A stretch of DNA of 64,000 nucleotides from an uncultured Gemmatimonadales bacterium (lineage in GTDB: Bacteria; Gemmatimonadota; Gemmatimonadetes; Gemmatimonadales; Gemmatimonadaceae): the NCBI GenBank assembly GCA_963793305.1, contig CAWBZV010000005.1, positions 192,001 to 256,000 of the forward strand, in the 5' to 3' direction. Shown here one piece after another: positions 1 through 64,000 of the stretch (positions within the stretch are counted from its first letter, which is position 1; every line of letters starts with the position of its first letter). Under the pieces are notes generated by a model, which ran no database searches, was not told the origin of the DNA, and worked only from the letters and a program-made list of their open reading frames with translations. The translations under genes were made by a program, and so were the position numbers.

Positions 1-357
1 GACCGACGATGCCGTTGGCCGTGTGGCCCGCCGCGGCTTGGGGACGTGCAGCGCCCGACGAATGAGTGCCGCCAATCGAGTCTCGGCCTCCTCGCGATTG
101 CGGCGCTGACTGCGCGAGTCGGACGCGACGACGCGTACGTTGCCCTCGGCGTCCACCCGCGCACCGAGTCGCTCCCGCACCCGCGCGCGCTGGACATTGT
201 CGAGCGCCGTCGTGCGATCGATGTTCCACACGACTTCGATGCGGGTCGATGACGTGTTGACGTGCTGCCCACCCGGCCCGCCGGACCGCGTCGCCCGCAC
301 GGTCAGCTCGGCCCGGGGAATGCTCACACTCCCATTGACGTTGAGGTCGTCGCGCAC
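1..357 (-). CDS. arfB: Alternative ribosome-rescue peptidyl-tRNA hydrolase ArfB (YaeJ); 3' end runs off the window
   Basis: Manual translation of the minus strand from GTG at 357: MRDDLNVNGSVSIPRAELTVRATRSGGPGGQHVNTSSTRIEVVW...SDSRSQRRNREEAETRL...PKPRRATRPT. Contains the GGQ motif, RSQxxN and a basic tail. Not in the ORF track. Confidence 0.9.
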   Translation of the reverse strand, partial: MRDDLNVNGSVSIPRAELTVRATRSGGPGGQHVNTSSTRIEVVWNIDRTTALDNVQRARVRERLGARVDAEGNVRVVASDSRSQRRNREEAETRLAALIRRALHVPKPRRATRPTASSV

Positions 358-1223
358 TACACGTGGGCAGCGCGGAGCACACGGAGGGCGGCAACACGTC
401 GTCCCTCGATCGCGATGATCTCGAGCTCGCCGGCAGGAAACGGGACCCGGTCGCCGAGCTTCGGCAACCGCCCCAGCTTCGCGAACGCATACCCGCCGAT
501 CGTTGTCCACTCTCCATCGGGGATGGCGACGTGATGTTCAGACCGAACATTGATCAACGACAGATTCCCGGCGAGCTCCAGCACGCCCTCGAACTCGAAC
601 GACCGTCGCACGGCGGGCTCGTCCTCATCGGCGATGTCACCGATGATCTGTTCGATGAGATCTTCCATGGTCACGATGCCGGCCGTCCCGCCATACTCAT
701 CGAGCACGACCGCGAGATGCTGCCGTCGGCGCCGCAAATCGTTCAAGACGCGCTCAGCCGGCACGCTGGCCGGCACATACACTGCCTCGCGGATCAGCGC
801 GCCGAGATCGAACGATTCCGCCGTCCAGAGATCCTTGGCGATGAAGATGCCGACGACATCGTCGAGTGACTCCCGGTAGACGGGATAGCGCGAGTAGCGC
901 TCCGTGCGAAGCACGGCCCGTACATCGTCTTCGGTCGAATCGATGGACAACGCGATGATCTCGGTCCGCGGCCGCATGACGTTGTGCGCCCGCTTGTGCT
1001 GAAAGTCGATGACGCCGCCGATCATCTTGGCATTGCCGGCCCGCGCGTCGGCGAGGAAGCGGCGGCGCTGCTCGGGTGGCAGTCCGCGCACCCACGCCGA
1101 CCCCACCTTGCGGCCGACCCGCCAGGTCACGCCCTGCGCCGCGGCGATAATCGCGCCGAAGATCGACTGCGCGAGGTCGGCGAATGTCGTCCACGCGCGG
1201 CCTCGTCGTGCACCTTCGTTCAC
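357..1223 (-). CDS. CorC/HlyC-family CBS-pair protein (hemolysin-like, lacking the full N-terminal membrane domain)
   Basis: VMRPRTEI, YSRYPVY, LAVVLDEYGGTAGIVTMEDLIEQIIGDI and a C-terminal CorC_HlyC domain (TTIGGY...LGRLPKLGD). Confidence 0.88.
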   Translation of the reverse strand: MNEGARRGRAWTTFADLAQSIFGAIIAAAQGVTWRVGRKVGSAWVRGLPPEQRRRFLADARAGNAKMIGGVIDFQHKRAHNVMRPRTEIIALSIDSTEDDVRAVLRTERYSRYPVYRESLDDVVGIFIAKDLWTAESFDLGALIREAVYVPASVPAERVLNDLRRRRQHLAVVLDEYGGTAGIVTMEDLIEQIIGDIADEDEPAVRRSFEFEGVLELAGNLSLINVRSEHHVAIPDGEWTTIGGYAFAKLGRLPKLGDRVPFPAGELEIIAIEGRRVAALRVLRAAHV

Positions 1224-1331
1224 GTTGGGAAACTCCGTGCGGTCAAGCTCGTCTCTTGATAATAACCCTGTGATGTCGTGACGTTGATCAGTCCGTCATT
1301 GAGCCCCCCGCGGGCCAAGCTCCAGCAAGCC

Positions 1332-2963
1332 ATGACCGATCCACGCCGCATCATGCGCGGCGTCTACGTCGGTCGCTTCATCATCTCGGTCGCGATCTTC
1401 CTCGCCGCGCAGCTCGTATGGGAGCGGACGCCGACGGAAGATGCGCGGCTGGCCTCGCTCATCTTCGCGGTCGCGATTCTCTTCACGGCCGCGTCCGCAA
1501 CGTATAGCGAAGTCGTTCACGCCGGCTCCCGCCCGATCCCGCGCCCCTTCTTCTCGCTCCAGACGGCGTTCGATATCGCGCTGGTCACGGCCGTGGTCCA
1601 CGTCACGGGTGGGTCGCTCTCCCCGTTCGTGTGGCTCTACATCCTCGTCATCGCCTGCGCCGCACTGTTGCTGCCCGTGGGCGCGGGGCTCTTGATCGCC
1701 CTCGCCTGCGATGTCTGTTACTTCGCCGAAGTCCTCTGGCTGAGTCACACGGCGCCGGACGTTGGTGTCTGGCTCCAACTCGTCGTCTTCGGCACCGTCG
1801 CACTCGGCAGCGGCTATGTCGGCGCCCGACTGCAGCAAGCCGGCGCCGGCACCGCGGCCGAACTGGTGTTCGTGCGGCTGCAGGCCGAGGACATTCTCCG
1901 CAATATCCGGAGCGGCATCATCACGATCGACGCCCGGGGATATTTGCTCTACGCCAACCCGGCCGCCACGGATTTGCTGGGAATGAGGCCACGCCGTTCG
2001 ACGGGTGCACCAGTCGTGCAACAAATCGCGTCCGTCGCGCCGCGCCTGGCGCGGGCGCTCGAGGAGGCTGCCACCCATCGGTTCAGAACCACCCGCGGCG
2101 AGGACATCGTCACGCTGCCGGATCGCGCCTTCCCCATTGGCGTCACGACGACGTTCAGCGATGGCGACGGCACCCCCGGCTCGGCCACGGCGACCGCCAT
2201 TTTTCAAGACATCTCCGGCCAGAAGCGTCTGGAAAGCCTCCACGTGCGCGCGGGCCGTCTGGAGGCGGTCGCCGAGCTGGGCGCGTCGCTCGCCCACGAG
2301 ATCAAGAACCCGCTGGCCTCTATACGCAGCGCCGTCGAACAGTTGGCGCGGATGCCCCAGGCCGACGAGGACGCGCGGACGTTGGGATCGCTGATCACGC
2401 GCGAATCGGACCGGCTGTCACGTCTTTTGACAGAGTTCCTCGACTTCGCGCGCGTGCGCGTCACGCGTCTTCAGGCCGTCGATGTGGGCTCTATCGCGGC
2501 GGCCGCCGTCGATCTGGTCGCGACGCACCCGGATCGGGCATCTGGCGTCTCCATAACCTGTTCCGTTCCCGACACTCCGCTCGTCATCGACGGGGACGAA
2601 GATCTGTTGCACCGCGCCGTGTTCAATCTCGCACTCAATGCGGCGCAAGCGACGCCACCGAACGGGAAGGTCCGCGTGGAGGTCGCGCCGGTCGCGGCGG
2701 AACAACTCCCCAGTGGCGTGTCGTTCGACTCGGGCGCGGTCGCGCTCAAGGTGAGCGACAATGGACCGGGGATCGCGCCGGAAGTGCGCGAGCGCATGTT
2801 CGAACCATTCATGACGACAAAACCAGGCGGGAGCGGATTAGGCCTGTCCGTTGTGCACCGCGCGATCGAAGCCCATCGCGGGGTGGTGCTCGTTGATACC
2901 GATGCGACGGGGACCCGTTTCACTGTGTTGTTGCCTTACTCGCAGAACGAGGACGTGGCGTGA
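1332..2963 (+). CDS. pilS: PilS-like membrane sensor histidine kinase (TM region, PAS, HisKA, HATPase)
   Basis: H-box LAHEIKNPL, N-box NLALNA, DNGPGI, GSGLGL; N-terminal TMs with DIALVT...TGG.LSPF; heads the pilus locus. Start chosen at ATG 1332 (alternative 1278). Confidence 0.8.
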   Translation: MTDPRRIMRGVYVGRFIISVAIFLAAQLVWERTPTEDARLASLIFAVAILFTAASATYSEVVHAGSRPIPRPFFSLQTAFDIALVTAVVHVTGGSLSPFVWLYILVIACAALLLPVGAGLLIALACDVCYFAEVLWLSHTAPDVGVWLQLVVFGTVALGSGYVGARLQQAGAGTAAELVFVRLQAEDILRNIRSGIITIDARGYLLYANPAATDLLGMRPRRSTGAPVVQQIASVAPRLARALEEAATHRFRTTRGEDIVTLPDRAFPIGVTTTFSDGDGTPGSATATAIFQDISGQKRLESLHVRAGRLEAVAELGASLAHEIKNPLASIRSAVEQLARMPQADEDARTLGSLITRESDRLSRLLTEFLDFARVRVTRLQAVDVGSIAAAAVDLVATHPDRASGVSITCSVPDTPLVIDGDEDLLHRAVFNLALNAAQATPPNGKVRVEVAPVAAEQLPSGVSFDSGAVALKVSDNGPGIAPEVRERMFEPFMTTKPGGSGLGLSVVHRAIEAHRGVVLVDTDATGTRFTVLLPYSQNEDVA

Positions 2964-4348
2964 CCGACGGAAACGGGAATGGCAACGGGAAGCCGTCGGT
3001 CTTGGTGATCGATGACGAGTCGGGGATTCTCGACTCGTTGCGTATTCTGCTCAAGAACGAAGGCTTCCACCCGCATACCGCGCTCGGCGGCAAGATCGCG
3101 TTGGAACAGATCGACGCGATCAACCCCGACATCGTCCTGAGCGATGTCCGCATGCCGGCGGTCGGGGGCGTGCAAGTCTTGAGCGCCGTCCGCTCGCGCT
3201 ATCCCGATACGCCCGTCATTCTCATGACCGCCCAAGCGACGCTCCAGTCGGCGATGCAGGCGGTCAACGAAGGCGCTTTTTACTATATCCAGAAGCCGTT
3301 CCGGAACGACGAGCTCATCGCGATCCTCAAGCGGGCCGCCGAGCACCGTCGTCTCCGCATGGAGAACACGTCGCTCCGCCAGGAGATCAAGCGTCGCGAG
3401 CGCCGGACCGATGGCCGCCCGGTGGGCAACAGCAAGACCTGGCTCGACGTCGTCACGTTGGCCGAGACGGTCGCCCCCACCGAATCGACCGTCCTGATCC
3501 AGGGCGAATCTGGCACGGGCAAGGAAGTCATCGCCCGCTACATCCATCAGCTGTCGAACCGCACCGACGCCCAGTTCGCGTCGATCAACTGCGGCGCGCT
3601 GCCGGAGAGCCTGCTGGAAAGCGAGTTGTTCGGTCACGTCAAGGGCTCGTTCACGGGCGCCGTGAAAGACAAAAGCGGCCTGTTCACCGCGGCGGCAGGC
3701 GGCACGTTCTTCCTCGACGAAATCGGCGAGACCACACCGGCCACGCAAGTCAAGCTGCTCCGGGTGCTGCAACACCGTGAAGTCATCCCGGTCGGCGCGA
3801 CGGACCCGCTCCCGATCGATGTGCGCCTCTTGGCCGCGACGAATCGCGATCTCGAGGAAGAGATCAAGCGCGGCGCGTTTCGCAGCGACCTATTCTATCG
3901 CCTGAACGTGATCGCGTTGCACCTACCGCCCCTGCGGGACCGGCGCGATGACATTCCGCTGCTCGTCGATGCGTTCCTGCGCGGCGCCTCGGAAGCCCGA
4001 AGCGAACCCCAGAAGCGCGTCAGCGACGCGGCGCTCGAAGTGCTGCGCAGCTTCTCCTGGCCCGGCAACGTCCGCGAGCTCGAAAACGCCCTCGAACGCG
4101 CCGTGATTCTGACGCCGGGCGAGGTGATCGAGGTCAGCGCGCTGCCCGAGCGCGTGACCGAGCGCCGGTCAGAGCCGCTCGTATCCGATCGCGTCCCCTC
4201 GACGCCCACGCTCGATGTCATCGAGCGCGCGTATATCCTGTGGGTACTGCAGAGCGAAGGCGGCAACAAGACCCGCGCCGCCGACGTCCTCGGCATCGAT
4301 CCGTCGACGCTCTACCGCAAGCTGTCCCGTTTCGGGGTCGAGGCGTGA
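2960..4348 (+). CDS. pilR: PilR/NtrC-type sigma54-dependent response regulator
   Basis: Receiver (IDDE, LSDVRMP), [32 protein letters not shown]-terminal Fis HTH; overlaps the kinase stop. Confidence 0.82.
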   Translation: MTDGNGNGNGKPSVLVIDDESGILDSLRILLKNEGFHPHTALGGKIALEQIDAINPDIVLSDVRMPAVGGVQVLSAVRSRYPDTPVILMTAQATLQSAMQAVNEGAFYYIQKPFRNDELIAILKRAAEHRRLRMENTSLRQEIKRRERRTDGRPVGNSKTWLDVVTLAETVAPTESTVLIQGESGTGKEVIARYIHQLSNRTDAQFASINCGALPESLLESELFGHVKGSFTGAVKDKSGLFTAAAGGTFFLDEIGETTPATQVKLLRVLQHREVIPVGATDPLPIDVRLLAATNRDLEEEIKRGAFRSDLFYRLNVIALHLPPLRDRRDDIPLLVDAFLRGASEARSEPQKRVSDAALEVLRSFSWPGNVRELENALERAVILTPGEVIEVSALPERVTERRSEPLVSDRVPSTPTLDVIERAYILWVLQSEGGNKTRAADVLGIDPSTLYRKLSRFGVEA

Positions 4349-4349
4349 C

Positions 4350-5975
4350 GTGACGAGATGGAAGGCGGCGATCGTGGCGCTGGCTCTGGCCTCATCGCTC
4401 TCGAGCGTCCGCAACGGATTCGCGTACGATGACGTGCCCATGATCTCCCAGAACACGCCGTTCCATGCGCTCGGGAGCATTGGGCATCGGTTCGTCGAGT
4501 CGTACTGGCCCAGAGACCAGGGACACGCGCTCTACCGCCCTCTGACGACAGCGCTGTTCACGCTGGAATGGGCGGTGGGCGGCGGTTCGCCGCTGCCGTT
4601 TCACATCGTCAACATTCTGCTGTACGCGGCCGTCTGCCTGGCGGTCTATGCGCTGGCGCGACGGCTCGTGTCGCCCACCGTGTCCGTGATCGTCGCCGGT
4701 CTCTACGCCATCGACCCCGTGCACGTCGAAGTATTCGCCAACAGCGTCGGCCTCTCGGAGTTGCTCACCGCCTTGAGCGTCATTGGCGCGACGATCTGGT
4801 ATATCGATCGGCGCACCGTGGGTGACCTGCGCGGACGCGATGTCGCCTTGCTGTCGTGTGTCTATGCTCTCGGGTGTCTCGCCAAAGAGTATACGATCGT
4901 TCTGCCCGCGATCTTGGTCGCGGCCGAGCTCACGGTCATTACGGACGATCGGCCGCTCATTGAGCGGGCGAGAGCACTGCGTCTCCTCCTGCTTTCGCTG
5001 ACGCTCGTCGCCGTGGCCTATATCGCCCTTCGGATCCACGTCACGGGTTCGCTCGTCGCCGAAAATCCGGCGATCCCGCTCCGCGATGCGGCCTATGCCA
5101 CGCGCTGGTGGACGATGCTCAGCCTCGTCACGGAGTGGGTACGGCTTCTGGTGTGGCCGGCGCATCTGGCCGCCGTGTACTCGCCGCCCGGCACGCCGCT
5201 CTACCAGCACGCCAATCTCCAGTCCGCGATCGGGGCCGCACTCCTGCTGGCCGTTGGGGCGCTGGCGCTCGCTGGACGGAGGCGCCTGCCGGTGGCGTCG
5301 TTCGGCATCGCGTGGATCGGGCTCATTCTGCTGCCCATTAGCAATGTCGTGGTCAAGTCCGGCGTCCTGCTCGCCGAACGGACGCTGTTTCTGCCGAGTG
5401 TCGGCGCGGCGCTCATTCTGGGCGCCATCCTCCCGATCGCGGCCACCTGGTTCCCGTGGTCTCGCGCGATGCGTCTCTCAGCCACGGCGGCCGGGGTGCT
5501 CCTGGTCGGCGCCGGGATCTGGCGCTCGGCGACGCGCGCGGTCGTGTGGCACGACAATCTGACGTTGTTCGCCGCCTCGATCGTCGACGAGCCGCTGAGC
5601 TACGCCGCGCACTTTGGAGAGGCCGGCATGATGTTCGACAATCGGAAGTATGGAACGGCCGAGCGGGAGATCCATATCGCATTGCGCTTGTATGACGGCG
5701 ATCCGCGCGTGTACGTGGACCTGGGTACCGTCTATGAAAAGACCGGCCACTGCGACGCCGCCACCCGGCTGGCGAACCATGCGCTCGAGCTCGAGCCGTA
5801 CTTCGTGATGGCGCGCCTGATGATCGCGCGTTGCTTGGAAAAGGCCGGGGACTACCGCGCGCTGCGGTCAGTCGCCATCGAGGGCCTCGCCGACGGCATT
5901 CAGACCAAGTTGTATCGCGAGGTGCTCTTCACGGCCGACAGCGGCGTTCGTGCGGCTGCTACCGGACAACATTAA
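4350..5975 (+). CDS. TMTC-like GT-C membrane glycosyltransferase with C-terminal TPRs (copy 1)
   Basis: NGFAYDD, YRPL, FHIVNILL, PVHVEV, KE, AERTLFLPS, WHDNLTL, then TPR-like helices. Start inferred at GTG 4350 just after the pilR stop. Confidence 0.78.
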   Translation: MTRWKAAIVALALASSLSSVRNGFAYDDVPMISQNTPFHALGSIGHRFVESYWPRDQGHALYRPLTTALFTLEWAVGGGSPLPFHIVNILLYAAVCLAVYALARRLVSPTVSVIVAGLYAIDPVHVEVFANSVGLSELLTALSVIGATIWYIDRRTVGDLRGRDVALLSCVYALGCLAKEYTIVLPAILVAAELTVITDDRPLIERARALRLLLLSLTLVAVAYIALRIHVTGSLVAENPAIPLRDAAYATRWWTMLSLVTEWVRLLVWPAHLAAVYSPPGTPLYQHANLQSAIGAALLLAVGALALAGRRRLPVASFGIAWIGLILLPISNVVVKSGVLLAERTLFLPSVGAALILGAILPIAATWFPWSRAMRLSATAAGVLLVGAGIWRSATRAVVWHDNLTLFAASIVDEPLSYAAHFGEAGMMFDNRKYGTAEREIHIALRLYDGDPRVYVDLGTVYEKTGHCDAATRLANHALELEPYFVMARLMIARCLEKAGDYRALRSVAIEGLADGIQTKLYREVLFTADSGVRAAATGQH

Positions 5976-5984
5976 TGTTCCGCC

Positions 5985-6782
5985 ATGACCGACACGCCCC
6001 GTCCACTCCACGAGCCACTGACCGGCCCCACGATTCAGCGTCTGCGGGGTCGTACGCCGATACAGCGCGGCAACGTCCGCTTGTCGGTGCTGATCCCGGT
6101 CTACAACGAGCAAGCGACGATCCGGCTGATCCTGGACCAGGTGCACGCGGTGAAGGTGCAGAAAGAGATCATCTGCGTCAACGATTGCTCGACGGATGGC
6201 ACGAAGGAGATCCTGGACACGCTCGCGGCCGAAGGGAGGATCGACACGTTGATCCACCAGCCGGTCAATCGCGGCAAGGGCGCGGCGATCCGGACGGCGC
6301 TCGCGGCGAGCACGGGCAACATCGTCATCGTGCAAGACGCCGATCTGGAGTACGATCCCGCCGACTGGCCGGTGCTCCTCGAGCCGGTGATCGACGGAGT
6401 GGCCGACGCGGTCTTCGGGTCCCGCTTCATGGGCGGGCCGCACCGCGTACTGTACTTCTGGCACTCGGTCGGCAACGCATTCCTGACGACCTGCAGCAAC
6501 GTCCTCACGAATCTCAACCTGACCGACATGGAGACGTGCTACAAGGCGATCCGCGGCGATCTCGCGCGGTCGCTCGTGCTGACGTCGGATCGGTTCGGGT
6601 TCGAGGTCGAGGTGACGGCCCGGCTGGCGCAGGCCAAGGTGCGGATCTACGAGGTGCCGATCAGTTACTCGGGGCGGACGTACGCGGAAGGGAAGAAAAT
6701 CGGGTGGAAGGACGGGCTGGCGGCCATCTGGCACATCGTGCAATACAATCTCCAGTCGCCATCGCGGTTGCCCTCGCGCTGA
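5985..6782 (+). CDS. GT2 glycosyltransferase, DPM1/polyprenyl-phosphate sugar synthase-like
   Basis: LSVLIPVYNE, VNDCSTDGT, NRGKGAA, QDADLEYDP, VFGSRF, TDMETCYK, FGFEVE, EVPISYSGRTYAEGKKIGWKDG. Confidence 0.9.
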   Translation: MTDTPRPLHEPLTGPTIQRLRGRTPIQRGNVRLSVLIPVYNEQATIRLILDQVHAVKVQKEIICVNDCSTDGTKEILDTLAAEGRIDTLIHQPVNRGKGAAIRTALAASTGNIVIVQDADLEYDPADWPVLLEPVIDGVADAVFGSRFMGGPHRVLYFWHSVGNAFLTTCSNVLTNLNLTDMETCYKAIRGDLARSLVLTSDRFGFEVEVTARLAQAKVRIYEVPISYSGRTYAEGKKIGWKDGLAAIWHIVQYNLQSPSRLPSR

Positions 6783-8398
6783 TCGCGGCGCTCGCCTACG
6801 CGAACAGTCTCCTCAACGGCTATACCCTCGACGACGCCGCGATCGTACTCGACAACCCCCTGGTCCATAGCCTGACCGGGGTGTGGCGCGCGTTCGCGCA
6901 TCCCTACTGGCCCGAACCGTGGGGGTGGGGTCAGTACCGCCCGCTGGCGATCGCATCGTTTACCGTCCAATGGTGGCTCGGCGGTGGCGCGCCGTGGGTG
7001 TTTCATCTGGTCTGCATCGCCTGGCACGCCACGGCGTGCGTCCTCGTGTGGCGGCTGCTCTCCGCATGGCTCGCGCCCGCCGGGGCGGCATTCGGCGCAC
7101 TCTGGTTCGCGCTCCACCCCGTTCATGTCGAGGCCGTCGCGAGCGTCGTCGGGCAGACGGAGCTCATGGCCGCCGTCTTCGTTCTCGCGGCATGTCTCGC
7201 GCACCGGCGTGGGCAGCGGATCGCCGCGCTCTGGTTCGCGTTGGCGCTGCTCTCGAAAGAGAGCGGCATCGTCTTTCTCGGCCTCGCCTTGGCCGTAGAC
7301 CTCGTAGACGGGGCTCGCCCGGCTCGCCGGTACGCGCTCTACGTGCGGTACGGCGTCGTCGCGGCACTCTATGCGGCCTGTCTCGTGATCCTGTTCGCGA
7401 GCCAACCCTTGAGCAAGATCGCGCCGACGTGGGCGGGCGCGACGGTCGGCGAGCGGTGGCTGACGATGCTCACCGTCGTGCCGCAATACGTGCAACTGCT
7501 GGTAGCGCCGACCACCCTGCATATGGATTACGGGCCGCGCGTGATCGAGCTCGCGACCGCGGTGACGCCGGCAGTTGGGCTTGGCGCCGCGTTGCTCGTT
7601 CTGCTGGTCATCGCTGCGGTGGCTGCGCGAAAGCGGGCGCCGATGGTCACGCTCGGCCTCGCGTGGATCGCGATCGCCATCGCACCAGTGGCCAACGTGC
7701 TCTTTCCCGCGGGCGTCGTGATGGCCGAACGCACCCTCTATCTGCCGAGCGTCGGTGCGGCGCTCATCGCGGGGTGGGTGGCGTATTGGGTGTCGGAACG
7801 CGTGCCACAACGGGCTGCCGCGGCACTCGCCGCCGCGTGCGCCGTGGCCTTTGCGGCCCGGACGTGGACGCGTACGCCGGTGTGGCATGACGACATCGCG
7901 TTGACGCTCGCCGCGCTGCACGACTCGCCGACATCGTACAAAGCCCATCACGCGGCCGGCGTGTTGTTCGCGCAGACCGGGCACTGGACCGAGGCCGCCA
8001 ACGAGTATCGCTATGCGCGATGGCTCTTTCCTCTCGACCTCGAGCCATATCGAGGCGGAGCTGAGGCAGCGCTGGTCGTGCACGACTACGATGCCGCCGC
8101 GGCGCTGCTCGACAGCGCTCGGCATCTGGCGCCCCGCCGCTTCTCCCCGTGGATTCGTCTGGCCGACGTTCGGTTCAAACAGGAGCGGTGGCGCGAGGCG
8201 AGCGCGCTCGCGTTCGGCGCCTATGAGATGAGTCCCGATTCCCTGCGCGCGCTCGGGATCGCCATCAATGCCAACGTGCGGGCGGGTGACATCCGCGAGG
8301 CCGCATCCATCGTCAAGCGCGGGCTCGCCGATCACCCGGGTGACGAGCGGCTCCGCCGGGAGTCAGTGTACGTCGCTGGGCTACCCGGAAAACCATGA
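6704..8398 (+). CDS. TMTC-like GT-C membrane glycosyltransferase with TPRs (copy 2); start uncertain, possibly fused to the upstream GT2
   Basis: YANSLLNGYTLDD, YRPL, HPVHVEAVA, SKESG, AERTLYLPS, RTPVWHDD, TPR tail. The nearest in-frame start is GTG 6704, inside the GT2 gene. Confidence 0.75.
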   Translation: MEGRAGGHLAHRAIQSPVAIAVALALIAALAYANSLLNGYTLDDAAIVLDNPLVHSLTGVWRAFAHPYWPEPWGWGQYRPLAIASFTVQWWLGGGAPWVFHLVCIAWHATACVLVWRLLSAWLAPAGAAFGALWFALHPVHVEAVASVVGQTELMAAVFVLAACLAHRRGQRIAALWFALALLSKESGIVFLGLALAVDLVDGARPARRYALYVRYGVVAALYAACLVILFASQPLSKIAPTWAGATVGERWLTMLTVVPQYVQLLVAPTTLHMDYGPRVIELATAVTPAVGLGAALLVLLVIAAVAARKRAPMVTLGLAWIAIAIAPVANVLFPAGVVMAERTLYLPSVGAALIAGWVAYWVSERVPQRAAAALAAACAVAFAARTWTRTPVWHDDIALTLAALHDSPTSYKAHHAAGVLFAQTGHWTEAANEYRYARWLFPLDLEPYRGGAEAALVVHDYDAAAALLDSARHLAPRRFSPWIRLADVRFKQERWREASALAFGAYEMSPDSLRALGIAINANVRAGDIREAASIVKRGLADHPGDERLRRESVYVAGLPGKP

Positions 8399-10194
8399 GC
8401 GAGACGTTCGACGAGCAGGACCGCTGGCAGCGCTGGGCCGTCGCGAGTCTCGCGCTCATCGCCGTTCTGTGCTACGCGAACGCGTTGGCCAACGGGTACG
8501 TGCAGGATGATCAGGGCATCATCCACGACAACCCGCTGGTCACGACGGTATCCGGCCTGTGGCGGGCGTTTATTCATCCGTACTGGCCCGAACGGAACGG
8601 CGCCGGTCAGTATCGGCCGCTCGTCATCGCGTCATTCGTGTTCGACCGCGCCGTCCTGCATCTCGGCGCCTGGTGGTTTCACCTCGAGAACGTCGCCTGG
8701 CACGCGTTCGTGTGCGTGCTCGTGTATCGTCTGCTCTGTTTAACGCTCTCCTGGCGTGCCGCCTGGCTCGGCAGCGCTTGGTTCGCGCTGCAGCCTATAC
8801 ATGTCGAGGCCGTATCGAACGGCGTCGGTCGCTGCGAGCTCATGGCGAGTGCCTTTGTCCTGCTCGCGTTCTTTGCCCACCGGGAACGAAAGCGCATCGC
8901 GGTGCTCTGGTTCGCGCTCGCTCTCGCCTCCAAAGAAAGCGGCATCGTCTTTTTGGGACTCGCTGTACTGAACGACGTATTGCTGAATCGCTCGAGCACG
9001 AACACGACTGGCACGAACGCAACGGACACGAACGCGGCGGCCACCACGACAGGCGCGCAGCGCCTTCGCGAGACGTATCTCTCGTACCTCTGTGTCGCGA
9101 CAGTCTACGCGGGTGTGCTGAGCCTGGTCTTCCAGCACAAGATGTTCGTCGCCACCGCGGTGACGTGGGACGATGCGACTCCGGTCGATCGCTGGCTGAC
9201 AATGCTGCGCGTGGTGCCGGAGATCGCGCGGTTGCTGCTCGCGCCGGTCGACCTCAAAGTCGACTACACGCCGCGCACGATCGATTTGGTCACCACGGTG
9301 ACGCCGGCGGTCGTCCTCGGGGCCAGCCTGCTGGTCGCCTCGCTCATCGCGATGGTGGCGGCCTGGCGCCGCGCGCCGGCGGTCGCGTTCGGCATTGCCT
9401 GGTTCTATATCGCGTTCTCGCCGGTATCGAACGTCCTGTTTCCATCGGGCGTCGTCCTCGCCGAGCGCACGTTGTATTTGCCGAGCGTGGGCGCGGCAAT
9501 GGTGGCGGGATGGATCGCCGAGCGCGTGCTCGCGGCTCGTCCTCGTGCGGTGGCCGTGTTCGCGACCGCCCTGTTCGCGGCCTTCTCGGTGCGCAGCTGG
9601 ACGCGCACGCCCTTCTGGCACGACAAGCGGCATTTCCTGATCCAGGAAGTGTCCGAGGAGCCGGAATCCTACCGCGCGCATTTCACGGTCTGCGTGCTCA
9701 TGGCGCTGGAGAAAAATTTCAGTGCCGGTGCGTACGAGTGCCGGGTCGCGCGGCAGTTGCATTCCCGGGACATTGGCCCGTATGACACCGGCGCGGACAA
9801 CGCCCTGGGTCTCCACGACACCGCGACGGCCGAGGCGTTGCTCGACAGCGCCTTGCACAAGGGTCCCGACGACTACGCGACGCTGCTGCTCTTCTCGCGC
9901 CTGCGCCGCGTCCAGGGTCGCTATCGCGAGTCGATCGCCCTCGCGTTCTCGGCCTACGAGTCCATGCCGGACAGTCTGTCCCCTATCGACGAGTTGACGA
10001 GCTCCGCGCAGAAGCTCCACGACTTTATGGATGCCGAGGCCGCGCTCCGCCGCGCCCTGGCCGACCACCCAACCAGCGCGCACCTGCACGAGAGCTATGC
10101 CGCGATGCTCGCGGATCGCGGGGACACCGCGGCTTCGCGCCGCCAATTGGCACTGGCCAGATCTGGCGCGATCGCCACGCTGTTCAACCAATAG
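8395..10194 (+). CDS. TMTC-like GT-C membrane glycosyltransferase with TPRs (copy 3)
   Basis: YANALANGYVQDD, YRPL, QPIHVEAVSNGVGRCELM, SKESG, AERTLYLPS, RTPFWHD, TPR tail; clear paralogue of copy 2. Confidence 0.8.
   Translation: MSETFDEQDRWQRWAVASLALIAVLCYANALANGYVQDDQGIIHDNPLVTTVSGLWRAFIHPYWPERNGAGQYRPLVIASFVFDRAVLHLGAWWFHLENVAWHAFVCVLVYRLLCLTLSWRAAWLGSAWFALQPIHVEAVSNGVGRCELMASAFVLLAFFAHRERKRIAVLWFALALASKESGIVFLGLAVLNDVLLNRSSTNTTGTNATDTNAAATTTGAQRLRETYLSYLCVATVYAGVLSLVFQHKMFVATAVTWDDATPVDRWLTMLRVVPEIARLLLAPVDLKVDYTPRTIDLVTTVTPAVVLGASLLVASLIAMVAAWRRAPAVAFGIAWFYIAFSPVSNVLFPSGVVLAERTLYLPSVGAAMVAGWIAERVLAARPRAVAVFATALFAAFSVRSWTRTPFWHDKRHFLIQEVSEEPESYRAHFTVCVLMALEKNFSAGAYECRVARQLHSRDIGPYDTGADNALGLHDTATAEALLDSALHKGPDDYATLLLFSRLRRVQGRYRESIALAFSAYESMPDSLSPIDELTSSAQKLHDFMDAEAALRRALADHPTSAHLHESYAAMLADRGDTAASRRQLALARSGAIATLFNQ
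8997..9041 (+). repeat. Three imperfect 15-bp tandem repeats (cacgaacNNNNNNNN) encoding a Thr/Asn-rich loop in TMTC-like copy 3
   Basis: cacgaacacgactgg / cacgaacgcaacgga / cacgaacgcggcggc, translating to TNTTG-TNATD-TNAAA. Confidence 0.7.
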
Positions 10195-10339
10195 CTGTCA
10201 ACAAATGCGGCAGCGGTCGAAAGGGGCACCGCAGACTGCAATGCGTCGTGCAAATCACGCCGCTGATTCATCTGGATCGCGAAGATTGCCCGACGTTCAT
10301 GTTGTTCTATGGCAATAACTTACATAGTTGAGTTCGTCG

Positions 10340-10355
10340 TGGCCCGAGCGTTGCC
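10340..10355 (+). promoter_or_regulatory. Sigma54 (-24/-12) promoter of the major pilin gene
   Basis: TGGCCCGAGCGTTGCC against consensus TGGCACGNNNNTTGCW with correct GG-N10-GC spacing, about 80 nt upstream of the pilA ATG, downstream of an AT-richer tract. Confidence 0.8.
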
Positions 10356-10432
10356 TTAGTACCGCGCAGACGTCGGTACACGGTGACGCGTGGTCACCGG
10401 GCCCTCAACACCCCCCTCCGGAGTATCTAGTC

Positions 10433-10846
10433 ATGAAGACGGCCAAGAAAGGTTTCACACTGATCGAGCTTCTGATCGTCGTGGTCATTATCGGTATTCT
10501 TGCCGCGATCGCGATTCCGAAGTTCGCTTCGACGAAGCAGAAGGCGTATACCGCCTCGATGAAGACTGACCTGCGTAACCTCGTGACCGCGCAGGAAGCG
10601 TACTTCTCCGACAACACGACCTACGCTGGCGCGACGGCGAGCCTTTCGACCTCGTTCCACGTGTCGGCTGGTAACGCGGTTGCGTTCGTCTCGAACACCG
10701 CGACGGGTTGGAGCGCGACGGCGACGAACACGTTCGTCCCGACGACCGCGAGCGGCCATATCTGCGGCGTGTGGGTTGGTGGTTCGGCGTCGCAGCCGAG
10801 TGGTATCACGGCTGACTCGATCGAAGGTGCGCCGGCTTGTTCGTAA
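10433..10846 (+). CDS. pilA: Type IVa major pilin (copy 1)
   Basis: MKTAKKG/FTLIELLIVVVIIGILAAIAIP prepilin motif, C-terminal Cys pair, GGAG SD and sigma54 promoter upstream. Confidence 0.92.
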   Translation: MKTAKKGFTLIELLIVVVIIGILAAIAIPKFASTKQKAYTASMKTDLRNLVTAQEAYFSDNTTYAGATASLSTSFHVSAGNAVAFVSNTATGWSATATNTFVPTTASGHICGVWVGGSASQPSGITADSIEGAPACS

Positions 10847-10869
10847 GCTGACCTGAAGTTCCGCTTTGC

Positions 10870-10906
10870 CGACGGGCCGGGGATAACTCCCCGGCCCGTC
10901 GAGTTT
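10870..10906 (+). terminator. Strong hairpin, probable terminator or stabiliser after pilA copy 1
   Basis: Perfect 14-bp stem CGACGGGCCGGGGA-TAAC-TCCCCGGCCCGTCG followed by AGTTT. Confidence 0.75.
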
Positions 10907-10967
10907 GCAGACCACGTTGGGACAGTCTGTCACTTCACCCTCAAGTTGCGAAAGCAGAGTGCCGATA

Positions 10968-11393
10968 ATGAACAGTATGCGATACTCTCAGAAGAAAGGC
11001 TTCACTCTGATCGAACTTCTGATCGTCGTGGTGATCATCGGCATTCTTGCCGCAATCGCGATCCCGAAGTTCGCGTCGACGAAGCAAAAGGCGTATACCG
11101 CCTCGATGAAGACCGACCTGCGGAACCTCGTGACAGCCCAAGAGGCGTACTTCTCGGACAACACGTCCTACGCGGGGGCCACTGCCAGCCTCTCGACCTC
11201 GTTCCACGTGTCGGCGGGTAACGCGGTTTCCTTCGTCTCGAACACCGCGACGGGTTGGAGCGCGACGGCCACCAACACGTTCGTCCCCGCGACCGCGAGC
11301 GGCCATATCTGCGGCGTGTGGGTTGGCGGTGCCGCGTCGAAGCCGAGCGGCATCAATGCCGACTCGCTCGAGGGCGCCCCGGGCTGTTCTTGA
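10968..11393 (+). CDS. pilA: Type IVa major pilin (copy 2, near-identical paralogue)
   Basis: SQKKG/FTLIELL motif; mature chain differs from copy 1 at 8 of 130 residues; start at 10968 or 10977. Confidence 0.9.
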   Translation: MNSMRYSQKKGFTLIELLIVVVIIGILAAIAIPKFASTKQKAYTASMKTDLRNLVTAQEAYFSDNTSYAGATASLSTSFHVSAGNAVSFVSNTATGWSATATNTFVPATASGHICGVWVGGAASKPSGINADSLEGAPGCS

Positions 11394-11445
11394 CGGTCAC
11401 GTTTGTGATCGGGCCGAAGCCCAACGTTACCTTTGCGCCCTTCAA

Positions 11446-11514
11446 GTCGTGTGACTGGGAGAAATGACCGGTTCGTAGGTCGATCCGACCACCTGTCTCT
11501 CCCACTCACACGAC
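11446..11514 (+). other. Long rod-like hairpin in the pilM 5' leader
   Basis: GTCGTGTGA-C-TGGGAGA pairs with TCTCCCA-C-TCACACGAC; apical GGTCG-ATC-CGACC; ends 7 nt before the pilM ATG. Confidence 0.6.
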
Positions 11515-11521
11515 AACGTTT

Positions 11522-12565
11522 ATGGGGCTCTTCGGCCGCAAGAAAACCACCATCGGACTCGATATCGGATCCGGCCTCGTCAAGGTCGTCGTGATCGAGC
11601 ACGGGCGCGAGCCCGAGCTGACGAGAGTCGCGATTACCCCACTGTCCGCCGACGCGATCGTCGATGGCGAGATCATGGATCCGACGATCGTCGCCGACGC
11701 GATCCGGCAGGCGCTGGAGACCGCGGGGGTGAAGAAAGCCAAGGGCGTCGTGACGGCCGTGGGTGGTCGCGACGTGATCATCAAGAAGATCCAGATCGAG
11801 CGCGTGAAGGAATCCCAAGCGCGCGAGCTGATGCGCTGGGAAGCCGAGCAACACGTGCCGTTCGACATGGAATCGGTCGAGCTGGACTTCCAGATCTTGG
11901 ACCCCGATGGGGACGGCCTGGAGATGGCCGTGCTGCTGGTGGCCGCGAAACGCGAGCTCGTCGAGAACCGCCTGCGCTTACTCACCGACGCCGGGTTGGC
12001 TCCGACGACCGTCGATGTCGATGCCTTCGCGCTCCACAATGCCTTCGAAGTGAACTATCCGGACGCGATGACCGGTGTTGTCGCGCTGGTGAACATTGGC
12101 CACGAAGTCACAAATATTAATATCTTGGACGATGGCGTCCCGATCCTGACCCGCAATGTGGCGGTCGGCACGCGCCGGCTGAGAGAAGATCTGCAACGCG
12201 AGCGCGGGCTGTCGCAGGAAGAAGCCGACGGTCTACTGCAGGGGTTCGATCGCTCGCCCCACCTGGATGCCGTGATCGAGACGCGGAGCGAGGAGATCGC
12301 GGTCGGCATCGAGCGCGCCGCGGCGTTCCTCGCCTCGTCGTCCCGCTCGGCCGGCCAGCTGCGCGCCGTGTACACGTGCGGCGGCGGGGCGCGGATTCCG
12401 GGACTCACCGAAGCGTTGGCCTCGCGCCTCCGCTTGTCGGTCGAGCAAGCGAACCCGTTGGCGAACTTGAAGGTGCGTGACGGCGCTTTCGATTCGCTCG
12501 TCACAGACGAAGTCGCGCCACTCTTGATGCTTCCGATTGGTCTCGCCCTTCGCCACGCCGCGTGA
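11522..12565 (+). CDS. pilM: Type IV pilus assembly protein PilM
   Basis: IGLDIGSGLVK, EAEQHVPFD, LLVAAK, VDVDAFAL, VNIG, CGGGA; actin-like fold. Confidence 0.93.
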   Translation: MGLFGRKKTTIGLDIGSGLVKVVVIEHGREPELTRVAITPLSADAIVDGEIMDPTIVADAIRQALETAGVKKAKGVVTAVGGRDVIIKKIQIERVKESQARELMRWEAEQHVPFDMESVELDFQILDPDGDGLEMAVLLVAAKRELVENRLRLLTDAGLAPTTVDVDAFALHNAFEVNYPDAMTGVVALVNIGHEVTNINILDDGVPILTRNVAVGTRRLREDLQRERGLSQEEADGLLQGFDRSPHLDAVIETRSEEIAVGIERAAAFLASSSRSAGQLRAVYTCGGGARIPGLTEALASRLRLSVEQANPLANLKVRDGAFDSLVTDEVAPLLMLPIGLALRHAA

Positions 12566-12569
12566 CACT

Positions 12570-13292
12570 ATGATTGAAATCAACCTGCTGCCAGGCGCCG
12601 GGAAGAAAGCCCGCGGGAAAGCGGGCGGTCCCGATGTCGGAGGGAAGGTCGCCTCCGCCGCGTCGGCGCTCAAGGAACCGTACCTGATTCTCTGCGTCAT
12701 GACGCTGCTGCTGGCGGGCGGGGTGATCGGGTTCATGTTCAAGCAGCAAGACGACAAGAACCAAGAGCTCACGGCCACCGAGCAGAAGAACGTGCAGGAC
12801 TCGACGCGCTACGCGGCCGTCCTGCGCGAGAAGAAGAAGGCCGAGACGCAGCGCGACTCGGTCATGCACCAGCTGAATATCATCAAGACCATCGACAACA
12901 ATCGCTTCGTCTGGCCCCACGTGATGGACGAGATCAGCCGGGCCATGCCACAGTACACCTGGTTGACGGCGCTGGAGCAGACGAGCGCGGTCACGATCGT
13001 CGGCACGGTCGACACGACGACCAAGAGCAAGAAAAAGAAGGCCGAAATGGAAGACGAGCCGGCGCCGAAGCTCACGTTCCGGATCGCCGGGAACACCGTC
13101 GACATTCAGGCGCTGACGCGGTTCATGAAGCTGCTCGAGGCGTCGCCGTTCATTCAGAACGTGCAGCTCGAGAAGTCGGATGTCGCGTTGGTCGATGGGA
13201 AGGATGTGACCGAGTTCTCGCTGTCGGCCGAGTATCAGACGCCCGACTCGACGGCGATCCGCACGATCCCCCTCACGCTGTCGGTGCGGTAA
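12570..13292 (+). CDS. pilN: Type IV pilus assembly protein PilN
   Basis: MIEINLLP motif, single TM, coiled coil, EISRAMP..TWLT. Confidence 0.9.
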   Translation: MIEINLLPGAGKKARGKAGGPDVGGKVASAASALKEPYLILCVMTLLLAGGVIGFMFKQQDDKNQELTATEQKNVQDSTRYAAVLREKKKAETQRDSVMHQLNIIKTIDNNRFVWPHVMDEISRAMPQYTWLTALEQTSAVTIVGTVDTTTKSKKKKAEMEDEPAPKLTFRIAGNTVDIQALTRFMKLLEASPFIQNVQLEKSDVALVDGKDVTEFSLSAEYQTPDSTAIRTIPLTLSVR

Positions 13293-13298
13293 CCCGCT

Positions 13299-13943
13299 AT
13301 GCAATTCCCTCCGAAAACCCCGCGCGACCTGGCGTACCTGGGCTTCTGTATCGTCTGGTTCGGCGGCATCTTCGCCTACTGGACGATGGCGTACTCGCCG
13401 AAGGAGTCCGAGCTGGCCGCGGTGCAGTCGCACATCCAGCAGCTCGAGCAGGGCAACCAGCGGGCGAAGGCCGAGCTGGCCAAGGGCAGCGTGAACGATC
13501 TGCGCGCCCAGGCGCTCCGCTATCAGCAGAACCTGCAGCTGATGCGGCAGCTCGTGCCGACCACCAACGAAGTGCCGGCGCTGCTCGAGCAGGTGTCGAC
13601 GGCCGCGCGGCGAGTGAACCTCGAGCTCAACGGCGTCGATCCGGAGCCGGTGATCTCGGGCGACCAGTTCGATACCTATCGCTATCAGATCACCGTGATC
13701 GGTGACTACCACGCGCTCGCGGCGTTCCTGACGAACATCGGTTCGCTGACGCGTATCGTCGCCCCGGTCAACCTCAAGCTCGCGGCAATGTCGCAGCAGG
13801 ACGCGGACCGCCTCCATGCGGGCCGCAACAAGTCGGCGCTGAGCTCCAAGTTCGAGATCCAGACCTACGTCGCCAAGGGCGCCGCGGCCACGGTGGACCC
13901 GTCGGTCCACGGGCGGCCGGCGAAGCCCGGAGCCAAGTCATGA
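13299..13943 (+). CDS. pilO: Type IV pilus assembly protein PilO
   Basis: N-terminal TM, LVPTTNEVPALLEQV, GDYHALAAFLTNIGSLTRIV; operon position. Confidence 0.9.
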   Translation: MQFPPKTPRDLAYLGFCIVWFGGIFAYWTMAYSPKESELAAVQSHIQQLEQGNQRAKAELAKGSVNDLRAQALRYQQNLQLMRQLVPTTNEVPALLEQVSTAARRVNLELNGVDPEPVISGDQFDTYRYQITVIGDYHALAAFLTNIGSLTRIVAPVNLKLAAMSQQDADRLHAGRNKSALSSKFEIQTYVAKGAAATVDPSVHGRPAKPGAKS

Positions 13944-14716
13944 TGATGCGATCTATCGGGTTCGTCCTCGCCAGTGTCGCGATCATCGCGACGCGGGCCA
14001 ACGCGCAGGGAATGATCAGCGGCGCGAAAGCGGTTGCCGGTCGTGCGGCGAGCGCAGTGAACGCGCACACCGCGGCTGAGCAGAGTCCCACCGCCACACC
14101 CACCGGCACGACCACCGCAGCGACGCCGGCGGCGTCGACCGCGGCGAGCAAGGTCACGCCAATTACCACCACCGCCAAAACGACTCCGGTCGTCACCACC
14201 ACGACGAAGTCGTTGGCGGCGCCCGCCGCCACGACCAAGGCTGCCCCGGCCGCGACAACGAAGCCCGTCGCGGTCGCCAAGGCGGCCCCGGTAGCAAAGA
14301 CGGCGCCGGCGGCTGCGCCAATGGTCACATCGGACACCGGCGCGCGCTCGATCTCGGTCACGCAGCGCGGCATGAAAGGCGAGGTCTCGCTCAACCGCGA
14401 AGTGTTCAGCTACGACGCAGGCGGCCGACGCGATCCGTTCGTCTCGCTGCTCCGCAATGGCGATCTTCGCCCGATGCTGAACGACCTGCGCTTGGTGGCG
14501 GTGCTCTACGACCCCACCGGGCGTAACTCGGTCGCCGTGATGAACAACGTCACGACGAAGGACAACCAGTACCGGGTCAAGGTGGGCCAGACGCTCGGAC
14601 GCATGCGCGTCGCCGGCATCGAGCCCCGGGAAGTCGTGTTCACGATCGAGGAGATCGGGTTCAGTCGCCAGGAAGCGCTGGTGCTCGGTGATTCATCCAG
14701 AGTGAGGACGCAATGA
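13940..14716 (+). CDS. PilP-like protein with a long Thr/Ala/Pro/Lys-rich linker
   Basis: Signal peptide, low-complexity linker, YDAGGRRDPF motif, VKVGQTLG; lies between pilO and pilQ. Confidence 0.72.
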   Translation: MMMRSIGFVLASVAIIATRANAQGMISGAKAVAGRAASAVNAHTAAEQSPTATPTGTTTAATPAASTAASKVTPITTTAKTTPVVTTTTKSLAAPAATTKAAPAATTKPVAVAKAAPVAKTAPAAAPMVTSDTGARSISVTQRGMKGEVSLNREVFSYDAGGRRDPFVSLLRNGDLRPMLNDLRLVAVLYDPTGRNSVAVMNNVTTKDNQYRVKVGQTLGRMRVAGIEPREVVFTIEEIGFSRQEALVLGDSSRVRTQ

Positions 14717-16672
14717 AGCATGTGAGGATGCTGATCGCCGCCTCCGGTCTGGCGCTCGGAAGCGCGCAGGCCATGGTGGTGGCTACCCCGCCGGCGCCGC
14801 GCGTCGCGGGTGCCGTCACGGGGGTCAGCGTACTCCCGTCGGCCGGGAGAGCAGACGTGGTCGTCGATGTCGACAAATCCGTCGACATCCAGGACTTCGT
14901 CTTGGAGATGCAGCCCTACCGGATCGTCGTCGACTTCACCGGCGCCCGGTTGGCGACAGGCTCACGGTTCTACGATCGCTCGCCACGCGGTGCGATCACG
15001 AACGTGCGCTACGCACAGTACAAGGCCGGCGTCGTCCGCGTCGTGATCGAGCTCGATGGCGCGCACAAGTACAGCATGACGCGCGATGACCACGCGGTCC
15101 ACGTGACCATCGATGGCGGCGAGGGCCAGTTCGCGGCCTGGTCGTCGGGTGGCGTCACGTTCCCCGTGACGGCTGCCGCGTCGATCGCGCCGGCCGCGTC
15201 GATCACCGCGATGCCCGCGGACGCGGTCCAGCAGGGGATAACCCCCGCGGCGCCGATCGTCTCCAGTGCCGCTGGCCTCGTGGTTCCGGTCGCGAAGCGC
15301 TCGCCGGTGCCAATCCCCGGCCACAGTGTGCTGCAGCACGCGACGCAGTCCACCCAGCCGCGGATCAACATTACCTATTACGACGCCGAGATCCGGGAAG
15401 TGCTCGGCGCCTTCGCTGCCTTCTCGGGCCGGACGATCATCGTCGGCCGCGAAGTGCAGGGGAACGTGACCGCCGAGATTCGCGATCAACCGTGGGATGT
15501 CGCGCTGCAGTCGATTCTGTCGGCCCAGCAGCTGGCGGCCTCGGAAGACCAGTACGGCATTATCACGGTCGACTCCTATAAGAACATTCAGGCCAAGCAA
15601 GCCAGCGAGCCGCTGATTACGCAGCTCGTGTCGATCAACTACGCGAGCGCCCCGTCCCTCGTCGCGACCGTCAATTCATTGCTGGCGCGCGACTGCGGCG
15701 GAGCGGGTGGTGGTGGCGGGACGCCGGCTGCCTGCGCACCGCGCGGGAACGTCGTCGCGGACTCGGGGACGAACAGCCTCTTGATCACCGAATCGCAGTC
15801 GCACATGAACGACGTGATCAACTACGTGCGCGACCTCGATATCCGGACGCCGCAGGTGTCGATCAAGGCCAAGATCGTGTTCATCAATCGCACGGTCGCC
15901 CAGCAGCTCGGGTTGGCCTACGACTTCGAGGAGCCGAACCAGTACTTCAACAAGCTCGTCGACCACGTCAACCCGGCGCAGGCGCCGAGCTTGTACGACC
16001 CGAATACCTATGTCGTCAACCTGGGCGGCGACGCGCTCGCTGGTATCGCCAACGCCAGCCGGCCGCTCGCGTCGGGGTCGGCGCTCAACCTGATCTACTC
16101 GATGAGCCTCGGGAAGTTCTCGCTCACGTCGTTCCTCGACGCGTTGGCGATGAACAACCTGTCCGACGTGCAGGCCGAGCCGAGTGTGGTCACGCTCGAC
16201 AACCGGCCGGCGAAGATCCAGGTCGGTCAGGAAACCCCGATCCGCGTGATCGACGCCTCGTCGAACGGCGTCGGCGGAACGGCCCGTGCGACGGTGTCCT
16301 TCAAGGAGACTGGTATCATCCTCCAAGTGACGCCGCACATTACGAACAACGGCCAGGTCCTGATGCAGCTGCACGCCGAGCAGTCGACGCTGTCACAGAC
16401 GGGCGGCGACCTCGGGTACTTCTTCTTCAAGCGCTACGCCGACAACCAGCTCCTCGTGAACGACGGCGAGACGGCGGTAATCGGTGGCCTCACGCAGACG
16501 ACAGTGACGAAGTCGAAGTCGGGCATTCCGTTCCTCTCCGACCTGCCGCTGATCGGGAGCTTGTTCTCCCAGAACGTCGAACGAGGAAGACAAGCAAGAC
16601 CTGCTGATCCTCGTGACACCGCACATTCTGCCCGAGAACGAGGCCGTCCGCACGCCGTCCGCGACGCGCTGA
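14713..16672 (+). CDS. pilQ: Type IV pilus secretin PilQ (AMIN + N domains + secretin); one frameshift near 16580
   Basis: DQPWDVAL, DSGTNSLLI, PQVSIKAKIV, GIILQVTPHI, DGETAVIGG, GIPFLSDLPLIGSLF; the shifted frame supplies EEDKQDLLILVTPHIL...TGA at 16670-16672. Confidence 0.9.
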
Positions 16673-16689
16673 GGTCTGTTTCGCCCCGT

Positions 16690-16729
16690 TCGCCCGCTCG
16701 GAGCGTTCTCCGGGCGGGCGACGTATTTT
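16690..16729 (+). terminator. Hairpin after pilQ (possible terminator)
   Basis: TCGCCCGCTCGGAG-CGTT-CTCCGGGCGGGCGA followed by CGTATTTT. Confidence 0.6.
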
Positions 16730-16735
16730 GGGGTA

Positions 16736-17926
16736 ATGCTGCGCTTCACCACCGCCGGCGAATCCCACGGCCCAGCCCTCGTCAGCATCCTCGAGGGGAT
16801 GCCCGCCGGCGTCCCATTAGTCGCCGCGGACGTCAACTCGGAGCTCTCGCGCCGCCAAGCGGGCTACGGCCGCGGGCGCCGCATGCAAATCGAGCGCGAT
16901 GAGATCGAGTGGCTCGCCGGCGTCCGCGCCGGTCAGACGCTCGGCTCCCCAATCGCCATGCTGATTCGGAATCGCGACTGGTCGCACTGGCAGGATATCA
17001 TGGATCCTGCCGCTCGCCCCGAGGACACCTCCTCTCTCCGCAAACGTGCCGTCACCCGTCCGCGCCCAGGCCATGCAGACCTGACAGGCGTCCTGAAATA
17101 CGACCGCGAGGACGCGCGTGATATCCTGGAGCGCGCCTCGGCGCGCGAGACCACGGCCCGCGTGGCGGCAGCAGCGGTGTGTCGGCGGTTCCTGGCCGAA
17201 TTCGCGATCACCATCGGGAGTCATCTCGTCCATCTTGGCGGAGTAGATGCCGAGGTGCCGGCATGCCTCCCGGATGACATCAATGCCGCGGCCGATGAGT
17301 CACCGCTTCGCACGCTGGACCGCGCGGCCGAGCAAGTAATGATCGAGCGTATAGACGCCGCCAAGGCCGAGGGAAACACGCTCGGTGGCATATGTGAAGT
17401 CGTAACGCGCGGTCTCCCAGTGGGCCTGGGCTCCCATGTCTCCTGGGACCGCAAACTCGATGGCCGGCTCGCCGCCGCAATCATGTCGATCCCCGCGGTG
17501 AAGGGCGTAGAGATAGGCATTGGATTCGAAGCCGCTCGTCGAACGGGCGCAGAGGTTCATGATGAGATAGAATCGGCGCCCAATCGGCCGCTGACCGGAA
17601 ATACGCGACGGAAGACCAACCGGGCGGGGGGTCTCGAAGCGGGCATGACAACAGGCGAGCCACTCATCGTCCGCGTGGCGATGAAGCCGATCTCGACGCT
17701 CATGCGCCCGCTCCAAACGATCGACTTGAAGACCAACGAGCCGGCGGCCGCGGTGGCCGAGCGTAGCGATGTGACGGCCGTCCCGGCGATGGGAGTGATC
17801 GCCGAAGCGATGGTCGCCCTGGTCATGGCGAACGCGTTCGTCGAGAAGTTCGGTGGCGACTCCCTTGGCGAGGTCCGCCGGAATTACGACGCTTACGTCA
17901 ATCACATCGCCCAGCGCCTCAGGTGA
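16736..17926 (+). CDS. aroC: Chorismate synthase
   Basis: TAGESHG, RRQAGYGRGRRM, PRPGHADL, ERASARET, MKPISTL, ERSD. Confidence 0.97.
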   Translation: MLRFTTAGESHGPALVSILEGMPAGVPLVAADVNSELSRRQAGYGRGRRMQIERDEIEWLAGVRAGQTLGSPIAMLIRNRDWSHWQDIMDPAARPEDTSSLRKRAVTRPRPGHADLTGVLKYDREDARDILERASARETTARVAAAAVCRRFLAEFAITIGSHLVHLGGVDAEVPACLPDDINAAADESPLRTLDRAAEQVMIERIDAAKAEGNTLGGICEVVTRGLPVGLGSHVSWDRKLDGRLAAAIMSIPAVKGVEIGIGFEAARRTGAEVHDEIESAPNRPLTGNTRRKTNRAGGLEAGMTTGEPLIVRVAMKPISTLMRPLQTIDLKTNEPAAAVAERSDVTAVPAMGVIAEAMVALVMANAFVEKFGGDSLGEVRRNYDAYVNHIAQRLR

Positions 17927-18444
17927 ACGGTCACCTCGTTCTCATTGGGCTTCCGGGAGCCGGCAAAAGCACCGTCGGCCCTCTCGTGGCGCGGCGACTG
18001 GATCTCAGGTTCTGGGACTTCGACGCCGAGATCGAACGCCGCACGCGACGCACGGTACCGGCTATCATTCGTGTTGACGGCGAGCAGGCGTTTCGCGACT
18101 TGGAGCATAAGCTGACCGCTGAGCTCGCATCGGCACACCCTGCCGTCTTGGCGCCCGGTGGCGGCTGGGTAACCCGCCCTGATACGGTCGCGCTGTTGCG
18201 CCCGAGGGCGCGATTGGTCCACCTCAAGCTTACGCCGGCAGCCGCGCTCCGCCGACTTGGCAGCGCTCGACTGGCCCGGCCTCTGCTTAATGGGGAGGAC
18301 CCATTGGCCCAAATGACGGCGCTGGAAGCCGCCAGAAGGACGGCTTACGGAAGCGCAGATTGGGTGATAGATACGGAACTACTTACCGTACAAAGGGTTA
18401 TCGATATCATTGTCGAGCTTGTCTCGGCCCCCGGTGCCGGGTAG
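17923..18444 (+). CDS. aroK: Shikimate kinase
   Basis: GLPGAGKSTVG, DFDAEIE, GEQAFRDLE, GGG, RPLL. Confidence 0.93.
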   Translation: MNGHLVLIGLPGAGKSTVGPLVARRLDLRFWDFDAEIERRTRRTVPAIIRVDGEQAFRDLEHKLTAELASAHPAVLAPGGGWVTRPDTVALLRPRARLVHLKLTPAAALRRLGSARLARPLLNGEDPLAQMTALEAARRTAYGSADWVIDTELLTVQRVIDIIVELVSAPGAG

Positions 18445-18505
18445 GTTAGCGCGACTGCTGGCGATGACGACGAATTTTTTTGGACCGGTAGTGTTATAGG
18501 ACGGT

Positions 18506-18742
18506 ATGACCTTTCGAATTTTGGGCCCACACGAGCGCGCTCGATTTGCCCCAGAGGCTTGGGGGCATCTCTTGTCGCTGCGCGGAGCGGGCATGTTGTC
18601 GGCCATTGAGCTGGAGCACGTTATTGATCGTGCGATGGCGCAAATCGATGGGCGGATTGCCTTAGACGACCTTCGATCGTTGATGGAGGGGACGGGTTTC
18701 GATGACGGTGGACCCGCCGCCGACCACGCGATCGTTCATTAG
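18506..18742 (+). CDS. Short Smg/DUF494-like protein
   Basis: RILGPHE...EAWGHLLSL..AGMLSAIELEHVIDRAM resembles the C-terminal half of Smg; typical position before topA. Confidence 0.7.
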   Translation: MTFRILGPHERARFAPEAWGHLLSLRGAGMLSAIELEHVIDRAMAQIDGRIALDDLRSLMEGTGFDDGGPAADHAIVH

Positions 18743-18748
18743 AAGACC

Positions 18749-21212
18749 ATGGCAACGAAGCGGACTGGAAAATCTGGCGCGACGACGCGCACGCGTACGA
18801 GCTCGAGGCGGGCCAAGGCGCCCGCTCGCCGGCGTGCGGCCGCGCCTGTCAAAGATACGCCGGACACTGGCAGCGGTTCTGAGCGCGGCACGTCACTGAT
18901 CATTGTCGAATCGCCGGCCAAAGCAAAGACGATTGGCAAGTATTTGGGCCGTGGGTACCGCGTCAAAGCGACCGTCGGCCACATACGCGATCTCCCCGAG
19001 AAGAAACTCGGTATCGACGTCGACAACGGCTTCGAGCCGGAGTACGTCACGATCGCGGGCAAGGAGAAGACGCTCGCCGAGCTCAAGGCGGCGGCCGACG
19101 AATCCAGCGAGATCTTCCTCGCGACCGACCCTGATCGCGAGGGCGAAGCGATCGCATGGCACGTCGCCGGGCAGATCAAGAAACGCGGCGGCGCTCCGAT
19201 TCGGCGCGCCCGCTTTCATGAAATCACGAAGGACGCCGTCAAGAAAGCGCTCGAGGCAGCCGGCGAGATCGACGACAAGCTCGTCGAGGCGCAGCAAGCG
19301 CGCCGTGTGCTCGATCGCTTGGTTGGTTACAAGGCCAGCCCGGTACTCTGGAAGACGGTAAAGAAGGGTCTCTCGGCCGGTCGCGTCCAGACCGTCGCAC
19401 TGCGACTACTGGTCGAGCGGGAGCGCGAGATCCGCGCGTTCAAACCCATCGAGTACTGGACCATCGCCGCGGCATTGGAGCACGAGGGCCAGGGGTTCGG
19501 CGCGAAGCTCCATCAGATCGATGGGAAGAAAGCGGAGATCGCCAACGAGGCCGATGCCCGTCGCATCGTCGATGAAGCGGCGGACGCTGCTGCTCGCCTG
19601 CGCGAAGCCGCGAACGGGTCGGCCGCGCCGACTGGCATCGGCACCTTCCTCGTCACTGACGTCAAGCGCCGCGAGCGCCGCAAGAATCCGCAGGCGCCGT
19701 TCACGACCAGCACCCTCCAGCAGGAGGGCGCCAAGAAGCTCTCGTACGGATCCAAGCGCACGATGCGTCTGGCGCAGGATCTCTACGAAGGCATTGAGCT
19801 GGGCAAAGAAGAGGGCGCGGTCGGTCTGATCACGTACATGCGGACCGACTCGACCCGCATCGCGGAGAGCGCGGCGACGGCGGCCCGCGATTATCTCCGC
19901 GGTTTGTTCGGTGAGAACTATCTCGCGCAGGGTGGCCCGCAGCTCTACGGCGATGGCAAGGTCAAGAATGCGCAGGACGCGCACGAGGGTATCCGTCCGA
20001 CGGATCCCACGCGGCGGCCCGAGCTGATTCAGCGCTACCTGTCGGCGGACCAATTCAAGCTCTACCAGCTCATCTGGCAGCGCTTCATGGCCTCGCAGAT
20101 GGCGCCCGCGGTATTCGATACGACGACGGTCGACTACGACCTGGGTCGGTATCTCTTCCGCTCGACCGGGAGCGTCATCAAGTTCGCGGGATTCTTGACG
20201 CTCTACCGCGAGAGTCACGAGGAAGGCGAGCATCGCGTGCTCGAAGATGAGCAAGCCTTGCCGTCGCTCTCCACGGGCACGTACGTCCCGGTGCGCTCGA
20301 TCGATCCGACGCAACACTTCACCGAGCCGCCCCCGCGCTACTCGGAAGCCAGTCTGGTCAAGGAACTGGAACGCCTCGGCATCGGCCGGCCGTCAACCTA
20401 CGCGTCGATTATCTCAACGCTCGTCGACCGTCGCTACGCGCAACTCGAACAGCGCCGCTTTTTCCCGACGTTCGCTTGGCGAAAGCGTCGAGAAAGTGAT
20501 GGTTCGTCAGTTTCCGGACGTGTTTGACGTGACGTTCACGTCGAGCATGGAAGACCAACTCGACAAAATCGAGGAAGGTCAACGAAGCTGGCAGCGCGTG
20601 CTGAAGGACTTCTACACGCCCTTCTCGACCCGCCTCGCTCGCGTCGATGTCGAGGACCTGATCGCGGCCGCGCATGACCTGACCGCGGTCGCTGGCGAAA
20701 AGTGTCCAGACTGCGGCGGCCGCCTCGTGCCAAAGGGTGGTTTCTTCGGCCCGTTCCTGGCCTGCGAGAATCACCCGAAGAAGTGCAAGCACACGCGCCC
20801 GCTGCGTGGCGACCGCAAGCCGGCCGAGGTCACGGAGTACAAGTGCCACGAGTGCGGCTCCCCGATGCTCAAGCGCAACGGCCGCGCGGGCGATTTCTTG
20901 GGCTGCAGTCGCTTCCCGAAGTGCCGCGGCACGAGATCGATGCCGACGGGCGTGATGTGCCCGAAGGACGGCGGCGAGCTCGCCGCGCGGCGCTCGAAGA
21001 AGCGGGGGAAGGCGTTCTACGGCTGCGAGAACTACCCGAAATGCGACTTCGTCACGTGGGACAAACCCGTGAAGGAGACGTGTCCGGATTGCGGCTACGA
21101 GGGGGCCGAGGCCAAGTCGACGAAGGCGCGCGGAGAGTATCGCCGGTGCCTCAAGTGCCAGAACGAGTGGGACGTCCCGGCTCCGCCCGAGGTGGTGCCG
21201 GTAGCCGTCTAG
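18749..21212 (+). CDS. topA: DNA topoisomerase I with C-terminal zinc ribbons; one frameshift near 20470
   Basis: IVESPAKAK, ATDPDREGEAI, SAGRVQT, LITYMRTDS, GIGRPSTYA; continues in a second frame (LGESVEK...FT..MED.LD) with multiple CxxC motifs. Confidence 0.96.
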
Positions 21213-21778
21213 TTTTCGGGCCGTCCAAACAGCAGCTCGATGACTCCCAGGTCGGCGGCGCGCGTCAACACATAGACGTGGTCGCCGACTTCGAGTGTCG
21301 TGGGTCCTTTCGGCGCAATCAGTGTCCGACCCCTGACAATGACCGTGACTGCCGACGCGTCAGGAATCGGGAGCTCCGAGAGACGACACCCGGCGACGGC
21401 CAGTGTCTCGTCGACATAGAATGACAAGAGCTCCCCATCCATTGGCTCTCGCGAATCGATATCCAATCCCGCGCGGGTGGGCGGCGGCACCGCGCCCCGC
21501 AAACCGACCCACCCGACGTACGCGATCTCACGCGCCGGATAGCGAAATGGCGCCAGGCACACCGCCACGATCGCGGGCCGCGCGATGAACGCCAGAGCAC
21601 ACCCGCGGGCGCGGCGTAGCGCTTGAGTGCCGCCGCCGACGTATTGAGGCCCCCGTCGAACAGGATGAGCACGAGCGCGATGGTGCCGATCCGAAACGAG
21701 AGCCCGTAGTTCTCGAACGGCAGTCGCCCGAGGCGTTCCGATCAGGCGACGAGCAGCGTGGCCGTCGCCGCGGGTTCT
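21209..21778 (-). pseudogene. Internally deleted remnant of a CvrA/NhaP2-type K+/H+ antiporter with TrkA-C domain
   Basis: Fragments EPAATATLLVA*SERLGRLPFENY...ALVLILFDGGLNT, then FIARP...WVGLRGAVP, then TrkA-C (IVRGRTLIAPKGPTTLEVGDHVYV), all within about 570 nt, with a stop, a frameshift and no start codon. Confidence 0.8.
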
Positions 21779-22748
21779 ATGGAATCTCCGCCCGCTCGCA
21801 GCGGTCGAGCAGCCGCGTGTCCACGCGCACCTTCCCGTCCCGGCTCGGCTTGATGAACACGTTAATGAACTTGGCGCCCCACAGGATCTCGCTCGCGATG
21901 TACGAGGTGCGCGTGTGTACTTGCTGCGAGAACACCTCGTCCACCGCCGTGAGCAACACCAGCACTTCGGCCGACGAGTCCACGAGCTCCTGATAGGTGA
22001 GGCCATACAGTGGACTCGTCGCATCGATCGGATGCACGATCGTCCACGTGAGCGAAAAGAAAATCACCTTCGACCGCTCGAGGGTCAGCTCGTTGAACGT
22101 GCGCGTCCGCACGCCATTGACGGTCTCGAACCGCGAGAACGTGACCGTCGCCTCGAGTTGCACGAGCTCACTCCGCCGCTCGTTCACGAGGCGGAACATG
22201 AAGGCGGATTCGCCGCGATACGGCGCGACGACCGCGCGGTTGCTGAATCGGATCCGCGGGAGAGGCCGCGCGAACCGCGAGAAGATCAGCCCGGTCGCCA
22301 ACGCAATGGTCAAGATACTGACGATCGATTCGGCGACGACGCAGAAATTGGCGGTCGTGCCCACGGGGATGATATTGCCGTACCCGATCGTCCCGAATGT
22401 CTCGACGCTGAAGAAGAACGCCTCGAGGAATCGACTCGAAAACGTGAGCCCCGGGGCGTTCAACGCGGCGGGGCCGAGTGCCAGGTAGATCCCGGCGAAC
22501 AGCGCGTTAATCAAGAAGTACGTGCCCGTGAACAGCGCCAGGAACGCCGGCCACGACATCGTGAGCAGCGACTGATAGGGCGAGAGCCGGGCGGCGAGCG
22601 ATTGCCCGGCGCGGATGGCGTTGAAGCTCCCGTCGCGATTGAGGAGCCGGAGGCGGCTTTCCCGGGCGACGACGGAGCCGAACCCGAGATCGTGATCTTC
22701 CTGGCCGGGAACGACCGGCGTCGGCGGCGGCGGCGGCGAGGGCTGCAT
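21777..22748 (-). CDS. Inward-rectifier potassium channel (KirBac-type)
   Basis: FFFSVETFGTIGYG selectivity filter, two TMs, TGLIFSRFARP, FSNRAVV, WTIVHPIDATSPL. Confidence 0.92.
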   Translation of the reverse strand: MQPSPPPPPTPVVPGQEDHDLGFGSVVARESRLRLLNRDGSFNAIRAGQSLAARLSPYQSLLTMSWPAFLALFTGTYFLINALFAGIYLALGPAALNAPGLTFSSRFLEAFFFSVETFGTIGYGNIIPVGTTANFCVVAESIVSILTIALATGLIFSRFARPLPRIRFSNRAVVAPYRGESAFMFRLVNERRSELVQLEATVTFSRFETVNGVRTRTFNELTLERSKVIFFSLTWTIVHPIDATSPLYGLTYQELVDSSAEVLVLLTAVDEVFSQQVHTRTSYIASEILWGAKFINVFIKPSRDGKVRVDTRLLDRCERAEIP

Positions 22749-22788
22749 AACTGTTCACGATTATACGTGGACGCGCTAAGTTGCCGCT

Positions 22789-24099
22789 ATGGTTGTGTCC
22801 GTAGTCGGTGGCGGCCTCGCGGGATCCGAAGCCGCCTGGCAGTTGGCCGAGCGTGGATTCTCCGTCGTGCTCCACGAAATGCGTCCGGCTCGGACGACGC
22901 CGGCGCACCACACTGACCGCCTGGCCGAGCTGGTGTGCTCGAACACGTTCAAGAGCACGGAGCGGACGAACGCGCACGGACTGCTCAAGGCCGAGATGCG
23001 CTGCCTGTCGTCGATGATCCTCGAGGCAGCGGACGAGGCCCGTGTACCAGGCGGCACCGCCCTGGCCGTCGATCGCGACCGGTTCTCTGCCGCGGTAACG
23101 TCCCGCATCACCGGTCACCCGCGCATCACGGTCCATCGCGCCGAAATGGTCGACCTTCCCTCGCCGGGTATCATCGCCACCGGTCCTCTCACGTCCGACG
23201 CGCTCTCCCACTCGATCACGGCGGCCCTTGGGACTCACGCCCTGGCCTTCTATGACGCCATCGCGCCGATCATCGATGCCGAGTCGATCGACACGTCCAT
23301 TGTCTTTCGCGCGTCTCGGTATGACAAAGAGACGTTGGATCTCGACGATGTCGGCGCGTACCTGAATTGTCCGTTCGATCGCGCAGAATACGATGCGTTT
23401 CTGGATGCCTTGCTCTCGGCCGACCAGCACCAGGGTCATGCCTTTGACGAGGTCCCATATTTCGAAGGCTGTCTCCCGGTCGAAGTGATGGCCGCCAGAG
23501 GCCGAGATGTGCTGCGCTTCGGCCCGATGAAGCCCGTCGGTCTTGCCGACCCGCGCACGGGCCGCCGCCCGTATGCCGTCGCGCAACTCCGCATGGAGAC
23601 GCGCGCGGGCCAGATGTGGAACCTCGTGGGGTTCCAGACGCGCCTCCGCATTCCGGAGCAGCAACGCGTCTTCCGCCTGATCCCGGGCCTCGGCAACGCC
23701 GAGTTTCTGCGCTACGGCTCGATTCACCGGAACGCGTATGTGAACGCGCCAGCGACGCTCTCGCCGTACCTCTCGGCGCGGAGCGATCCGCGGCTCTTGT
23801 TCGCTGGCCAGATCACGGGCGTCGAGGGCTACACCGAGAGCGCGGCGACCGGCCTGCTCGCCGGCCGCAATCTCGCGCGCTTGCTCGACGGCGAGGACCC
23901 CACGATCCCGCCACCGACGACGATGCTCGGCGCGCTCTATCGGTATCTGCGCGAGGCCGATCCCCGGCATTTCCAGCCGATGAACGCGAATTTCGGTTTG
24001 CTCGATCCTCTCCCCGAGGAGGTCCGCGACAAGCGTCTCAAGCGGGAGCGGTTCGCCGAACGCTCACTCGCCGATCTCGCGGCGTGGTCGAGCCGATGA
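22789..24099 (+). CDS. trmFO: tRNA m5U54 methyltransferase TrmFO (Gid)
   Basis: GGGLAGSEAAWQ, ELVCSN, ALAVDR, YFEGCLPVE, FGPMKPVGL, AGQITGVEGY, FQPMNANFG. Confidence 0.96.
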   Translation: MVVSVVGGGLAGSEAAWQLAERGFSVVLHEMRPARTTPAHHTDRLAELVCSNTFKSTERTNAHGLLKAEMRCLSSMILEAADEARVPGGTALAVDRDRFSAAVTSRITGHPRITVHRAEMVDLPSPGIIATGPLTSDALSHSITAALGTHALAFYDAIAPIIDAESIDTSIVFRASRYDKETLDLDDVGAYLNCPFDRAEYDAFLDALLSADQHQGHAFDEVPYFEGCLPVEVMAARGRDVLRFGPMKPVGLADPRTGRRPYAVAQLRMETRAGQMWNLVGFQTRLRIPEQQRVFRLIPGLGNAEFLRYGSIHRNAYVNAPATLSPYLSARSDPRLLFAGQITGVEGYTESAATGLLAGRNLARLLDGEDPTIPPPTTMLGALYRYLREADPRHFQPMNANFGLLDPLPEEVRDKRLKRERFAERSLADLAAWSSR

Positions 24100-24986
24100 C
24101 GTCCGAGTTCCTCGTGCACCTCGAGAAAGAGCGCAACGTCTCGGCGCACACATTGGCAGCCTATACGCGCGACTTGGGCCGGTTCACCGATTTCCTGTCA
24201 TCGCGCGCGCATGGTGCCGCGTGGTCGTACGAGACCGTCGACCACCAGACCCTGCGCGCGTTTCTCGCGCACCTCTCGCGGTCTCGCTTGTCGCGTCGCT
24301 CGATCGCGCGGACCATGTCGGCCGTCCGCTCGTTCTATCGCTTTTTGCAACGCACCGATGTGATTGACGCGAACCCGGCTCGGAGCATTGCCTCACCCAA
24401 AGCCGATCGCCATTTGCCGGGGTATCTCACCCATGGCCAGGCCGAGGCATTGTTCGCGCTGGCGCAGACGCGTGCCACCGACGGTGGCATCGCGCACGTA
24501 CGCAATCTGGCGCTGCTCGAGTTGCTCTATTCGACGGGCATGCGCGTATCCGAGATCCACGGCCTGAATCGCACCGACATCGATCTCGTCAGCCAGCAGG
24601 CGAAGGTGCGTGGCAAGGGCCGCAAGGAGCGCATCGTCCCGATCGGCGATCACGCGACGCTGGCGTTGCGCAACTACGAAGCCAAGCGCGAGTCGCGCGA
24701 CCCGGCCGTCTTCCTCAACCAACGCGGCACGCGCCTGAGCATTTCGGGTATCCAAAAAATCGTGACGGCCCTCTTGGATGCCGTTGCGGGGGGCGAAGAC
24801 CTGAGCACGCACTCGGTGCGCCACTCCTTCGCCACGCACCTGCTGGATGCCGGCGCCGACCTGCGCGCGGTGCAAGAGCTCCTCGGCCATGCCTCGATCT
24901 CGACGACCCAGATCTACACGCACACGAGCGTCGAGCGCCTCAAACAGGTCTACCAGAAGGCCCACCCGAGAGGCGGGACGCGCTAG
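24096..24986 (+). CDS. xerC: Tyrosine recombinase XerC
   Basis: ERNVSAHT..AY, LYSTGMRVSE, GKGRKER, HSVRHSFATHLL, QELLGHASISTTQIYTH; synteny trmFO-xerC-hslVU. Confidence 0.9.
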   Translation: MTSEFLVHLEKERNVSAHTLAAYTRDLGRFTDFLSSRAHGAAWSYETVDHQTLRAFLAHLSRSRLSRRSIARTMSAVRSFYRFLQRTDVIDANPARSIASPKADRHLPGYLTHGQAEALFALAQTRATDGGIAHVRNLALLELLYSTGMRVSEIHGLNRTDIDLVSQQAKVRGKGRKERIVPIGDHATLALRNYEAKRESRDPAVFLNQRGTRLSISGIQKIVTALLDAVAGGEDLSTHSVRHSFATHLLDAGADLRAVQELLGHASISTTQIYTHTSVERLKQVYQKAHPRGGTR

Positions 24987-25014
24987 CTAGAGTTTTGCAT
25001 TGCTCAACCGCTCG

Positions 25015-25344
25015 ATGACCATCGAGCGCGTTCTGACGTTTGCTTTTGGCCTGCTGGCCACGATCGCGGCGGCTTTGCTGATCGCCGACGCGATTACCGC
25101 CCCAATCCAGCCATCCGAGGAGCGTCGCCGCCGGGAGCGAGCGTCCCGCAGCCGGCCGGGTGAGGCGCTGCTGGGGCTGGGCCTCACGGGCCTGGCCGCG
25201 GCCTTATTCAGCATGGACCGCTGGCCGTGGGGCATTATCGCCGTTCTGGCCGGTCTACTGTGTTTAATCGTCGGGGCTTGGCTCAACCGACGCCTGCTGG
25301 TCGAGAGTGTTCGCAACAGGGGCGCCGCCCGCCGTCGCCGTTAG
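25015..25344 (+). CDS. Small membrane protein of unknown function (about 3 TMs)
   Basis: Hydrophobic segments; fills the gap between xerC and hslV on the same strand. Confidence 0.65.
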   Translation: MTIERVLTFAFGLLATIAAALLIADAITAPIQPSEERRRRERASRSRPGEALLGLGLTGLAAALFSMDRWPWGIIAVLAGLLCLIVGAWLNRRLLVESVRNRGAARRRR

Positions 25345-25372
25345 GGGCTTGCCCGGCCGCTAAGTTTGTTGG

Positions 25373-25917
25373 ATGTCTTCGCTGCCAACTATCTACGCGA
25401 CAACTATTCTGGCGGTCCGCCGGAATGGCCACGTCGCCCTCGGTGGAGACGGCCAGGTGACGGTCGGGGAGACCGTCATGAAGTCCAACGCCCAGAAAGT
25501 GCGCTCACTCCGAGGCGGGAAGCTCCTCGCCGGTTTCGCCGGCGCCGCGGCCGACGCCTTTACGCTGTTCGAGAAATTCGAAGAGAAGCTGGAGCGGTTT
25601 CCGGGCAACATGCCCCGGGCGGCGGTCGAGCTCGCCAAGGACTGGCGTAGCGATCGCGTGCTGCGCCGTCTCGAGGCGCTCCTGGCCGTCGCCGACCGGG
25701 ACCACGGATTTGTGATCTCGGGGACGGGGGACATCATCGAGCCCGACGACGGCATCCTCGCCATCGGGTCGGGTGGGTCGTATGCGCTCGCCGCGGCGCG
25801 GGCGTTGGTGGGCAGTACGGACCTGGGCTCGGCCGAGGTGGTTCGCCGATCGCTCCAGATCGCCGCGGACATTTGCATCTATACGAACGCCAACATCACC
25901 GTCCTCGAGCCGACATA

Positions 25918-25918
<1 letters not shown>
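25373..25918 (+). CDS. hslV: ATP-dependent protease peptidase subunit HslV (ClpQ)
   Basis: [40 protein letters not shown]. Confidence 0.97.
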
Positions 25919-27395
<1,477 letters not shown>

Positions 27396-27399
<4 letters not shown>

Positions 27400-27539
27400 T
27401 CGTGCCGATGTCTTCGCTTGGCGCGCTTATCAAGCCAGACTTGGTGAAAGCACGCTGCGATGAAGCCGACGATCATGAGACCAAATAGGACTGGGTTGAC
27501 ATAGTCGAATAAAAAGTCGAGCCATTGAAGGGGCGTCAT
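27396..27539 (-). CDS. Putative 47-aa single-TM protein
   Basis: [51 protein letters not shown] overlap with the upstream ORF stop; GGAAGGA upstream. Confidence 0.5.
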
Positions 27540-27937
27540 TTCTTGAATCCTTCCTTGGTTGTGAGTCCTTGGATCACGGCGCCCCACATGAGTCCAGCGG
27601 CCGTAAGAGCCAGTGCGCAAGTATAGGCATTGCGAAGGCGTGCCACAGCGTGCAGTGCCTCTCCGACGAGGAACCCACCGTATGTCACGGCCGAAGCGAT
27701 CGTGATGAGGAGAGTGATGAACATCCACAGTGGCGACCGCTCACGTTGCGCAGGTCGGAGAAGCGCGAGTACCGCAGTGCTAGCTACCGACAGAGCGAAG
27801 AACAGCAGCTCACGGGTTGCTTCGAGGCTGAGCGCTCCGCGCTGGCCAACGAGGTAATGCGTGAGGATCCAAGCGCCGAGGGGCGCGAGCGCCATGACGC
27901 AGCCGATGCCCCACCATTCCCAGTGTTGTGTCCGCAT
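27536..27937 (-). CDS. Putative 4-TM membrane protein
   Basis: 133-aa hydrophobic ORF; TATCCT lies 6 nt before the ATG (leaderless-type arrangement). Confidence 0.6.
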   Translation of the reverse strand: MRTQHWEWWGIGCVMALAPLGAWILTHYLVGQRGALSLEATRELLFFALSVASTAVLALLRPAQRERSPLWMFITLLITIASAVTYGGFLVGEALHAVARLRNAYTCALALTAAGLMWGAVIQGLTTKEGFKK

Positions 27938-28038
27938 GAGCCGAGGATACGACCCAGCGTCAGTCGACCGTCATTCGCAAGTTGGCCACTTTCGCCCCCC
28001 GATTCTACTTTTCTGACTCCCCCCACCGTTTGCCGCCA

Positions 28039-29007
28039 ATGGCCACGACTACCGTGCCCGCGAGCTCAGCGTCCCCGGCCGCATCCGATGCGACCACTCC
28101 GCATCGCGACTTCCTGGTAATCCCGGACTTCTCGAAACAGGAGCTCGACGGCCTATTCGCCCTGGCCGAGCGGATGCGCAGTGGCGACTACTCGCGCCGC
28201 CCACTCGCCGGCCAGTCGTTCGCGATGATCTTCACGAAGTCATCGACGCGCACGCGCGTGTCGTTCGAAGTCGGCGCCTGGCAACTCGGCGCTCAGCCGT
28301 TATTCCTCTCGGCCCGCGACGTCCAAATCGGCCGCGGCGAGACCATCCCGGACACGGCCCGCGTGCTCTCGCGCTATGTCCACGGGATCATGATCCGCAC
28401 ATTTGCCCACGCGGATGTGGAGGAGCTCGCCCGTTGGGCAACGGTCCCGGTGATCAACGGTCTCACCGACTGGCAGCACCCCTGCCAGGTCCTCGCCGAC
28501 GTTGCGACGATTCGCCAGCATCTCGGGACCTACGAGGGCAAGCATGTCGCCTGGATCGGTGACGGCAACAATATGGCGAACTCGTGGATCGACGCCGCGT
28601 ATCGCCTGGGGTTCTCGTTGACGCTGGCGTGTCCCGAGGGCTACGACCCTGACGCCGCACTGGTCCGCCGCGCGCAATCGACGGCCAACGTGCGCGTCGT
28701 CCGCGATCCGCGCGAGGCGGCTGCCGGCGCGCACGTCGTGACGACCGATGTGTGGGCGTCGATGGGTCAGGAAGAAGAGCAGGCGGTGCGCGCGCGGGCG
28801 TTCGCGGGCTATGTCGTGGATGCAGCGATGATGGAGCGGGCGGCGCGGGACGCGATCTTCTTGCATTGCCTCCCCGCGCACCGCGGCGAGGAGGTGACGG
28901 CCGATGTGATCGACGGGCCCCAATCGAAAGTATTCGATGAAGCCGAGCAGCGGCTTCACGTCCAAAAGGCGATACTCGCGGTGCTCATGGGAGGAGAACT
29001 GCTGTGA
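28039..29007 (+). CDS. argF: Ornithine carbamoyltransferase
   Basis: KSSTRTRVSFE, HPCQ, GDGNN, DVWASMG, FLHCLP. Confidence 0.96.
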   Translation: MATTTVPASSASPAASDATTPHRDFLVIPDFSKQELDGLFALAERMRSGDYSRRPLAGQSFAMIFTKSSTRTRVSFEVGAWQLGAQPLFLSARDVQIGRGETIPDTARVLSRYVHGIMIRTFAHADVEELARWATVPVINGLTDWQHPCQVLADVATIRQHLGTYEGKHVAWIGDGNNMANSWIDAAYRLGFSLTLACPEGYDPDAALVRRAQSTANVRVVRDPREAAAGAHVVTTDVWASMGQEEEQAVRARAFAGYVVDAAMMERAARDAIFLHCLPAHRGEEVTADVIDGPQSKVFDEAEQRLHVQKAILAVLMGGELL

Positions 29008-29507
29008 TTGAGGCTGGACAGCCCGCTCCATTGTTTTCCGCGCAGGCCGATGACGGCCGGACGGTGACGCTCGAGTCACTCCGCGGCCGTTACGTGGTGC
29101 TGTATTTCTACCCAAAGGACGACACGCCCGGTTGCACCACCGAGGCCTGCGAGCTGCGCGACGCCTTCCCGCACTTCGACGCCGCCAACGCCACCATCCT
29201 GGGCGTCAGCCCCGACAGCGTCGCCTCGCATGTGAAGTTCAAGAAGAAGTTTGCTCTCCCGTTCACGTTGCTCGCCGACCCGGATCACGCGATCGCCGAG
29301 GCGTACGGCGCCTGGAAGGAGAAGCGGATGTACGGCCGCACCTACATGGGCGTCGAGCGCTCCACGTTCTTGATCGACCCCACCGGCACGCTTACCCACG
29401 TATGGCGTAAGGTGAAGGCCGATGGTCACGCCGCCGATGTCGCGACCACGCTCGCCGCTGCCACTCCGCCGGCGGCGAAGAAGAAGCGCCCGGCAAAGAG
29501 CAACTAA
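29004..29507 (+). CDS. bcp: Thioredoxin-dependent peroxiredoxin Bcp/PrxQ
   Basis: YFYPKDDTPGCTTEAC, GVSPD, RSTFLID. Confidence 0.95.
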   Translation: MIEAGQPAPLFSAQADDGRTVTLESLRGRYVVLYFYPKDDTPGCTTEACELRDAFPHFDAANATILGVSPDSVASHVKFKKKFALPFTLLADPDHAIAEAYGAWKEKRMYGRTYMGVERSTFLIDPTGTLTHVWRKVKADGHAADVATTLAAATPPAAKKKRPAKSN

Positions 29508-29736
29508 CTCCTCGCGCTTCGCGCTCGTCGCTTCGAGCGAGTCGAAGCTGCTCGAGCGAGGCGCCGCCGCTCGCACGCACGCTGGCGCCCCCATGCCATC
29601 GGACGCCGGGCCCGCGCAAGCCAACGGATGCCGGAGCCGCGCACACCACGGACGGTGCCCCGGACGGAGCCGCGCAGCTTAGTACAGCGATATTTCGACG
29701 CAAGGCGACGAGCGCGAAGCGCGAGGAGTTAGTTGC
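29500..29736. mobile_element. MITE-like non-coding element with perfect 32-bp terminal inverted repeats
   Basis: 29500-29531 GCAACTAACTCCTCGCGCTTCGCGCTCGTCGC is the exact reverse complement of 29705-29736; no credible ORF inside. Confidence 0.65.
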
Positions 29737-29765
29737 CCTTTATCCGCCGTGGATTACACGCCCTC

Positions 29766-29781
29766 AGTGACCATGGTCACA
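29766..29781. promoter_or_regulatory. CRP/FNR-family-like operator upstream of the minor pilin operon
   Basis: AGTGA-CCATGG-TCACA (9/10 match to TGTGA-N6-TCACA); the core GTGACCATGGTCAC is a perfect palindrome. Confidence 0.5.
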
Positions 29782-30021
29782 TGAATCCGCGTTAACCCCG
29801 CGTTATCGTACCCACCGCGAGGTAAACTCCCCTAATAGCGAGTTAACTCTATTCAAGACCGCGCGTTACGCAAACGGTCTCGGCTGTTATGGTGTGACGC
29901 CGGGGTCTGGGAGCGTGACGGCACATCAGCCAGGGATCCCTAGCTTGGACCTCGTACCAACGGGCACCCCAATCCGGGGGTCGCTCGCTTTGCGGTCTCA
30001 AGCACTCGACAGGGATTTCCG

Positions 30022-30609
30022 ATGAGCCATCGCCGCGGATACACGCTGATCGAAATGATGATCGTAGTGACGCTGATCGCGATCGTCACCGCGACCGCGA
30101 TGCCGCACATCGATTATCAAAACTCGCGCCAGGACGGCGCGGTGCGCGCCATTCGTGGCGCGCTGCAGCAGGCGCAGTCGTACGCCGTGAGCTCGCAGCA
30201 CGAGGTGTGGGTCATCGTCGATGCCGCCCACAATCGGGTCATTGCGGTTCAGGATCCGTCGGATAGCAACAAGTACGTCATCGGCGACCATTATTGGGCG
30301 GTACCCATGCAGGACGGCGCGAAGCTCGGGCTCGGCGCCGTCGCGCCGTTGACCGGTGACGCGGCGCCGGTCGCTGGAGTCGCGATCACGACCACGACGC
30401 CCATCACGGCTGGCGCGCTGAGCACCGTGCCGACGGGTTTTGTGTTCCGCGCCGACGGCGCGGTCAGCTCCAACGCGCAGATCTATATCACGTCGGCCCG
30501 CGGTCTCGCGAGAGATTCGAGAGCCATCGATGTCACCCAGGCGACAGGACGCGTCGACTGGTACCACTACAACGCCACGACCAACACTTGGGTCCTCGGG
30601 GGCTTCTGA
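30022..30609 (+). CDS. FimT/FimU/GspH-like minor pilin
   Basis: RRG/YTLIEMMIVV, LQQAQSYAV, FVFRADG, TGRV. Confidence 0.85.
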   Translation: MSHRRGYTLIEMMIVVTLIAIVTATAMPHIDYQNSRQDGAVRAIRGALQQAQSYAVSSQHEVWVIVDAAHNRVIAVQDPSDSNKYVIGDHYWAVPMQDGAKLGLGAVAPLTGDAAPVAGVAITTTTPITAGALSTVPTGFVFRADGAVSSNAQIYITSARGLARDSRAIDVTQATGRVDWYHYNATTNTWVLGGF

Positions 30610-31019
30610 TGTCTCACGCGACGGCAGGACGCCAGATGCGTCCCGGTATGACACTGATCGAGGTGATGGTCGCCTTGGTGATTCTGAGCGGCTCCTTGCT
30701 CGCAATGGGCAATTTCATGGGCAAGTTCGCCCACGCCCAGCGCCGCGCCGGGATGCGCGCCGACGCGGTGGACCTCGCGTCGGACGTGATGGATTCGGTG
30801 CAACACGATTCGACGTACGCGGCGATTCCCGGCGATTTCCAGAAGTCGGCCACGATCTCCCGCGACGGCGCGTCGTTCACGCGCTCGACGGTCGTCAAGC
30901 AGATCGGCGGCGCCGTCACGTCGAACGTCAACTATTACGTCATCACGACCACCGTGGTCAACACGCAGCTGACGCCGGCTGACACGGTGAAAAAGTCCAT
31001 CGTCATCCGGTCCTTCTAA
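30609..31019 (+). CDS. PilV-like minor pilin
   Basis: RPG/MTLIEVMVALVIL; TGATG coupling with the upstream gene. Confidence 0.82.
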   Translation: MSHATAGRQMRPGMTLIEVMVALVILSGSLLAMGNFMGKFAHAQRRAGMRADAVDLASDVMDSVQHDSTYAAIPGDFQKSATISRDGASFTRSTVVKQIGGAVTSNVNYYVITTTVVNTQLTPADTVKKSIVIRSF

Positions 31020-31021
31020 CT

Positions 31022-32218
31022 ATGCCACACAACGCCCTTCACTCCGGTGGCCGCGCGCGACGCGGCTTCACTCCGCGTCGCGGGTTCACGCTGACCGAGA
31101 TGATCATCGCGACGACGATGCTCGGGCTGTTTGGTGCCAGCGCGATCACGTTCTACCTGCGCAGCCTGCGGTCGGTCAGCAACACCGCCGGCCGAAACGA
31201 CGCGCAACAGAACGCGTCGTTCGCGCTCGACTTCATGGACCACGACCTCCGCATCGCGGGCACGGGCCTGGCGCAGAGCCAGCCGCTGTTCATCGCGGCG
31301 ACCAACACCTCGCTCGGGTTCAACGCCGACCTGATTACGCACGACACGTCGGCCTCGGCTCCCGGGACCTACTATGATCCGAGCGTGCCGGATTCGGTGG
31401 CGCTCGCGTGGCAGCAGTCCTCGGCGCAGAACATGAAGAATTCCTCCATCGCGTATCCGGAGTCCACGTTCCACCAGTCGGCAGGCGTCATCAGCGCCGC
31501 CGAGACCGTGCAGTTCTGGCTCACCCTGGATCCGACCCCGGGTGCGCCCGCCAATCGCTACTATATGATGCGCCAGGTGAACGGCAATGTGCCGTCGATC
31601 CTCGCGAAGAACATCTATTACAATCCGGCGACCTCAACGCCGCTGTTCCAGTACTACTACGTCGACTCGACGAACGCGCTGCACCAGTTCCCGACCGCGC
31701 GCATCACGGCCGGGTTCTTCCACAACGCGACGAGCCAGGCGACGCTCGATTCGATTCGCGAAGTGCGCGTGACCCTCACGGGTTGGTTCACGGATCCACA
31801 CAACGGCCAGAACGTCTATCGCACGGTGAACGAGCAGATCCGCATGCCGAACACGTACATGTCGCGGATCGCCGAGTGCAACAGCCCCCCGAGTCCCGTG
31901 GTGAGCTTTTCGGCTACCCCGAGCACGGGGGGGCAAGACACCGTGGGTCTGACCTGGGCCCCCTCGCCCGATGACCAGGCGGGGAAGAAGACCGTGCGCA
32001 TGTACCTGATCTACCGCAAGAAGCACACGGACACGACGTACGTGCAATTGAACAGTGTCACCCCGCAGGTCCCACTGCCGGGGACGTACGCGTACGACGA
32101 CACGCAGTCGGGCGGTGGTCTCGTCTTGACCACGCCGTACGACTACGAGGTCGTCGCGCGCGACTGCACGCCGGCGTTGTCGTCGGCGGTAACGCAAACC
32201 AATGTCACACCTCACTAG
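31022..32218 (+). CDS. PilW-like minor pilin with a C-terminal fibronectin-III-like domain
   Basis: RRG/FTLTEMII, AQQNASFALDFMDHDLRIAG; C-terminus LTWAPS...YLIYR...YDYEVVA. Confidence 0.8.
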   Translation: MPHNALHSGGRARRGFTPRRGFTLTEMIIATTMLGLFGASAITFYLRSLRSVSNTAGRNDAQQNASFALDFMDHDLRIAGTGLAQSQPLFIAATNTSLGFNADLITHDTSASAPGTYYDPSVPDSVALAWQQSSAQNMKNSSIAYPESTFHQSAGVISAAETVQFWLTLDPTPGAPANRYYMMRQVNGNVPSILAKNIYYNPATSTPLFQYYYVDSTNALHQFPTARITAGFFHNATSQATLDSIREVRVTLTGWFTDPHNGQNVYRTVNEQIRMPNTYMSRIAECNSPPSPVVSFSATPSTGGQDTVGLTWAPSPDDQAGKKTVRMYLIYRKKHTDTTYVQLNSVTPQVPLPGTYAYDDTQSGGGLVLTTPYDYEVVARDCTPALSSAVTQTNVTPH

Positions 32219-32231
32219 CCCGGAGCCGCTC

Positions 32232-34560
32232 ATGACCCCGTTTCGACTCCACCGCACCGCGGGAGCCAAGGGCCGAGCAGGCTCCGCGATGATCTTGGTG
32301 CTGCTGCTCACCTTCGCGCTGGCGGCTCTCGCCGGCTCGGCGATTCTGCTGTCCTCGACCGCGACGCAGACCGTCAAGTCGCGCGAGAGTGAGAAAGACT
32401 TGCGCTACGCGGCCGACGCCGCGATCGCCATTGGCGAGAGCCAGATCGAGACCGATCCGACGACCGTGCCGTTGTCCGGATATACCCAGATCGCGACGAA
32501 TGCGGCGATGCTCGCCGCGGACTCGACGGTGATCCCCCACCTCACGTACAACCTCTATGTGGGGCCGACCGGTTCGGTCACCCGGCAAAACGGTCGCTTC
32601 GTGACGCTGATCGCGCAGTCGATGGACACCGCGCACCACCGGTCGTTCATCCGCCGCGTGGAGCTCATGCAGGAGACGTTCGCGAAGTTCGCCTACTTCT
32701 CGAACAGCGAGAACGGCATCTGCTTCGGGTCCGGCGACATTCTGTACGGGCCGATCTTCTCGAACAGCTTGATCTCGACCTGCGGTCCGCCGCAGGTGGC
32801 CACGTTCGAGGACTCGGTTGAGATCAGCTCACAGGCGGCGAGCCCCGGATTCTCGAACGGGAATCCGACGCAGGACTCGCTCAAGTACGGCTTCCGATAC
32901 CCGGTCGCCCCGATTCCGCTGCCGTCGACCGCGCACCTGGCGAGCCTGTTCACGTTGGCGTCGAATGGGAGTACCCTGTTCACATTGCCGAACACGAACA
33001 CGGATTCGACCGGGGATCTGCACTCGCGGCTCGAGTTCGATGCGTACAACGACTCCAACCCGACGCTCGGCGCCGATTCGATCGCGACCGGCCAGGGATT
33101 CGTGAAGTTCTATCAAATCGACGAGACGAATACCTACTGGACAACGAACTTCGCGTCCGGCACGAAGCGTGACTCGGCGGCCGCGGCGTATCTCCGCGCG
33201 GGGCTCAACAAGCGCGGCGACTGGCACAACTGCGGTGACTGGCACTACGTGCTCGACTCGTCCGCGAAGCTCGCCGGCGCCACGAGTCCCTACCACTGGG
33301 AGTTCTTCCCGGAAGCGGTGCATGACTCGGCCTGGTTCAAGACCGCGGTCACCACGTCGCCATATTCATGGACGGACGGGAACGGCAACATTTATCGGTT
33401 CGCGAGCCCGTACGCTCCGACGGTGGCCGGCCTCGACTCGAATTTCATGATCCTCGAGAACGCGGCGCACAATTGGTTGCACAACTATCCGACGGTCGCC
33501 AGCACGAACACCGAGTGGAAATACGTCAAAGCCGGTACGCTGGGCTCATTGGGCAACCGAGTGCTGACGATCACGCCGAGGCGTGACGCCCAGTCGCCGA
33601 ACCCGGTGTGCTACCCGGGCGGCGATCCGCACCTGGTCTCGATGGAGCGTACGGGCTGGAAGAACACAGCTATCCTGGGAACTCCGGGTTACGGCTGGCG
33701 CGGCGGCGTGGACAGCACGTTCACGTACGCGAGCGGTGGCCCGGCCCCGACGATCCCGGCCCTCGCCGGCCTCGGCCACTGGGTGGTCTGGCCCGGAACC
33801 GCGATCTCGTGGGCGAACACCAACTTCAAGGGCAACCACGCGGACTGGGCCGCGCTGTTCCCGGTCGACACGACGCTCAACCCGGGGTTCAAGGGCGTGA
33901 TCGGCGTGCATGGCTCGACCGGCGTCAGCGGGAACGTCGACGGGCACGTCACCCTCTACATCGATGGCCAGGTCGGGATGATCGACAACCTGCGCCTGAC
34001 GACGGACCAAGGGGACTCGACGTGTGAGCACGGGATTGGAATTGTCTCGAGTCAGAGCGTTCTGGCGACCGATAACGCCCTCAACGTGCCGCAGCACTGG
34101 AACCTGAACGACTTGAACGGGACACTCGACTCGAACTGGGTCACGCTCCGTGACAACAACTCGGGCGGCAACGGCACCAGCACGTTCGGCGGCTCGCTGT
34201 ACGTCGAGTCCACTGTCATGGCGCTGAACTCATGGGGCGCCGAGGGACTGACCGCGGACAGCTCGTACACGTCCAGCGTGCTCTGCGCGACGACGGCTCC
34301 GCCGGACAACATCTGACAAGCGCGGCTGCCTGTACGTCTTCGGCAGCATCATCCAGAACTCGCGCGTCACGGTGAACTCGGGCTCGGGCGGCGCGGGCGG
34401 GTACGGGTACGCGAAGCGCTACCAGTATGACATCTGCGCGGTCACCAACCCGCTACCGTACTTCCCGACGACCGGGCGATTGATCGAGAATAAGTACTAC
34501 GAGCACGACCCGAACCGCTTCAACGTCGCGGCGCTGTACCAATCGTTGCAGGGTCCGTGA
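32232..34560 (+). CDS. Large PilX-like minor pilin/adhesin; one-base insertion near 34315 gives a premature TGA
   Basis: RAG/SAMILVLL (no Glu5), ETFAKFAYF, GPIFSN; the shifted frame continues KRGCLYVFGSIIQ...GYAKRYQYD...PLPYFPTTGR to the stop at 34560. Confidence 0.78.
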
Positions 34561-34678
34561 TCCTCACGCTGTGGCGCCGCCACCAATGGTTCTGACACAC
34601 AGCCCGGGCATTGCGTCCCGGGCTGTGTGTCTTCACGTACGACAACGGCGAGCGTTGCCGAGCGACGGTCGTACAGTT

Positions 34679-34771
34679 ATGCTCGACGCTATCACGTTCC
34701 GGGAGGAAGTCCTGCGCGGCGTCGATCGATTGGTCGCCGCCGGCGGGTTGATGCGAGAGCCGGGCGAGTAG
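34679..34771 (+). pseudogene. Probable truncated antitoxin remnant
   Basis: 30-codon ORF MLDAITFREEVLRGVDRLVAAGGLMREPGE directly before a PIN gene and after a GTACGAC...GTCGTAC inverted repeat (34637-34674). Confidence 0.45.
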
Positions 34772-34795
34772 CTCGACAAGCCGTGACCAGCCACG

Positions 34796-35223
34796 ATGCC
34801 GAAGTACGTACTGGACACGAACGTCTACGTCGATAGCGTCGCCACCGAGTCTGCGGCCGCGGGTCTCAAGCGATTCCTGCGCGCGCACCTGGGGCGCACG
34901 TTCTACAGGAGCTCCGGGTCGGCGCGCGCACACCGGAACAGGTAGAAGCACTGGTCGAGGGGGTTATCGCCCCGTTCGAACGTCGGCGAAGGCTCTTCGC
35001 GCCATCGCCACACGCGTTCGCCGAATGCGGGCGTGTGCTCGTCGACCTCACCGTGCGCGAGGGCATCGCGTACGCCGATACGAGTCGGTCGCTGGTCAGC
35101 GATGTGCTGCTCGCGACCTCGTGCCACGAGCAGGGCATCACGTTGGTCACCAGCGACGGCGACTTCAAGGTCATCGCCCGGCACCTGAAAGGGTTTCGGC
35201 ACGTCTCGCCGTTTCCGCGCTGA
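34796..35223 (+). pseudogene. PIN-domain (VapC-like) toxin, disrupted
   Basis: MPKYVLDTNVYV, frameshift near 34903, then LQELRVG...DVLLATSC..GITLVTSDGDF. Confidence 0.8.
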
Positions 35224-35288
35224 CCCCCTGAAAAGCTCACGCCCGCTGGACCCGTGCGGGCGCGCCCCGTCATATTGCCTTTGCGCGC

Positions 35289-35774
35289 ATGTTGCGGATC
35301 GCTGTGCTGACGATCTCGGACGCCGGATCACGCGGCGAGCGCGAGGATACCTCGGGTAACGCAATCGCGGCCTGGGCCGCCTCGCGTGGCGCCGTCGTGG
35401 CCGCGCGGGCCATTGTGCCGGATGCGTCGGCCGCGATCGCGGCGCAACTCGTCGCCTGGTGTGACGCGGACACGTCTGACGTGGTGTTGACCACGGGGGG
35501 CACGGGATTGAGCCACACGGACGTGACGCCGGAAGCGACGCGCGCGGTCCTCGATCGCGAGGCGCCGGGGATCGCCGAGCGCATACGGGGATTGAGCCTC
35601 GAGCGATTCCCGCGCGCGGCGCTGTCTCGTGGCTTGGCCGGGCTCAGGCGGCGAACGCTGATCGTGAACTTGCCCGGGTCGCCGGGTGGAGTACGCGATG
35701 GTCTCGCGGCCCTGGACCCGATACTCGATCATGCCGTGGACATCATCCGCGGCCGGGCCACGGATCATTCATGA
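35289..35774 (+). CDS. Molybdopterin adenylyltransferase MogA/MoaB family
   Basis: [38 protein letters not shown]. Confidence 0.92.
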
Positions 35775-37330
35775 AGATCCTGCTGACGCTGACGGATGTC
35801 GAACCCGCGGTGCGCTTGAACGCGCAGCTCGAGCAGTCGGGCGTCGAGACAGAGGTCGTCTCGCCGCTCGACGACATTCGCTCGAGCATTCGCCGCTTCA
35901 AGCCGGACATCTTGGTCTTATCCGGCGCCTTGCTGGATCCGCAGAGCGTGTCGCTCGTCCGGGAAGAGCTGTGGGATGGGACGCCGGTCGTGGGCCTCTC
36001 CGATGTGGGCGACCCCGAGATGGCCGAGCGGCTCCGGACTTTGGGCTACACTGAGATCTACGTCAAGCCGATCGTGTTCTCGGACGTTGTTGCCGGTCTG
36101 CGGCGCCTGGCCGACCGGCGTGCGCTGGCCGTCGCGACTGGCCTGTATGGCGACTCGCCGGGCATCCGCGAGGTGCTGGTCAAGGTCGAGCAGATGGCGC
36201 CGGTGTCGAGCACCGTCTTAATAGAAGGGGAGAGCGGCACCGGGAAGGAGCTGGTCGCCCGCGCGATGCATCAATTGAGCCCGCGCCGCGGGAAGCATTT
36301 CATCGCGGTGAATGTCGGCGCCTTGCCCGAGACGCTGGTCGAAAGTGAGCTCTTCGGACATGAGAAGGGCTCGTTCACCGGAGCGGCGGAGCGTCGCATC
36401 GGCCGGTTCGAGCTTGCCGACACTGGCACGCTTTTTCTGGACGAGGTGGGAGAGATCCCGCCCAGTACGCAGGTCAAGCTGCTCCGCGTGCTCGAGGAGC
36501 GTGAGCTGACGAGGGTCGGGGGGACGCAGCCGATCAAGGTCGACGTGCGGGTGATCGCGGCCACGAATCGGCCGCTGCGCGATGCGGTGGAGCAGGGGTC
36601 GTTTCGCTCCGATCTCTATTATCGGCTCAACGTGCTCGAGATCTACTTGCCGCCGCTGCGCGAGCGGAAGGAAGACATCCCCATCCTGGTTCGGCGGTTC
36701 ATCCAGGAGTTCTCGGCGCAACACGACCGGCCATTCCACGGGATCTCATCGGACGCGATGCAGGTGTTGGTCGACTATCCGTGGCCGGGCAACGTGCGCG
36801 AGTTGCGCAATCTCGTCGAGAGCATGGTGGTGCTCTCCCCGGGACACGAGATCGGGCCGACCGATATTCCGAGACAATTTCGCGACGCGAGCGCGCGCTT
36901 TCTTCCGGTGCCCGTGGGGCCGCTCCTGCGGGGGCGTGACGGCGTCGACGGGCGCGAGATGGAGTTCATCGTGCGGAGCCTCGTGGAGCTCAAGCTCCAG
37001 GTCGAGGAGTTGCGCCGTCGGATTGACGCTGAGCGTGCGTCGCCGGGGTGGGTGGGCGAGCTGCAGCCGGTGGGCGGGGCGGGCGGACTGCCGCCGGTGG
37101 GGCTGCCGGCAGGGATCGAGCCGCGCGATTCTGCGCCAGTGCCTAATATCGTGACAATCAGCCCTGGGATGACGATGGCGCAAATTGAGCGTGCGGCCAT
37201 CGAGGCGGCTTTGAAAGAAACACGTGGAAACCGAAGAAAGGCCGCCGAGATGTTGGGGATCGGTGAGCGTACGTTGTATCGCAAATTGCGAGAGTACCAG
37301 ATTCCCGATGCAGCGATGGTGCTTGATTAA
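35771..37330 (+). CDS. Sigma54-dependent transcriptional activator with an atypical receiver-like N-terminus
   Basis: [32 protein letters not shown]-terminal HTH ([21 protein letters not shown]). Confidence 0.9.
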
Positions 37331-37463
37331 AACGACTTACGTTCGCATATTCGATCGCGCTCTGAAGTAAGTACATCCGTTGGTTGTGGGACACTTCGAC
37401 CTGCGGGGACGGCGATGTCGTTAGTCGTCCGCGTCACTTTCTCACCGGACACTCGGAACGCCG

Positions 37464-38201
37464 TTGCCAGGTCCAGCCAACTTGTCCTCTCAACTGTCGA
37501 GTTCGCCACTGTCGATTGCAGGCAGCGTGTTGCCGATTCGGCGTGCGGAAGAGTTGTTGGCGACGTTGCCCGGCATCGTCTCGGCGAAGATCGTGGTATC
37601 GGACGCGGGCACGGTCGACGAGATTCACGTGCTCACGACGTCGGAGTACACACCAAAGCAGACGGTGCGCAACATCGAGAGCGCGTTGATCGCGCATCTC
37701 GGGATGCGCGTCGATCATCGCAAAATTTCGGTCGCCTCTTCGAGCGAGCCGCCCAAGCCGCGCGAGACGGCGATCGATCCGGCATTAGTTCAAGCCGTCG
37801 CCGAGGATCTAACTCGGCGACGTTTGTATTTCGAGGACGTCGAGGTGCGCCGGTCGCGCTCGCGCGGGGTCACGTGCCGCGTAACGCTGCGGAAGGGCGA
37901 CTCGTCTTTTGTAGGAGAGGCCGAGGGCGCGGAATCGGAGCGTGCCCGTGTCGACCTCGCTGCGCGCGCGGCCATCAAGGCGATCAGCCAGGCCGAGCGC
38001 GGCGAGCGCACGCTCGCATTGGATGGCGCCAAAGTGATTGACGCCTTCGACCGCGCGTTTGTCTTCGTCGGCGTGTCCGCTCGCGTGGGGCGCGAGAGTG
38101 CGCTCCTCACGGGCAGCTGTGAAATCAAGGAGAGCGCCGAGACGGCGAGTGTGCTCGCCGCGCTTGACGCCACGAATCGATGGATCGCGTACGGGCGGTA
38201 G
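37464..38201 (+). CDS. Conserved-looking hypothetical protein (two domains); start uncertain
   Basis: DEIHVL...PKQTVRNIESAL...VDHRKISVA N-domain and an alpha/beta C-domain ending AALDATNR; host-like codon usage. Confidence 0.75.
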   Translation: MPGPANLSSQLSSSPLSIAGSVLPIRRAEELLATLPGIVSAKIVVSDAGTVDEIHVLTTSEYTPKQTVRNIESALIAHLGMRVDHRKISVASSSEPPKPRETAIDPALVQAVAEDLTRRRLYFEDVEVRRSRSRGVTCRVTLRKGDSSFVGEAEGAESERARVDLAARAAIKAISQAERGERTLALDGAKVIDAFDRAFVFVGVSARVGRESALLTGSCEIKESAETASVLAALDATNRWIAYGR

Positions 38202-38222
38202 CAATCGCACGGCGTGCGATTG
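38202..38222 (+). terminator. 9-bp hairpin immediately after the stop codon
   Basis: CAATCGCAC-GGC-GTGCGATTG; no U-tract. Confidence 0.4.
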
Positions 38223-38345
38223 AGAACGGGCGCGGTCTGTGATGGGTGAGTGAGAGGTCAGTGGCACTGCTCGTTGTGGGAGCGATGACATTCGAGCATC
38301 AGACCCTTTTCCCTCTGCCAACCAGTCACGAAAGTAGATCAAAAC

Positions 38346-38546
38346 TGAATCCCCCGTTCGCGGACGAGCGGAGCTGAGCGGGCTTACACCCGAAATCCGA
38401 GCGGAGCCTACCACGAAGCGCATGAGGCGCAAGCCTGCATGCGACTACGACAGGGAGGTGACGCCGAGTGTTGAGTCTCCTGCTCAAGCTATTCGGAATG
38501 TGCGCTGTAACCATGGGTTGGGAGTAGTTCCGCGAACGGGGGTTCA
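38346..38546 (+). other. Structured RNA element closed by a long-range inverted repeat and containing the small ORF
   Basis: CCCCCGTTCGCGGA (38351-38364) is the exact reverse complement of TCCGCGAACGGGGG (38529-38542), extendable by TGAA/TTCA; internal hairpin CGCATG-AGGC-GCAA-GCCT-G-CATGCG. Confidence 0.65.
38468..38527 (+). CDS. Unannotated 19-aa hydrophobic peptide MLSLLLKLFGMCAVTMGWE
   Basis: Near-ideal SD AGGGAGGTG (38452-38460) 7 nt before GTG; TAG at 38525-38527; 29 nt upstream of the HD-GYP gene. Confidence 0.65.
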   Translation: MLSLLLKLFGMCAVTMGWE

Positions 38547-38556
38547 ACACCGCACA

Positions 38557-39972
38557 ATGAAACGAACTCCGATCGTAATCTTCGCAGCGGCCAGCACTAT
38601 TGTCACCTGTGCCGTAATCTGGCTGCTGTATGAGCTGGCGCCCATTTCGCTGGCCGCTAATCCCGTGGTGCTCGGCGAAATCATGGTACTCGCCGCTATC
38701 GCTGTGATCATCGATCACACGCGTGTCAAGCTGCAGGGCGGAGCGAACATTACGATCTCCTCGATGGCGCTAGCTACTGCGGCGCTGTTGGTGCCGGATT
38801 GGGCGACCGCATTGGCAGTTGCTGCATCCAGTACGGCAACTCAAGTCTTGGCGCGCAGACCAGCAGTTAAGGCTATCGTCAACGTAAATGCCACAACACT
38901 CGCCCTGGCGGTTGCTATAGCCGTTCATCGGCTTACTGGTGGCAGCTCATTGCTCCTATTCGCCAACAAGTCGCCGGTCACCGCACTCTACGCATTTTGG
39001 TGGAGGGTGCCGCTCTTCGTCGTGCTCAGCTTTTTGATTTCGGCATTTGTCGTGGGGATTGCGATTGCTTTGTCTACGAAGAGCAGTGTAGTTGATGTTT
39101 GGAAAGCGAACCTTCGCGAATCGCCCTCGGTAATGTTGATAACCACTCCGGTACTCGCCTTGTGTGCCGGTTGCGCTGTTTATCTCGGTTTGCCGGGGGC
39201 TATTCTAGTTGCGTTAATACCGATGGCTTCGATTCGACGGCTTGTCGATCAGAATAAGCAGCTAGGTGTGCGCCAGGCAGAACTTGAGCAACAAAAGGCC
39301 GCACTTGAACGGACGCACAAAGAAGTACTGCAGCTCATTGTGCTGTCGATCGAAGCTCGCGACCCTTACACGTCCGGCCATTCGCAGCGCGTACAGCACA
39401 ATGCAATGATCTTTGCGCGTGGCTTAGGCTTCGATGACATTCAGGTCCACAAGATTGGCGTAGCGGGTGTGCTCCATGACGTTGGCAAGATGGGCGCGCA
39501 GTATGCACCTATTCTTGCAAAACCCTCCAAGTTGACCGCAGAAGAGCGCGCAATCCTTGAGCGCCATCCGGTAGATGGCGCGAATTTGGTGGGAACAATC
39601 ACTGAGCTCAGCGACATAGTTGATGTCGTGCGCCACCACCACGAGAATTGGGATGGAACTGGCTACCCTGACCGACTTCAGGGTGAGAGTATCCCCCTTC
39701 ATGCGCGGATTATCCGAGTTATAGACACGATAGATGCGATGACGACCGTGCGTCCTTACCGAGCTGCACTCGGGGAGGCGGATGTGCGCTCAGAGCTAAT
39801 CAAGTACAGAGGAACGCAATTCGACCCCGCGCTTGTTGATGCTTTGTTGCAGCCGCACGTCTGGGCCACGATCTTTCCGCCTGTCGCGCCGAGTATACTC
39901 GCGCGTGAATTCACTCCACGATTTGGGGTACGGCGAGTAACCGCCGAGGGGCTCAAGATTAGCCGAGGTTAG
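38557..39972 (+). CDS. Membrane-bound HD-GYP cyclic-dinucleotide phosphodiesterase
   Basis: Multi-TM N-terminus, coiled coil, EARDPYTSGHSQRV, LHDVGK, HHENWDGTGYP, DAMTTVRPYR. Confidence 0.9.
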   Translation: MKRTPIVIFAAASTIVTCAVIWLLYELAPISLAANPVVLGEIMVLAAIAVIIDHTRVKLQGGANITISSMALATAALLVPDWATALAVAASSTATQVLARRPAVKAIVNVNATTLALAVAIAVHRLTGGSSLLLFANKSPVTALYAFWWRVPLFVVLSFLISAFVVGIAIALSTKSSVVDVWKANLRESPSVMLITTPVLALCAGCAVYLGLPGAILVALIPMASIRRLVDQNKQLGVRQAELEQQKAALERTHKEVLQLIVLSIEARDPYTSGHSQRVQHNAMIFARGLGFDDIQVHKIGVAGVLHDVGKMGAQYAPILAKPSKLTAEERAILERHPVDGANLVGTITELSDIVDVVRHHHENWDGTGYPDRLQGESIPLHARIIRVIDTIDAMTTVRPYRAALGEADVRSELIKYRGTQFDPALVDALLQPHVWATIFPPVAPSILAREFTPRFGVRRVTAEGLKISRG

Positions 39973-40020
39973 CTCGGCTGCCTCGCTGTCATGCGCCGGT
40001 TGAGCGAGTGGTCAGACCCT

Positions 40021-43000
40021 CTAAACCAGAAGATGCTCAGCCTTCAGCCCGAACAGGGCAGTTAAGTAAGCAGGCGCCGCATACCGCTCCCTTCGATGGT
40101 TGCGAAGGTATTCTACCAGGATGGTTTTCGCCCGAGCTTCTTGATTCTGGGCCAGCAGCGCCTTGCAAAGCGCGAAGGCGGCGAAGTCCTGATTTCCCAG
40201 CCCCTGTAGGCGTCTGAACTCGTGCTCAAGAGTCGATATTAGCTTCGTGGGCCGATGAACTCTGTCATGAGTAAACGCTAACAGCGTGGACAGAGCCAGG
40301 AGGCAGTGTTTAATGCGGCCGCCGGACTGGCTGGTTTGACTTCGCCACTTTCTGAACGCCCGTGCGTTGCATATGCGCATGGCTTCTTTCTTGGTTCCAG
40401 CGATCAGGGCAATCATCGCCCTAAGCTGCGCGATATCTATTGCCCGATAGGGAAAACGACGCCGATCTTCAGCCGCGAATAACGTGATCCAATAGATCTC
40501 GCGCTGAGCTGAACTCTCCTTGCTCGATGAATGTTTCGCCAATCTGAGTGAGTGTGGCTAGTACATAACTGCGGCTTTGCATCCACTTAACCAGTTGCAA
40601 AGCTTCGTCCAAAGCAGCGCGTGCGTCGTCAAATCGGCCGAGAAACCTCAAGGTCAGGCGTGTCGTCGGAGACTCTGCGCGAGAAAGGTTGTGGATCCAC
40701 TGAGACGCGCGTAGGTGACCAGAGCATTACCTGCTTGTGCACCCTTTTCGAGGTCGCCGACATAGGTGTCGAACACCATGGACATCGTCAACAAGTCCAC
40801 CGGTCGAACCGTGACTTCGCCCGCGAGCGAAAGAAGGCGGTGGTGGAAGTGCTTGAGGCGCATGGGGTCATGCAGATTGAATGCGCATATCATCGCGCAG
40901 ATACCCGCCCTGACACGGGTGTCAGGTGCTGCGGAGTCGTCGGCAAGACACGTTGAAGCCTCAATGAGGAGGGGTTCCACATCCTCAAGCGCGTACATCC
41001 GCGCCTCCAATACGTCAATTTGCCACTGAGACCAAGCCGAGCTCCCGATGCGGAGGGCCTTTCGCAACCGGCTAACTTCAGCGGCCGCCCGCGATACTCC
41101 TGCCAGATCGCCCACAGCGAGCAGTGCCGGGATGATGCTTTTCCTGAACCAGTACGCGCTCGTGGTCACTCTCACACCATTCGACCGCATGCCGCCACAT
41201 CGCAGTAGCTTCATGCGGAAGCCCGAGCTTGAGGAGCCGGTCGCTACACCGTCCGAGCATCGCGATCGCTTCGCGATGCAGCCCCGCCAAGCGGTAATGA
41301 TTCGCGCAATCCCAGAGCAGGCTAGAATCGTGCGGCGGTTCGAGTTCTGGATGAAGCACGTCTCGCGATTCTTCCGTGAGCCAACTGGGCTGTCGTCGAG
41401 GTAAGCCGGGCGCAAACCAGAGTTGGCGAGTGTACTATGCATGCAATGTGCGACGCCGTGCTCCCATCGTATGAAGCCCTTGTGTTCCAGGCTGTCCATC
41501 CGACTGACGAGCTCCACCTCTGGGAACTCCAATAGACGCTTCAGTCTGCCCCGTCGTCGTATGCTGTCCAAGCATCGCGATCGTCTGAAGAACGAGCAGT
41601 TCGCTTTCCGCAAGGGTCGCCAATGCGCTCGATGCAGCGCGGACTCGATCGATGGTGGTATGGGATGTCGATGTCCACAACTTTCCCAGTAACGAGCCAA
41701 CTCGTGCATCAACCGTGGAGAGCCACACGCCATCTCGATGTAGAGAGATTCCAGATCTGTACTGAGTCCGCCGTGGTGTGTTGACGTCAGGAGGCGCAAC
41801 AACTCACCCGACTCCGTCCGGGTGAGCGGGTCGAGCGCGTGCGACCGCAAGCCTCGATTGAGCGTCGCGAGCCGTGCCGCCGACCCTGATGGGTCTCGCG
41901 CGGTCATGAGCACAAGCAACGATCTGGAGTGGCTGGTTGCCACGAGGTCAGCAACAATTTCGATCGACTGTTCGTCAGCTTGATCTATATCATCGATAAC
42001 CACGAGCAGGCTGACCTCGTGAGTTACAGCCGCAATGAGATCCAGTATCGATTGCTTAATACCCGCGTAGATAAATGACGGCGCATCCTGGCCATCAGAC
42101 GCGACAGGCATCTCGAGAGACTCGCCCGTCAATTTTCGTAAGTATTGCAGGGAGGCTGGCGAGCAACCAATGGCGCCGGGAAGGCGTTGAATCGCTGACA
42201 CGACCTTCGTCAGCACCGATAACGGGCATCGTGATTCACTCGGCAAACATTCCGCGTGCACGACGCTGATGCCCTCGAGCGCCGCGGTGCGGCTGATCTC
42301 CTCAATGAGCCGAGTCTTCCCCAGCCCCGCACCTCCCTTGACAAGGTAACCACCACCCGAACTTCGTCGCATATGCCGAACCATCGTGGTGATCGCGGCG
42401 ATCGCGGATTCGCGACCAATGAGAGGCGACTCAGCGGGCGTAAATCGGTCGGAGATGCGTTGCCGCAACAGTGCACTCGGCAGTCCCACACTGGACGCAT
42501 GAGCGGCGAGATCCTTCTTGTATCGCTCCAGCAAACGCACGGCCCCGATCTTATTGCCTCCCATCGCTCTGGCTTCTGCAAGACCAAGCGTGGCTTCTTC
42601 GTTCAACGGATCGATAGCCAGGCAGCGAAGAGCGGCCGCCTCCACTTCGAGCCAACGCCCATTTTGTCGCCGGACCCCGATGGAAGCCACAAGGCCGTTG
42701 CAAATCTGGAGATTGACCTGGTCCCGCAGCTCTTGAAGCCAACGATCGAACGTCCGAGAGACGTTCGGAGAGTAGCCAGGCAAGAATTCTCTCAACAGTG
42801 GCCCGAAGTCCTGTTGGCAACTCGCAATTGCTTCGCGGTAGTCGATGCTGACGGCCTCGGCCAGTAACCCAACACTCGCGTCATTCGCGACCAGCTGGAT
42901 GCCGGCCCGCTTCAAGGCGTAAATGGTCTGACGCAGTCGATGACGAGCCTCGACGTCGCGCGTGTCTGGCCACAACAGTGATTGGAGTGTAGAGCGAGGT

Positions 43001-43167
43001 AGCAGTTTGCCCGCCTCTATGACGAGTCGTAGCGACGCCGCAAATAGCATGTGTGATCCCGGCTCGATTCTGTGCCCAGCGACTTCTACCGCGCAATCAC
43101 CCAGAGACCGCAGCGTTATCACCGATGGCTGCGAGCGCTCAGAACCGGCCATTCCAAAACTCCTCAC
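40021..43167 (-). pseudogene. Large SARP-like regulator (wHTH-BTAD-AAA ATPase-TPR), multiply frameshifted (pseudogene or assembly errors)
   Basis: LRSLG...LLWP...RLRQTIYALK, LAIDPLNEEA, LIGRESA, GGAGLGKTRL, VIDDIDQAD; the C-terminal part is distributed over ORFs 41435-41728, 41078-41359, 40469-40651 and 40021-40542. Confidence 0.75.
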
Positions 43168-43525
43168 CAGGGTTACGACAAACCCTGTCGGTCACCGTCA
43201 GCGAAGTGTCAGAAATCGAGAACGGTGAAAATAGCAACGTTTAAGCGCAGCCGCTTAACTGCAAGCTGGTGCCGTCCAAGATGTATACAGCAACCGCTAG
43301 CGCTCCTGAACTAAGCCAGAAAGCGGGCGCCACGACCGTTATCTCAGGACCTAAAGGTCACTGGAGCCGCGGCGGAGGTGTACACGGCACAAGTGAACAC
43401 GGTTACCTGGCACCGTTACGATGGTTGTCACAGCAGGCGGTCTGCTGAGTCCACGATGCGCGAGAAGACGATGATGGCGCGCAGTGTGACGGCACAAGCG
43501 CGCGGGCGGACGTGCAGCCTGCGGG

Positions 43526-44548
43526 CTAACGGTCGCTACGAATCTCGATCAGCCGCTCGACGCCGATACCCTCGGCCTCGGCTTGGAAATTCACGAGGAC
43601 GCGATGGCGCATCACCGCAAGCGCGACCGCACGCACGTCGTCGATGTCCGGGATCGCGCGGCCATCCATCGCCGCGCGCGCCTTCGCGCCGAGCACCAGG
43701 TATTGGGACGCGCGCGGCCCCGCGCCGTAGCTCACGTATTTCTTGACGTCGGCCGTGGCCTCGGCCGCCGCGGGCCGCGTGGAGCGCGCGAGACGAACCG
43801 CGTATTGGACGACCGTGGGCGGAGCCGGGAGGCGACGAACGAGATGTTGCAACTCGGCGAGCTGCGTGCCGCGCAAGACTGGAGTGATCGTCGTGGTGAC
43901 ATCGCTCGTTGTCGTGGCGACAATCGCCTCCTCTTCATCCTTTGTCGGATAATCAACGCGCAACTCGAACATAAAGCGGTCGAGCTGCGCCTCGGGCAAA
44001 GGATACGTGCCCTCCTGCTCGATCGGATTCTGCGTGGCGAGCACGAAGAACGGCGATGGCAAATTGCGCGTCTTCCCCGCCGTCGTCACCGCGTGCTCCT
44101 GCATCGCTTGCAGCAATGCCGCCTGCGTCTTCGGCGGCGCGCGATTGATCTCGTCCGCCAAGACAACGTTGGCGAACACCGGACCCTCGAGGAACGTGAA
44201 CTCGCGATGCCGCGTCGCCGGATCCTCTTCCATCACTTCAGTCCCGGTGATATCGCTCGGCATGAGATCCGGCGTGAACTGCACACGATTGAACGTGAGC
44301 TCGAGCGCCTGCGCGACCGTCTGCACCATCAAGGTCTTCGCCAGCCCCGGTACGCCGACCAGCAACGCATGACCGCCCGCGAGCAGTGCAGCGACGAGAT
44401 TGTCGACGATCTCGCGCTGGCCGATGATGCGCCGGCCGATCTGCTCGACTAACGCTCGACGCCCAACCGCGAGCCGGTCGAGCAACTCGAGGTCGCGATC
44501 ATCCGGCTTCGAACGCGTGTCACGGGCAACCGCGGGAGGCGTGGCCAT
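43526..44548 (-). CDS. moxR: MoxR-family AAA+ ATPase
   Basis: [60 protein letters not shown]. Confidence 0.93.
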
Positions 44549-44596
44549 GGCACCAAAGATCGACCCGGGGGCCGACCTAAGGGAAGGGCGACGGCG

Positions 44597-45106
44597 CTAC
44601 GGTAGGGCGAATACCGCTCGCGCGGTGCTCGGATAATTGGTGCTCGTCAGCGTAGCCACCGCGACGAGCGAGCCATGAATCGCCGGATGCTTCCACGTCG
44701 CATCGTAGGAGAGCGACTCATGCGCATCGAGCGGCTTGTTGCGCAGCGACTGCGTGAACATCTGCCCGGTACTCCAGCGCCACACCTCGCCGCCCGCCGC
44801 GTCGTACACCACCACGTCGTACGTCTGACCACTCGGAAATGTCAACTCGACCTTCCGCGCCCCGGGATTCGTCACCGTCAGGTCGAACTTCACCTGGTCC
44901 CCATCAACCGCCACACCCAACGCCAACGTCAACGTGATCGGCACCTTTCGACTCGGCGCCACACGCGAAGACAAACGCCCAGCCGACACGTTTGGTGTGA
45001 CAGACCCCGTCGTCAACGAAGGCGCCGCCGTCAAATGCGTTCGGGTGACACCGATATACGCGATCGCGCCTGCGACCAAGACGAATTGAACGAGGCGGGC
45101 GTTCAT
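44597..45106 (-). CDS. Exported BsuPI (intracellular proteinase inhibitor)-like Ig-fold protein
   Basis: LTVTN...LTFPSGQTYDVVV...EVWRWS.GQMFTQ; N-terminal hydrophobic segment. Confidence 0.8.
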   Translation of the reverse strand: MNARLVQFVLVAGAIAYIGVTRTHLTAAPSLTTGSVTPNVSAGRLSSRVAPSRKVPITLTLALGVAVDGDQVKFDLTVTNPGARKVELTFPSGQTYDVVVYDAAGGEVWRWSTGQMFTQSLRNKPLDAHESLSYDATWKHPAIHGSLVAVATLTSTNYPSTARAVFALP

Positions 45107-45313
45107 GAATGCAAGAAGCACAAGTGCGACGGAGGAAACAACATCGGAGGAGGCGGGGTCAGCAGAAAATCACGAATATTTCGAAAGCGAACTTATCAAC
45201 ACTTGCGTAAATCGTCAAGACACATTACACGCCGTAAGTCATAACACAACGGATACTTGCCGTGCAACCCCGAAAGGACTTCGGCATGCATTCGGCTGTC
45301 GAGCCCGGTTTGC

Positions 45314-45342
45314 TTGCGAAAGATTTCACAAGCCGGTACCTT
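45314..45342 (+). promoter_or_regulatory. Rex-like operator overlapping a sigma70-type promoter of the atp operon
   Basis: TTGCGAA-AGAT-TTCACAA (13/14 match to TTGTGAA-N4-TTCACAA); TTGCGA-N17-TACCTT. Confidence 0.65.
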
Positions 45343-45352
45343 CTTGCGCGCC

Positions 45353-45616
45353 ATGAGCCGGGACGGCGCTTCTGAAAAGGGCGGCCGAGGGAAGGGAACG
45401 TCGCCGGCCGCGTTCGCCGGCGCGGGCTTTGAACTCGCCGGCTGCATCCTGCTCGGGCTCTTCGCTGGACAATGGGTCGACAAAAGGCTCGGCACCGCAC
45501 CGTGGCTCCTGATCCTCGGCGTCTTCGCGGGCGCCGCGGCGGGTTTCTTCAACATGTATCGTATTCTCACGACGGCTGAGCGACGCACGAAGTCACACGA
45601 CGACGTGAGTACATGA
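45353..45616 (+). CDS. AtpZ/AtpI-family protein
   Basis: GFELAGCILLGLFAGQWVDKRLGTAPWLLILGVFAG; first gene of the atp cluster. Confidence 0.85.
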   Translation: MSRDGASEKGGRGKGTSPAAFAGAGFELAGCILLGLFAGQWVDKRLGTAPWLLILGVFAGAAAGFFNMYRILTTAERRTKSHDDVST

Positions 45617-45999
45617 GCGTCGACATGACCGCGGGACGTCGCCAGAGTCCGATTGCAACGTCACTCGCCGCGCTCGCGCTCGGCGCCGTCGTCATCATGG
45701 CGCTCGCCGCGCTCCTCGATGTAACCGTGTTCACATCGCCCGCCGCGCGCCGCTCTGTGCAAATCAGCGCGGCCATCGCCTACGCCACCCAACTCGCGGG
45801 CTTCGCGATCCTCTCGCGCCTCAGGCGATGGAACGTGATGGCCGCCTGGGGCCTCTCCGCGCTCTTGCGTTTTGCGGCACTCGCCGCCTACGCCCTCTCA
45901 CTCAAAGCACTCGCGCTTCCAGCGGAGAGCGCGCTGATCAGTTTAGTGACGTTCTTCTTCGTGACGACTCTCGCCGAACCATGGCTCATTCGATCATAA
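45613..45999 (+). CDS. AtpI-like 4-TM protein
   Basis: Hydrophobic ORF in the position of ATP synthase protein I. Confidence 0.65.
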   Translation: MSVDMTAGRRQSPIATSLAALALGAVVIMALAALLDVTVFTSPAARRSVQISAAIAYATQLAGFAILSRLRRWNVMAAWGLSALLRFAALAAYALSLKALALPAESALISLVTFFFVTTLAEPWLIRS

Positions 46000-46898
46000 A
46001 GTCTGTTCTGCTCGGCCTTCTTCTCGCCGCCCCCCTGCAGGGTCAGGAGGCGCCGAACCAAAAGGTCGACATCATCACCCCCCACATCACCGACTCGCAC
46101 GAGCTCAACGTCCCTTGCCTCAAGCCTGGGCTCGTCTGTCGGATCGATCTCCCGCGCTGGCAGCCCGTTCATGTGGGCTCCGTCACACTCGACCTCTCGC
46201 CGACGAAGCACGTCGTCATGCTCATCGTCGCCGGGCTGCTGTGCACCCTGACCCTGCTGTCAGCGGCGGCCTGGCACCGGCGCCATCTGAACGACCCGGC
46301 CGCACCCAGAGGCTTCGCGGCCGGAATCGAGGCGATGGTCCTATACCTTAGACAGACCGTCGTACTCCCCAATGTCGGCCCCCACGGGGATGCCTACACC
46401 CCGTTTATCCTGACCCTGTTCTTCTTCATACTGTTCGCGAACCTGCTCGGGCTCATCCCATACGGCTCGACCGCGACCGGCAATATCTCCGTGACCGCGG
46501 CCCTCGCCCTGATCTCCTTCGTCGTCATCGAGATCTCCGGCATGATCGCGCTCGGCAAGAAATACTGGAGCACGATCTTCTATTGGAATCACGACCTGCC
46601 GATCCCGCTCCGCGTATTGCTGTTCATTATCATGACGCCGATCGAGATCGTGTCCAAGCTCACCAAACCGTTCGCGCTCACGATCCGTCTCTTCGCGAAC
46701 ATGACGGCCGGTCACGTCGTCCTGCTCGTGCTCATTGGCCTGATCTTCACGTTCCACAATATCTGGATCATCCCCGGCCCAGTATTCTTGGGCGTGGCGA
46801 TCTCACTCCTCGAATTGTTCGTCGCCTTCCTGCAAGCGTTCGTGTTCGCGCTCCTTACCGCGGTGTTTATCGGCCAGATTCGACAAGCCGCCCACTGA
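45981..46898 (+). CDS. atpB: ATP synthase F0 subunit a (with an N-terminal signal-like extension)
   Basis: FILFANLLGLIP, TGNISVT, KPFALTIRLFANMTAGH, LELFVAFLQAFVF. Confidence 0.96.
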   Translation: MAHSIIKSVLLGLLLAAPLQGQEAPNQKVDIITPHITDSHELNVPCLKPGLVCRIDLPRWQPVHVGSVTLDLSPTKHVVMLIVAGLLCTLTLLSAAAWHRRHLNDPAAPRGFAAGIEAMVLYLRQTVVLPNVGPHGDAYTPFILTLFFFILFANLLGLIPYGSTATGNISVTAALALISFVVIEISGMIALGKKYWSTIFYWNHDLPIPLRVLLFIIMTPIEIVSKLTKPFALTIRLFANMTAGHVVLLVLIGLIFTFHNIWIIPGPVFLGVAISLLELFVAFLQAFVFALLTAVFIGQIRQAAH

Positions 46899-47041
46899 CG
46901 GCCGCTCCCGTCAGATGAGCGTCGTAGCCGGCCGGGCGGCCGGCGAAGCCCATTGAGGCCCGGGCCTTAGTTGTGGGCAGCCTCCTCGGTTGACGAGAAG
47001 GCGGAGCGGATGGGTAGGATTTCTTTCGTTCGGAGAACGTC

Positions 47042-47323
47042 ATGCTGCACCACGTACTACTGCTGCTGCAGGCCGCCGGCTCGTTCTCGAAAGAGTACGA
47101 AGGCGCATGGGCTATGATGGGCGCCGGCATCGGCGCTGGTCTGGCCGTCATCGGCGCCGGCATCGGCATCGGCCGCATCGGCGGTCAGGTCGCCGATGGA
47201 ATGGCGCGCCAGCCCGAGCTCGCCGGCACCATTCAAACCGGTGGGTTGATCCTCGCGGCGCTGATCGAAGGCGTCGCCCTGTTCGCCGTCGTCATCGCAT
47301 TCTTGATCCAAGGTCGCTTCTAA
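47042..47323 (+). CDS. atpE: ATP synthase F0 subunit c
   Basis: GAGIGIG, ARQPE, ALIEGVALF. Confidence 0.96.
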   Translation: MLHHVLLLLQAAGSFSKEYEGAWAMMGAGIGAGLAVIGAGIGIGRIGGQVADGMARQPELAGTIQTGGLILAALIEGVALFAVVIAFLIQGRF

Positions 47324-47378
47324 ACAATAGAGGGTGAACGGGCCCGGGCCCGCTCACCTGTTTGGAGAAACGCTCGTC

Positions 47379-47927
47379 ATGCATGCTGTGATCCTTTTGC
47401 AACAGAGTCCCGAGACTGGCGGTGGGAACATCTTGACCCCGAACGGCGGGCTCATGGTGTGGACCATCGTCATCTTCCTGATCCTGCTGTTCGTGCTGTC
47501 GCGCTACGCCTTCAAGCCGATCACCGCCGCCGTCCAGGCGCGCGAGAAAGCGCTCGAAGACGCCATCGAAGGCGCCAAGCGCGATCGCGAGGAAGCGGCG
47601 AAGCTCCTCGATGAGCAACGCCGCCATCTCGAGGCCTCGCGCGACGAGGGACAGAAGATCGTCGCCGCCGCCCGCGCCGCCGCCGAGGAAGTCCGCGCGG
47701 GTATGCTCGATGCGGCCCGTACGCAGCAGCAAGAGATCCTCGAGCGGGCGAAGCAAGAGATCAGCCGCGAGCGCGATGACGCCATCGCCGATCTCCGCCG
47801 CGAAGCCATCGATCTCGCGATCGTCGGCGCGAGCAAGGTCATCGAGAAGAACCTCGATGACAAATCGAACCGCGACTTGATCGAGAAGTTCCTGACGTTG
47901 CTCGACGCCAACTCGATCAAGCGCTGA
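47379..47927 (+). CDS. atpF: ATP synthase F0 subunit b
   Basis: WTIVIFLILLFVL...KPI...R, then a long coiled coil. Confidence 0.94.
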   Translation: MHAVILLQQSPETGGGNILTPNGGLMVWTIVIFLILLFVLSRYAFKPITAAVQAREKALEDAIEGAKRDREEAAKLLDEQRRHLEASRDEGQKIVAAARAAAEEVRAGMLDAARTQQQEILERAKQEISRERDDAIADLRREAIDLAIVGASKVIEKNLDDKSNRDLIEKFLTLLDANSIKR

Positions 47928-48487
47928 TGCGCGCCGCGACAGTCCCCCGGAATTACGCCGAGACACTGCTCGCGCTGGCCATTCGCGCGCAGGATGCGTC
48001 GGGGTGGGGCGCGATGATCACCGATGTCGCCAACGCCGTCCGGCGCGACCGGACGCTGCGGCGATTCCTCGAGTCGCCCAAGATCGCGCCGCGCCTCAAG
48101 AAACAGATTCTGGCCAAAGCCCTCGCCGATCGCGTCCCGCGCATCTTCCTGCGCTATCTCGAGACGCTGATCGACAACCGCCGGCAAACGCTGATCCCCC
48201 AGATCGCGGTCGCCTACACCGATCTCCTCGAAGAGCGCGAAGGCCGCGTGCACGCCGACGTCACCGTCGCGCGCACGGTCGATGCCGATGGCGAAGGGGC
48301 CATCGCTCGCAACCTGAGCCGCGCGCTAGGCAAGACTGTCGTGCCGCACGTCTCCGTCGATCCGGCGATCCTGGGCGGCCTCGTCGTCCGCGTCGGCGAC
48401 ACGGTCATCGACGGTTCCGTCCGCCGACGCCTCGCACTCCTCCGTCGCCGCCTGACCGCGGGCAGCGCCACGGTGGATCGGGCCTAA
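47927..48487 (+). CDS. atpH: ATP synthase F1 delta subunit
   Basis: RNYAETL, LIDNRR, VDPAILGGLVVRVGDTVIDGSVR. Confidence 0.95.
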   Translation: MRAATVPRNYAETLLALAIRAQDASGWGAMITDVANAVRRDRTLRRFLESPKIAPRLKKQILAKALADRVPRIFLRYLETLIDNRRQTLIPQIAVAYTDLLEEREGRVHADVTVARTVDADGEGAIARNLSRALGKTVVPHVSVDPAILGGLVVRVGDTVIDGSVRRRLALLRRRLTAGSATVDRA

Positions 48488-48500
48488 CGCTTACGCCCCG

Positions 48501-51500
48501 CTGACGACCCGGCGTCGCCGTCGCCGCGCTGCCTTCGTTTTCGCGCTCGGCGCTGTCGTCGCCGGGACGCCTGGTCGAGATCGTCTCGGAGCCCAGGCGA
48601 CCACGCCACCGTCGGGCGACACCACGGGGTACTGGCAACAACACGTCGCCTACCACATCATCGCGCGGCTCGATGAGAACGCCGCGACGGTGCACGCGTC
48701 CGGCACGCTCGTATACAGAAACAACTCGCCCGATACGCTGCGCGAGTTGTTTTTTCATCAGTATCTGAATGCCTTCCGGCCCGGCTCCGCGTGGAGCGTG
48801 GTCGATACGCGCGAAGGCCGCGTGCGGTTCCAGAACCTGTCGGATCCCGACTACGGGTACGAGCGCTTCACGACGCCGCCAACTATAAACGGCACCTCCG
48901 TAATACCTGAGTATCCCGGGGCGCCCGATTCCACTGTGGCGCGCGTCGCGCTGCCACATCCATTGGCGCCCGGAGATTCATGTGTCATCGCGCTGCGGTG
49001 GGACGCGAGACCATCAACGGTGCTGAGACGACAGGGGCGGCGGGGCAGAAGTTACGATTTCGCCCAGTGGTATCCGAAAGTCGCGGTCTATGATCGACAC
49101 GGATGGGAAGCGCCTCCGTTTACACCCGCGGGCGAGCTCTATGGGGAATTCGGCACGTACGACGTCACCCTCATCCTCCGCACTGATCAAATAGTCGCGG
49201 CGACCGGCGTCGTCGTCGCCGGTGACCCTGGGTGGATGCACCGTCCCACGCCAGGCGCCGGCGACGAGCCGGGATGGCGGACGGTCAGGTTTCGTGCGAA
49301 CAATGTGCACCACTTCGCCTGGACGACGTCACCCGATTACCGCTACGAAGGCGGCGCCTATATCACACCGGCGGAGACGGTCGCCATTCACGTCCTGTAT
49401 CGCCCAGGGGACGAAGCCACCTGGGGGCGAGGCATAGCCGTCCGCAGGACCGAGCAGGCGTTGGCGTGGCTGGAGAGCGTCTACGGGCCGTACGCGTACC
49501 CGCAGCTCACGAACGTCCACCGCCTCGAAGGCGGCGGCACCGAATTCCCCATGATGATCATGGACGGCTCGGCCTCCCAAGGCCTGATCCTCCACGAGGC
49601 CGGACACCAATACACGTACGCGATGCTCGCCAACAACGAGTACGCCTCGGCCTGGATGGACGAAGGGCTCTCCGACTACCAGACCGGATGGGCCGAGCGA
49701 CTGACGCGCGCCGATCGGCATCAGGCTCCCGAGGGGCTCCAGATCCCGATCTCGCAGGAAGGCATCCATCCGCCACGCGCTCGCGGATACCGCGCCCTCG
49801 CCGTCACGCCGTTGCCAGCCGAACGCGAGGACATCCGACTCGACAGTCTCGACCTCGTGCACCGCGATCAACCCGTCGGCTGGTCCGCGAACCAGTTCAG
49901 CGAGTTCGGCATCTACAATGCCATGGTGTATGGCCGCGCCGTACGGATGTACGGTGCCTTGCGCGATATCCTCGGCGAAACCGCGTGGCGCGTATTTCTC
50001 CACGGCTACTACGCGCGCTGGAAGTTCAAGCACGTCGACGAGCTCGCGCTTCGCACCGAAGCCGAACGCGCCGCGGGACGCGACTTGAGTTGGTTCTTCG
50101 ACCAATGGCTGCGCAAGATCGGCCTCGTCGAGTACGCCCTCGGCGGCTGGACCGCCGCGCCGGATGGCGACGGGTGGACGAGCAACGTCACCGTTGTTCG
50201 CCGCGGGCCGTACTTGCATCCGATACCCGTGGGCATCCGAACAATGGACGGCTGGACGTTCGGGCGGTCGGAGCCGCTGCGCGATCCGGATACCGTGCAT
50301 GTGAGAACCCGATTGAAGCCACTGGAGGTTCGGCTCGACCCCGATCACCTGACGGAAGACTGGTGGCCGTTCGACAACGGTGAGATCACCGTCTCATGGT
50401 TCGATAGCCGGATGACGCGCGTGACGTTCGACTGGCCACTCCTCAATCAGTGGCGCGAAGAGCGCTTCGTGACCGCCATCCTCCCGTACGCGTGGTACAG
50501 CGATCCCGGTCACCTGACGCCGGCGGTGCGCATGCGCCTCAACTATCAGGGATGGCTCGACCGACTCACGATCGGCCTGGCCGCTCCGACCGGGCCGAAT
50601 GTCCCCGGGCGGTCGCACGTGCAAGGATGGTTCACGCTGAACGACCCCGCGGTCGGCGCCAAGGTGTCGCCCCAGATCAGCATCAGCGACTGGGACCTCG
50701 ACGGGATCGACAAGTTCGTGCTCCAGCACACGTGGAACATGAGCCCGTTCGTTTACGCGAATGGGCCGCAACGGACGGTCGCCGTGGCGTTCACCTCGAC
50801 CATCCCGTACGACTTCGTGTTCCTCGACCCCACGCGCTGGGAGCGCCATTCGGTCCTCTCGCTCTCGGGCACGGGCTCCATCCGCGGGCCCGCGCCGGAC
50901 TCGGTGCGCGTTCACGGGTTCCTCGACGCCGGGTTCGTCAGCGGCACCAATGCGACGCGAGGCTACATTCGCGCGGACGCCAGCGCGAAGCGCGTCTGGT
51001 CGACATCGGATGGCGCCCACGCGATTGGCATTCGGGGATTCGCGAGCTATGATGCCCGCGCCCCGATCGAGCGCGCGGTGTTCCTCGCGGCGGATGACCC
51101 CACCGAGACATTCGCCGACGATTATCTGCGCCCCAAAGGCGCGCCGCTCGCCCGGGACGATGTGCATTTCAGCCCGCTGGGCGGCGCGGGTTTGCGCGGC
51201 TATGACCCGCGCCTCGCGGTGCCGGGCATCGTGGCCGTTAACGCCGAGGCCACGACGCGCCTCTTCTCACTCGCGGATAGCCCCCGCGCGCTCGGCGCGT
51301 ATCTGGGTGCGTTCGCCGATGCGGGGACGACGTTTCACGGCGGAGTGATCGAGACGCCGGCGCTGGCGGCGATATTGCCGGGCGAGACGGGGCACGACTT
51401 AGCCTCGCACCTGCTCGCCGACGCGGGTGTCGGCGTGGCCCTGCGGGGATATGTTTATGACCAGGACGTCGCGCTGCGCGTCGACATCCCGTTCCTCGTC

Positions 51501-51587
51501 GCGCAACCGTTACTCGCTGCCGGACGAACCGGCGGGTCGCAAGCCGCGGCGTGGCGATGGACCTTCTCGTTCAATGACCTATGGTGA
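48501..51587 (+). CDS. M1-family metallo-aminopeptidase with a C-terminal beta-rich (Omp85-like) region; true start uncertain (frame open upstream of 48690)
   Basis: Signal-like RRRRRRAAFVFALGAVV and YWQQ upstream in frame; AQWYPK, GGTEFPM, HEAGH-X18-E (WMDEG), WFFDQW. Confidence 0.85.
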   Translation: MTTRRRRRRAAFVFALGAVVAGTPGRDRLGAQATTPPSGDTTGYWQQHVAYHIIARLDENAATVHASGTLVYRNNSPDTLRELFFHQYLNAFRPGSAWSVVDTREGRVRFQNLSDPDYGYERFTTPPTINGTSVIPEYPGAPDSTVARVALPHPLAPGDSCVIALRWDARPSTVLRRQGRRGRSYDFAQWYPKVAVYDRHGWEAPPFTPAGELYGEFGTYDVTLILRTDQIVAATGVVVAGDPGWMHRPTPGAGDEPGWRTVRFRANNVHHFAWTTSPDYRYEGGAYITPAETVAIHVLYRPGDEATWGRGIAVRRTEQALAWLESVYGPYAYPQLTNVHRLEGGGTEFPMMIMDGSASQGLILHEAGHQYTYAMLANNEYASAWMDEGLSDYQTGWAERLTRADRHQAPEGLQIPISQEGIHPPRARGYRALAVTPLPAEREDIRLDSLDLVHRDQPVGWSANQFSEFGIYNAMVYGRAVRMYGALRDILGETAWRVFLHGYYARWKFKHVDELALRTEAERAAGRDLSWFFDQWLRKIGLVEYALGGWTAAPDGDGWTSNVTVVRRGPYLHPIPVGIRTMDGWTFGRSEPLRDPDTVHVRTRLKPLEVRLDPDHLTEDWWPFDNGEITVSWFDSRMTRVTFDWPLLNQWREERFVTAILPYAWYSDPGHLTPAVRMRLNYQGWLDRLTIGLAAPTGPNVPGRSHVQGWFTLNDPAVGAKVSPQISISDWDLDGIDKFVLQHTWNMSPFVYANGPQRTVAVAFTSTIPYDFVFLDPTRWERHSVLSLSGTGSIRGPAPDSVRVHGFLDAGFVSGTNATRGYIRADASAKRVWSTSDGAHAIGIRGFASYDARAPIERAVFLAADDPTETFADDYLRPKGAPLARDDVHFSPLGGAGLRGYDPRLAVPGIVAVNAEATTRLFSLADSPRALGAYLGAFADAGTTFHGGVIETPALAAILPGETGHDLASHLLADAGVGVALRGYVYDQDVALRVDIPFLVAQPLLAAGRTGGSQAAAWRWTFSFNDLW

Positions 51588-51955
51588 GTGGCCGACATCC
51601 CATCCGCACCGTCCCGAAGCCCTGGGGCCATGAGACGATCTGGGCGCACACCGACGCCTACGTGGGCAAGATCTTGCATATCAAAGCCGGACACTCGTTG
51701 TCGCTGCAGTATCACAACCTGAAAGACGAGACCATCTACCTCCTGTCCGGCGAAATGATCTACCGGGTACAGATCGACGGCCAGCTCCAGGACGTCAAGC
51801 TCAAAGCGGGCGAGTCGTATCGGAACCTCCCTGGCACGATCCATCAGATGGAGGCGGTCACCGACTGCGACGTGCTCGAAGCATCGACCGCCCATCTCGA
51901 CGATGTCGTGAGACTGAAAGACCACTATGGCCGCGAGGGGACCTCGGCACCATGA
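51581..51955 (+). CDS. Cupin protein (mannose-6-phosphate isomerase type 2-like)
   Basis: KPWGHE, LSLQYHNLKDET, PGTIHQM, EASTAHLDDVVRL.D.YGR. Confidence 0.85.
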   Translation: MVSGRHPIRTVPKPWGHETIWAHTDAYVGKILHIKAGHSLSLQYHNLKDETIYLLSGEMIYRVQIDGQLQDVKLKAGESYRNLPGTIHQMEAVTDCDVLEASTAHLDDVVRLKDHYGREGTSAP

Positions 51956-52944
51956 AAGTCATCATCCCGCTCGCCGGCAAGGGCACGCGGCTCAGACCGC
52001 ACACGTACGTCGTCCCGAAGCCGATGCTCAAGATCGCCGGCAAGCCCGTGATGTCGTACATCATGGACGACTTGGCCCGACTCGGGAATATCGATGAGGT
52101 GATCTACATCACCGGCCACCTCAAGGAGCGCGTCGAAGCCTACGCGCGCCAGCAGTACCCGATGCACGCCTCGTTCATCGAGCAAACCGTACAGGATGGC
52201 ACCGCGGGCGCCGTGGCGCTGGCGAAGTCGCACATCGACCAACCCGTCCTCATCGTGTTCGTCGACACTATCTTCGACGCCGACCTGTCGATCATCAACC
52301 GCTCGACCGACGACGGGATCATCTGGACGAAAGTCGTCGAGGACTATCAGCGGTTCGGCGTCGTCGTCACGGACAAGAACGAGTACATGACGCGCATCGT
52401 CGAGAAGCCCTCCGAGCCGATCTCCAAGCGCGCCAACATCGGACTGTACTACATCAGAAATTGGCGCCTCATGTACGAGGGCATCGACTGGGTGCTGACC
52501 CAGCCGAAGAACAAGGGCGAGTACTATCTCACCGACGCGTTCCAGTACATGATCGACCACGGCGCGAAGATCAAAGTGATCGACGTCGCGGCGTGGTACG
52601 ATGCCGGGAAGCTCGACACGCTACTGGAGACGAACCGCGCGATGCTCGAGCGCGGCCACGCGCGGCGGCCCACCGGCAACACCGACGGCTCGCGGATTAT
52701 CGACCCGGTCTACATCGAGGACGGCGTCACGATCACGAACTCGACCGTCGGTCCCAACGTCTCGATCGGCGCCGGCACCGTGATCGACGGCTCAACCGTG
52801 CGCGACACGATCGTCGGCAACAAGGCGACGATCAAGACGTCGCGGCTCAATGACTCATTGATCGGCGACGAGGCCGTCCTGATCGGCGCCAACGGCGCGG
52901 TCAGTATCGGCGATCACGCCGAGGTCCGACTGACGGTCGGATGA
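51952..52944 (+). CDS. Sugar-1-phosphate nucleotidyltransferase with left-handed beta-helix tail
   Basis: IPLAGKGTRLRPHT..PKP, VEKP, GEYYLTDA, WYDAG, hexapeptide repeats. Confidence 0.9.
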   Translation: MKVIIPLAGKGTRLRPHTYVVPKPMLKIAGKPVMSYIMDDLARLGNIDEVIYITGHLKERVEAYARQQYPMHASFIEQTVQDGTAGAVALAKSHIDQPVLIVFVDTIFDADLSIINRSTDDGIIWTKVVEDYQRFGVVVTDKNEYMTRIVEKPSEPISKRANIGLYYIRNWRLMYEGIDWVLTQPKNKGEYYLTDAFQYMIDHGAKIKVIDVAAWYDAGKLDTLLETNRAMLERGHARRPTGNTDGSRIIDPVYIEDGVTITNSTVGPNVSIGAGTVIDGSTVRDTIVGNKATIKTSRLNDSLIGDEAVLIGANGAVSIGDHAEVRLTVG

Positions 52945-53033
52945 TCAAGGGGCGCCGCCACGACTGGCGGGCAAGGATCAGGCGGCGGACGGTTTCGTGG
53001 TCTTCGAACGTCTGCTGGAACGTGTAGCGCACG

Positions 53034-54215
53034 CTAGGCGAGGCCCGCGGCCGCGACGACGATCGTCAAGGCGCGGGCGAGACCGATAGTGCCAGCGGTG
53101 TTGTCGAACCACTCGCCGGGCGTGTGCGCGTCGCCACCGCGCCCGCCGGCGCCGATGGCGATCGCGGGAACGCCCAGGCTGATCGGGACGTTAGCGTCGG
53201 TCGACGCGGTGGAAAGCTCCGGCTCGCGGCCGATGAGGCGCGTGGCGTCGATCGCCGCGAGGACGAGGGGATGGTCGGCGGGCACGTCGCCACACGGACG
53301 ATCGCCGATCGTCTCGACCGCGCACGAGAGCGGCGGAGATCCGGTGGCGCGACGGGCATTCTCCTCGATCTCGGCGGACCGGACCGCGAGACGTACCTCG
53401 CGCTCGTAGCGGTCGAGCATCCGCACGGTCGTCGAGCGAAGGTCGACCTCCAGCCACGCTTCGTCGGCAATCGCGTTCACGGCGATCCCGCCGCCGACGC
53501 GCCCGACGCTAAGCGTCGTCCTCGGCTCCCGCGGCACGATGATCGACGCCAGCTTCGCGATCGCCGTCCCGGCCGCGTGCACGGGATTGACGACGCCGAA
53601 CGCCGCCCAACTGTGCCCGCCTGGCCCGCGATACACGATGCGATACCGTCGGGACCCGAGGCCGCGGTGCACGATGCGCTCGTCACCCGCGCCGTCGAGC
53701 GCGATCGCCGCGGCAACGTCATCGCGCGAGCGGAAGAACGCCTTGGCGCCCCGCAGGTCGCCCGTCCCTTCCTCACCCGTCGTCGCCACGAAATCGATCG
53801 GACGGTCCGTCTTGAGCCGCACGCCGTCGATCTCCTCGGCCAACGCCAGCATCGCCGCGAGACCGCGGCCATTGTCGCCAATGCCCGGCCCAAGGAGCAA
53901 TTCACCGTCCTGTCGCACGCGGACGGTCGTGCCGCGAGGAAAGACCGTGTCCAGATGCGCGCAGACGGCGACCGCCGGTCCCGCCCGCCCGCCGCGCCGC
54001 CGGCCGATCACGTTGCCGGCCGCATCGGACCGGATATCGGAGAGGCCGAGCGCCGTAAAGCGCCGGGCGATCCACGCCGCTCGACGCTGCTCCTCGCCAG
54101 TCGGCGCCGCGATCTCCGATACCGCCACCTGCACGCGGACGATCGCCGCGTCGCGCGCCGTCATCCGCCGGCGCGCGTCGCTCAGGAGTGCATGGGTCTC
54201 AGCAGTGGTCATCAT
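53034..54215 (-). CDS. M20/M28-family metallopeptidase
   Basis: AHLDTVF, GIGDN, TGEEG.GDLRG, GGHSW, STDAN, AHTPGEW. Confidence 0.88.
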   Translation of the reverse strand: MMTTAETHALLSDARRRMTARDAAIVRVQVAVSEIAAPTGEEQRRAAWIARRFTALGLSDIRSDAAGNVIGRRRGGRAGPAVAVCAHLDTVFPRGTTVRVRQDGELLLGPGIGDNGRGLAAMLALAEEIDGVRLKTDRPIDFVATTGEEGTGDLRGAKAFFRSRDDVAAAIALDGAGDERIVHRGLGSRRYRIVYRGPGGHSWAAFGVVNPVHAAGTAIAKLASIIVPREPRTTLSVGRVGGGIAVNAIADEAWLEVDLRSTTVRMLDRYEREVRLAVRSAEIEENARRATGSPPLSCAVETIGDRPCGDVPADHPLVLAAIDATRLIGREPELSTASTDANVPISLGVPAIAIGAGGRGGDAHTPGEWFDNTAGTIGLARALTIVVAAAGLA

Positions 54216-54313
54216 CGGACCGATCGCAATGTAGCTAAATTTCGCTGAGCCGCCGACTGGCGTCGTCCGCTCATCAACAGCCCGTCACCTTGTGGCGCCG
54301 GGGTTCCCCGCTA

Positions 54314-55576
54314 ATGCAAGACCTGATGTATGACTGGAACACAATCCCGGGAGGCCCCGAGGGGTTCGATTGGGCCGGGGCCCGGGTCGAGATCCAGGAC
54401 GAGACGCTGCGCGACGGCGCCCAGAGCGTGTCGGTGGTCGAGCCCCGGCTCGATGACAAAAAAGCCCTGCTCCATCACGCCGCCGCGCTCGGCGTCCATT
54501 CGGTCGCCCTCGGCTTTCCCGCCATGGGGGAACGAGCCGCGGCCCATGTGGTCGCGCTTGCTCGCGAGATCGCCGACACGAGACTGCCCCTTGCCGCTAC
54601 CTGCGCGGCTCGCACGCTCCCCGCCGATATCCTCGCGATCGCCGAGGCATCGCAAAAAGCGGGGCTCCCGATCGAGGTCGCAACGTTCATCGGGGCATCC
54701 CGCATCCGACAGCTAGTCGAGGGCTGGACACTCGATGACATGTGCCGGCGAGTCGAGGGTGCCGTGACCACGGCCGTCCGGGCGGGGCACGACGTCATGT
54801 TCGTCACTGAGGACACCACGCGGGCGCACCCTGACTCGTTGCATGCTCTCTATAGCGCCGCGCTTCGCGCTGGCGCTCGCCGCGTCTGCATCGCGGACAC
54901 CGTCGGCTGCGCAACACCCCACGGCGTGCGGCGACTGGTCGGCTGGATCGGCGCCGAGTTCCCGACGGCTACAATCGATTGGCACGGGCACCGCGACCGC
55001 GGCCTCGGCCTCGCAAACTGCCTGACAGCGATCGAAGCCGGAGCCGACCGTGTGCACGCGACGGCCTTGGGGCTAGGCGAGCGCGTCGGCAACGTCGAGA
55101 TGGAGCTCCTGCTCGTGAATCTCTCGATGCTCGGCGCCCACCGGCACCCCATCGATTGCCTCAGCGAATATTCCCGACTGGCATCCCGGGCGTTCGACGT
55201 CCCGATTCCGGCGAACCACCCGGTCGTCGGCGCCGATGCCCATGCGACCGGCGCCGGAACGCACGCCGCGGCGATACTCAAAGCGGGTATCCTCCGCGAC
55301 CGCCTCTACACGGCATTCCCGCCGGCCATGATCGGCCGACAGCAAGAGGTCCGCATCTCGCCTGCGTCAGGCGCGTCGAACGTCCGCTGGTGGCTCGAAG
55401 AGCGGGGCTATGTCGCTGACGCCGGGGACGCCGGACTCGTCGCCTACCTACTGATGGCCGCGAAAGCCTCGGACCGCACACTCGCCGCGGACGAAATCGA
55501 AGCGCTGCGCGGCGAGTATCTCAGCAGCAGCGCGCGCCAGGACGCTCGTACCGCGCCGCCATCCGCTCGCGCATAA
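54314..55576 (+). CDS. LeuA/homocitrate synthase-family (DRE-TIM) enzyme lacking the regulatory domain
   Basis: DETLRDGAQS, EDTTR, ADTVG, HGHRDRG, GLGERVGN. Confidence 0.85.
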   Translation: MQDLMYDWNTIPGGPEGFDWAGARVEIQDETLRDGAQSVSVVEPRLDDKKALLHHAAALGVHSVALGFPAMGERAAAHVVALAREIADTRLPLAATCAARTLPADILAIAEASQKAGLPIEVATFIGASRIRQLVEGWTLDDMCRRVEGAVTTAVRAGHDVMFVTEDTTRAHPDSLHALYSAALRAGARRVCIADTVGCATPHGVRRLVGWIGAEFPTATIDWHGHRDRGLGLANCLTAIEAGADRVHATALGLGERVGNVEMELLLVNLSMLGAHRHPIDCLSEYSRLASRAFDVPIPANHPVVGADAHATGAGTHAAAILKAGILRDRLYTAFPPAMIGRQQEVRISPASGASNVRWWLEERGYVADAGDAGLVAYLLMAAKASDRTLAADEIEALRGEYLSSSARQDARTAPPSARA

Positions 55577-55697
55577 AGGCGTCTCGCGAGAGCACCGGCT
55601 CGGCAGGGTGATGCTCGCGCATGTGGGCGACGTAGCGCTCATAATCGGGCACCCCGATGATTCGCAGAACCGCTGAGCGCAGCGTGGCGGCGGTCAT
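55521..55697 (-). CDS. YbdD/YjiX-family small protein associated with CstA
   Basis: GVPDYERYVAHMREHHP...RY...RCC; directly downstream of cstA. Confidence 0.88.
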   Translation of the reverse strand: MTAATLRSAVLRIIGVPDYERYVAHMREHHPAEPVLSRDAFMRERMAARYERPGARCC

Positions 55698-57665
55698 GGC
55701 TGCGGCGCCAGATTCGGAGCCGGCGAGATCACGCGGAGCCACACGCGAACGGCGTCGAACACGACGATCAGCACCGACACCAGGAAGAATCCCGCCACGG
55801 CCGCGTCGAGATAGTCAGCGAACGCCAGCGACCCCGTCACCGTCTTCGCGTGCGCCAGAAGCCCGAGCCTCGGATCCGCCGCAAAAATCTTCTGCACACT
55901 GGCCGTACTGGTCACCGCGACCAGCCAGACGAGCGGGACGAGCGTTACGAGCGCGTATCGCGGTTTCCCCATCTTGATGATCACCGTCGTACCGACCGAC
56001 AGCGCGATGGCCGCAAGCAGCTGGTTCGCGATGCCGAACAGCGGCCACAGATTGTTGAAGCCGCCGGTGATCCCCTGGATGAGGAACACGCCCCAACCCG
56101 CGACGAAGAGCGCGCTCGCTAGCACGGCCCCCGGGTACCAACTGACCCTTCCAAACGGTTGCCACACATTCGACAACAAATCTTGCAGAATAAAGCGGCC
56201 CACGCGCGTGCCAGCGTCGAGTACTGTCAAGATGAACAGCGCCTCGAACATGATGGCGAAGTGATACCAGAGCGCCAGGGCGCCACCGCCCGAGAAGAAC
56301 GACGAAAATATTGTCGCCATGCCGACCGCGAGACTCGGCGCGCCGCCAGTTCGCGACAGCAGCGATGACTCGCCGACTCGGCGGGCCAGCTCGGTGAGAT
56401 CGCTCGGCGAGACCTGGAAGCCCCAGGACGTGACAGCGGCCGCCGCACTCGTGGCCGTGGTCCCAATCGCGCTCGCCGGCGAGTTGATGGCGAAATACAC
56501 CCCGGGCGTCAGCGCACAGGCCGCGATCAGCGCCATGACCGCGACCATGGACTCCGTCAGCATGCCGCCATAGCCGACCGGTCGCGCATCGGGTTCGCTC
56601 TCCAGCATTTTCGGCGTCGTCCCCGACGAGATCAGCGCATGAAACCCCGAGACGGCCCCGCAGGCAATCGTGATGAACGCGAAGGGAAAGAGCGACCCCG
56701 CGAACACGGGTCCGGTGCCGTCGATGTACTTGGTCAGCGCCGGCATCTTGAGCGGCGGCAGGAGAAACAAGAATGCCGACAGCCAAAGCGAATACGACAC
56801 CGATCTTCACGAACGCCGACAAGTAGTCGCGTGGAGCCAGGAGCAACCACACCGGAAGGACGGACGCGGCGAAGCCATAGATCATGAGCGACCACGCCAG
56901 AACCATTGGACTCAAGGTGAAGAGCCGAGCAATGACCGGGTCGGCCGCGGCCCATTGGCCGGCGAACAAGGCGCCGACGAGCATCACGACGCCAATGGCG
57001 GTCGCCTCGAGCACCCAATGCGGCCGAACCCATCGGAGATACACCCCGAGGAACAGCGCGATCGGGATGGTCAGCATCAGCGTGACGGTGCCCCAGGGGC
57101 TCGACTTGAGCGCGTTGACGATCACGAGCGCCAGGACGGCGATCAAAATGATCATGATCCCGAGGATCGCGAATAACGCCATGCCGCCCGCGACAGGCCC
57201 GATCTCGTCCTTGGCCATGGCGGCGAGGGACTTGCCATCCCGTCTGATCGACGCACACAGAATCACGAAATCCTGGACCGCGCCGCCAAGGACGGCGCCC
57301 AGGAGGAGCCAGATCGTTCCCGGGAGAAAGCCGAATTGCGCCGCCAGCGTCGGCCCAACCAAGGGGCCGGGTCCGGCAATCGCCGCGAAATGATGCCCGA
57401 ACACGATCACCCGGTTCGTCGGCACATAGTCCCGGCCATCGTTGAACCGGACGGCCGGCGTGGTCCGCGACGCGTCGAGCTGAAACACGCGCCGCGCAAT
57501 GAATCGGCTATAAAACCGATATCCAATGGCATAGGTGGCGACGGCTGCGGTGAGCAGCCAGGCAGCACTGACGGTCTCGCCTCTCGCGAGCGCCAGCATC
57601 GCAAACGATCCGGCGCCAACAAGCCCAACGCCAATCCAGAGAGCTACACGGGCGGCCTTCGACAT
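55694..57665 (-). CDS. cstA: Carbon starvation CstA-family transporter; one frameshift near 56770
   Basis: TPA...DGRDYVP, GHHFAAIAGPGPLVGP, LLAPRDYLS, then TIACGAVSGFHALISSGTT, LDAGTRVGR, WPLFGIANQLL. Confidence 0.93.
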
Positions 57666-57688
57666 ACGGATATATTAGCTTACGCACC

Positions 57689-58375
57689 GTGAAACGACTT
57701 CTTCTGTTGATCGCGTGCGTCGGGTGCAACGCGCACGTGCCGGGTACCAACTCGCTGTCCCTCCGGCCGATTCCCGGCCGTGCCCTCTCCGGTACCGAAG
57801 GCCAGTCGATCGTCGTGACGCCGGTCATGTACATCCGGCAGAACGACCCGCCGCTCTACTGGGGCCGGGCCATCGATAGGCCGCGCGACTACATGCGGCA
57901 CGCCGACACGTTAATCGAGACGGCGCTCACCCAGCGCGCGCCCCGCGCGCACTTCGTGTTTGCCGCGGAGATCGAGCGACAGCGGATGCGCAACCCCGGC
58001 TATATCGCCGACCCGTATGCGCTGTCCGGCGCGCAACTGTTGCCGGCAGTCCATCGGCCGGGCAATCCGATTCAGGAGCCGTTGGCGAGCGAGCTCCGGA
58101 CGTTGGTCAACTTCCAGGAGAGCGCGCGGTACGTGCTGATCCCCGTCGAGATCCATTTCACCAATGGGGCGGACGCCGATCCGAAGAAACCGCCGCCGCC
58201 ACCGCCACCGGGAGCGATCGTGATGGCGCAGCCGGTGCTACGCGTGGTGCTCTACGACGCGAGAGCGACGGTGGTGCTGTGGCAGGGCAATGTGGTCGGC
58301 GACCCCACCCAGTCGCCGAACGGGGCCATGGAGAGCGTCGCCCGCTACCTCGGCGACCGACTCGGCACACCCTGA
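57689..58375 (+). CDS. Putative lipoprotein of unknown function
   Basis: MKRLLLLIACVGC lipobox-like signal; poly-Pro stretch. Confidence 0.65.
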   Translation: MKRLLLLIACVGCNAHVPGTNSLSLRPIPGRALSGTEGQSIVVTPVMYIRQNDPPLYWGRAIDRPRDYMRHADTLIETALTQRAPRAHFVFAAEIERQRMRNPGYIADPYALSGAQLLPAVHRPGNPIQEPLASELRTLVNFQESARYVLIPVEIHFTNGADADPKKPPPPPPPGAIVMAQPVLRVVLYDARATVVLWQGNVVGDPTQSPNGAMESVARYLGDRLGTP

Positions 58376-58383
58376 GCCCCACC

Positions 58384-59403
58384 ATGCCAACCCCGGTTAC
58401 GCTGATTCCCGGAGATGGGATCGGCCCCGGCATCACGGCGGCGACGGTCCGGATCCTCGAAGCGGCGCGGGCCGAGATCGCCTGGGAGACCCACGTCGCG
58501 GGCCTCGCGGGTGTGATGCAGCATCACGATCCAATGCCGCAGTCGACGCTCGACTCGATCACCCGTACGGGTCTGGCCCTCAAGGGGCCGCTCGAGACTC
58601 CCGTGGGCGAAGGCTTTCGCTCCATCAACGTCGCGTTGCGCACGACGTTCGACCTCTACGCCAACGTCCGCCCAGCGCACGTGATTCGTCAGGGCGGCCG
58701 CTTCGAGAAGGTCGATATCGTCCTCGTGCGCGAGAACACCGAAGGGCTCTACGTCGGCGTCGAGCACTATATCAAAATCGGCGACGATCCCCACGCGGCG
58801 GCCGAATCCGTGGCGATTATTACCCGGAAAGGCGCCGAGCGCGTGATTCGCTACGCGTTCGAGTACGCCGTGCAGCACCGCCGGAAGAAGGTCACGCTCG
58901 TCCACAAAGCGAATATTCTCAAATTCTCCCAAGGGCTCTTTCTCGAAACCGGCCGGAAGATCGCCGCCGAGTACGCGCCCAAGGGCATCGCCTTTGGTGA
59001 GAAGATCGTCAATGCCATGGCCATGGATCTCGTCCTGCGGCCGGAAGCGTACAACGTCATCGTGACGACGAATCTGTTCGGCGATATTCTGTCGGACGAG
59101 ATCTCGGGACTGGTCGGGGGACTCGGCCTCGCGCCGGGCGCCAATATCGGAGCGAGAGCCGCGATCTTCGAGGCGGTGCACGGCACGGCGCCGGATCTCG
59201 CGGGCAAGAACGTCGCCAACCCCAGCGCCTTGACGTTCGCGGCATGCATGATGCTCGATCACCTGGGCAACGTCACGCGAGCCGATCGCATCCGCGCCGC
59301 GGTCGAATCCACCATCCGCGACGGCACGACGATCACGCGGGATCTGGGCGGCACAGCCACCACCAATGAGTTCACGGACGCGGTGATCGCGAAGCTGTTG
59401 TGA
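58384..59403 (+). CDS. Isocitrate/isopropylmalate dehydrogenase-family enzyme (NAD-IDH-like)
   Basis: IPGDGIGP, SINVALR, RENTEG, HKANI, NLFGDILSD, FEAVHGTAPD, TRDLGG. Confidence 0.9.
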   Translation: MPTPVTLIPGDGIGPGITAATVRILEAARAEIAWETHVAGLAGVMQHHDPMPQSTLDSITRTGLALKGPLETPVGEGFRSINVALRTTFDLYANVRPAHVIRQGGRFEKVDIVLVRENTEGLYVGVEHYIKIGDDPHAAAESVAIITRKGAERVIRYAFEYAVQHRRKKVTLVHKANILKFSQGLFLETGRKIAAEYAPKGIAFGEKIVNAMAMDLVLRPEAYNVIVTTNLFGDILSDEISGLVGGLGLAPGANIGARAAIFEAVHGTAPDLAGKNVANPSALTFAACMMLDHLGNVTRADRIRAAVESTIRDGTTITRDLGGTATTNEFTDAVIAKLL

Positions 59404-60194
59404 CGCGCATCTTGCACGTGTCGGACCTCCATTTCGGGTGGCCCGCCATGTTGCCCATCATCGATGCGCTCGACGCGCTGATCCGCGCCGAGCGCTACAA
59501 TGTGGTCGCGGTCTCGGGTGACCTGTCACAGCGCTCGAAAGCGGGAGAGTTCCAACGCGCGCTCGTGTTTCTCCAGAACGCCGCGCAACACGGCGCGACG
59601 ATCACCGTGCCGGGGAATCACGACGTGGCCTGGTGGTTCGCGCCCCTTGGTGTCGGGGCTCCGGATCGCCTCTACCGGAACTACCGGCGTTGGATCGCGA
59701 CGACGATCGAGCCGGTCCTGCACGTGCCCGGCGTCACGCTCGTGGGGCTGAACACGGCGCACGGCGTCTCGTGGGACACGCTGACCGGCAACCCGCGGGA
59801 CGTGTCCATCGTCGGCTCGCTGCGCGACTCGCAGATCGCGTGGGCCGGGACGCAATTTCCAGCCGGCGACGCACGGGTGATCGTGATGCATCACAATCCG
59901 ACGTTCGGCGCGCTGTCCCAACGCTACGGTATCACCCGTCCCCACCGCGCGCTGCAGGCTCTGTCGGAAATCAACGTCAACCTCGTGCTCTGTGGCCATG
60001 ATCACCAGGAGGCGATCGTCGCCGAAGGCCGCATGTTGATCTCGGTCGCCGGGACCGTCTCGAGCCGCTCTCGGGGACATCGTCCGCAATCAGTGAACGT
60101 TTGCACAATCACTCGCCAGACGGTCGAGGTGCAGACGCTGGTCTGGAACGGACAAGAGTTTGAGCCGGGGCCGCCAACATGCGTGAGCAGGTAG
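59400..60194 (+). CDS. Calcineurin-like metallophosphoesterase (CpdA/Icc-like)
   Basis: SDLHFG, SGDL, PGNHD, HH, CGHDH. Confidence 0.88.
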   Translation: MTRILHVSDLHFGWPAMLPIIDALDALIRAERYNVVAVSGDLSQRSKAGEFQRALVFLQNAAQHGATITVPGNHDVAWWFAPLGVGAPDRLYRNYRRWIATTIEPVLHVPGVTLVGLNTAHGVSWDTLTGNPRDVSIVGSLRDSQIAWAGTQFPAGDARVIVMHHNPTFGALSQRYGITRPHRALQALSEINVNLVLCGHDHQEAIVAEGRMLISVAGTVSSRSRGHRPQSVNVCTITRQTVEVQTLVWNGQEFEPGPPTCVSR

Positions 60195-60850
60195 AGCAGC
60201 TCGAGCTCGCGTTCGCGCCCCGCAACGCCGACGAGCTCCTGTCGCGTCTCATCGACGACGGTTTGCGCGGTATCACGTCGCTGCGCCTCACGCGAAATCG
60301 CGCCACCATGGTCAGCTATCGCGGCAGCGCGCTCAGGGTCCATCGCGCGTTTCTCACGGCGCCAAGAGACGTACTGCACGCCATCGCGACTTTTGTCAGT
60401 GGCCGCACGCGAGTGGAGCGAGCGGCGGCACGAAGGCTGTTATTGGCCTACCCGGTGCCGCGAGACGACCGGCCCCGACGAGCAAGGCGCGAGCCCAGGC
60501 ATCCAGACGACGCGCCGACCGAAGAGCGCCTGACCGCCGCGCACCACGCGCTCAACGCCGAGCGTTTCGGCGGCATGTTGCACCCGATATCGATTCGAGT
60601 CTCACGGCGTCTCAAAAGCCGCCTGGGCTACTATCGCGTGAGGACCGCGCACGAACCGCCGGAGATCGTGATCAGCCGCCGCCATCTCCGTCGCCACGGA
60701 TGGACCGAGGCGCTCGCCACCCTCGTGCACGAGATGGTGCACCAGTGGCAGGACGAGCGCGGCGGACCGGTTGACCACGGCCGTGTGTTCCGTGCCAAGG
60801 CGAGAGAGGTGGGCGTCCCGGCGGCTGCGCGGCGGGCCGTCACCCAATAG
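60179..60850 (+). CDS. SprT-like zinc metalloprotease-domain protein
   Basis: SRRLKSRLG, TLVHEMVHQW, HGRVF. Confidence 0.82.
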   Translation: MREQVEQLELAFAPRNADELLSRLIDDGLRGITSLRLTRNRATMVSYRGSALRVHRAFLTAPRDVLHAIATFVSGRTRVERAAARRLLLAYPVPRDDRPRRARREPRHPDDAPTEERLTAAHHALNAERFGGMLHPISIRVSRRLKSRLGYYRVRTAHEPPEIVISRRHLRRHGWTEALATLVHEMVHQWQDERGGPVDHGRVFRAKAREVGVPAAARRAVTQ

Positions 60851-60861
60851 CTTTCGGTGCT

Positions 60862-62034
60862 ATGGAAATCCAAGATTTTTACGCCGTCGACTCCTCGTTG
60901 TCCGAGGAAGAGCGCGCCGTGCGGGACAGCGTGCGCCGCTTCGTCGACGAGCGCGTGCTGCCGATCATCGGCCACTGTTACGTCGAAGGCCGATTCCCGA
61001 AAGAGCTGATCCCCGAGATGGGCGCGATGGGCTTGTTCGGCGCGAACCTCCCCGAAGAATATGGTTGCGCCGGGCTGAACAACGTCGCCTACGGTCTCAT
61101 CATGCAAGAGCTCGAGCGCGGTGACTCGGGCGTGCGCTCGTTCGCGTCCGTGCAAGGCGCGCTCGTCATGTATCCGATCTACGCGTTCGGCAGCGAAGAG
61201 CAGAAAAAGCGCTACCTGCCGCCGATGGCGACCGGCCAGACCATCGGCTGCTTCGGTCTCACGGAGCCCGACTTCGGCTCCAATCCGGCCGGCATGATCA
61301 CGACCGCGAAGGAGCAGGGCGACGGGAGCTTCGTGCTCAACGGCGCGAAGATGTGGATCACGAACGGCTCGACCGCGCACGTGGCGATTATCTGGGCGAA
61401 GACCGGCACTGACCAGGACTCGATTCGCGGGTTTCTCGTCCCCACCGACACGCGGGGATTCACGGCCAAGGATCAAAAGGGCAAGCTGTCCCTTCGCGCG
61501 TCGGACACGAGTGAGATCGTCCTGCAGGATGTCTGTATCCCCAAGGGCAATCTGCTCCCGAAGTCTGGAGGGCTGAAGAGTCCTCTCATGTGCCTCACGC
61601 AAGCGCGCTACGGCATCAGCTGGGGCGCCCTCGGGGCAGCCATGGCCTGTTTCGAAGAAGCCACGTCGTACGCCAAGCAGCGCGTGATGTTCGATCGCCC
61701 GATCGGCGGCTTCCAACTTCAGCAGCAGCGTCTGGCCGAGATGCTGACGGAGATCGTCAAGGCGCAGCTACTCGTCCTCCACCTCGGCCGCCTCAAGGAC
61801 GCCGGGACGTATACGCCGCAGCAGGTGTCGCTGGCCAAGCGCAACAACGTCAACATGGCGACCGATATCGCTCGCGAAGCGCGCCGCCTGCTCGGCGCCA
61901 ACGGCATTCTCGCCGAGTACGCGTCCATGCGACACATGGAGAACCTGGAGAGCGTGTACACGTACGAGGGAACGCACGACGTCCACACGCTGATCCTCGG
62001 TCAGGCGATCACTGGACTCAACGCATTCAACTGA
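60862..62034 (+). CDS. Acyl-CoA dehydrogenase, glutaryl-CoA dehydrogenase-like
   Basis: ELERGDSG.RS..SVQ, CFGLTEPDFGSNP, KMWITNG, SLRAS.T, TYEGTHD. Confidence 0.9.
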   Translation: MEIQDFYAVDSSLSEEERAVRDSVRRFVDERVLPIIGHCYVEGRFPKELIPEMGAMGLFGANLPEEYGCAGLNNVAYGLIMQELERGDSGVRSFASVQGALVMYPIYAFGSEEQKKRYLPPMATGQTIGCFGLTEPDFGSNPAGMITTAKEQGDGSFVLNGAKMWITNGSTAHVAIIWAKTGTDQDSIRGFLVPTDTRGFTAKDQKGKLSLRASDTSEIVLQDVCIPKGNLLPKSGGLKSPLMCLTQARYGISWGALGAAMACFEEATSYAKQRVMFDRPIGGFQLQQQRLAEMLTEIVKAQLLVLHLGRLKDAGTYTPQQVSLAKRNNVNMATDIAREARRLLGANGILAEYASMRHMENLESVYTYEGTHDVHTLILGQAITGLNAFN

Positions 62035-62775
62035 TGAAGATCGCCGTGTGCATCAAGCGCGTGCCGGACACCGAGACGCGCATCAAAATCTCTGGCACGA
62101 GCAAGATCGACGAGACCGGCGTCAAGTTCATCGCGAACCCCTACGACGAGTTCGCGGTCGAAGCCGCGCTCCAGCTCAAGCAAAAAGCCGGCGGCGAGAT
62201 CGTCGCGGTCTCCTTGGGTCCCGACTCGGCCCAGGAAACGATCCGGACCGCGCTCGCCATGGGCGCCGATCGCGGATTGCACCTGAAGACCGACGGCCAG
62301 CCGTACGACACCTTGGCTGTCGCCCATGCGCTCGCCGCGGAGCTCAAAGGCTACGATGTGATTTTGCTCGGCAAGATGGCGATCGATGACTACAACCATG
62401 CCATGGGCCCCGCGCTCGCCGAGATCCTGAATTTGCCATGCGTCAGTGCCGTGACGTTCTTTGACCATCGACGGCACGAAGGGCACCGCCGAACGCGAAG
62501 TCGAGGGAGGTGTCGAGGTCCTCTCCTTCCCATTGCCAGCCGTTATCACGACCGACAAGGGCCTCAACAAGCCACGGCTGCCGACGCTGCCGGGCATCAT
62601 GGCGGCGAAAAAGAAGCCGATGGAAAGCAAACCGGCCGCATTGGGCGCAACCCACGTCACGGTCCGTTCGCTGGCATTGCCACCCGAGCGTCCGGCGGGA
62701 CGCATTATCGGCGAGGGCGCAGCCGCGGTCCCAGAGCTGATTCGCCTGCTCCAGACGGAGGCGAAAGTTCTATGA
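62034..62775 (+). CDS. etfB: Electron transfer flavoprotein beta subunit; one frameshift near 62460
   Basis: MKIAVCIKRVPD, NPYDEFAVE, ALAMGAD, GKMAID; continues REVEGG...PRLPTLPGIMAAKKK. Confidence 0.92.
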
Positions 62776-63734
62776 TCCTGGCATTCGCGGAATCCCGAGG
62801 CACCGCGCTCCGCAAGGCAGCCTTTGAGGCCGTGACCGCTGCGCGCGAGCTGGGCGATGACGTTCACGCGATCGTGGTCGGCCCGAGCGGCATCGCCGCA
62901 CAAGCCTCGCAACTCGACGCGTCCCGCGTGCTGGTCGCGGAGCACGCCGCGTTCGCGCAATACAATCCCGAGGCGACCGCGGCGCTCGTCGCCGAGCATG
63001 TCAAAACAGGCGGCTACCGCGCGGTCTTCTTCGTGTCGACGGCGCAAGGTCGCGACCTCGCGCCGCGCGTCGCCGCCAAGCTCGGCGCCGCGTTCGCGCC
63101 GGACGTTACGTCGGTGGCCACGAACGGCGAGGAGATCATCGTCACGCACCCGGTATACTCGGGAAAAGCCATCGCGACGCTGGTGCTCACGGGCGCTCCG
63201 GCCGTCATCGCGGCCCGGCCCTCGACGTTCCAGCCGGCACGGACGGATAGCGCCTCGCCTTCCGTCGAGGCGATTACGCCGGTCGGCGATCCATCGGCGT
63301 CTCGCGTGGTCGTCACCGAGCTTCGCACCGGAGGCGGCGCCAAGCTCGATGTCAGCGAGGCCGCGATCGTGGTGAGCGGAGGCCGCGGGCTCAAAGGCCC
63401 TGAGCACTTCACGCTCGTCGAGGATCTCGCCGCCTCGTTCGGCAACGCGGCGGTCGGCGCCTCCCGCGCCGTGGTCGACGCCGGCTGGCGGCCGCATTCG
63501 GACCAGGTGGGCCAGACCGGCAAGGTCGTGAGCCCCGACCTCTACGTCGCCGTCGGCATCTCCGGCGCGATTCAGCATCTGGCCGGGATGCGCACGGCCA
63601 AGACCATCGTCGCCATCAACCGCGACAAGGACGCGCCGATCTTCAAGATCGCGGACTACGGCATCGTCGGCGATGCGTTCGAGATCGTGCCGGCGCTGGC
63701 GGCCGCGGTGCGCGAGGCGCGCCGCTCGGGATGA
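62772..63734 (+). CDS. etfA: Electron transfer flavoprotein alpha subunit
   Basis: VVSGGRG, GASRAVVDAGW, QVGQTGK, YVAVGISGAIQH, AINRD. Confidence 0.95.
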   Translation: MILAFAESRGTALRKAAFEAVTAARELGDDVHAIVVGPSGIAAQASQLDASRVLVAEHAAFAQYNPEATAALVAEHVKTGGYRAVFFVSTAQGRDLAPRVAAKLGAAFAPDVTSVATNGEEIIVTHPVYSGKAIATLVLTGAPAVIAARPSTFQPARTDSASPSVEAITPVGDPSASRVVVTELRTGGGAKLDVSEAAIVVSGGRGLKGPEHFTLVEDLAASFGNAAVGASRAVVDAGWRPHSDQVGQTGKVVSPDLYVAVGISGAIQHLAGMRTAKTIVAINRDKDAPIFKIADYGIVGDAFEIVPALAAAVREARRSG

Positions 63735-64000
63735 CGCCGGTCACCGAGTCGCTCTACCTGATCATTCTCGGACTCGCCGCCGGGTTCTTCTTCTACAACG
63801 CCCAGCGACTCGTCGACTACCTGCGCGTCGGCCGACCCGAGGACCGTACCGATCACCCCCTGGTCCGCACGAGGAATCTCATCTCGATCGGCGTCCTCCA
63901 GTCGAAGATCCTGCGCGATCCGCTGGCCGGCGCGATGCACGCGATGGTCTTTTGGGGTTTCATGGTGCTCACCGTTGGCTCGGTCGAGATCCTGATCCAA
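63731..64000 (+). CDS. N-terminus of a FadF-like membrane Fe-S oxidoreductase (partial)
   Basis: Manual translation MTPVTESLYLIILG...Q.KILRD..AGAMHAMVFWGF; open to the window end; follows etfBA. The Fe-S motifs lie outside the window. Confidence 0.7.
   Translation, partial: MTPVTESLYLIILGLAAGFFFYNAQRLVDYLRVGRPEDRTDHPLVRTRNLISIGVLQSKILRDPLAGAMHAMVFWGFMVLTVGSVEILIQ

Follow-up and report, generated by a model that had tools for sequence, protein, structure and literature searches.

What do three paralogous membrane proteins and a glycosyltransferase do between the regulators and the subunits of a type IV pilus? The question is raised by the window analysed here, a stretch of 64,000 nucleotides from a Gemmatimonadaceae genome (5.72 Mb, 92% complete), in which the gene order, all on the plus strand, is pilS, pilR, paralog A, GT2, paralog B, paralog C, pilin 1, pilin 2 and pilM. 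The original prediction had placed a co-oriented cassette between pilSR and two pilins, and this gene order was confirmed. The cassette (nt 4350–10194) consists of the three paralogous membrane proteins and of a 265-aa GT2, and is flanked by pilSR at the 5′ side and, at the 3′ side, by two tandem pilins followed by pilMNOPQ. The sensor kinase gene pilS (nt 1278–2963) was recognised by the Pfam domains 6TM_PilS, PAS, HisKA and HATPase_c, and the sigma-54 response regulator gene pilR (nt 2960–4348) by Response_reg, Sigma54_activat (3.5e-67) and HTH_8. Paralog A (nt 4350–5975, 541 aa) starts 2 nt past the pilR stop and is followed by the GT2 gene (nt 5985–6782; PF00535, 2.6e-31), predicted to code for a polyprenyl-phosphate hexose synthase. 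Paralog B (nt ~6704–8398; TPR_19, 28.6 bits) probably starts from a GTG at nt 6704, overlapping the end of GT2 by 79 nt, and its motifs are numbered here from codon 6785. Paralog C (nt 8395–10194) codes for 599 aa. The two type IV pilin genes, pilin 1 (nt 10433–10846; N_methyl, 2.3e-09; NCBIfam typeIV_PilA_Myxo, 3.3e-19, below cut-off) and pilin 2 (nt 10968–11393; N_methyl, 5e-10), are directly followed on the same strand by the assembly genes pilM, pilN, pilO, pilP and pilQ (nt 11522–16902), of which pilM (nt 11522–12565) matched PilM_2 (6.9e-59), pilQ was assigned by its Secretin, AMIN and Secretin_N domains, and pilN, pilO and pilP are named by position and order only.

The three paralogs had been described as multi-TM proteins sharing DD, YRPL, HVE, KE and AERT motifs and carrying TPR tails, and all these elements were found in A, B and C. 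Identity is 34% between A and B, 32% between A and C and 50% between B and C. A and B/C fall in two old clades, A belonging to the older of two Gemmatimonadota clades. The DD motif, located directly after TM1, begins at residue 27, 16 and 38 of A, B and C, respectively (D38 D39 in C), and is followed by YRPL (62, 51 and 73), HVE (125, 114 and 136), KE (179, 158 and 180) and AERT (342, 314 and 356), while the C-termini of all three proteins gave TPR matches in Pfam. Alignment of 62 sequences showed as invariant (paralog C numbering) D38 D39, R74 P75, P134 H136 E138, K180 E181 and R266, and also P284, Y291, N346, E357 R358 and R404. The family profile furthermore matched the TPR domain of OGT (6.7e-26).

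Animal TMTC1-4 (CAZy GT105) are Dol-P-Man-dependent O-mannosyltransferases of cadherins, and the motifs of the window proteins had been proposed to be shared with them. This holds for DD, YRP, KE and ERxxY: of the seven TMTC motifs published (PMC7801869, Table 4), four (M1, M2, M4 and M7) have counterparts in paralog C, namely D38D39, Y73R74P75, K180E181 and E357R358..Y361, that vary little or not at all in the 62 relatives. Both groups also combine a GT-C domain of 11 TM helices with TPR repeats behind it. They would differ in the lipid that carries the donor sugar, here a bacterial polyprenol, and in the acceptor, here pilin instead of cadherin. The position of motif M5 (DW) in EL4 reads T, E or D followed by R-W, with Asp in paralog C only. 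The profile TMTC_DUF1736 (PF08409) did not reach its curated cut-off in the window proteins, B (17.7 bits) and C (18.4 bits) remaining below the gathering score of 27 and paralog A giving no match in the Pfam scan. Among relatives, 14 of 46 matched this profile at E ≤ 0.01 and, among 80 relatives scanned, 11 did so at E ≤ 1e-3, four of them above cut-off (up to 50.2 bits). The window proteins differ from PMT/GT39 enzymes as well: PMT_2 reached its cut-off in paralog A only (28.8 vs 26.1 bits), and no MIR domain was matched by Pfam in any of the three paralogs, which carry the TPR tail in its place.

Sequence searches of the PDB, with the single protein or with the family profile, returned TPR matches only, and the GT-C fold claimed for these proteins was checked by structure prediction and structural search. 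The AF2 model of full-length paralog C had a pLDDT of 90.1. Because Foldseek retrieved only TPR proteins with this model, the TM domain was folded alone (pLDDT 91.9, pTM 0.92). When compared by VIA-align with 48,161 PDB representatives, the best 20 matches were all solved GT-C enzymes, aligning over 270–348 residues with Z from 20.3 to 10.4, the next match having a Z of 6.4; they include AglB (3waj, 20.3), Pmt1-Pmt2 (6p2r, 19.6), STT3 (6s7t, 18.7), ArnT (5f15, 18.4) and Pmt4 (9e61, 17.9), down to EmbA/B (10.4). With Foldseek, ranks 1–46 for the TM domain were GT-C glycosyltransferases, two of these rows being a GT-C-like GPI transamidase subunit, at weak E-values (at least 4.8e-3). No TMTC or TfpW structure was among the Foldseek or VIA-align matches. 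A GT-C fold is thus predicted with high confidence for paralog C, in an architecture of 11 helices in a 1-6-4 arrangement followed by the TPR tail, which would lie on the periplasmic side because of this helix number and arrangement (cf. PMC6801728).

The invariant residues bear on another idea, in which the three paralogs have no catalytic role and serve pilus assembly as TPR scaffolds or as pilotin-like factors. Several relatives are labelled by JGI as ‘Tfp pilus assembly protein PilF’ or ‘TadD’, and paralog B has a weak NCBIfam match to PilW (8.5e-4); however, the PilF/TadD labels derive only from the tail with its TPR repeats, the positions that contact metal, phosphate and acceptor in GT-C enzymes do not vary among the 62 sequences, and 54 of the 75 related loci also encode a polyprenyl-phosphate sugar synthase next to these genes. 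On these grounds we rejected a PilF/PilW-type pilotin identity, and we regard the scaffold explanation as a whole as hardly credible.

The GT2, originally proposed to be DPM1-like, is indeed closest to polyprenyl-phosphate sugar synthases, its best solved relatives being DPMS (5mlz, 8.5e-13), GtrB (5ekp) and ArnC. It carries DAD at residues 118–120 and has no hydrophobic or TM segment. Among NCBIfam models it scored best with AglJ (1e-32) and with dolichyl-phosphate hexose transferase (2.7e-19), reaching the cut-off in neither case; as GT2 falls below every NCBIfam equivalog cut-off, it does not tell which sugar is used. The co-located GT2 points to a polyprenyl-phosphate-linked sugar as the putative donor. 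Elsewhere in the window, a sugar-1-phosphate nucleotidylyltransferase (nt 51952–52944) was considered as a pointer to the sugar and discarded, as it fits no single specificity (best match rmlA_long, 192.5 bits, below cut-off). The cassette had moreover been called self-contained, which has to be corrected: gene calls and Pfam showed no flippase in it, nucleotide-sugar genes are absent from it, and the GtrA family (PF04138) had no match in the genome (92% complete), with 8 of 14 control genomes positive.

If these enzymes serve the pilus, their genes should be expected to accompany the pilin gene in relatives, as the original prediction had proposed and as the synteny survey bore out across Gemmatimonadota. 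In the genome under study, a search with paralog C gave no more than three matches at E ≤ 0.001, and all of them lie in the cluster, a concentration beyond chance. Among 41 genomes of the order, 27 had a GT-C match, and 23 of these had one at less than 1 kb from a match to pilin. We then considered 75 Gemmatimonadota loci picked by GT-C similarity alone, 64 of which were assessable, the other 11 ending too early. A pilin was present on the same strand within 769 nt downstream in 49 of the 75 loci (49/64 assessable) and at 1.5–4.6 kb in six more, and none was found within 5 kb in nine of the 64 assessable loci; GT2 was co-located in 54/75 and pilR was upstream in 51/75. The place immediately upstream of the pilin was therefore kept in 49/64 loci despite altered gene order and copy number, the GT-C copies per locus ranging from one to three or more. 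Some genera have the cassette, and others lack it at this position. Five genomes (G006, G015, G016, G021 and G037) have no cassette and a pilin directly after pilR, and in another (G020) pilR is followed by two non-TPR multi-TM genes, GT2 and a pilin. The pilR-pilin junction shows an insertion-like pattern. Of the outcomes that the original prediction had named as contrary to it, the two open to computation, a missing GT-C fold and a missing link to pilins in relatives, were both checked and neither was observed.

Since not all members adjoin pilins, the GT-C family may serve other acceptors too. This leads to the alternative of a general O-glycosylation of envelope proteins, like that of Ppm1/Pmt or GtrB/PgtC2, with many Ser/Thr-rich periplasmic targets, such as PilP or further components of the pilus machinery, and the major pilin as a minor target or none. 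Three of the nine pilin-less loci share a conserved Bax1-I/radical-SAM/thiC context, and their genomes have a pilin-linked cluster besides; the membrane domain alone retrieved from public data 31,640 cluster representatives at E ≤ 1e-3 and 11,029 at E ≤ 1e-10, the latter far above what a pilin-only role would let expect. Just downstream of the pilins, pilP (nt 13940–14716) codes for a long Thr/Ala/Pro-rich low-complexity linker, an equally plausible target of O-glycosylation, and in streptococci GtrB and the GT-C enzyme PgtC2 glucosylate Ser/Thr-rich disordered regions of several membrane proteins, according to PMC12041528. We nevertheless consider this alternative unlikely, as all three copies of the genome lie between pilR and pilA, the pilin-adjacent place is that kept in 49 of the 64 assessable loci, and relatives devoid of the cassette retain pilMNOPQ and pilins.

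A further alternative is that, like ArnT and the Gtr seroconversion enzymes, the GT-C enzymes modify something other than protein, for example exopolysaccharide, lipopolysaccharide or lipid A, the link with the pilus being due to co-regulation by PilSR only. ArnT (5f15) is indeed among the top structural matches, classical GtrB/GT-C systems target O-antigen (PMC11127046), and the cassette genes follow pilR without gaps. Against it, all three proteins are TPR-tailed, with the substrate-binding TPR of O-GlcNAc transferase as the best natural match of the tail; the TPR-tailed GT-C enzymes compared here act on proteins (TMTC, PMC7801869, PMC6801728; TfpW); and gene calls and Pfam showed no polysaccharide synthesis or export genes in the cassette. 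We judge a non-protein acceptor to be quite improbable. Co-regulation with the pilin is itself not evident, because the cassette follows pilR gaplessly and lies upstream of the putative pilin promoter (see below).

We favour, with a probability of roughly 0.6, the reading of the cassette as a periplasmic system for pilin O-glycosylation, which would transfer a hexose from polyprenyl phosphate to Ser/Thr residues of the pilins. On the cytoplasmic side of the membrane, the soluble GT2 would charge polyprenyl phosphate with a sugar taken from a nucleotide sugar, and the product would reach the periplasmic side by means of a flippase. There it would be bound by the GT-C enzymes, in each case via the conserved loops carrying K180/E181 and E357/R358/Y361, with D38/D39 of the first periplasmic loop serving in the transfer, while the TPR tail would hold the acceptor, that is the membrane-anchored pilin before its entry into the filament. 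Given the two old clades (A vs B/C), the paralogs would differ in the site modified, or else some would start a short glycan that others extend. Patchy presence across genera would fit a variable surface-masking trait, possibly directed against pilus-specific phages.

A closely comparable arrangement is already known. TfpW, the pilin D-arabinofuranosyltransferase of the Pseudomonas (para)aeruginosa group IV strains Pa5196 and PA7, is described in its preprint (bioRxiv 10.1101/2020.04.19.049825) as a 646-aa GT-C enzyme that spans the membrane with 11 TM helices and has a DDx motif as well as a TPR domain in the periplasm; its gene adjoins pilA, and its best template is ArnT. Compared by this published description, the window proteins share with it the nature of a GT-C membrane enzyme of about 600–650 aa, some 11 TM helices, a DDx motif in loop 1, the C-terminal TPR and the adjacency to pilA. 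At a conserved position of the family, P284 and P293 of paralog C keep the spacing of the TfpW loop-4 motif YX6PFX7P, which occurs exactly, in the same column (reference residues 277–293), in 13 of the 62 relatives and is absent as such from A (W-X6-P-A-X7-P), B (Y-X6-P-T-X7-P) and C (I-X6-P-V-X7-P). The two differ in that the window genes are located upstream of pilA, between it and pilR, and not downstream, in one to three or more copies among relatives, and in that the donor enzyme here is a nucleotide-sugar-dependent GT2, whereas TfpW uses the PRPP/DprE1/DprE2 arabinose route. The original prediction had set TfpW apart and overstated the novelty: the cassette likely follows the TfpW design as a variant, and would represent no new kind of mechanism. 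Our literature search found no substrate assigned to any bacterial member of the family other than TfpW. What the survey adds is a phylum-wide, position-fixed link of the GT-C family to the major pilin. If the reading is true, pilin glycosylation by GT-C enzymes using lipid-monophosphate sugars would be widespread and not a Pseudomonas oddity, and the pili of Gemmatimonadota would be expected to be sugar-coated, with a bearing on phage adsorption and on surface attachment in soils. In that case bacteria would also offer models of the TMTC enzymes, which are mutated in human brain malformations.

The pairing of a GT2 synthase with a GT-C transferase is found also in the actinobacterial Ppm1/Pmt system. 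PMC8698208 touches on this comparison. In the three-component GtrA/GtrB/Gtr* systems (PMC11127046) and in streptococcal GtrB/PgtC2 (PMC12041528), the latter also a precedent for the favoured reading, a GT2 polyprenyl-phosphate sugar synthase works with a GT-C transferase acting outside the cytoplasm. The window cassette resembles the three-component type in its GtrB/DPMS-like GT2 paired with a GT-C transferase, and departs from this type in the lack of a GtrA-type flippase match in the genome, in transferases that are TPR-tailed rather than MIR-bearing and in the tie to pilin genes.

A more specific version of the favoured reading, which we put forward as tentative and somewhat doubtful, would see in the cassette the bacterial counterpart of animal cadherin O-mannosylation. 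The DPM1-like enzyme would make polyprenyl-phosphate hexose, and site-specialised TMTC-type paralogs would add sugars singly to Ser/Thr in the folded beta-sheet head of the pilin. That the cassette is gained, lost and varied in copy number between pilR and pilA would then reflect phage-driven surface variation across the phylum Gemmatimonadota. If so, a first substrate would be given to a very large and unstudied bacterial TMTC-like family.

As for the pilins themselves, pilin 1 has the leader MKTAKKG and a mature part of 130 aa with Cys104/Cys129. The count of 32 Ser/Thr in these 130 residues given by the original prediction was reproduced (15 Ser and 17 Thr), and mature pilin 2, also of 130 aa and 92% identical to pilin 1 in the alignment, has 30. 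In favour of the reading preferred here, the Ser/Thr fraction of the mature pilin head was 0.237 (n=68) where a GT-C gene is upstream vs 0.177 (n=16) where pilR is directly upstream, in a comparison uncorrected for relatedness and between two sets sampled differently.

Upstream of pilin 1, pattern matching revealed a sigma-54-type −24/−12 element (TGGCCC-N5-TTGCC, nt 10339–10354, plus strand), a putative promoter called on the consensus spacing of such elements. It is identical in one related locus (L001) and variant in another (L002), and a loose sigma-54 pattern preceded no more than 11 of the 73 pilin starts; the element is accordingly proposed for the window and its closest relatives only. 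A scan of nt 4000–11600 for sigma-70 promoters and terminators gave nothing above shuffled sequences. Reading of the sequence between both pilin genes disclosed a perfect 12-bp GC-rich hairpin (nt 10871–10900, plus strand), which the terminator scan had missed because no T run follows it.

The original prediction, which placed three multi-TM/TPR membrane proteins and a lipid-sugar synthase between pilSR and two pilins, was confirmed in its gene set, order, motifs and pilin composition. On the forward strand (+), pilS (1278–2963) and pilR (2960–4348) are followed by paralog A (4350–5975; a 541-aa multi-TM/TPR protein), starting 2 nt past the pilR stop, by the GT2 gene (5985–6782; 265 aa), by paralog B, ending at 8398 and with its inferred start placed at GTG 6704, thus overlapping the GT2 end, and by paralog C (8395–10194; 599 aa). 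After a gap of 240 nt come pilin 1 (10433–10846) and pilin 2 (10968–11393), with pilM, N, O, P and Q from 11522, all on the same strand. The motifs listed for the membrane proteins (DD, YRPL, P(V/I)HVE, KE, AERTLxLPS) were all found in A, B and C, and the count of 32 Ser/Thr in the 130 residues of mature pilin 1 was reproduced, with 30 in pilin 2. The GC content is about 0.65 for the window and 0.60–0.61 for the pilin genes, and the public relatives of the window proteins are named Gemmatimonadaceae. We consider the cassette real and conserved, with pilin O-glycosylation as its most likely role, at a probability of roughly 0.6: a polyprenyl-phosphate sugar synthase and a GT-C transferase would form a periplasmic scheme acting on pilin. 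Schemes of this composition are already known, as outlined in two reports (PMC11127046; PMC12041528), and pilin, the target proposed here, is likewise that of TfpW, the Pseudomonas pilin D-arabinofuranosyltransferase, in its published description. In the published work searched, mostly outside subscription journals, we found no pilin-linked TMTC-like system in Gemmatimonadota and, TfpW apart, no substrate assigned to a bacterial TMTC-like enzyme.

Evidence for transferases from sequence searches alone is weak. In Pfam searches with the three paralogs, PMT_2 was above its cut-off in A only and TMTC_DUF1736 reached 17.7 bits in B and 18.4 bits in C (cut-off 27), while PDB sequence searches gave matches confined to the TPR tail. 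Full-length C was modelled with AlphaFold2 on 46 sequences (pLDDT 90.1) and, as TPR proteins swamped its Foldseek list, residues 1–420 were folded separately on 62 sequences (pLDDT 91.9, pTM 0.92). When this model was compared by VIA-align with 48,161 PDB representatives, every one of the best 20 was a GT-C enzyme, in agreement with the predicted fold, before the list fell to Z 6.4. AglB (Z 20.3), Pmt1-Pmt2 (19.6), STT3 (18.7), ArnT (18.4) and Pmt4 (17.9) led, followed by ALG12, PglB, AftA, DPY19, AftB, PIG-M-type, ALG3, ALG9, AftD, PimE, ALG6 and EmbA/B. Foldseek with the same model returned GT-C glycosyltransferases at ranks 1–46 with weak E-values (4.8e-3 upward), two of these entries being a GT-C-like GPI transamidase subunit. 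The helix arrangement in the paralog C model agrees with the 1-6-4 layout, 11 TM helices in all, reported for POMT and TMTC (PMC6801728) and, given a cytoplasmic N-terminus, the TPR tail would therefore lie in the periplasm.

Sequence identity is 34% for A-B, 32% for A-C and 50% for B-C. The window and 75 Gemmatimonadota loci supplied 465 ORFs no shorter than 330 aa, of which those with at least 300 aligned query positions were kept, leaving out copies cut short or frameshifted, for a midpoint-rooted FastTree of 105 TM domains. A clade of 42 leaves (support 0.94) contains paralog A; another, of 63 leaves (support 1.0), contains both B and C, which join inside a clade of 8 (support 0.886). The tree thus separates two or more old types and points to a single recent duplication.

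The proposed sharing of motifs with TMTC1-4, the animal cadherin O-mannosyltransferases, held for four motifs in a 62-sequence alignment. Of the seven motifs listed by Eisenhaber and colleagues (PMC7801869, including its Table 4), five could be placed: M1 (D38 D39), M2 (Y73 R74 P75), M4 (K180 E181) and M7 (E357 R358 and Y361) are invariant or nearly so, whereas M5 (DW) reads xRW. Pfam DUF1736 matched 14 of the 46 members of alignment A2 at E ≤ 0.01; among 80 of 150 listed representatives, the longer ones, 11 matched at E ≤ 1e-3, with 4 above 27 bits and a top score of 50.2 bits. Compared through its published description, TfpW seems to be an enzyme of the same type as this family, given the common architecture and a loop-4 spacing that the family keeps. 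TfpW is described as a 646-aa protein with 11 TM helices, a loop 1 DDx motif, a periplasmic TPR domain, ArnT as best template, the loop-4 motif YX6PFX7P and a gene directly adjoining pilA (bioRxiv 10.1101/2020.04.19.049825). A motif scan found no exact YX6PFX7P in A, B or C; 13 of the 62 relatives carry it, in each case at the position aligned with C residues 277–293, where P284 and P293 of C retain the spacing.

The GT2 protein is a predicted polyprenyl-phosphate hexose synthase, in line with the lipid-sugar synthase originally proposed; among proteins of solved structure it comes nearest to Pyrococcus DPMS (8.5e-13), GtrB and ArnC. It matches PF00535 at 2.6e-31, carries a DAD motif, has no hydrophobic segment, and its best NCBIfam models are AglJ (1e-32), dolichyl-phosphate hexose transferase, PpgS and ArnC-type, all under equivalog cut-offs. 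The source genome, 92% complete, yielded no GtrA-family flippase. At 51581–52944, some 40 kb away from the cassette, a small cupin similar to the ManC C-terminal region precedes a sugar-1-phosphate nucleotidylyltransferase of no clear specificity, possibly for nucleotide-sugar supply.

Searching the source genome with paralog C gave three matches and no more, each of them in the cassette. Among 41 genomes of the order, from three families, 27 had a GT-C/TPR match at E ≤ 1e-10, and by coordinate comparison a pilin match lay less than 1 kb from such a match, within one contig, in 23 of them and 2.8 kb away in another (G039), with no pilin nearby in three (G007, G013, G017). One of the 41 (G012) had pilM and pilin matches and no GT-C or GT2 match. 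A GT2 ortholog is adjacent in most genomes of f1 and f2 and lies elsewhere in genus g22. The linkage expected in relatives was also found at 75 loci, one genome per species, from across Gemmatimonadota including Longimicrobiales and picked solely by GT-C family similarity, on which pilin, GT2 and pilR were mapped by tblastn. At 49 of the 75 a co-oriented pilin begins 225–769 nt past the final GT-C gene, and at six a pilin lies 1.5–4.6 kb downstream; nine have none in the flank, and 11 end less than 900 nt past the last GT-C gene, so that pilin presence is not assessable there. GT2 occurs at 54 loci and pilR upstream at 51; as the genomes are related to one another, the counts overstate independence. 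The link nevertheless holds across changes in copy number (1 to at least 3), in gene order (GT-C, two other membrane genes, GT2, pilin at L011) and in orientation (G035).

In eight genomes without a GT-C/TPR match, pilS-pilR runs directly into the pilin(s) in five (G006, G015, G016, G021, G037), a 3.5-kb gap with genes separates pilR from the pilin in two (G031, G033), and in G020 pilR is followed by two non-TPR multi-TM genes, GT2 and the pilin. Judging from these arrangements, the cassette acts like an insert that is variably present between pilR and pilA. From pilin residue 29 to the mature end, the mean Ser/Thr fraction is 0.237 with a GT-C gene upstream (n=68) and 0.177 with pilR directly upstream (n=16), a direction that fits pilin glycosylation, these being raw means, uncorrected for kinship, from two differently sampled sets.

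A sigma-54-type element (TGGCCC-N5-TTGCC) lies at 10339–10354, recurring at locus L001 and as a variant at L002, and a perfect 12-bp hairpin lies 3' of pilin 1. Since the GT-C genes are upstream of this element and contiguous with pilR, they are probably transcribed with pilSR.

Acceptors besides pilin are possible, because some GT-C loci are pilin-less and PilP (13940–14716) has an approximately 80-residue low-complexity linker rich in Thr, Ala and Pro. Linkers of this kind are O-glycosylated in other bacteria, and that of PilP is a possible alternative acceptor. Of the nine loci lacking a pilin, L016, L017 and L020 (about 3300–8400) have a solo GT-C/TPR paralog in one conserved setting (Bax1-I, radical-SAM, GT-C, thiC), in source genomes that also carry a pilin-linked cluster; at another (L029:504–3271) the solo copy has a prepilin peptidase gene as its neighbour.

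A second kind of multi-TM protein, of 500–540 aa, with an early FQDDG/FYDDG motif, no TPR tail and no Pfam or NCBIfam match (L011:6428–8056, L011:8053–9651, L023:3512–5014), occurs in the pilR-pilA cassettes of 36 of the 75 loci and may be a further GT-C type; a class I methyltransferase occurs in those of 21. Whereas pilM is directly 3' of the pilins in the window, many Gemmatimonadales loci have a second pilS/pilR-like pair there (e.g. L027:10385–11478, L034:9650–11409, L042:10494–12625).

In pilQ, an apparent frameshift (16540–16902) removes the canonical secretin C-terminus, the listed ORF continuing into aroC and the expected ending (DLLILVTPHIL) lying in another frame at 16553–16672. Indel errors in the assembly are suggested by three other genes taken together: topA (18749–21212) is split between two frames that overlap, an HslU-like AAA protein (25873–27399) is in two pieces, and cstA (55694–56800) spans profile positions 265–560 only. 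The pilQ shift may therefore likewise be artefactual. A minor-pilin cluster at 30022–34316 includes a 704-aa protein without family match, a 398-aa prepilin-motif protein, and GspH/FimU-like and PilV-like proteins.

Follow-up and report, generated by a model that had tools for sequence, protein, structure and literature searches.

A small ORF in front of a membrane HD-GYP gene

We propose that, within a 64,000-nucleotide stretch of DNA from an uncultured Gemmatimonadales bacterium (hereafter, the window), a 19-aa amphipathic peptide is the precursor of a ligand for the membrane HD-GYP enzyme encoded by the adjacent gene, and that its synthesis is controlled by an RNA leader, the whole forming a four-part module together with the product of the upstream gene. 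We assign this reading a probability of roughly 0.45. Judged by sequence and gene order, the 19-codon ORF is a member of a conserved peptide gene family and more than a chance reading frame.

The ORF (MLSLLLKLFGMCAVTMGWE, 38468..38527, on the plus strand like all the features described here) is unannotated and lies between the gene of a conserved two-domain protein of 245 aa (37464..38201) and that of a predicted membrane HD-GYP phosphodiesterase of 471 aa (38557..39972), the ATG of which, at 38557, is 29 nt past the peptide stop codon. The predicted product is an amphipathic hydrophobic helix with a Trp-x C-terminal tail. The ORF is led by the Shine-Dalgarno (SD) sequence AGGGAGGTG (38452-38460), followed by a 7-nt spacer and a GTG start codon at 38468; with its conserved spacer, the SD reads AGGGAGGTGACGC (38452..38464). 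This arrangement, pointed out in the first-pass annotation, holds up in the sequence; the SD, singled out there as strong, is indeed present but is predicted to be base-paired within the leader, a point that was missed. The SD 9-mer is complementary to the 3' end of the 16S rRNA of the same genome; the window contains it 3 times, and the whole 5.7-Mb genome 8 times. The genome contains 706 GGAGG-led ORFs of 13-40 aa, 28 of which have Trp as the last or second-last residue; just 3 of these 28, the window peptide included, are also hydrophobic.

No sigma-70 promoter was found across 37200-40300, and a sigma-54-like site near 38263, picked out by eye, was dropped, being off by one base and not conserved. 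Contigs from RNA libraries left most of the flanking stretches uncovered, so that expression could not be ranked. Downstream of the HD-GYP gene lies a divergent, TPR-bearing STAND gene. The link to piliation suggested initially is not supported: a homologue of the nearest pilus-cluster gene lies within 4 kb upstream in only 5 of 62 loci (a test limited by the short flank), and two Bacillota loci have other neighbours.

The membrane HD-GYP enzyme and its predicted sensor fold

In the HD-GYP protein, a MASE9-like domain (about residues 1-215) is joined to an HD-GYP domain by a coiled-coil linker, which in the window clade carries a 14-residue insertion. As claimed at first pass, the catalytic motifs are intact: the HD dyad, the HHExh(D/N)GxGYP signature, the Glu of the N-terminal loop and RxY[K/R], as defined previously (10.1101/2021.11.05.467447), are all present, in the form of EARD (E266), GH, HD (307-308), HHENWDGTGYP (360-370), D390 and RPYR (399-402), with KPG reading KPS, and the predicted fold matches the HD-GYP domain of DvhD with a Z score of 23.1. 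Of the two substrates considered at the outset, c-di-GMP and cGAMP, the RPYR motif points to the former over the latter (10.1101/2021.11.05.467447). The gene has a GC content of 55.5%, compared with about 65% for the genome, and the receptor family is represented in 89 of the 151 sampled Gemmatimonadota genomes.

The window protein scores 19.5 bits against MASE9 (PF20972), below the cut-off of 24.3, its clade being divergent; across the family, 39 of 48 members match at E up to 0.01, the best at 4e-13. Among the 50 VIA matches listed, the 13 that align to the membrane part are all membrane subunits of ECF-type transporters; these 13 align over 152-184 residues with Z scores of 8.1-13.4 (the best being Z 13.4, rmsd 2.8, 152 aligned), values near 13 being borderline for helical bundles. 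Foldseek yields weak matches only for this domain (E 0.4-0.8). We predict from these model comparisons that the MASE9-like domain, a six-helix membrane bundle, has the ligand-binding fold of ECF S-components, an assignment that is new here. S-components work together with an ECF module to take up a vitamin or metal; the fusion of HD-GYP to such a fold suggests sensing, not transport, and the S-component fold serves as a sensor in 5TMR kinases (PMC11109136).

A peptide family with a tryptophan tail

The scan for SD-led small ORFs upstream of homologous HD-GYP genes, proposed in the first-pass annotation, bore out the expectation. Of 67 orthologous Gemmatimonadota loci with a downstream HD-GYP match, 66 have such an ORF, complete and SD-led, in front of the HD-GYP gene, and the remaining locus also has the small ORF, with a weaker SD; in a second set of loci, the count is 41 of 41, compared with 1 of 348 control windows. 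Trp is among the last two residues in 93 of the 99 distinct peptides (four of the other six contain no Trp at all), and in 94 of the 99 the hydrophobic moment exceeds that of shuffled sequences, indicating amphipathic helices. The mean pairwise identity among the peptides is only 26%, yet the Trp tail and amphipathicity are retained, so that it is the protein-level properties that appear to be kept, not the sequence. A residue D, E or N is found four positions ahead of the Trp in 45 of the 93 peptides (the tail of the window peptide, VTMGWE, has no acidic residue there), and K or R within the first six residues in only 20 of the 99. In two lineages (L028/L050 and L258), the peptide gene has no receptor gene downstream; in L028/L050, it is followed by a terminator-like hairpin.

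Similar small ORFs exist in two Bacillota records and one actinomycete. The cross-phylum neighbourhood put forward at first pass holds in the three named records checked; the peptide of the Nonomuraea gene ends in SWT. Furthermore, 11 of 26 MASE9 genes of Acidobacteriota are preceded by the gene of a protein that ends in Trp repeats with a period of 6, a subtilase in 9 of the 10 scanned, and 35 of 64 of these repeat units have D, E or N four residues before the Trp. A scan of viral contigs with the Natranaerobius protein gave no match.

A relative's 31-aa peptide and the membrane domain of the same relative, standing in for the window pair, were co-folded with a score of 0.54, compared with 0.00 for the best control; the runs share at least 82% of contacts, and the partner pLDDT is at least 64. 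Of 157 solved pairs, 116 reach the mark, as do 2 of 215 mismatched ones; among those that reach it at a score of 0.60 or less are only 18 of the 157 solved pairs but both mismatches. The co-fold weakly supports the pairing of the peptide with the membrane domain.

In the interpretation that we favour, the Trp tail is the likely missing signal for the orphan sensor domain of the HD-GYP enzyme. The peptide would be anchored in the membrane by its helix; cleavage would release the last six or so residues, with the Trp-x end, and these would occupy the pocket of the S-component fold, which faces outward, and so alter c-di-GMP hydrolysis via the coiled-coil linker. The best-surviving alternative, which we nevertheless consider unlikely, is that the peptide is neither processed nor released and is a membrane subunit or modulator of the MASE9 domain, the true ligand being a small molecule; MgrB acting on PhoQ is reportedly an example of such a small membrane regulator. 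The locus encodes no dedicated exporter or protease, and AgrB (PF04647) was found neither in the genome (92% complete; the control matched below cut-off only) nor between the genes of the locus. The peptides are hydrophobic throughout (GRAVY above 0.25 in 99 of 99), the co-fold pass was obtained with a full-length peptide, and the tight spacing, with the membrane domain starting within 60 nt of the peptide stop in 58 of 70 loci, fits stoichiometric co-expression. Such a subunit is, however, difficult to reconcile with helices that are amphipathic rather than uniformly hydrophobic and are in many cases only 15-17 aa long, with the recurrence of the Trp-ending unit as six-residue repeats on subtilase tails beside MASE9 genes, and with the two Bacillota peptides, both of which, by eye, resemble signal peptides followed by a short C-terminal piece.

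Joint divergence of peptide and receptor

Compared with L043, the window is 92-98% identical at the nucleotide level up to the leader and 64-84% identical from the second half of the peptide gene to about position 40800, the divergent block extending into the downstream STAND gene; dS is 0.13 for the upstream gene and 1.05 for the membrane domain. L045 has an upstream protein that is 94% identical, a membrane domain that is 22% identical and an unrelated peptide, and between L105 and L117 the corresponding identities are 95%, 32% and, for the peptide, 16%. The peptide alleles of close strains differ at residues 10-16. In these sequence comparisons, the divergence between strains with a 94-99% identical upstream gene affects peptide and receptor together, as a single block, an observation made here for the first time.

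Physical linkage would also lead one to expect joint divergence, and covariation could not be separated from it. Across 12 disjoint close pairs, the identity of the peptide follows that of the membrane domain with rho of 0.65, hardly better than the 0.63 for the upstream gene; over all 780 pairs, rho for peptide and membrane domain is only 0.17, and L075 and L081 have peptides that are 96% identical and receptors that are 68% identical. No positive selection is seen (dN/dS 0.11 for the membrane domain and 0.57 for the peptide), and very low synonymous change in some peptide pairs suggests constraint at the RNA level. The peptide-receptor pair put forward at first pass is favoured by synteny, joint divergence, the predicted ligand-binding fold, the Trp-tailed proteins beside the same sensor elsewhere and the weak co-fold pass, whereas the covariation foreseen as its test does not separate from linkage. 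Under the peptide-ligand reading, the block divergence would produce strain-specific signals, as in pherotype cassettes.

A structured leader and a candidate regulator

The first-pass annotation also overlooked that the leader is structured and that the upstream protein probably has a regulatory role. The peptide ORF sits inside a conserved RNA leader that is predicted to fold (z = -4.1). Leader and ORF are surrounded by a covarying long-range helix, the 5' arm of which (38351..38364) is the 14-bp complement of the 3' arm (38529..38542); the latter begins 1 nt after the peptide stop codon here, and 0-13 nt past it in most loci. Inside are AGCG(G/A)-type repeats that follow one another in steps of 5 bases (38366..38382), a candidate protein-binding site; the last repeat with the anti-SD, GAGCGGAGCCTACC (38399..38412), predicted to pair over the peptide SD and spacer; and a variable hairpin (38416..38446), the base stem of which covaries (both sides change in 3 of 4 pairs, and 85% of cells are paired). 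The leaders contain 2-6 repeats, on average 3.4, compared with 0.54 in shuffles, and the repeat spacing in 105 loci peaks at 5 nt (47), 10 nt (61) and 15 nt (17). The anti-SD duplex overlaps a repeat in 104 of 105 loci, and 96 of the 105 duplexes are better than those of shuffled leaders; 96.6% of cells are paired, with little covariation inside the family, and the paired letters differ in distant families.

The 14-mer motif is present in 54 of the 151 genomes. The idea of a regulon was rejected: when 30 of the motif matches were inspected, only those at this module had the full leader, the rest were chance-like, and a reversed control also matched. Three or more AGCG(G/A) per 150 nt occur upstream of 2 of the 26 acidobacterial MASE9 genes. 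With regard to known regulators, TRAP (PF02081) matched in none of 21 genomes (the control matched in B. subtilis), and CsrA was not found in the bacterium's own genome.

The upstream protein, described as uncharacterised at first pass, has indeed no Pfam or NCBIfam match above cut-off. Its C-terminal domain is, according to the structure model (pLDDT 82), an allosteric fold of the LeuA/citramalate synthase type: the top 8 Foldseek matches are all LeuA (E 4.9e-6 to 7e-5), and the VIA comparison with the LiCMS regulatory domain gives Z 9.2, rmsd 3.2 and 110 aligned residues; at the sequence level, the LeuA allosteric domain is recognised in only 1 of 90 members (E 0.03). Allosteric domains of the LeuA type bind a branched-chain amino acid. 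The N-terminal domain is alpha-beta-beta-alpha-beta, with basic residues K65, R69 and R86 conserved among 103 distant members; the structures that it matches (Z about 7-8) are generic, comprising CDF cytoplasmic domains, acyl-CoA ligase C-domains and ring-building motifs. The family is present in 115 of the 151 sampled Gemmatimonadota genomes. Its profile matches no sequence in the PDB and 2776 representatives at E up to 0.001, none of the ten looked up having a functional name; an Atlas search returned only unnamed Gemmatimonadota clusters. The protein and the AGCG(G/A) repeats co-occur in Gemmatimonadota and in both Bacillota records; the profile matched in none of 13 Acidobacteriota genomes with MASE9, a search that, having no positive control, shows little. 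From this co-location and the basic residues, we infer that the protein may be an RNA-binding switch for the leader.

In the proposed module, the default state is predicted to be one without peptide synthesis, the ribosome-binding site being covered by pairing with the last AGCGG repeat. On sensing an amino acid or a short peptide through its LeuA-type domain, the upstream protein would bind to the 5-base repeats and thereby free the site. A ribosome at the stop codon would, in addition, open the enclosing helix, which could couple receptor synthesis to peptide synthesis.

This last step could be all there is: the ORF would be a cis-acting leader peptide only, the translation of which opens the helix and licenses HD-GYP expression, possibly in a Trp-dependent manner, with a product that has no role. 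The covarying helix arms close to the stop codon, the low synonymous change in some peptide pairs and the HD-GYP start, which has its own SD-like 4-mer in only 36 of 84 cases, are all compatible with such a scenario; that the 3' arm always masks the HD-GYP SD is not general, the arm in distant families lacking an SD-like run at the right distance. Nevertheless, we regard an exclusively cis-acting role as rather improbable, given that amphipathicity and the tail pattern are kept over unrelated sequences, that peptide genes persist without a downstream receptor gene, that no repeats stand in front of the Nonomuraea peptide gene, and that in 12 of 70 loci the distance to the start of the membrane domain exceeds 120 nt. 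Moreover, the peptide genes usually have a single Trp codon, next to the stop, and in four cases none. The U-run after the helix is weak (on average 1.7 T per 8 nt), which speaks against a classical attenuator, and no terminator is called after the helix in the window. Cis coupling can coexist with the peptide-ligand explanation.

Very improbable, finally, is a riboswitch sensor in the leader or a type I toxin-like peptide with an end-locked mRNA, the upstream protein being a mere neighbour: the leader does hold invariant unpaired nucleotides and, like type I toxin mRNAs, combines an SD predicted to be occluded and paired ends with a small hydrophobic product, but Rfam 15 gives no match (none in the window stretch at E up to 1 and none at gathering score in 10 related loci), the full leader is confined to this module among the 30 motif matches inspected, the upstream gene and the receptor gene keep their places in two phyla, and repeats in 5-base steps would fit protein binding better than an aptamer core.

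Implications

The peptide-ligand reading names a concrete, cheaply synthesised candidate ligand for the orphan MASE9 sensor domain, which is found in several phyla, and assigns this domain a predicted ligand-binding fold. The Gemmatimonadota, in which the upstream-gene and receptor families are widespread, are an abundant and barely cultured soil phylum. Were the peptide a released signal, a diderm phylum would be communicating by peptides that act on c-di-GMP, with neither a kinase nor a transcription factor involved; separately, leader and upstream protein would form a new pair for translational control. A broader generalisation, somewhat doubtful at this stage, is that of a new class of peptide signalling, in which Trp-tailed peptides, either micropeptides or the repeat tails of subtilases, would be ligands of S-component-fold MASE9 domains wired to c-di-GMP breakdown, with alleles swapped between strains as pherotypes and output governed by a new type of RNA-binding regulator, able to read AGCGG repeats and to sense either an amino acid or the peptide. 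No description of the module was found in the open-licence main texts of PMC and bioRxiv.

Comparison with known systems

At the RNA level, trpL-type attenuators combine tandem control codons with an intrinsic terminator and its U-run; the leaders described here usually have one Trp codon, at the end of the ORF, a weak U-run and no called terminator. TRAP/HutP-type leaders carry about 11 repeats of GAG or AAG plus 2 nt; they are similar in having repeats in 5-base steps at the ribosome-binding site and a candidate amino-acid-sensing regulator, whereas here there are 2-6 repeats, and the folds of the candidate protein are unrelated, its predicted effect being to free the site, not to block it.

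The known MASE9-HD-GYP enzymes, T. maritima TM1467 and S. venezuelae HdgA (10.1101/2021.11.05.467447; PMC6205966), have the same architecture, with a multi-pass membrane domain joined to an intact HD-GYP domain. The main texts of both papers name no ligand for these enzymes and do not use the word 'peptide', and the term 'S-component' is absent from the main text of the former. The 5TMR/LytS-type histidine kinases, such as BtsS (PMC11109136), likewise employ a transporter-type ligand-binding membrane fold as a sensor; what differs is the output, here a predicted c-di-GMP phosphodiesterase, and the ligand, here proposed to be a locally encoded peptide. The terms 'MASE', 'HD-GYP' and 'phosphodiesterase' do not occur in the main text of that paper.

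The streptococcal ComRS/XIP and Rgg/SHP systems are alike in having a small ORF beside the receptor gene; their mature signal corresponds to the last 7-8 residues and includes a conserved Trp motif, and specificity varies by strain or species (PMC5131902). Their receptor is a cytoplasmic RNPP regulator reached via Opp import (PMC5131902), whereas here the neighbour is a membrane enzyme, in a diderm phylum and behind an RNA leader. Neither flanking gene matches an RNPP/Rgg family or fold. In sequence, the Trp-tail pattern resembles the C-terminal signal of ComRS and Rgg-SHP.

In agr, a ring motif is followed by a charged C-terminal tail, and the receptor is a histidine kinase. Unlike agr and ComQXP, the present locus has no AgrB, histidine kinase, ring motif with charged tail or prenyltransferase gene; its peptides end in Trp or Trp-x (93 of 99), and the neighbour is an HD-GYP protein. 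What it shares with the agr and ComQXP pherotype cassettes is an amphipathic leader and a peptide and membrane sensor that vary together between conserved flanks.

Organization of the locus and the upstream protein

The peptide ORF of the module (GTG start, 19 codons; 38468-38527, forward strand) follows a Shine-Dalgarno (SD) sequence at 38452-38460 on the same strand and is separated by a 29-nt gap from the forward-strand gene of the membrane HD-GYP receptor (471 amino acids; 38557-39972), each element lying where the first-pass annotation had placed it. The defining motifs given in 10.1101/2021.11.05.467447 are present in the HD-GYP domain, the loop Glu and RPYR among them; that source ties the latter to c-di-GMP, not cGAMP. 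The N-terminal part of the window receptor scores 19.5 bits against the MASE9 model, for which the cut-off is 24.3, and a MASE9 match at E values up to 0.01 is detectable in 39 of 48 receptor orthologues. The GC content is 55.5% in the receptor gene versus 64.5% upstream. In the clade of the window and its close relatives L043 and L044, the coiled-coil linker contains a 14-residue insertion (window 38557-39300), and the YD and FN motifs of the family are absent from the membrane domain. Contigs from four soil RNA libraries (four studies) lie on the module, one of them spanning 37476-38802 and another 37373-38547; fetched with this stretch, they attest to its presence only, not to level, strand or translation.

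The upstream protein, whose nearest named relatives come from Gemmatimonadaceae MAGs (98-99% identity), is modelled (pLDDT 82) with two domains, as had been proposed. In structure comparisons of the model, the C-terminal domain matches the allosteric domain of LeuA/citramalate synthase; the N-terminal domain is small, of alpha/beta type and generic in its matches, and harbours most of the conserved residues, including K65, R69 and R86. Judging by its position, co-occurrence and charge, the upstream protein may bind RNA; TRAP was found in none of 21 genomes searched, nor CsrA in the genome of the window. A stand-alone paralogue of the C-terminal LeuA-like domain only is encoded at G000:C2:593691-594104 (locus L002), with no repeats nearby, and many relatives show a second weak match of this domain type.

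A family of hydrophobic peptides

Among 110 upstream-gene loci (30 including the window, plus the best 80 of 285), 80 include 700 nt or more of downstream sequence. An HD-GYP match is present in 67 of them, and 66 of the 67 contain an SD-led, complete small ORF, the 67th having a small ORF with a weaker SD. Because the SD pattern had been broadened once in view of misses, it was applied without further change to a second set of 80 metagenome loci (the best 80 of 568); some organisms are common to the two sets, and kin are not independent. There, 48 of the 50 loci with at least 600 nt downstream have the ORF, 47 with Trp among the last two residues; a small ORF precedes the receptor in all 41 loci with an HD-GYP match, compared with 1 of 348 in the reverse-strand control. 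The expectation that homologous HD-GYP genes would be preceded by such ORFs is borne out. In 30 further loci, many in distant families, the peptide was identified in 28 by script and in one more by eye; the last, missed by the script, is at a contig end. The 99 distinct peptides are all hydrophobic, with a hydrophobic moment above that of their own shuffles in 94; Trp is last or second-last in 93 and entirely missing in 4.

We consider it possible, with a probability somewhat below one half (about 0.45), that the peptide is a released, Trp-tailed ligand of the receptor. A peptide of this hydrophobic kind might instead stay intact as a membrane partner of the receptor, which we deem rather unlikely.

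The RNA leader

The region 38330-38565 folds with a z-score of -4.1, and most loci have an enclosing helix in which a strand about 105 nt ahead of the SD pairs with a strand 0-13 nt past the stop codon. In pairing strength, cognate arms exceed the swapped-arm average in 95 of 104 loci but take first rank in just 9, since C/G runs are common to close kin. In distant families, the arms consist of wholly different letters with complementarity preserved, and in one locus the polarity of the helix is reversed. In a 40-row alignment, from which the scored structure was itself derived, 82.5% of the cells pair, versus 42-55% for slid partners, and 13 of 25 pairs vary on both sides. Leaders contain on average 3.4 copies of AGCG(G/A), against 0.54 after shuffling, and the distances between copies peak at 5, 10 and 15 nt. 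In 104 of 105 loci, a repeat overlaps with the best duplex over the ribosome site of the peptide, and in 96 this duplex outdoes those of shuffled leaders; this helix is almost invariant within the family, hence the scant covariation there, and its paired letters vary between families. The leader has no match in Rfam and is single-copy where checked; in one genome, a further leader, again followed by peptide and receptor, lies on the opposite strand some 13 kb away from the upstream gene, which fits an upstream protein acting in trans. That the peptide ORF serves as a cis-only leader, with no role for its product, seems to us less likely still than an intact membrane partner.

Fold of the receptor membrane domain

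In the receptor model (pLDDT 87), the C-terminal half matches HD-GYP structures, and all 13 listed structures aligning to residues 4-215 are membrane subunits of ECF-type transporters (best Z 13.4), by title folate, riboflavin, biotin, thiamin, cobalt and cobalamin components; three vaguely titled entries we take to be S-components. Foldseek gave weak matches to two of these subunits. The membrane domain thus modelled appears to have a ligand-binding fold. The same fold is reported for 5TMR kinases (PMC11109136, a source whose main text mentions neither MASE nor HD-GYP).

For the proposed docking of peptide and receptor, the 31-residue peptide of locus L045 was co-folded with its own membrane domain. 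The pair passed weakly, with a score of 0.54 against 0.00 for the best control, contact agreement of at least 82% and partner pLDDT of at least 64. The score falls in a range (0.60 or under) in which 18 of the 157 solved pairs passed, as did 2 of the 215 mismatches. We infer that the peptide Trp may sit in the receptor pocket.

For Acidobacteriota, the phylum of a Terriglobales-labelled genome, 26 MASE9 genes from 14 genomes of a 101-genome set were sampled. Eleven of the 26 lie behind a long ORF with terminal Trp repeats of period 6, which is a subtilase in 9 of 10 scanned, and a small ORF was not convincingly detected at these MASE9 genes. Asp, Glu or Asn stands four residues ahead of Trp in 35 of 64 repeat units and in 45 of 93 peptides. 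Trp-repeat ORFs, mostly subtilases, occur at L130, L135-L137, L143-L146, L148, L150 and L152, and some acidobacterial MASE9 genes appear by eye to be fused to kinase or GGDEF parts.

Block divergence of peptide and receptor

Between close strains, divergence affects peptide and receptor jointly, as one block, which is the pattern of pherotype cassettes. Over 40 complete loci, identity averages 69% in the upstream protein and 68% in the catalytic domain, against 35% in the membrane domain and 26% in the peptide. Window and L043 are 92-98% identical in nucleotides until the leader and 64-84% from mid-peptide to about 40800; dS, 0.13 in the upstream gene, rises to 1.05 in the membrane domain and is saturated in the catalytic domain. 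Three peptide alleles differ solely in residues 10-16; position 38493 is the exact point at which two contigs of the RNA libraries change over to the allele of L043 type. In L045 and L105/L117 (94% and 95% identity upstream, respectively), the peptides are unrelated and the membrane domains 22-32% identical. Co-variation of peptide and receptor, for which the first-pass annotation proposed a test, was not separable from physical linkage, and the block pattern should not be over-read: in 12 disjoint pairs, peptide identity correlates with the membrane domain (rho 0.65) and the upstream gene (0.63) alike, rho with the membrane domain drops to 0.17 when all pairs are taken, dN/dS stays below 1, and the divergent block reaches into the downstream STAND gene.

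Neighbourhood and distribution

This STAND-type gene (AAA_16, with a TPR region in relatives; 40021-43167, reverse strand) faces the module, and a STAND gene lies downstream on the other strand in 28 of 40 close relatives; its product could be a cytoplasmic sensor tied to the cassette. The window copy (58% GC, 3' part in the divergent block) seems split into several frames, through assembly indels or decay. Upstream, close relatives have a sigma-54 activator (58/62) and a molybdopterin-domain gene (56/62). The suggested link to piliation is not supported: the nearest gene of the pilus cluster has a homologue in the short flank covered (within 4 kb upstream) in 5 of 62 loci. In the window, a cluster at 30022-34316 comprises minor-pilin/GspH-type genes bearing N-methylation motifs together with a 704-aa gene lacking a Pfam match, and a short ORF at 34800-35223 resembles, by eye, that of a PIN-domain protein (both forward strand).

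The upstream gene is present in 115 and the receptor membrane domain in 89 of 151 genomes of the phylum, and the two track each other by family: one family, with 13 genomes, has neither, and in another, with 16 genomes, both occur in one and the same genome. In G040, G138, G122 and G069, which have the upstream gene, the membrane-domain match is split or contains stop codons (assembly error or loss). At loci L028/L050, L231 (G084) and L258, a terminator-like hairpin comes after the peptide gene and the receptor is missing; G084 has its receptor roughly 13 kb off, together with a separate leader and another peptide. In some Gemmatimonadales (L214-L217, L233), a small HTH plus receiver-like gene (by eye) separates upstream gene and leader, and four of the five peptides end without Trp. 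The membrane domain begins more than 120 nt past the peptide in 12 of 70 loci, mostly with 15-18-residue peptides (L020, L097, L098, L108, L109, L112 and others); several of the 12 have an in-frame QPRPWGRL motif in common, perhaps an N-terminal extension.

The cross-phylum neighbourhood mentioned in the first-pass annotation is found as a small ORF beside a membrane HD-GYP gene in three records. Those of Natranaerobius and Subdoligranulum (Bacillota) comprise an upstream homologue, a hydrophobic ORF of 25-28 residues, a related membrane HD-GYP and one further gene, with repeats and enclosing helix in both leaders; the Subdoligranulum peptide is devoid of Trp, and in Natranaerobius the HD-GYP is split, the further gene is annotated DUF5317 and the neighbours differ. 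In Nonomuraea, a 34-aa ORF ending in SWT lies ahead of a related receptor, without repeats. The upstream protein of L100 (DASTGW010000210.1), labelled Terriglobales, is 100% identical to that of Gemmatimonadaceae locus L102, and the contig is probably misbinned.

Comparison with known systems

The module is real, conserved and undescribed, and was not found in the open-licence full text searched. Most likely, it works like a peptide-receptor cassette with a translational gate; to any explanation of the peptide beyond those considered here we assign only a slim chance. Compared with known systems by their membership criteria, the module belongs neither to agr nor to ComRS/Rgg, and is likewise distinct from TRAP and from classical attenuation.
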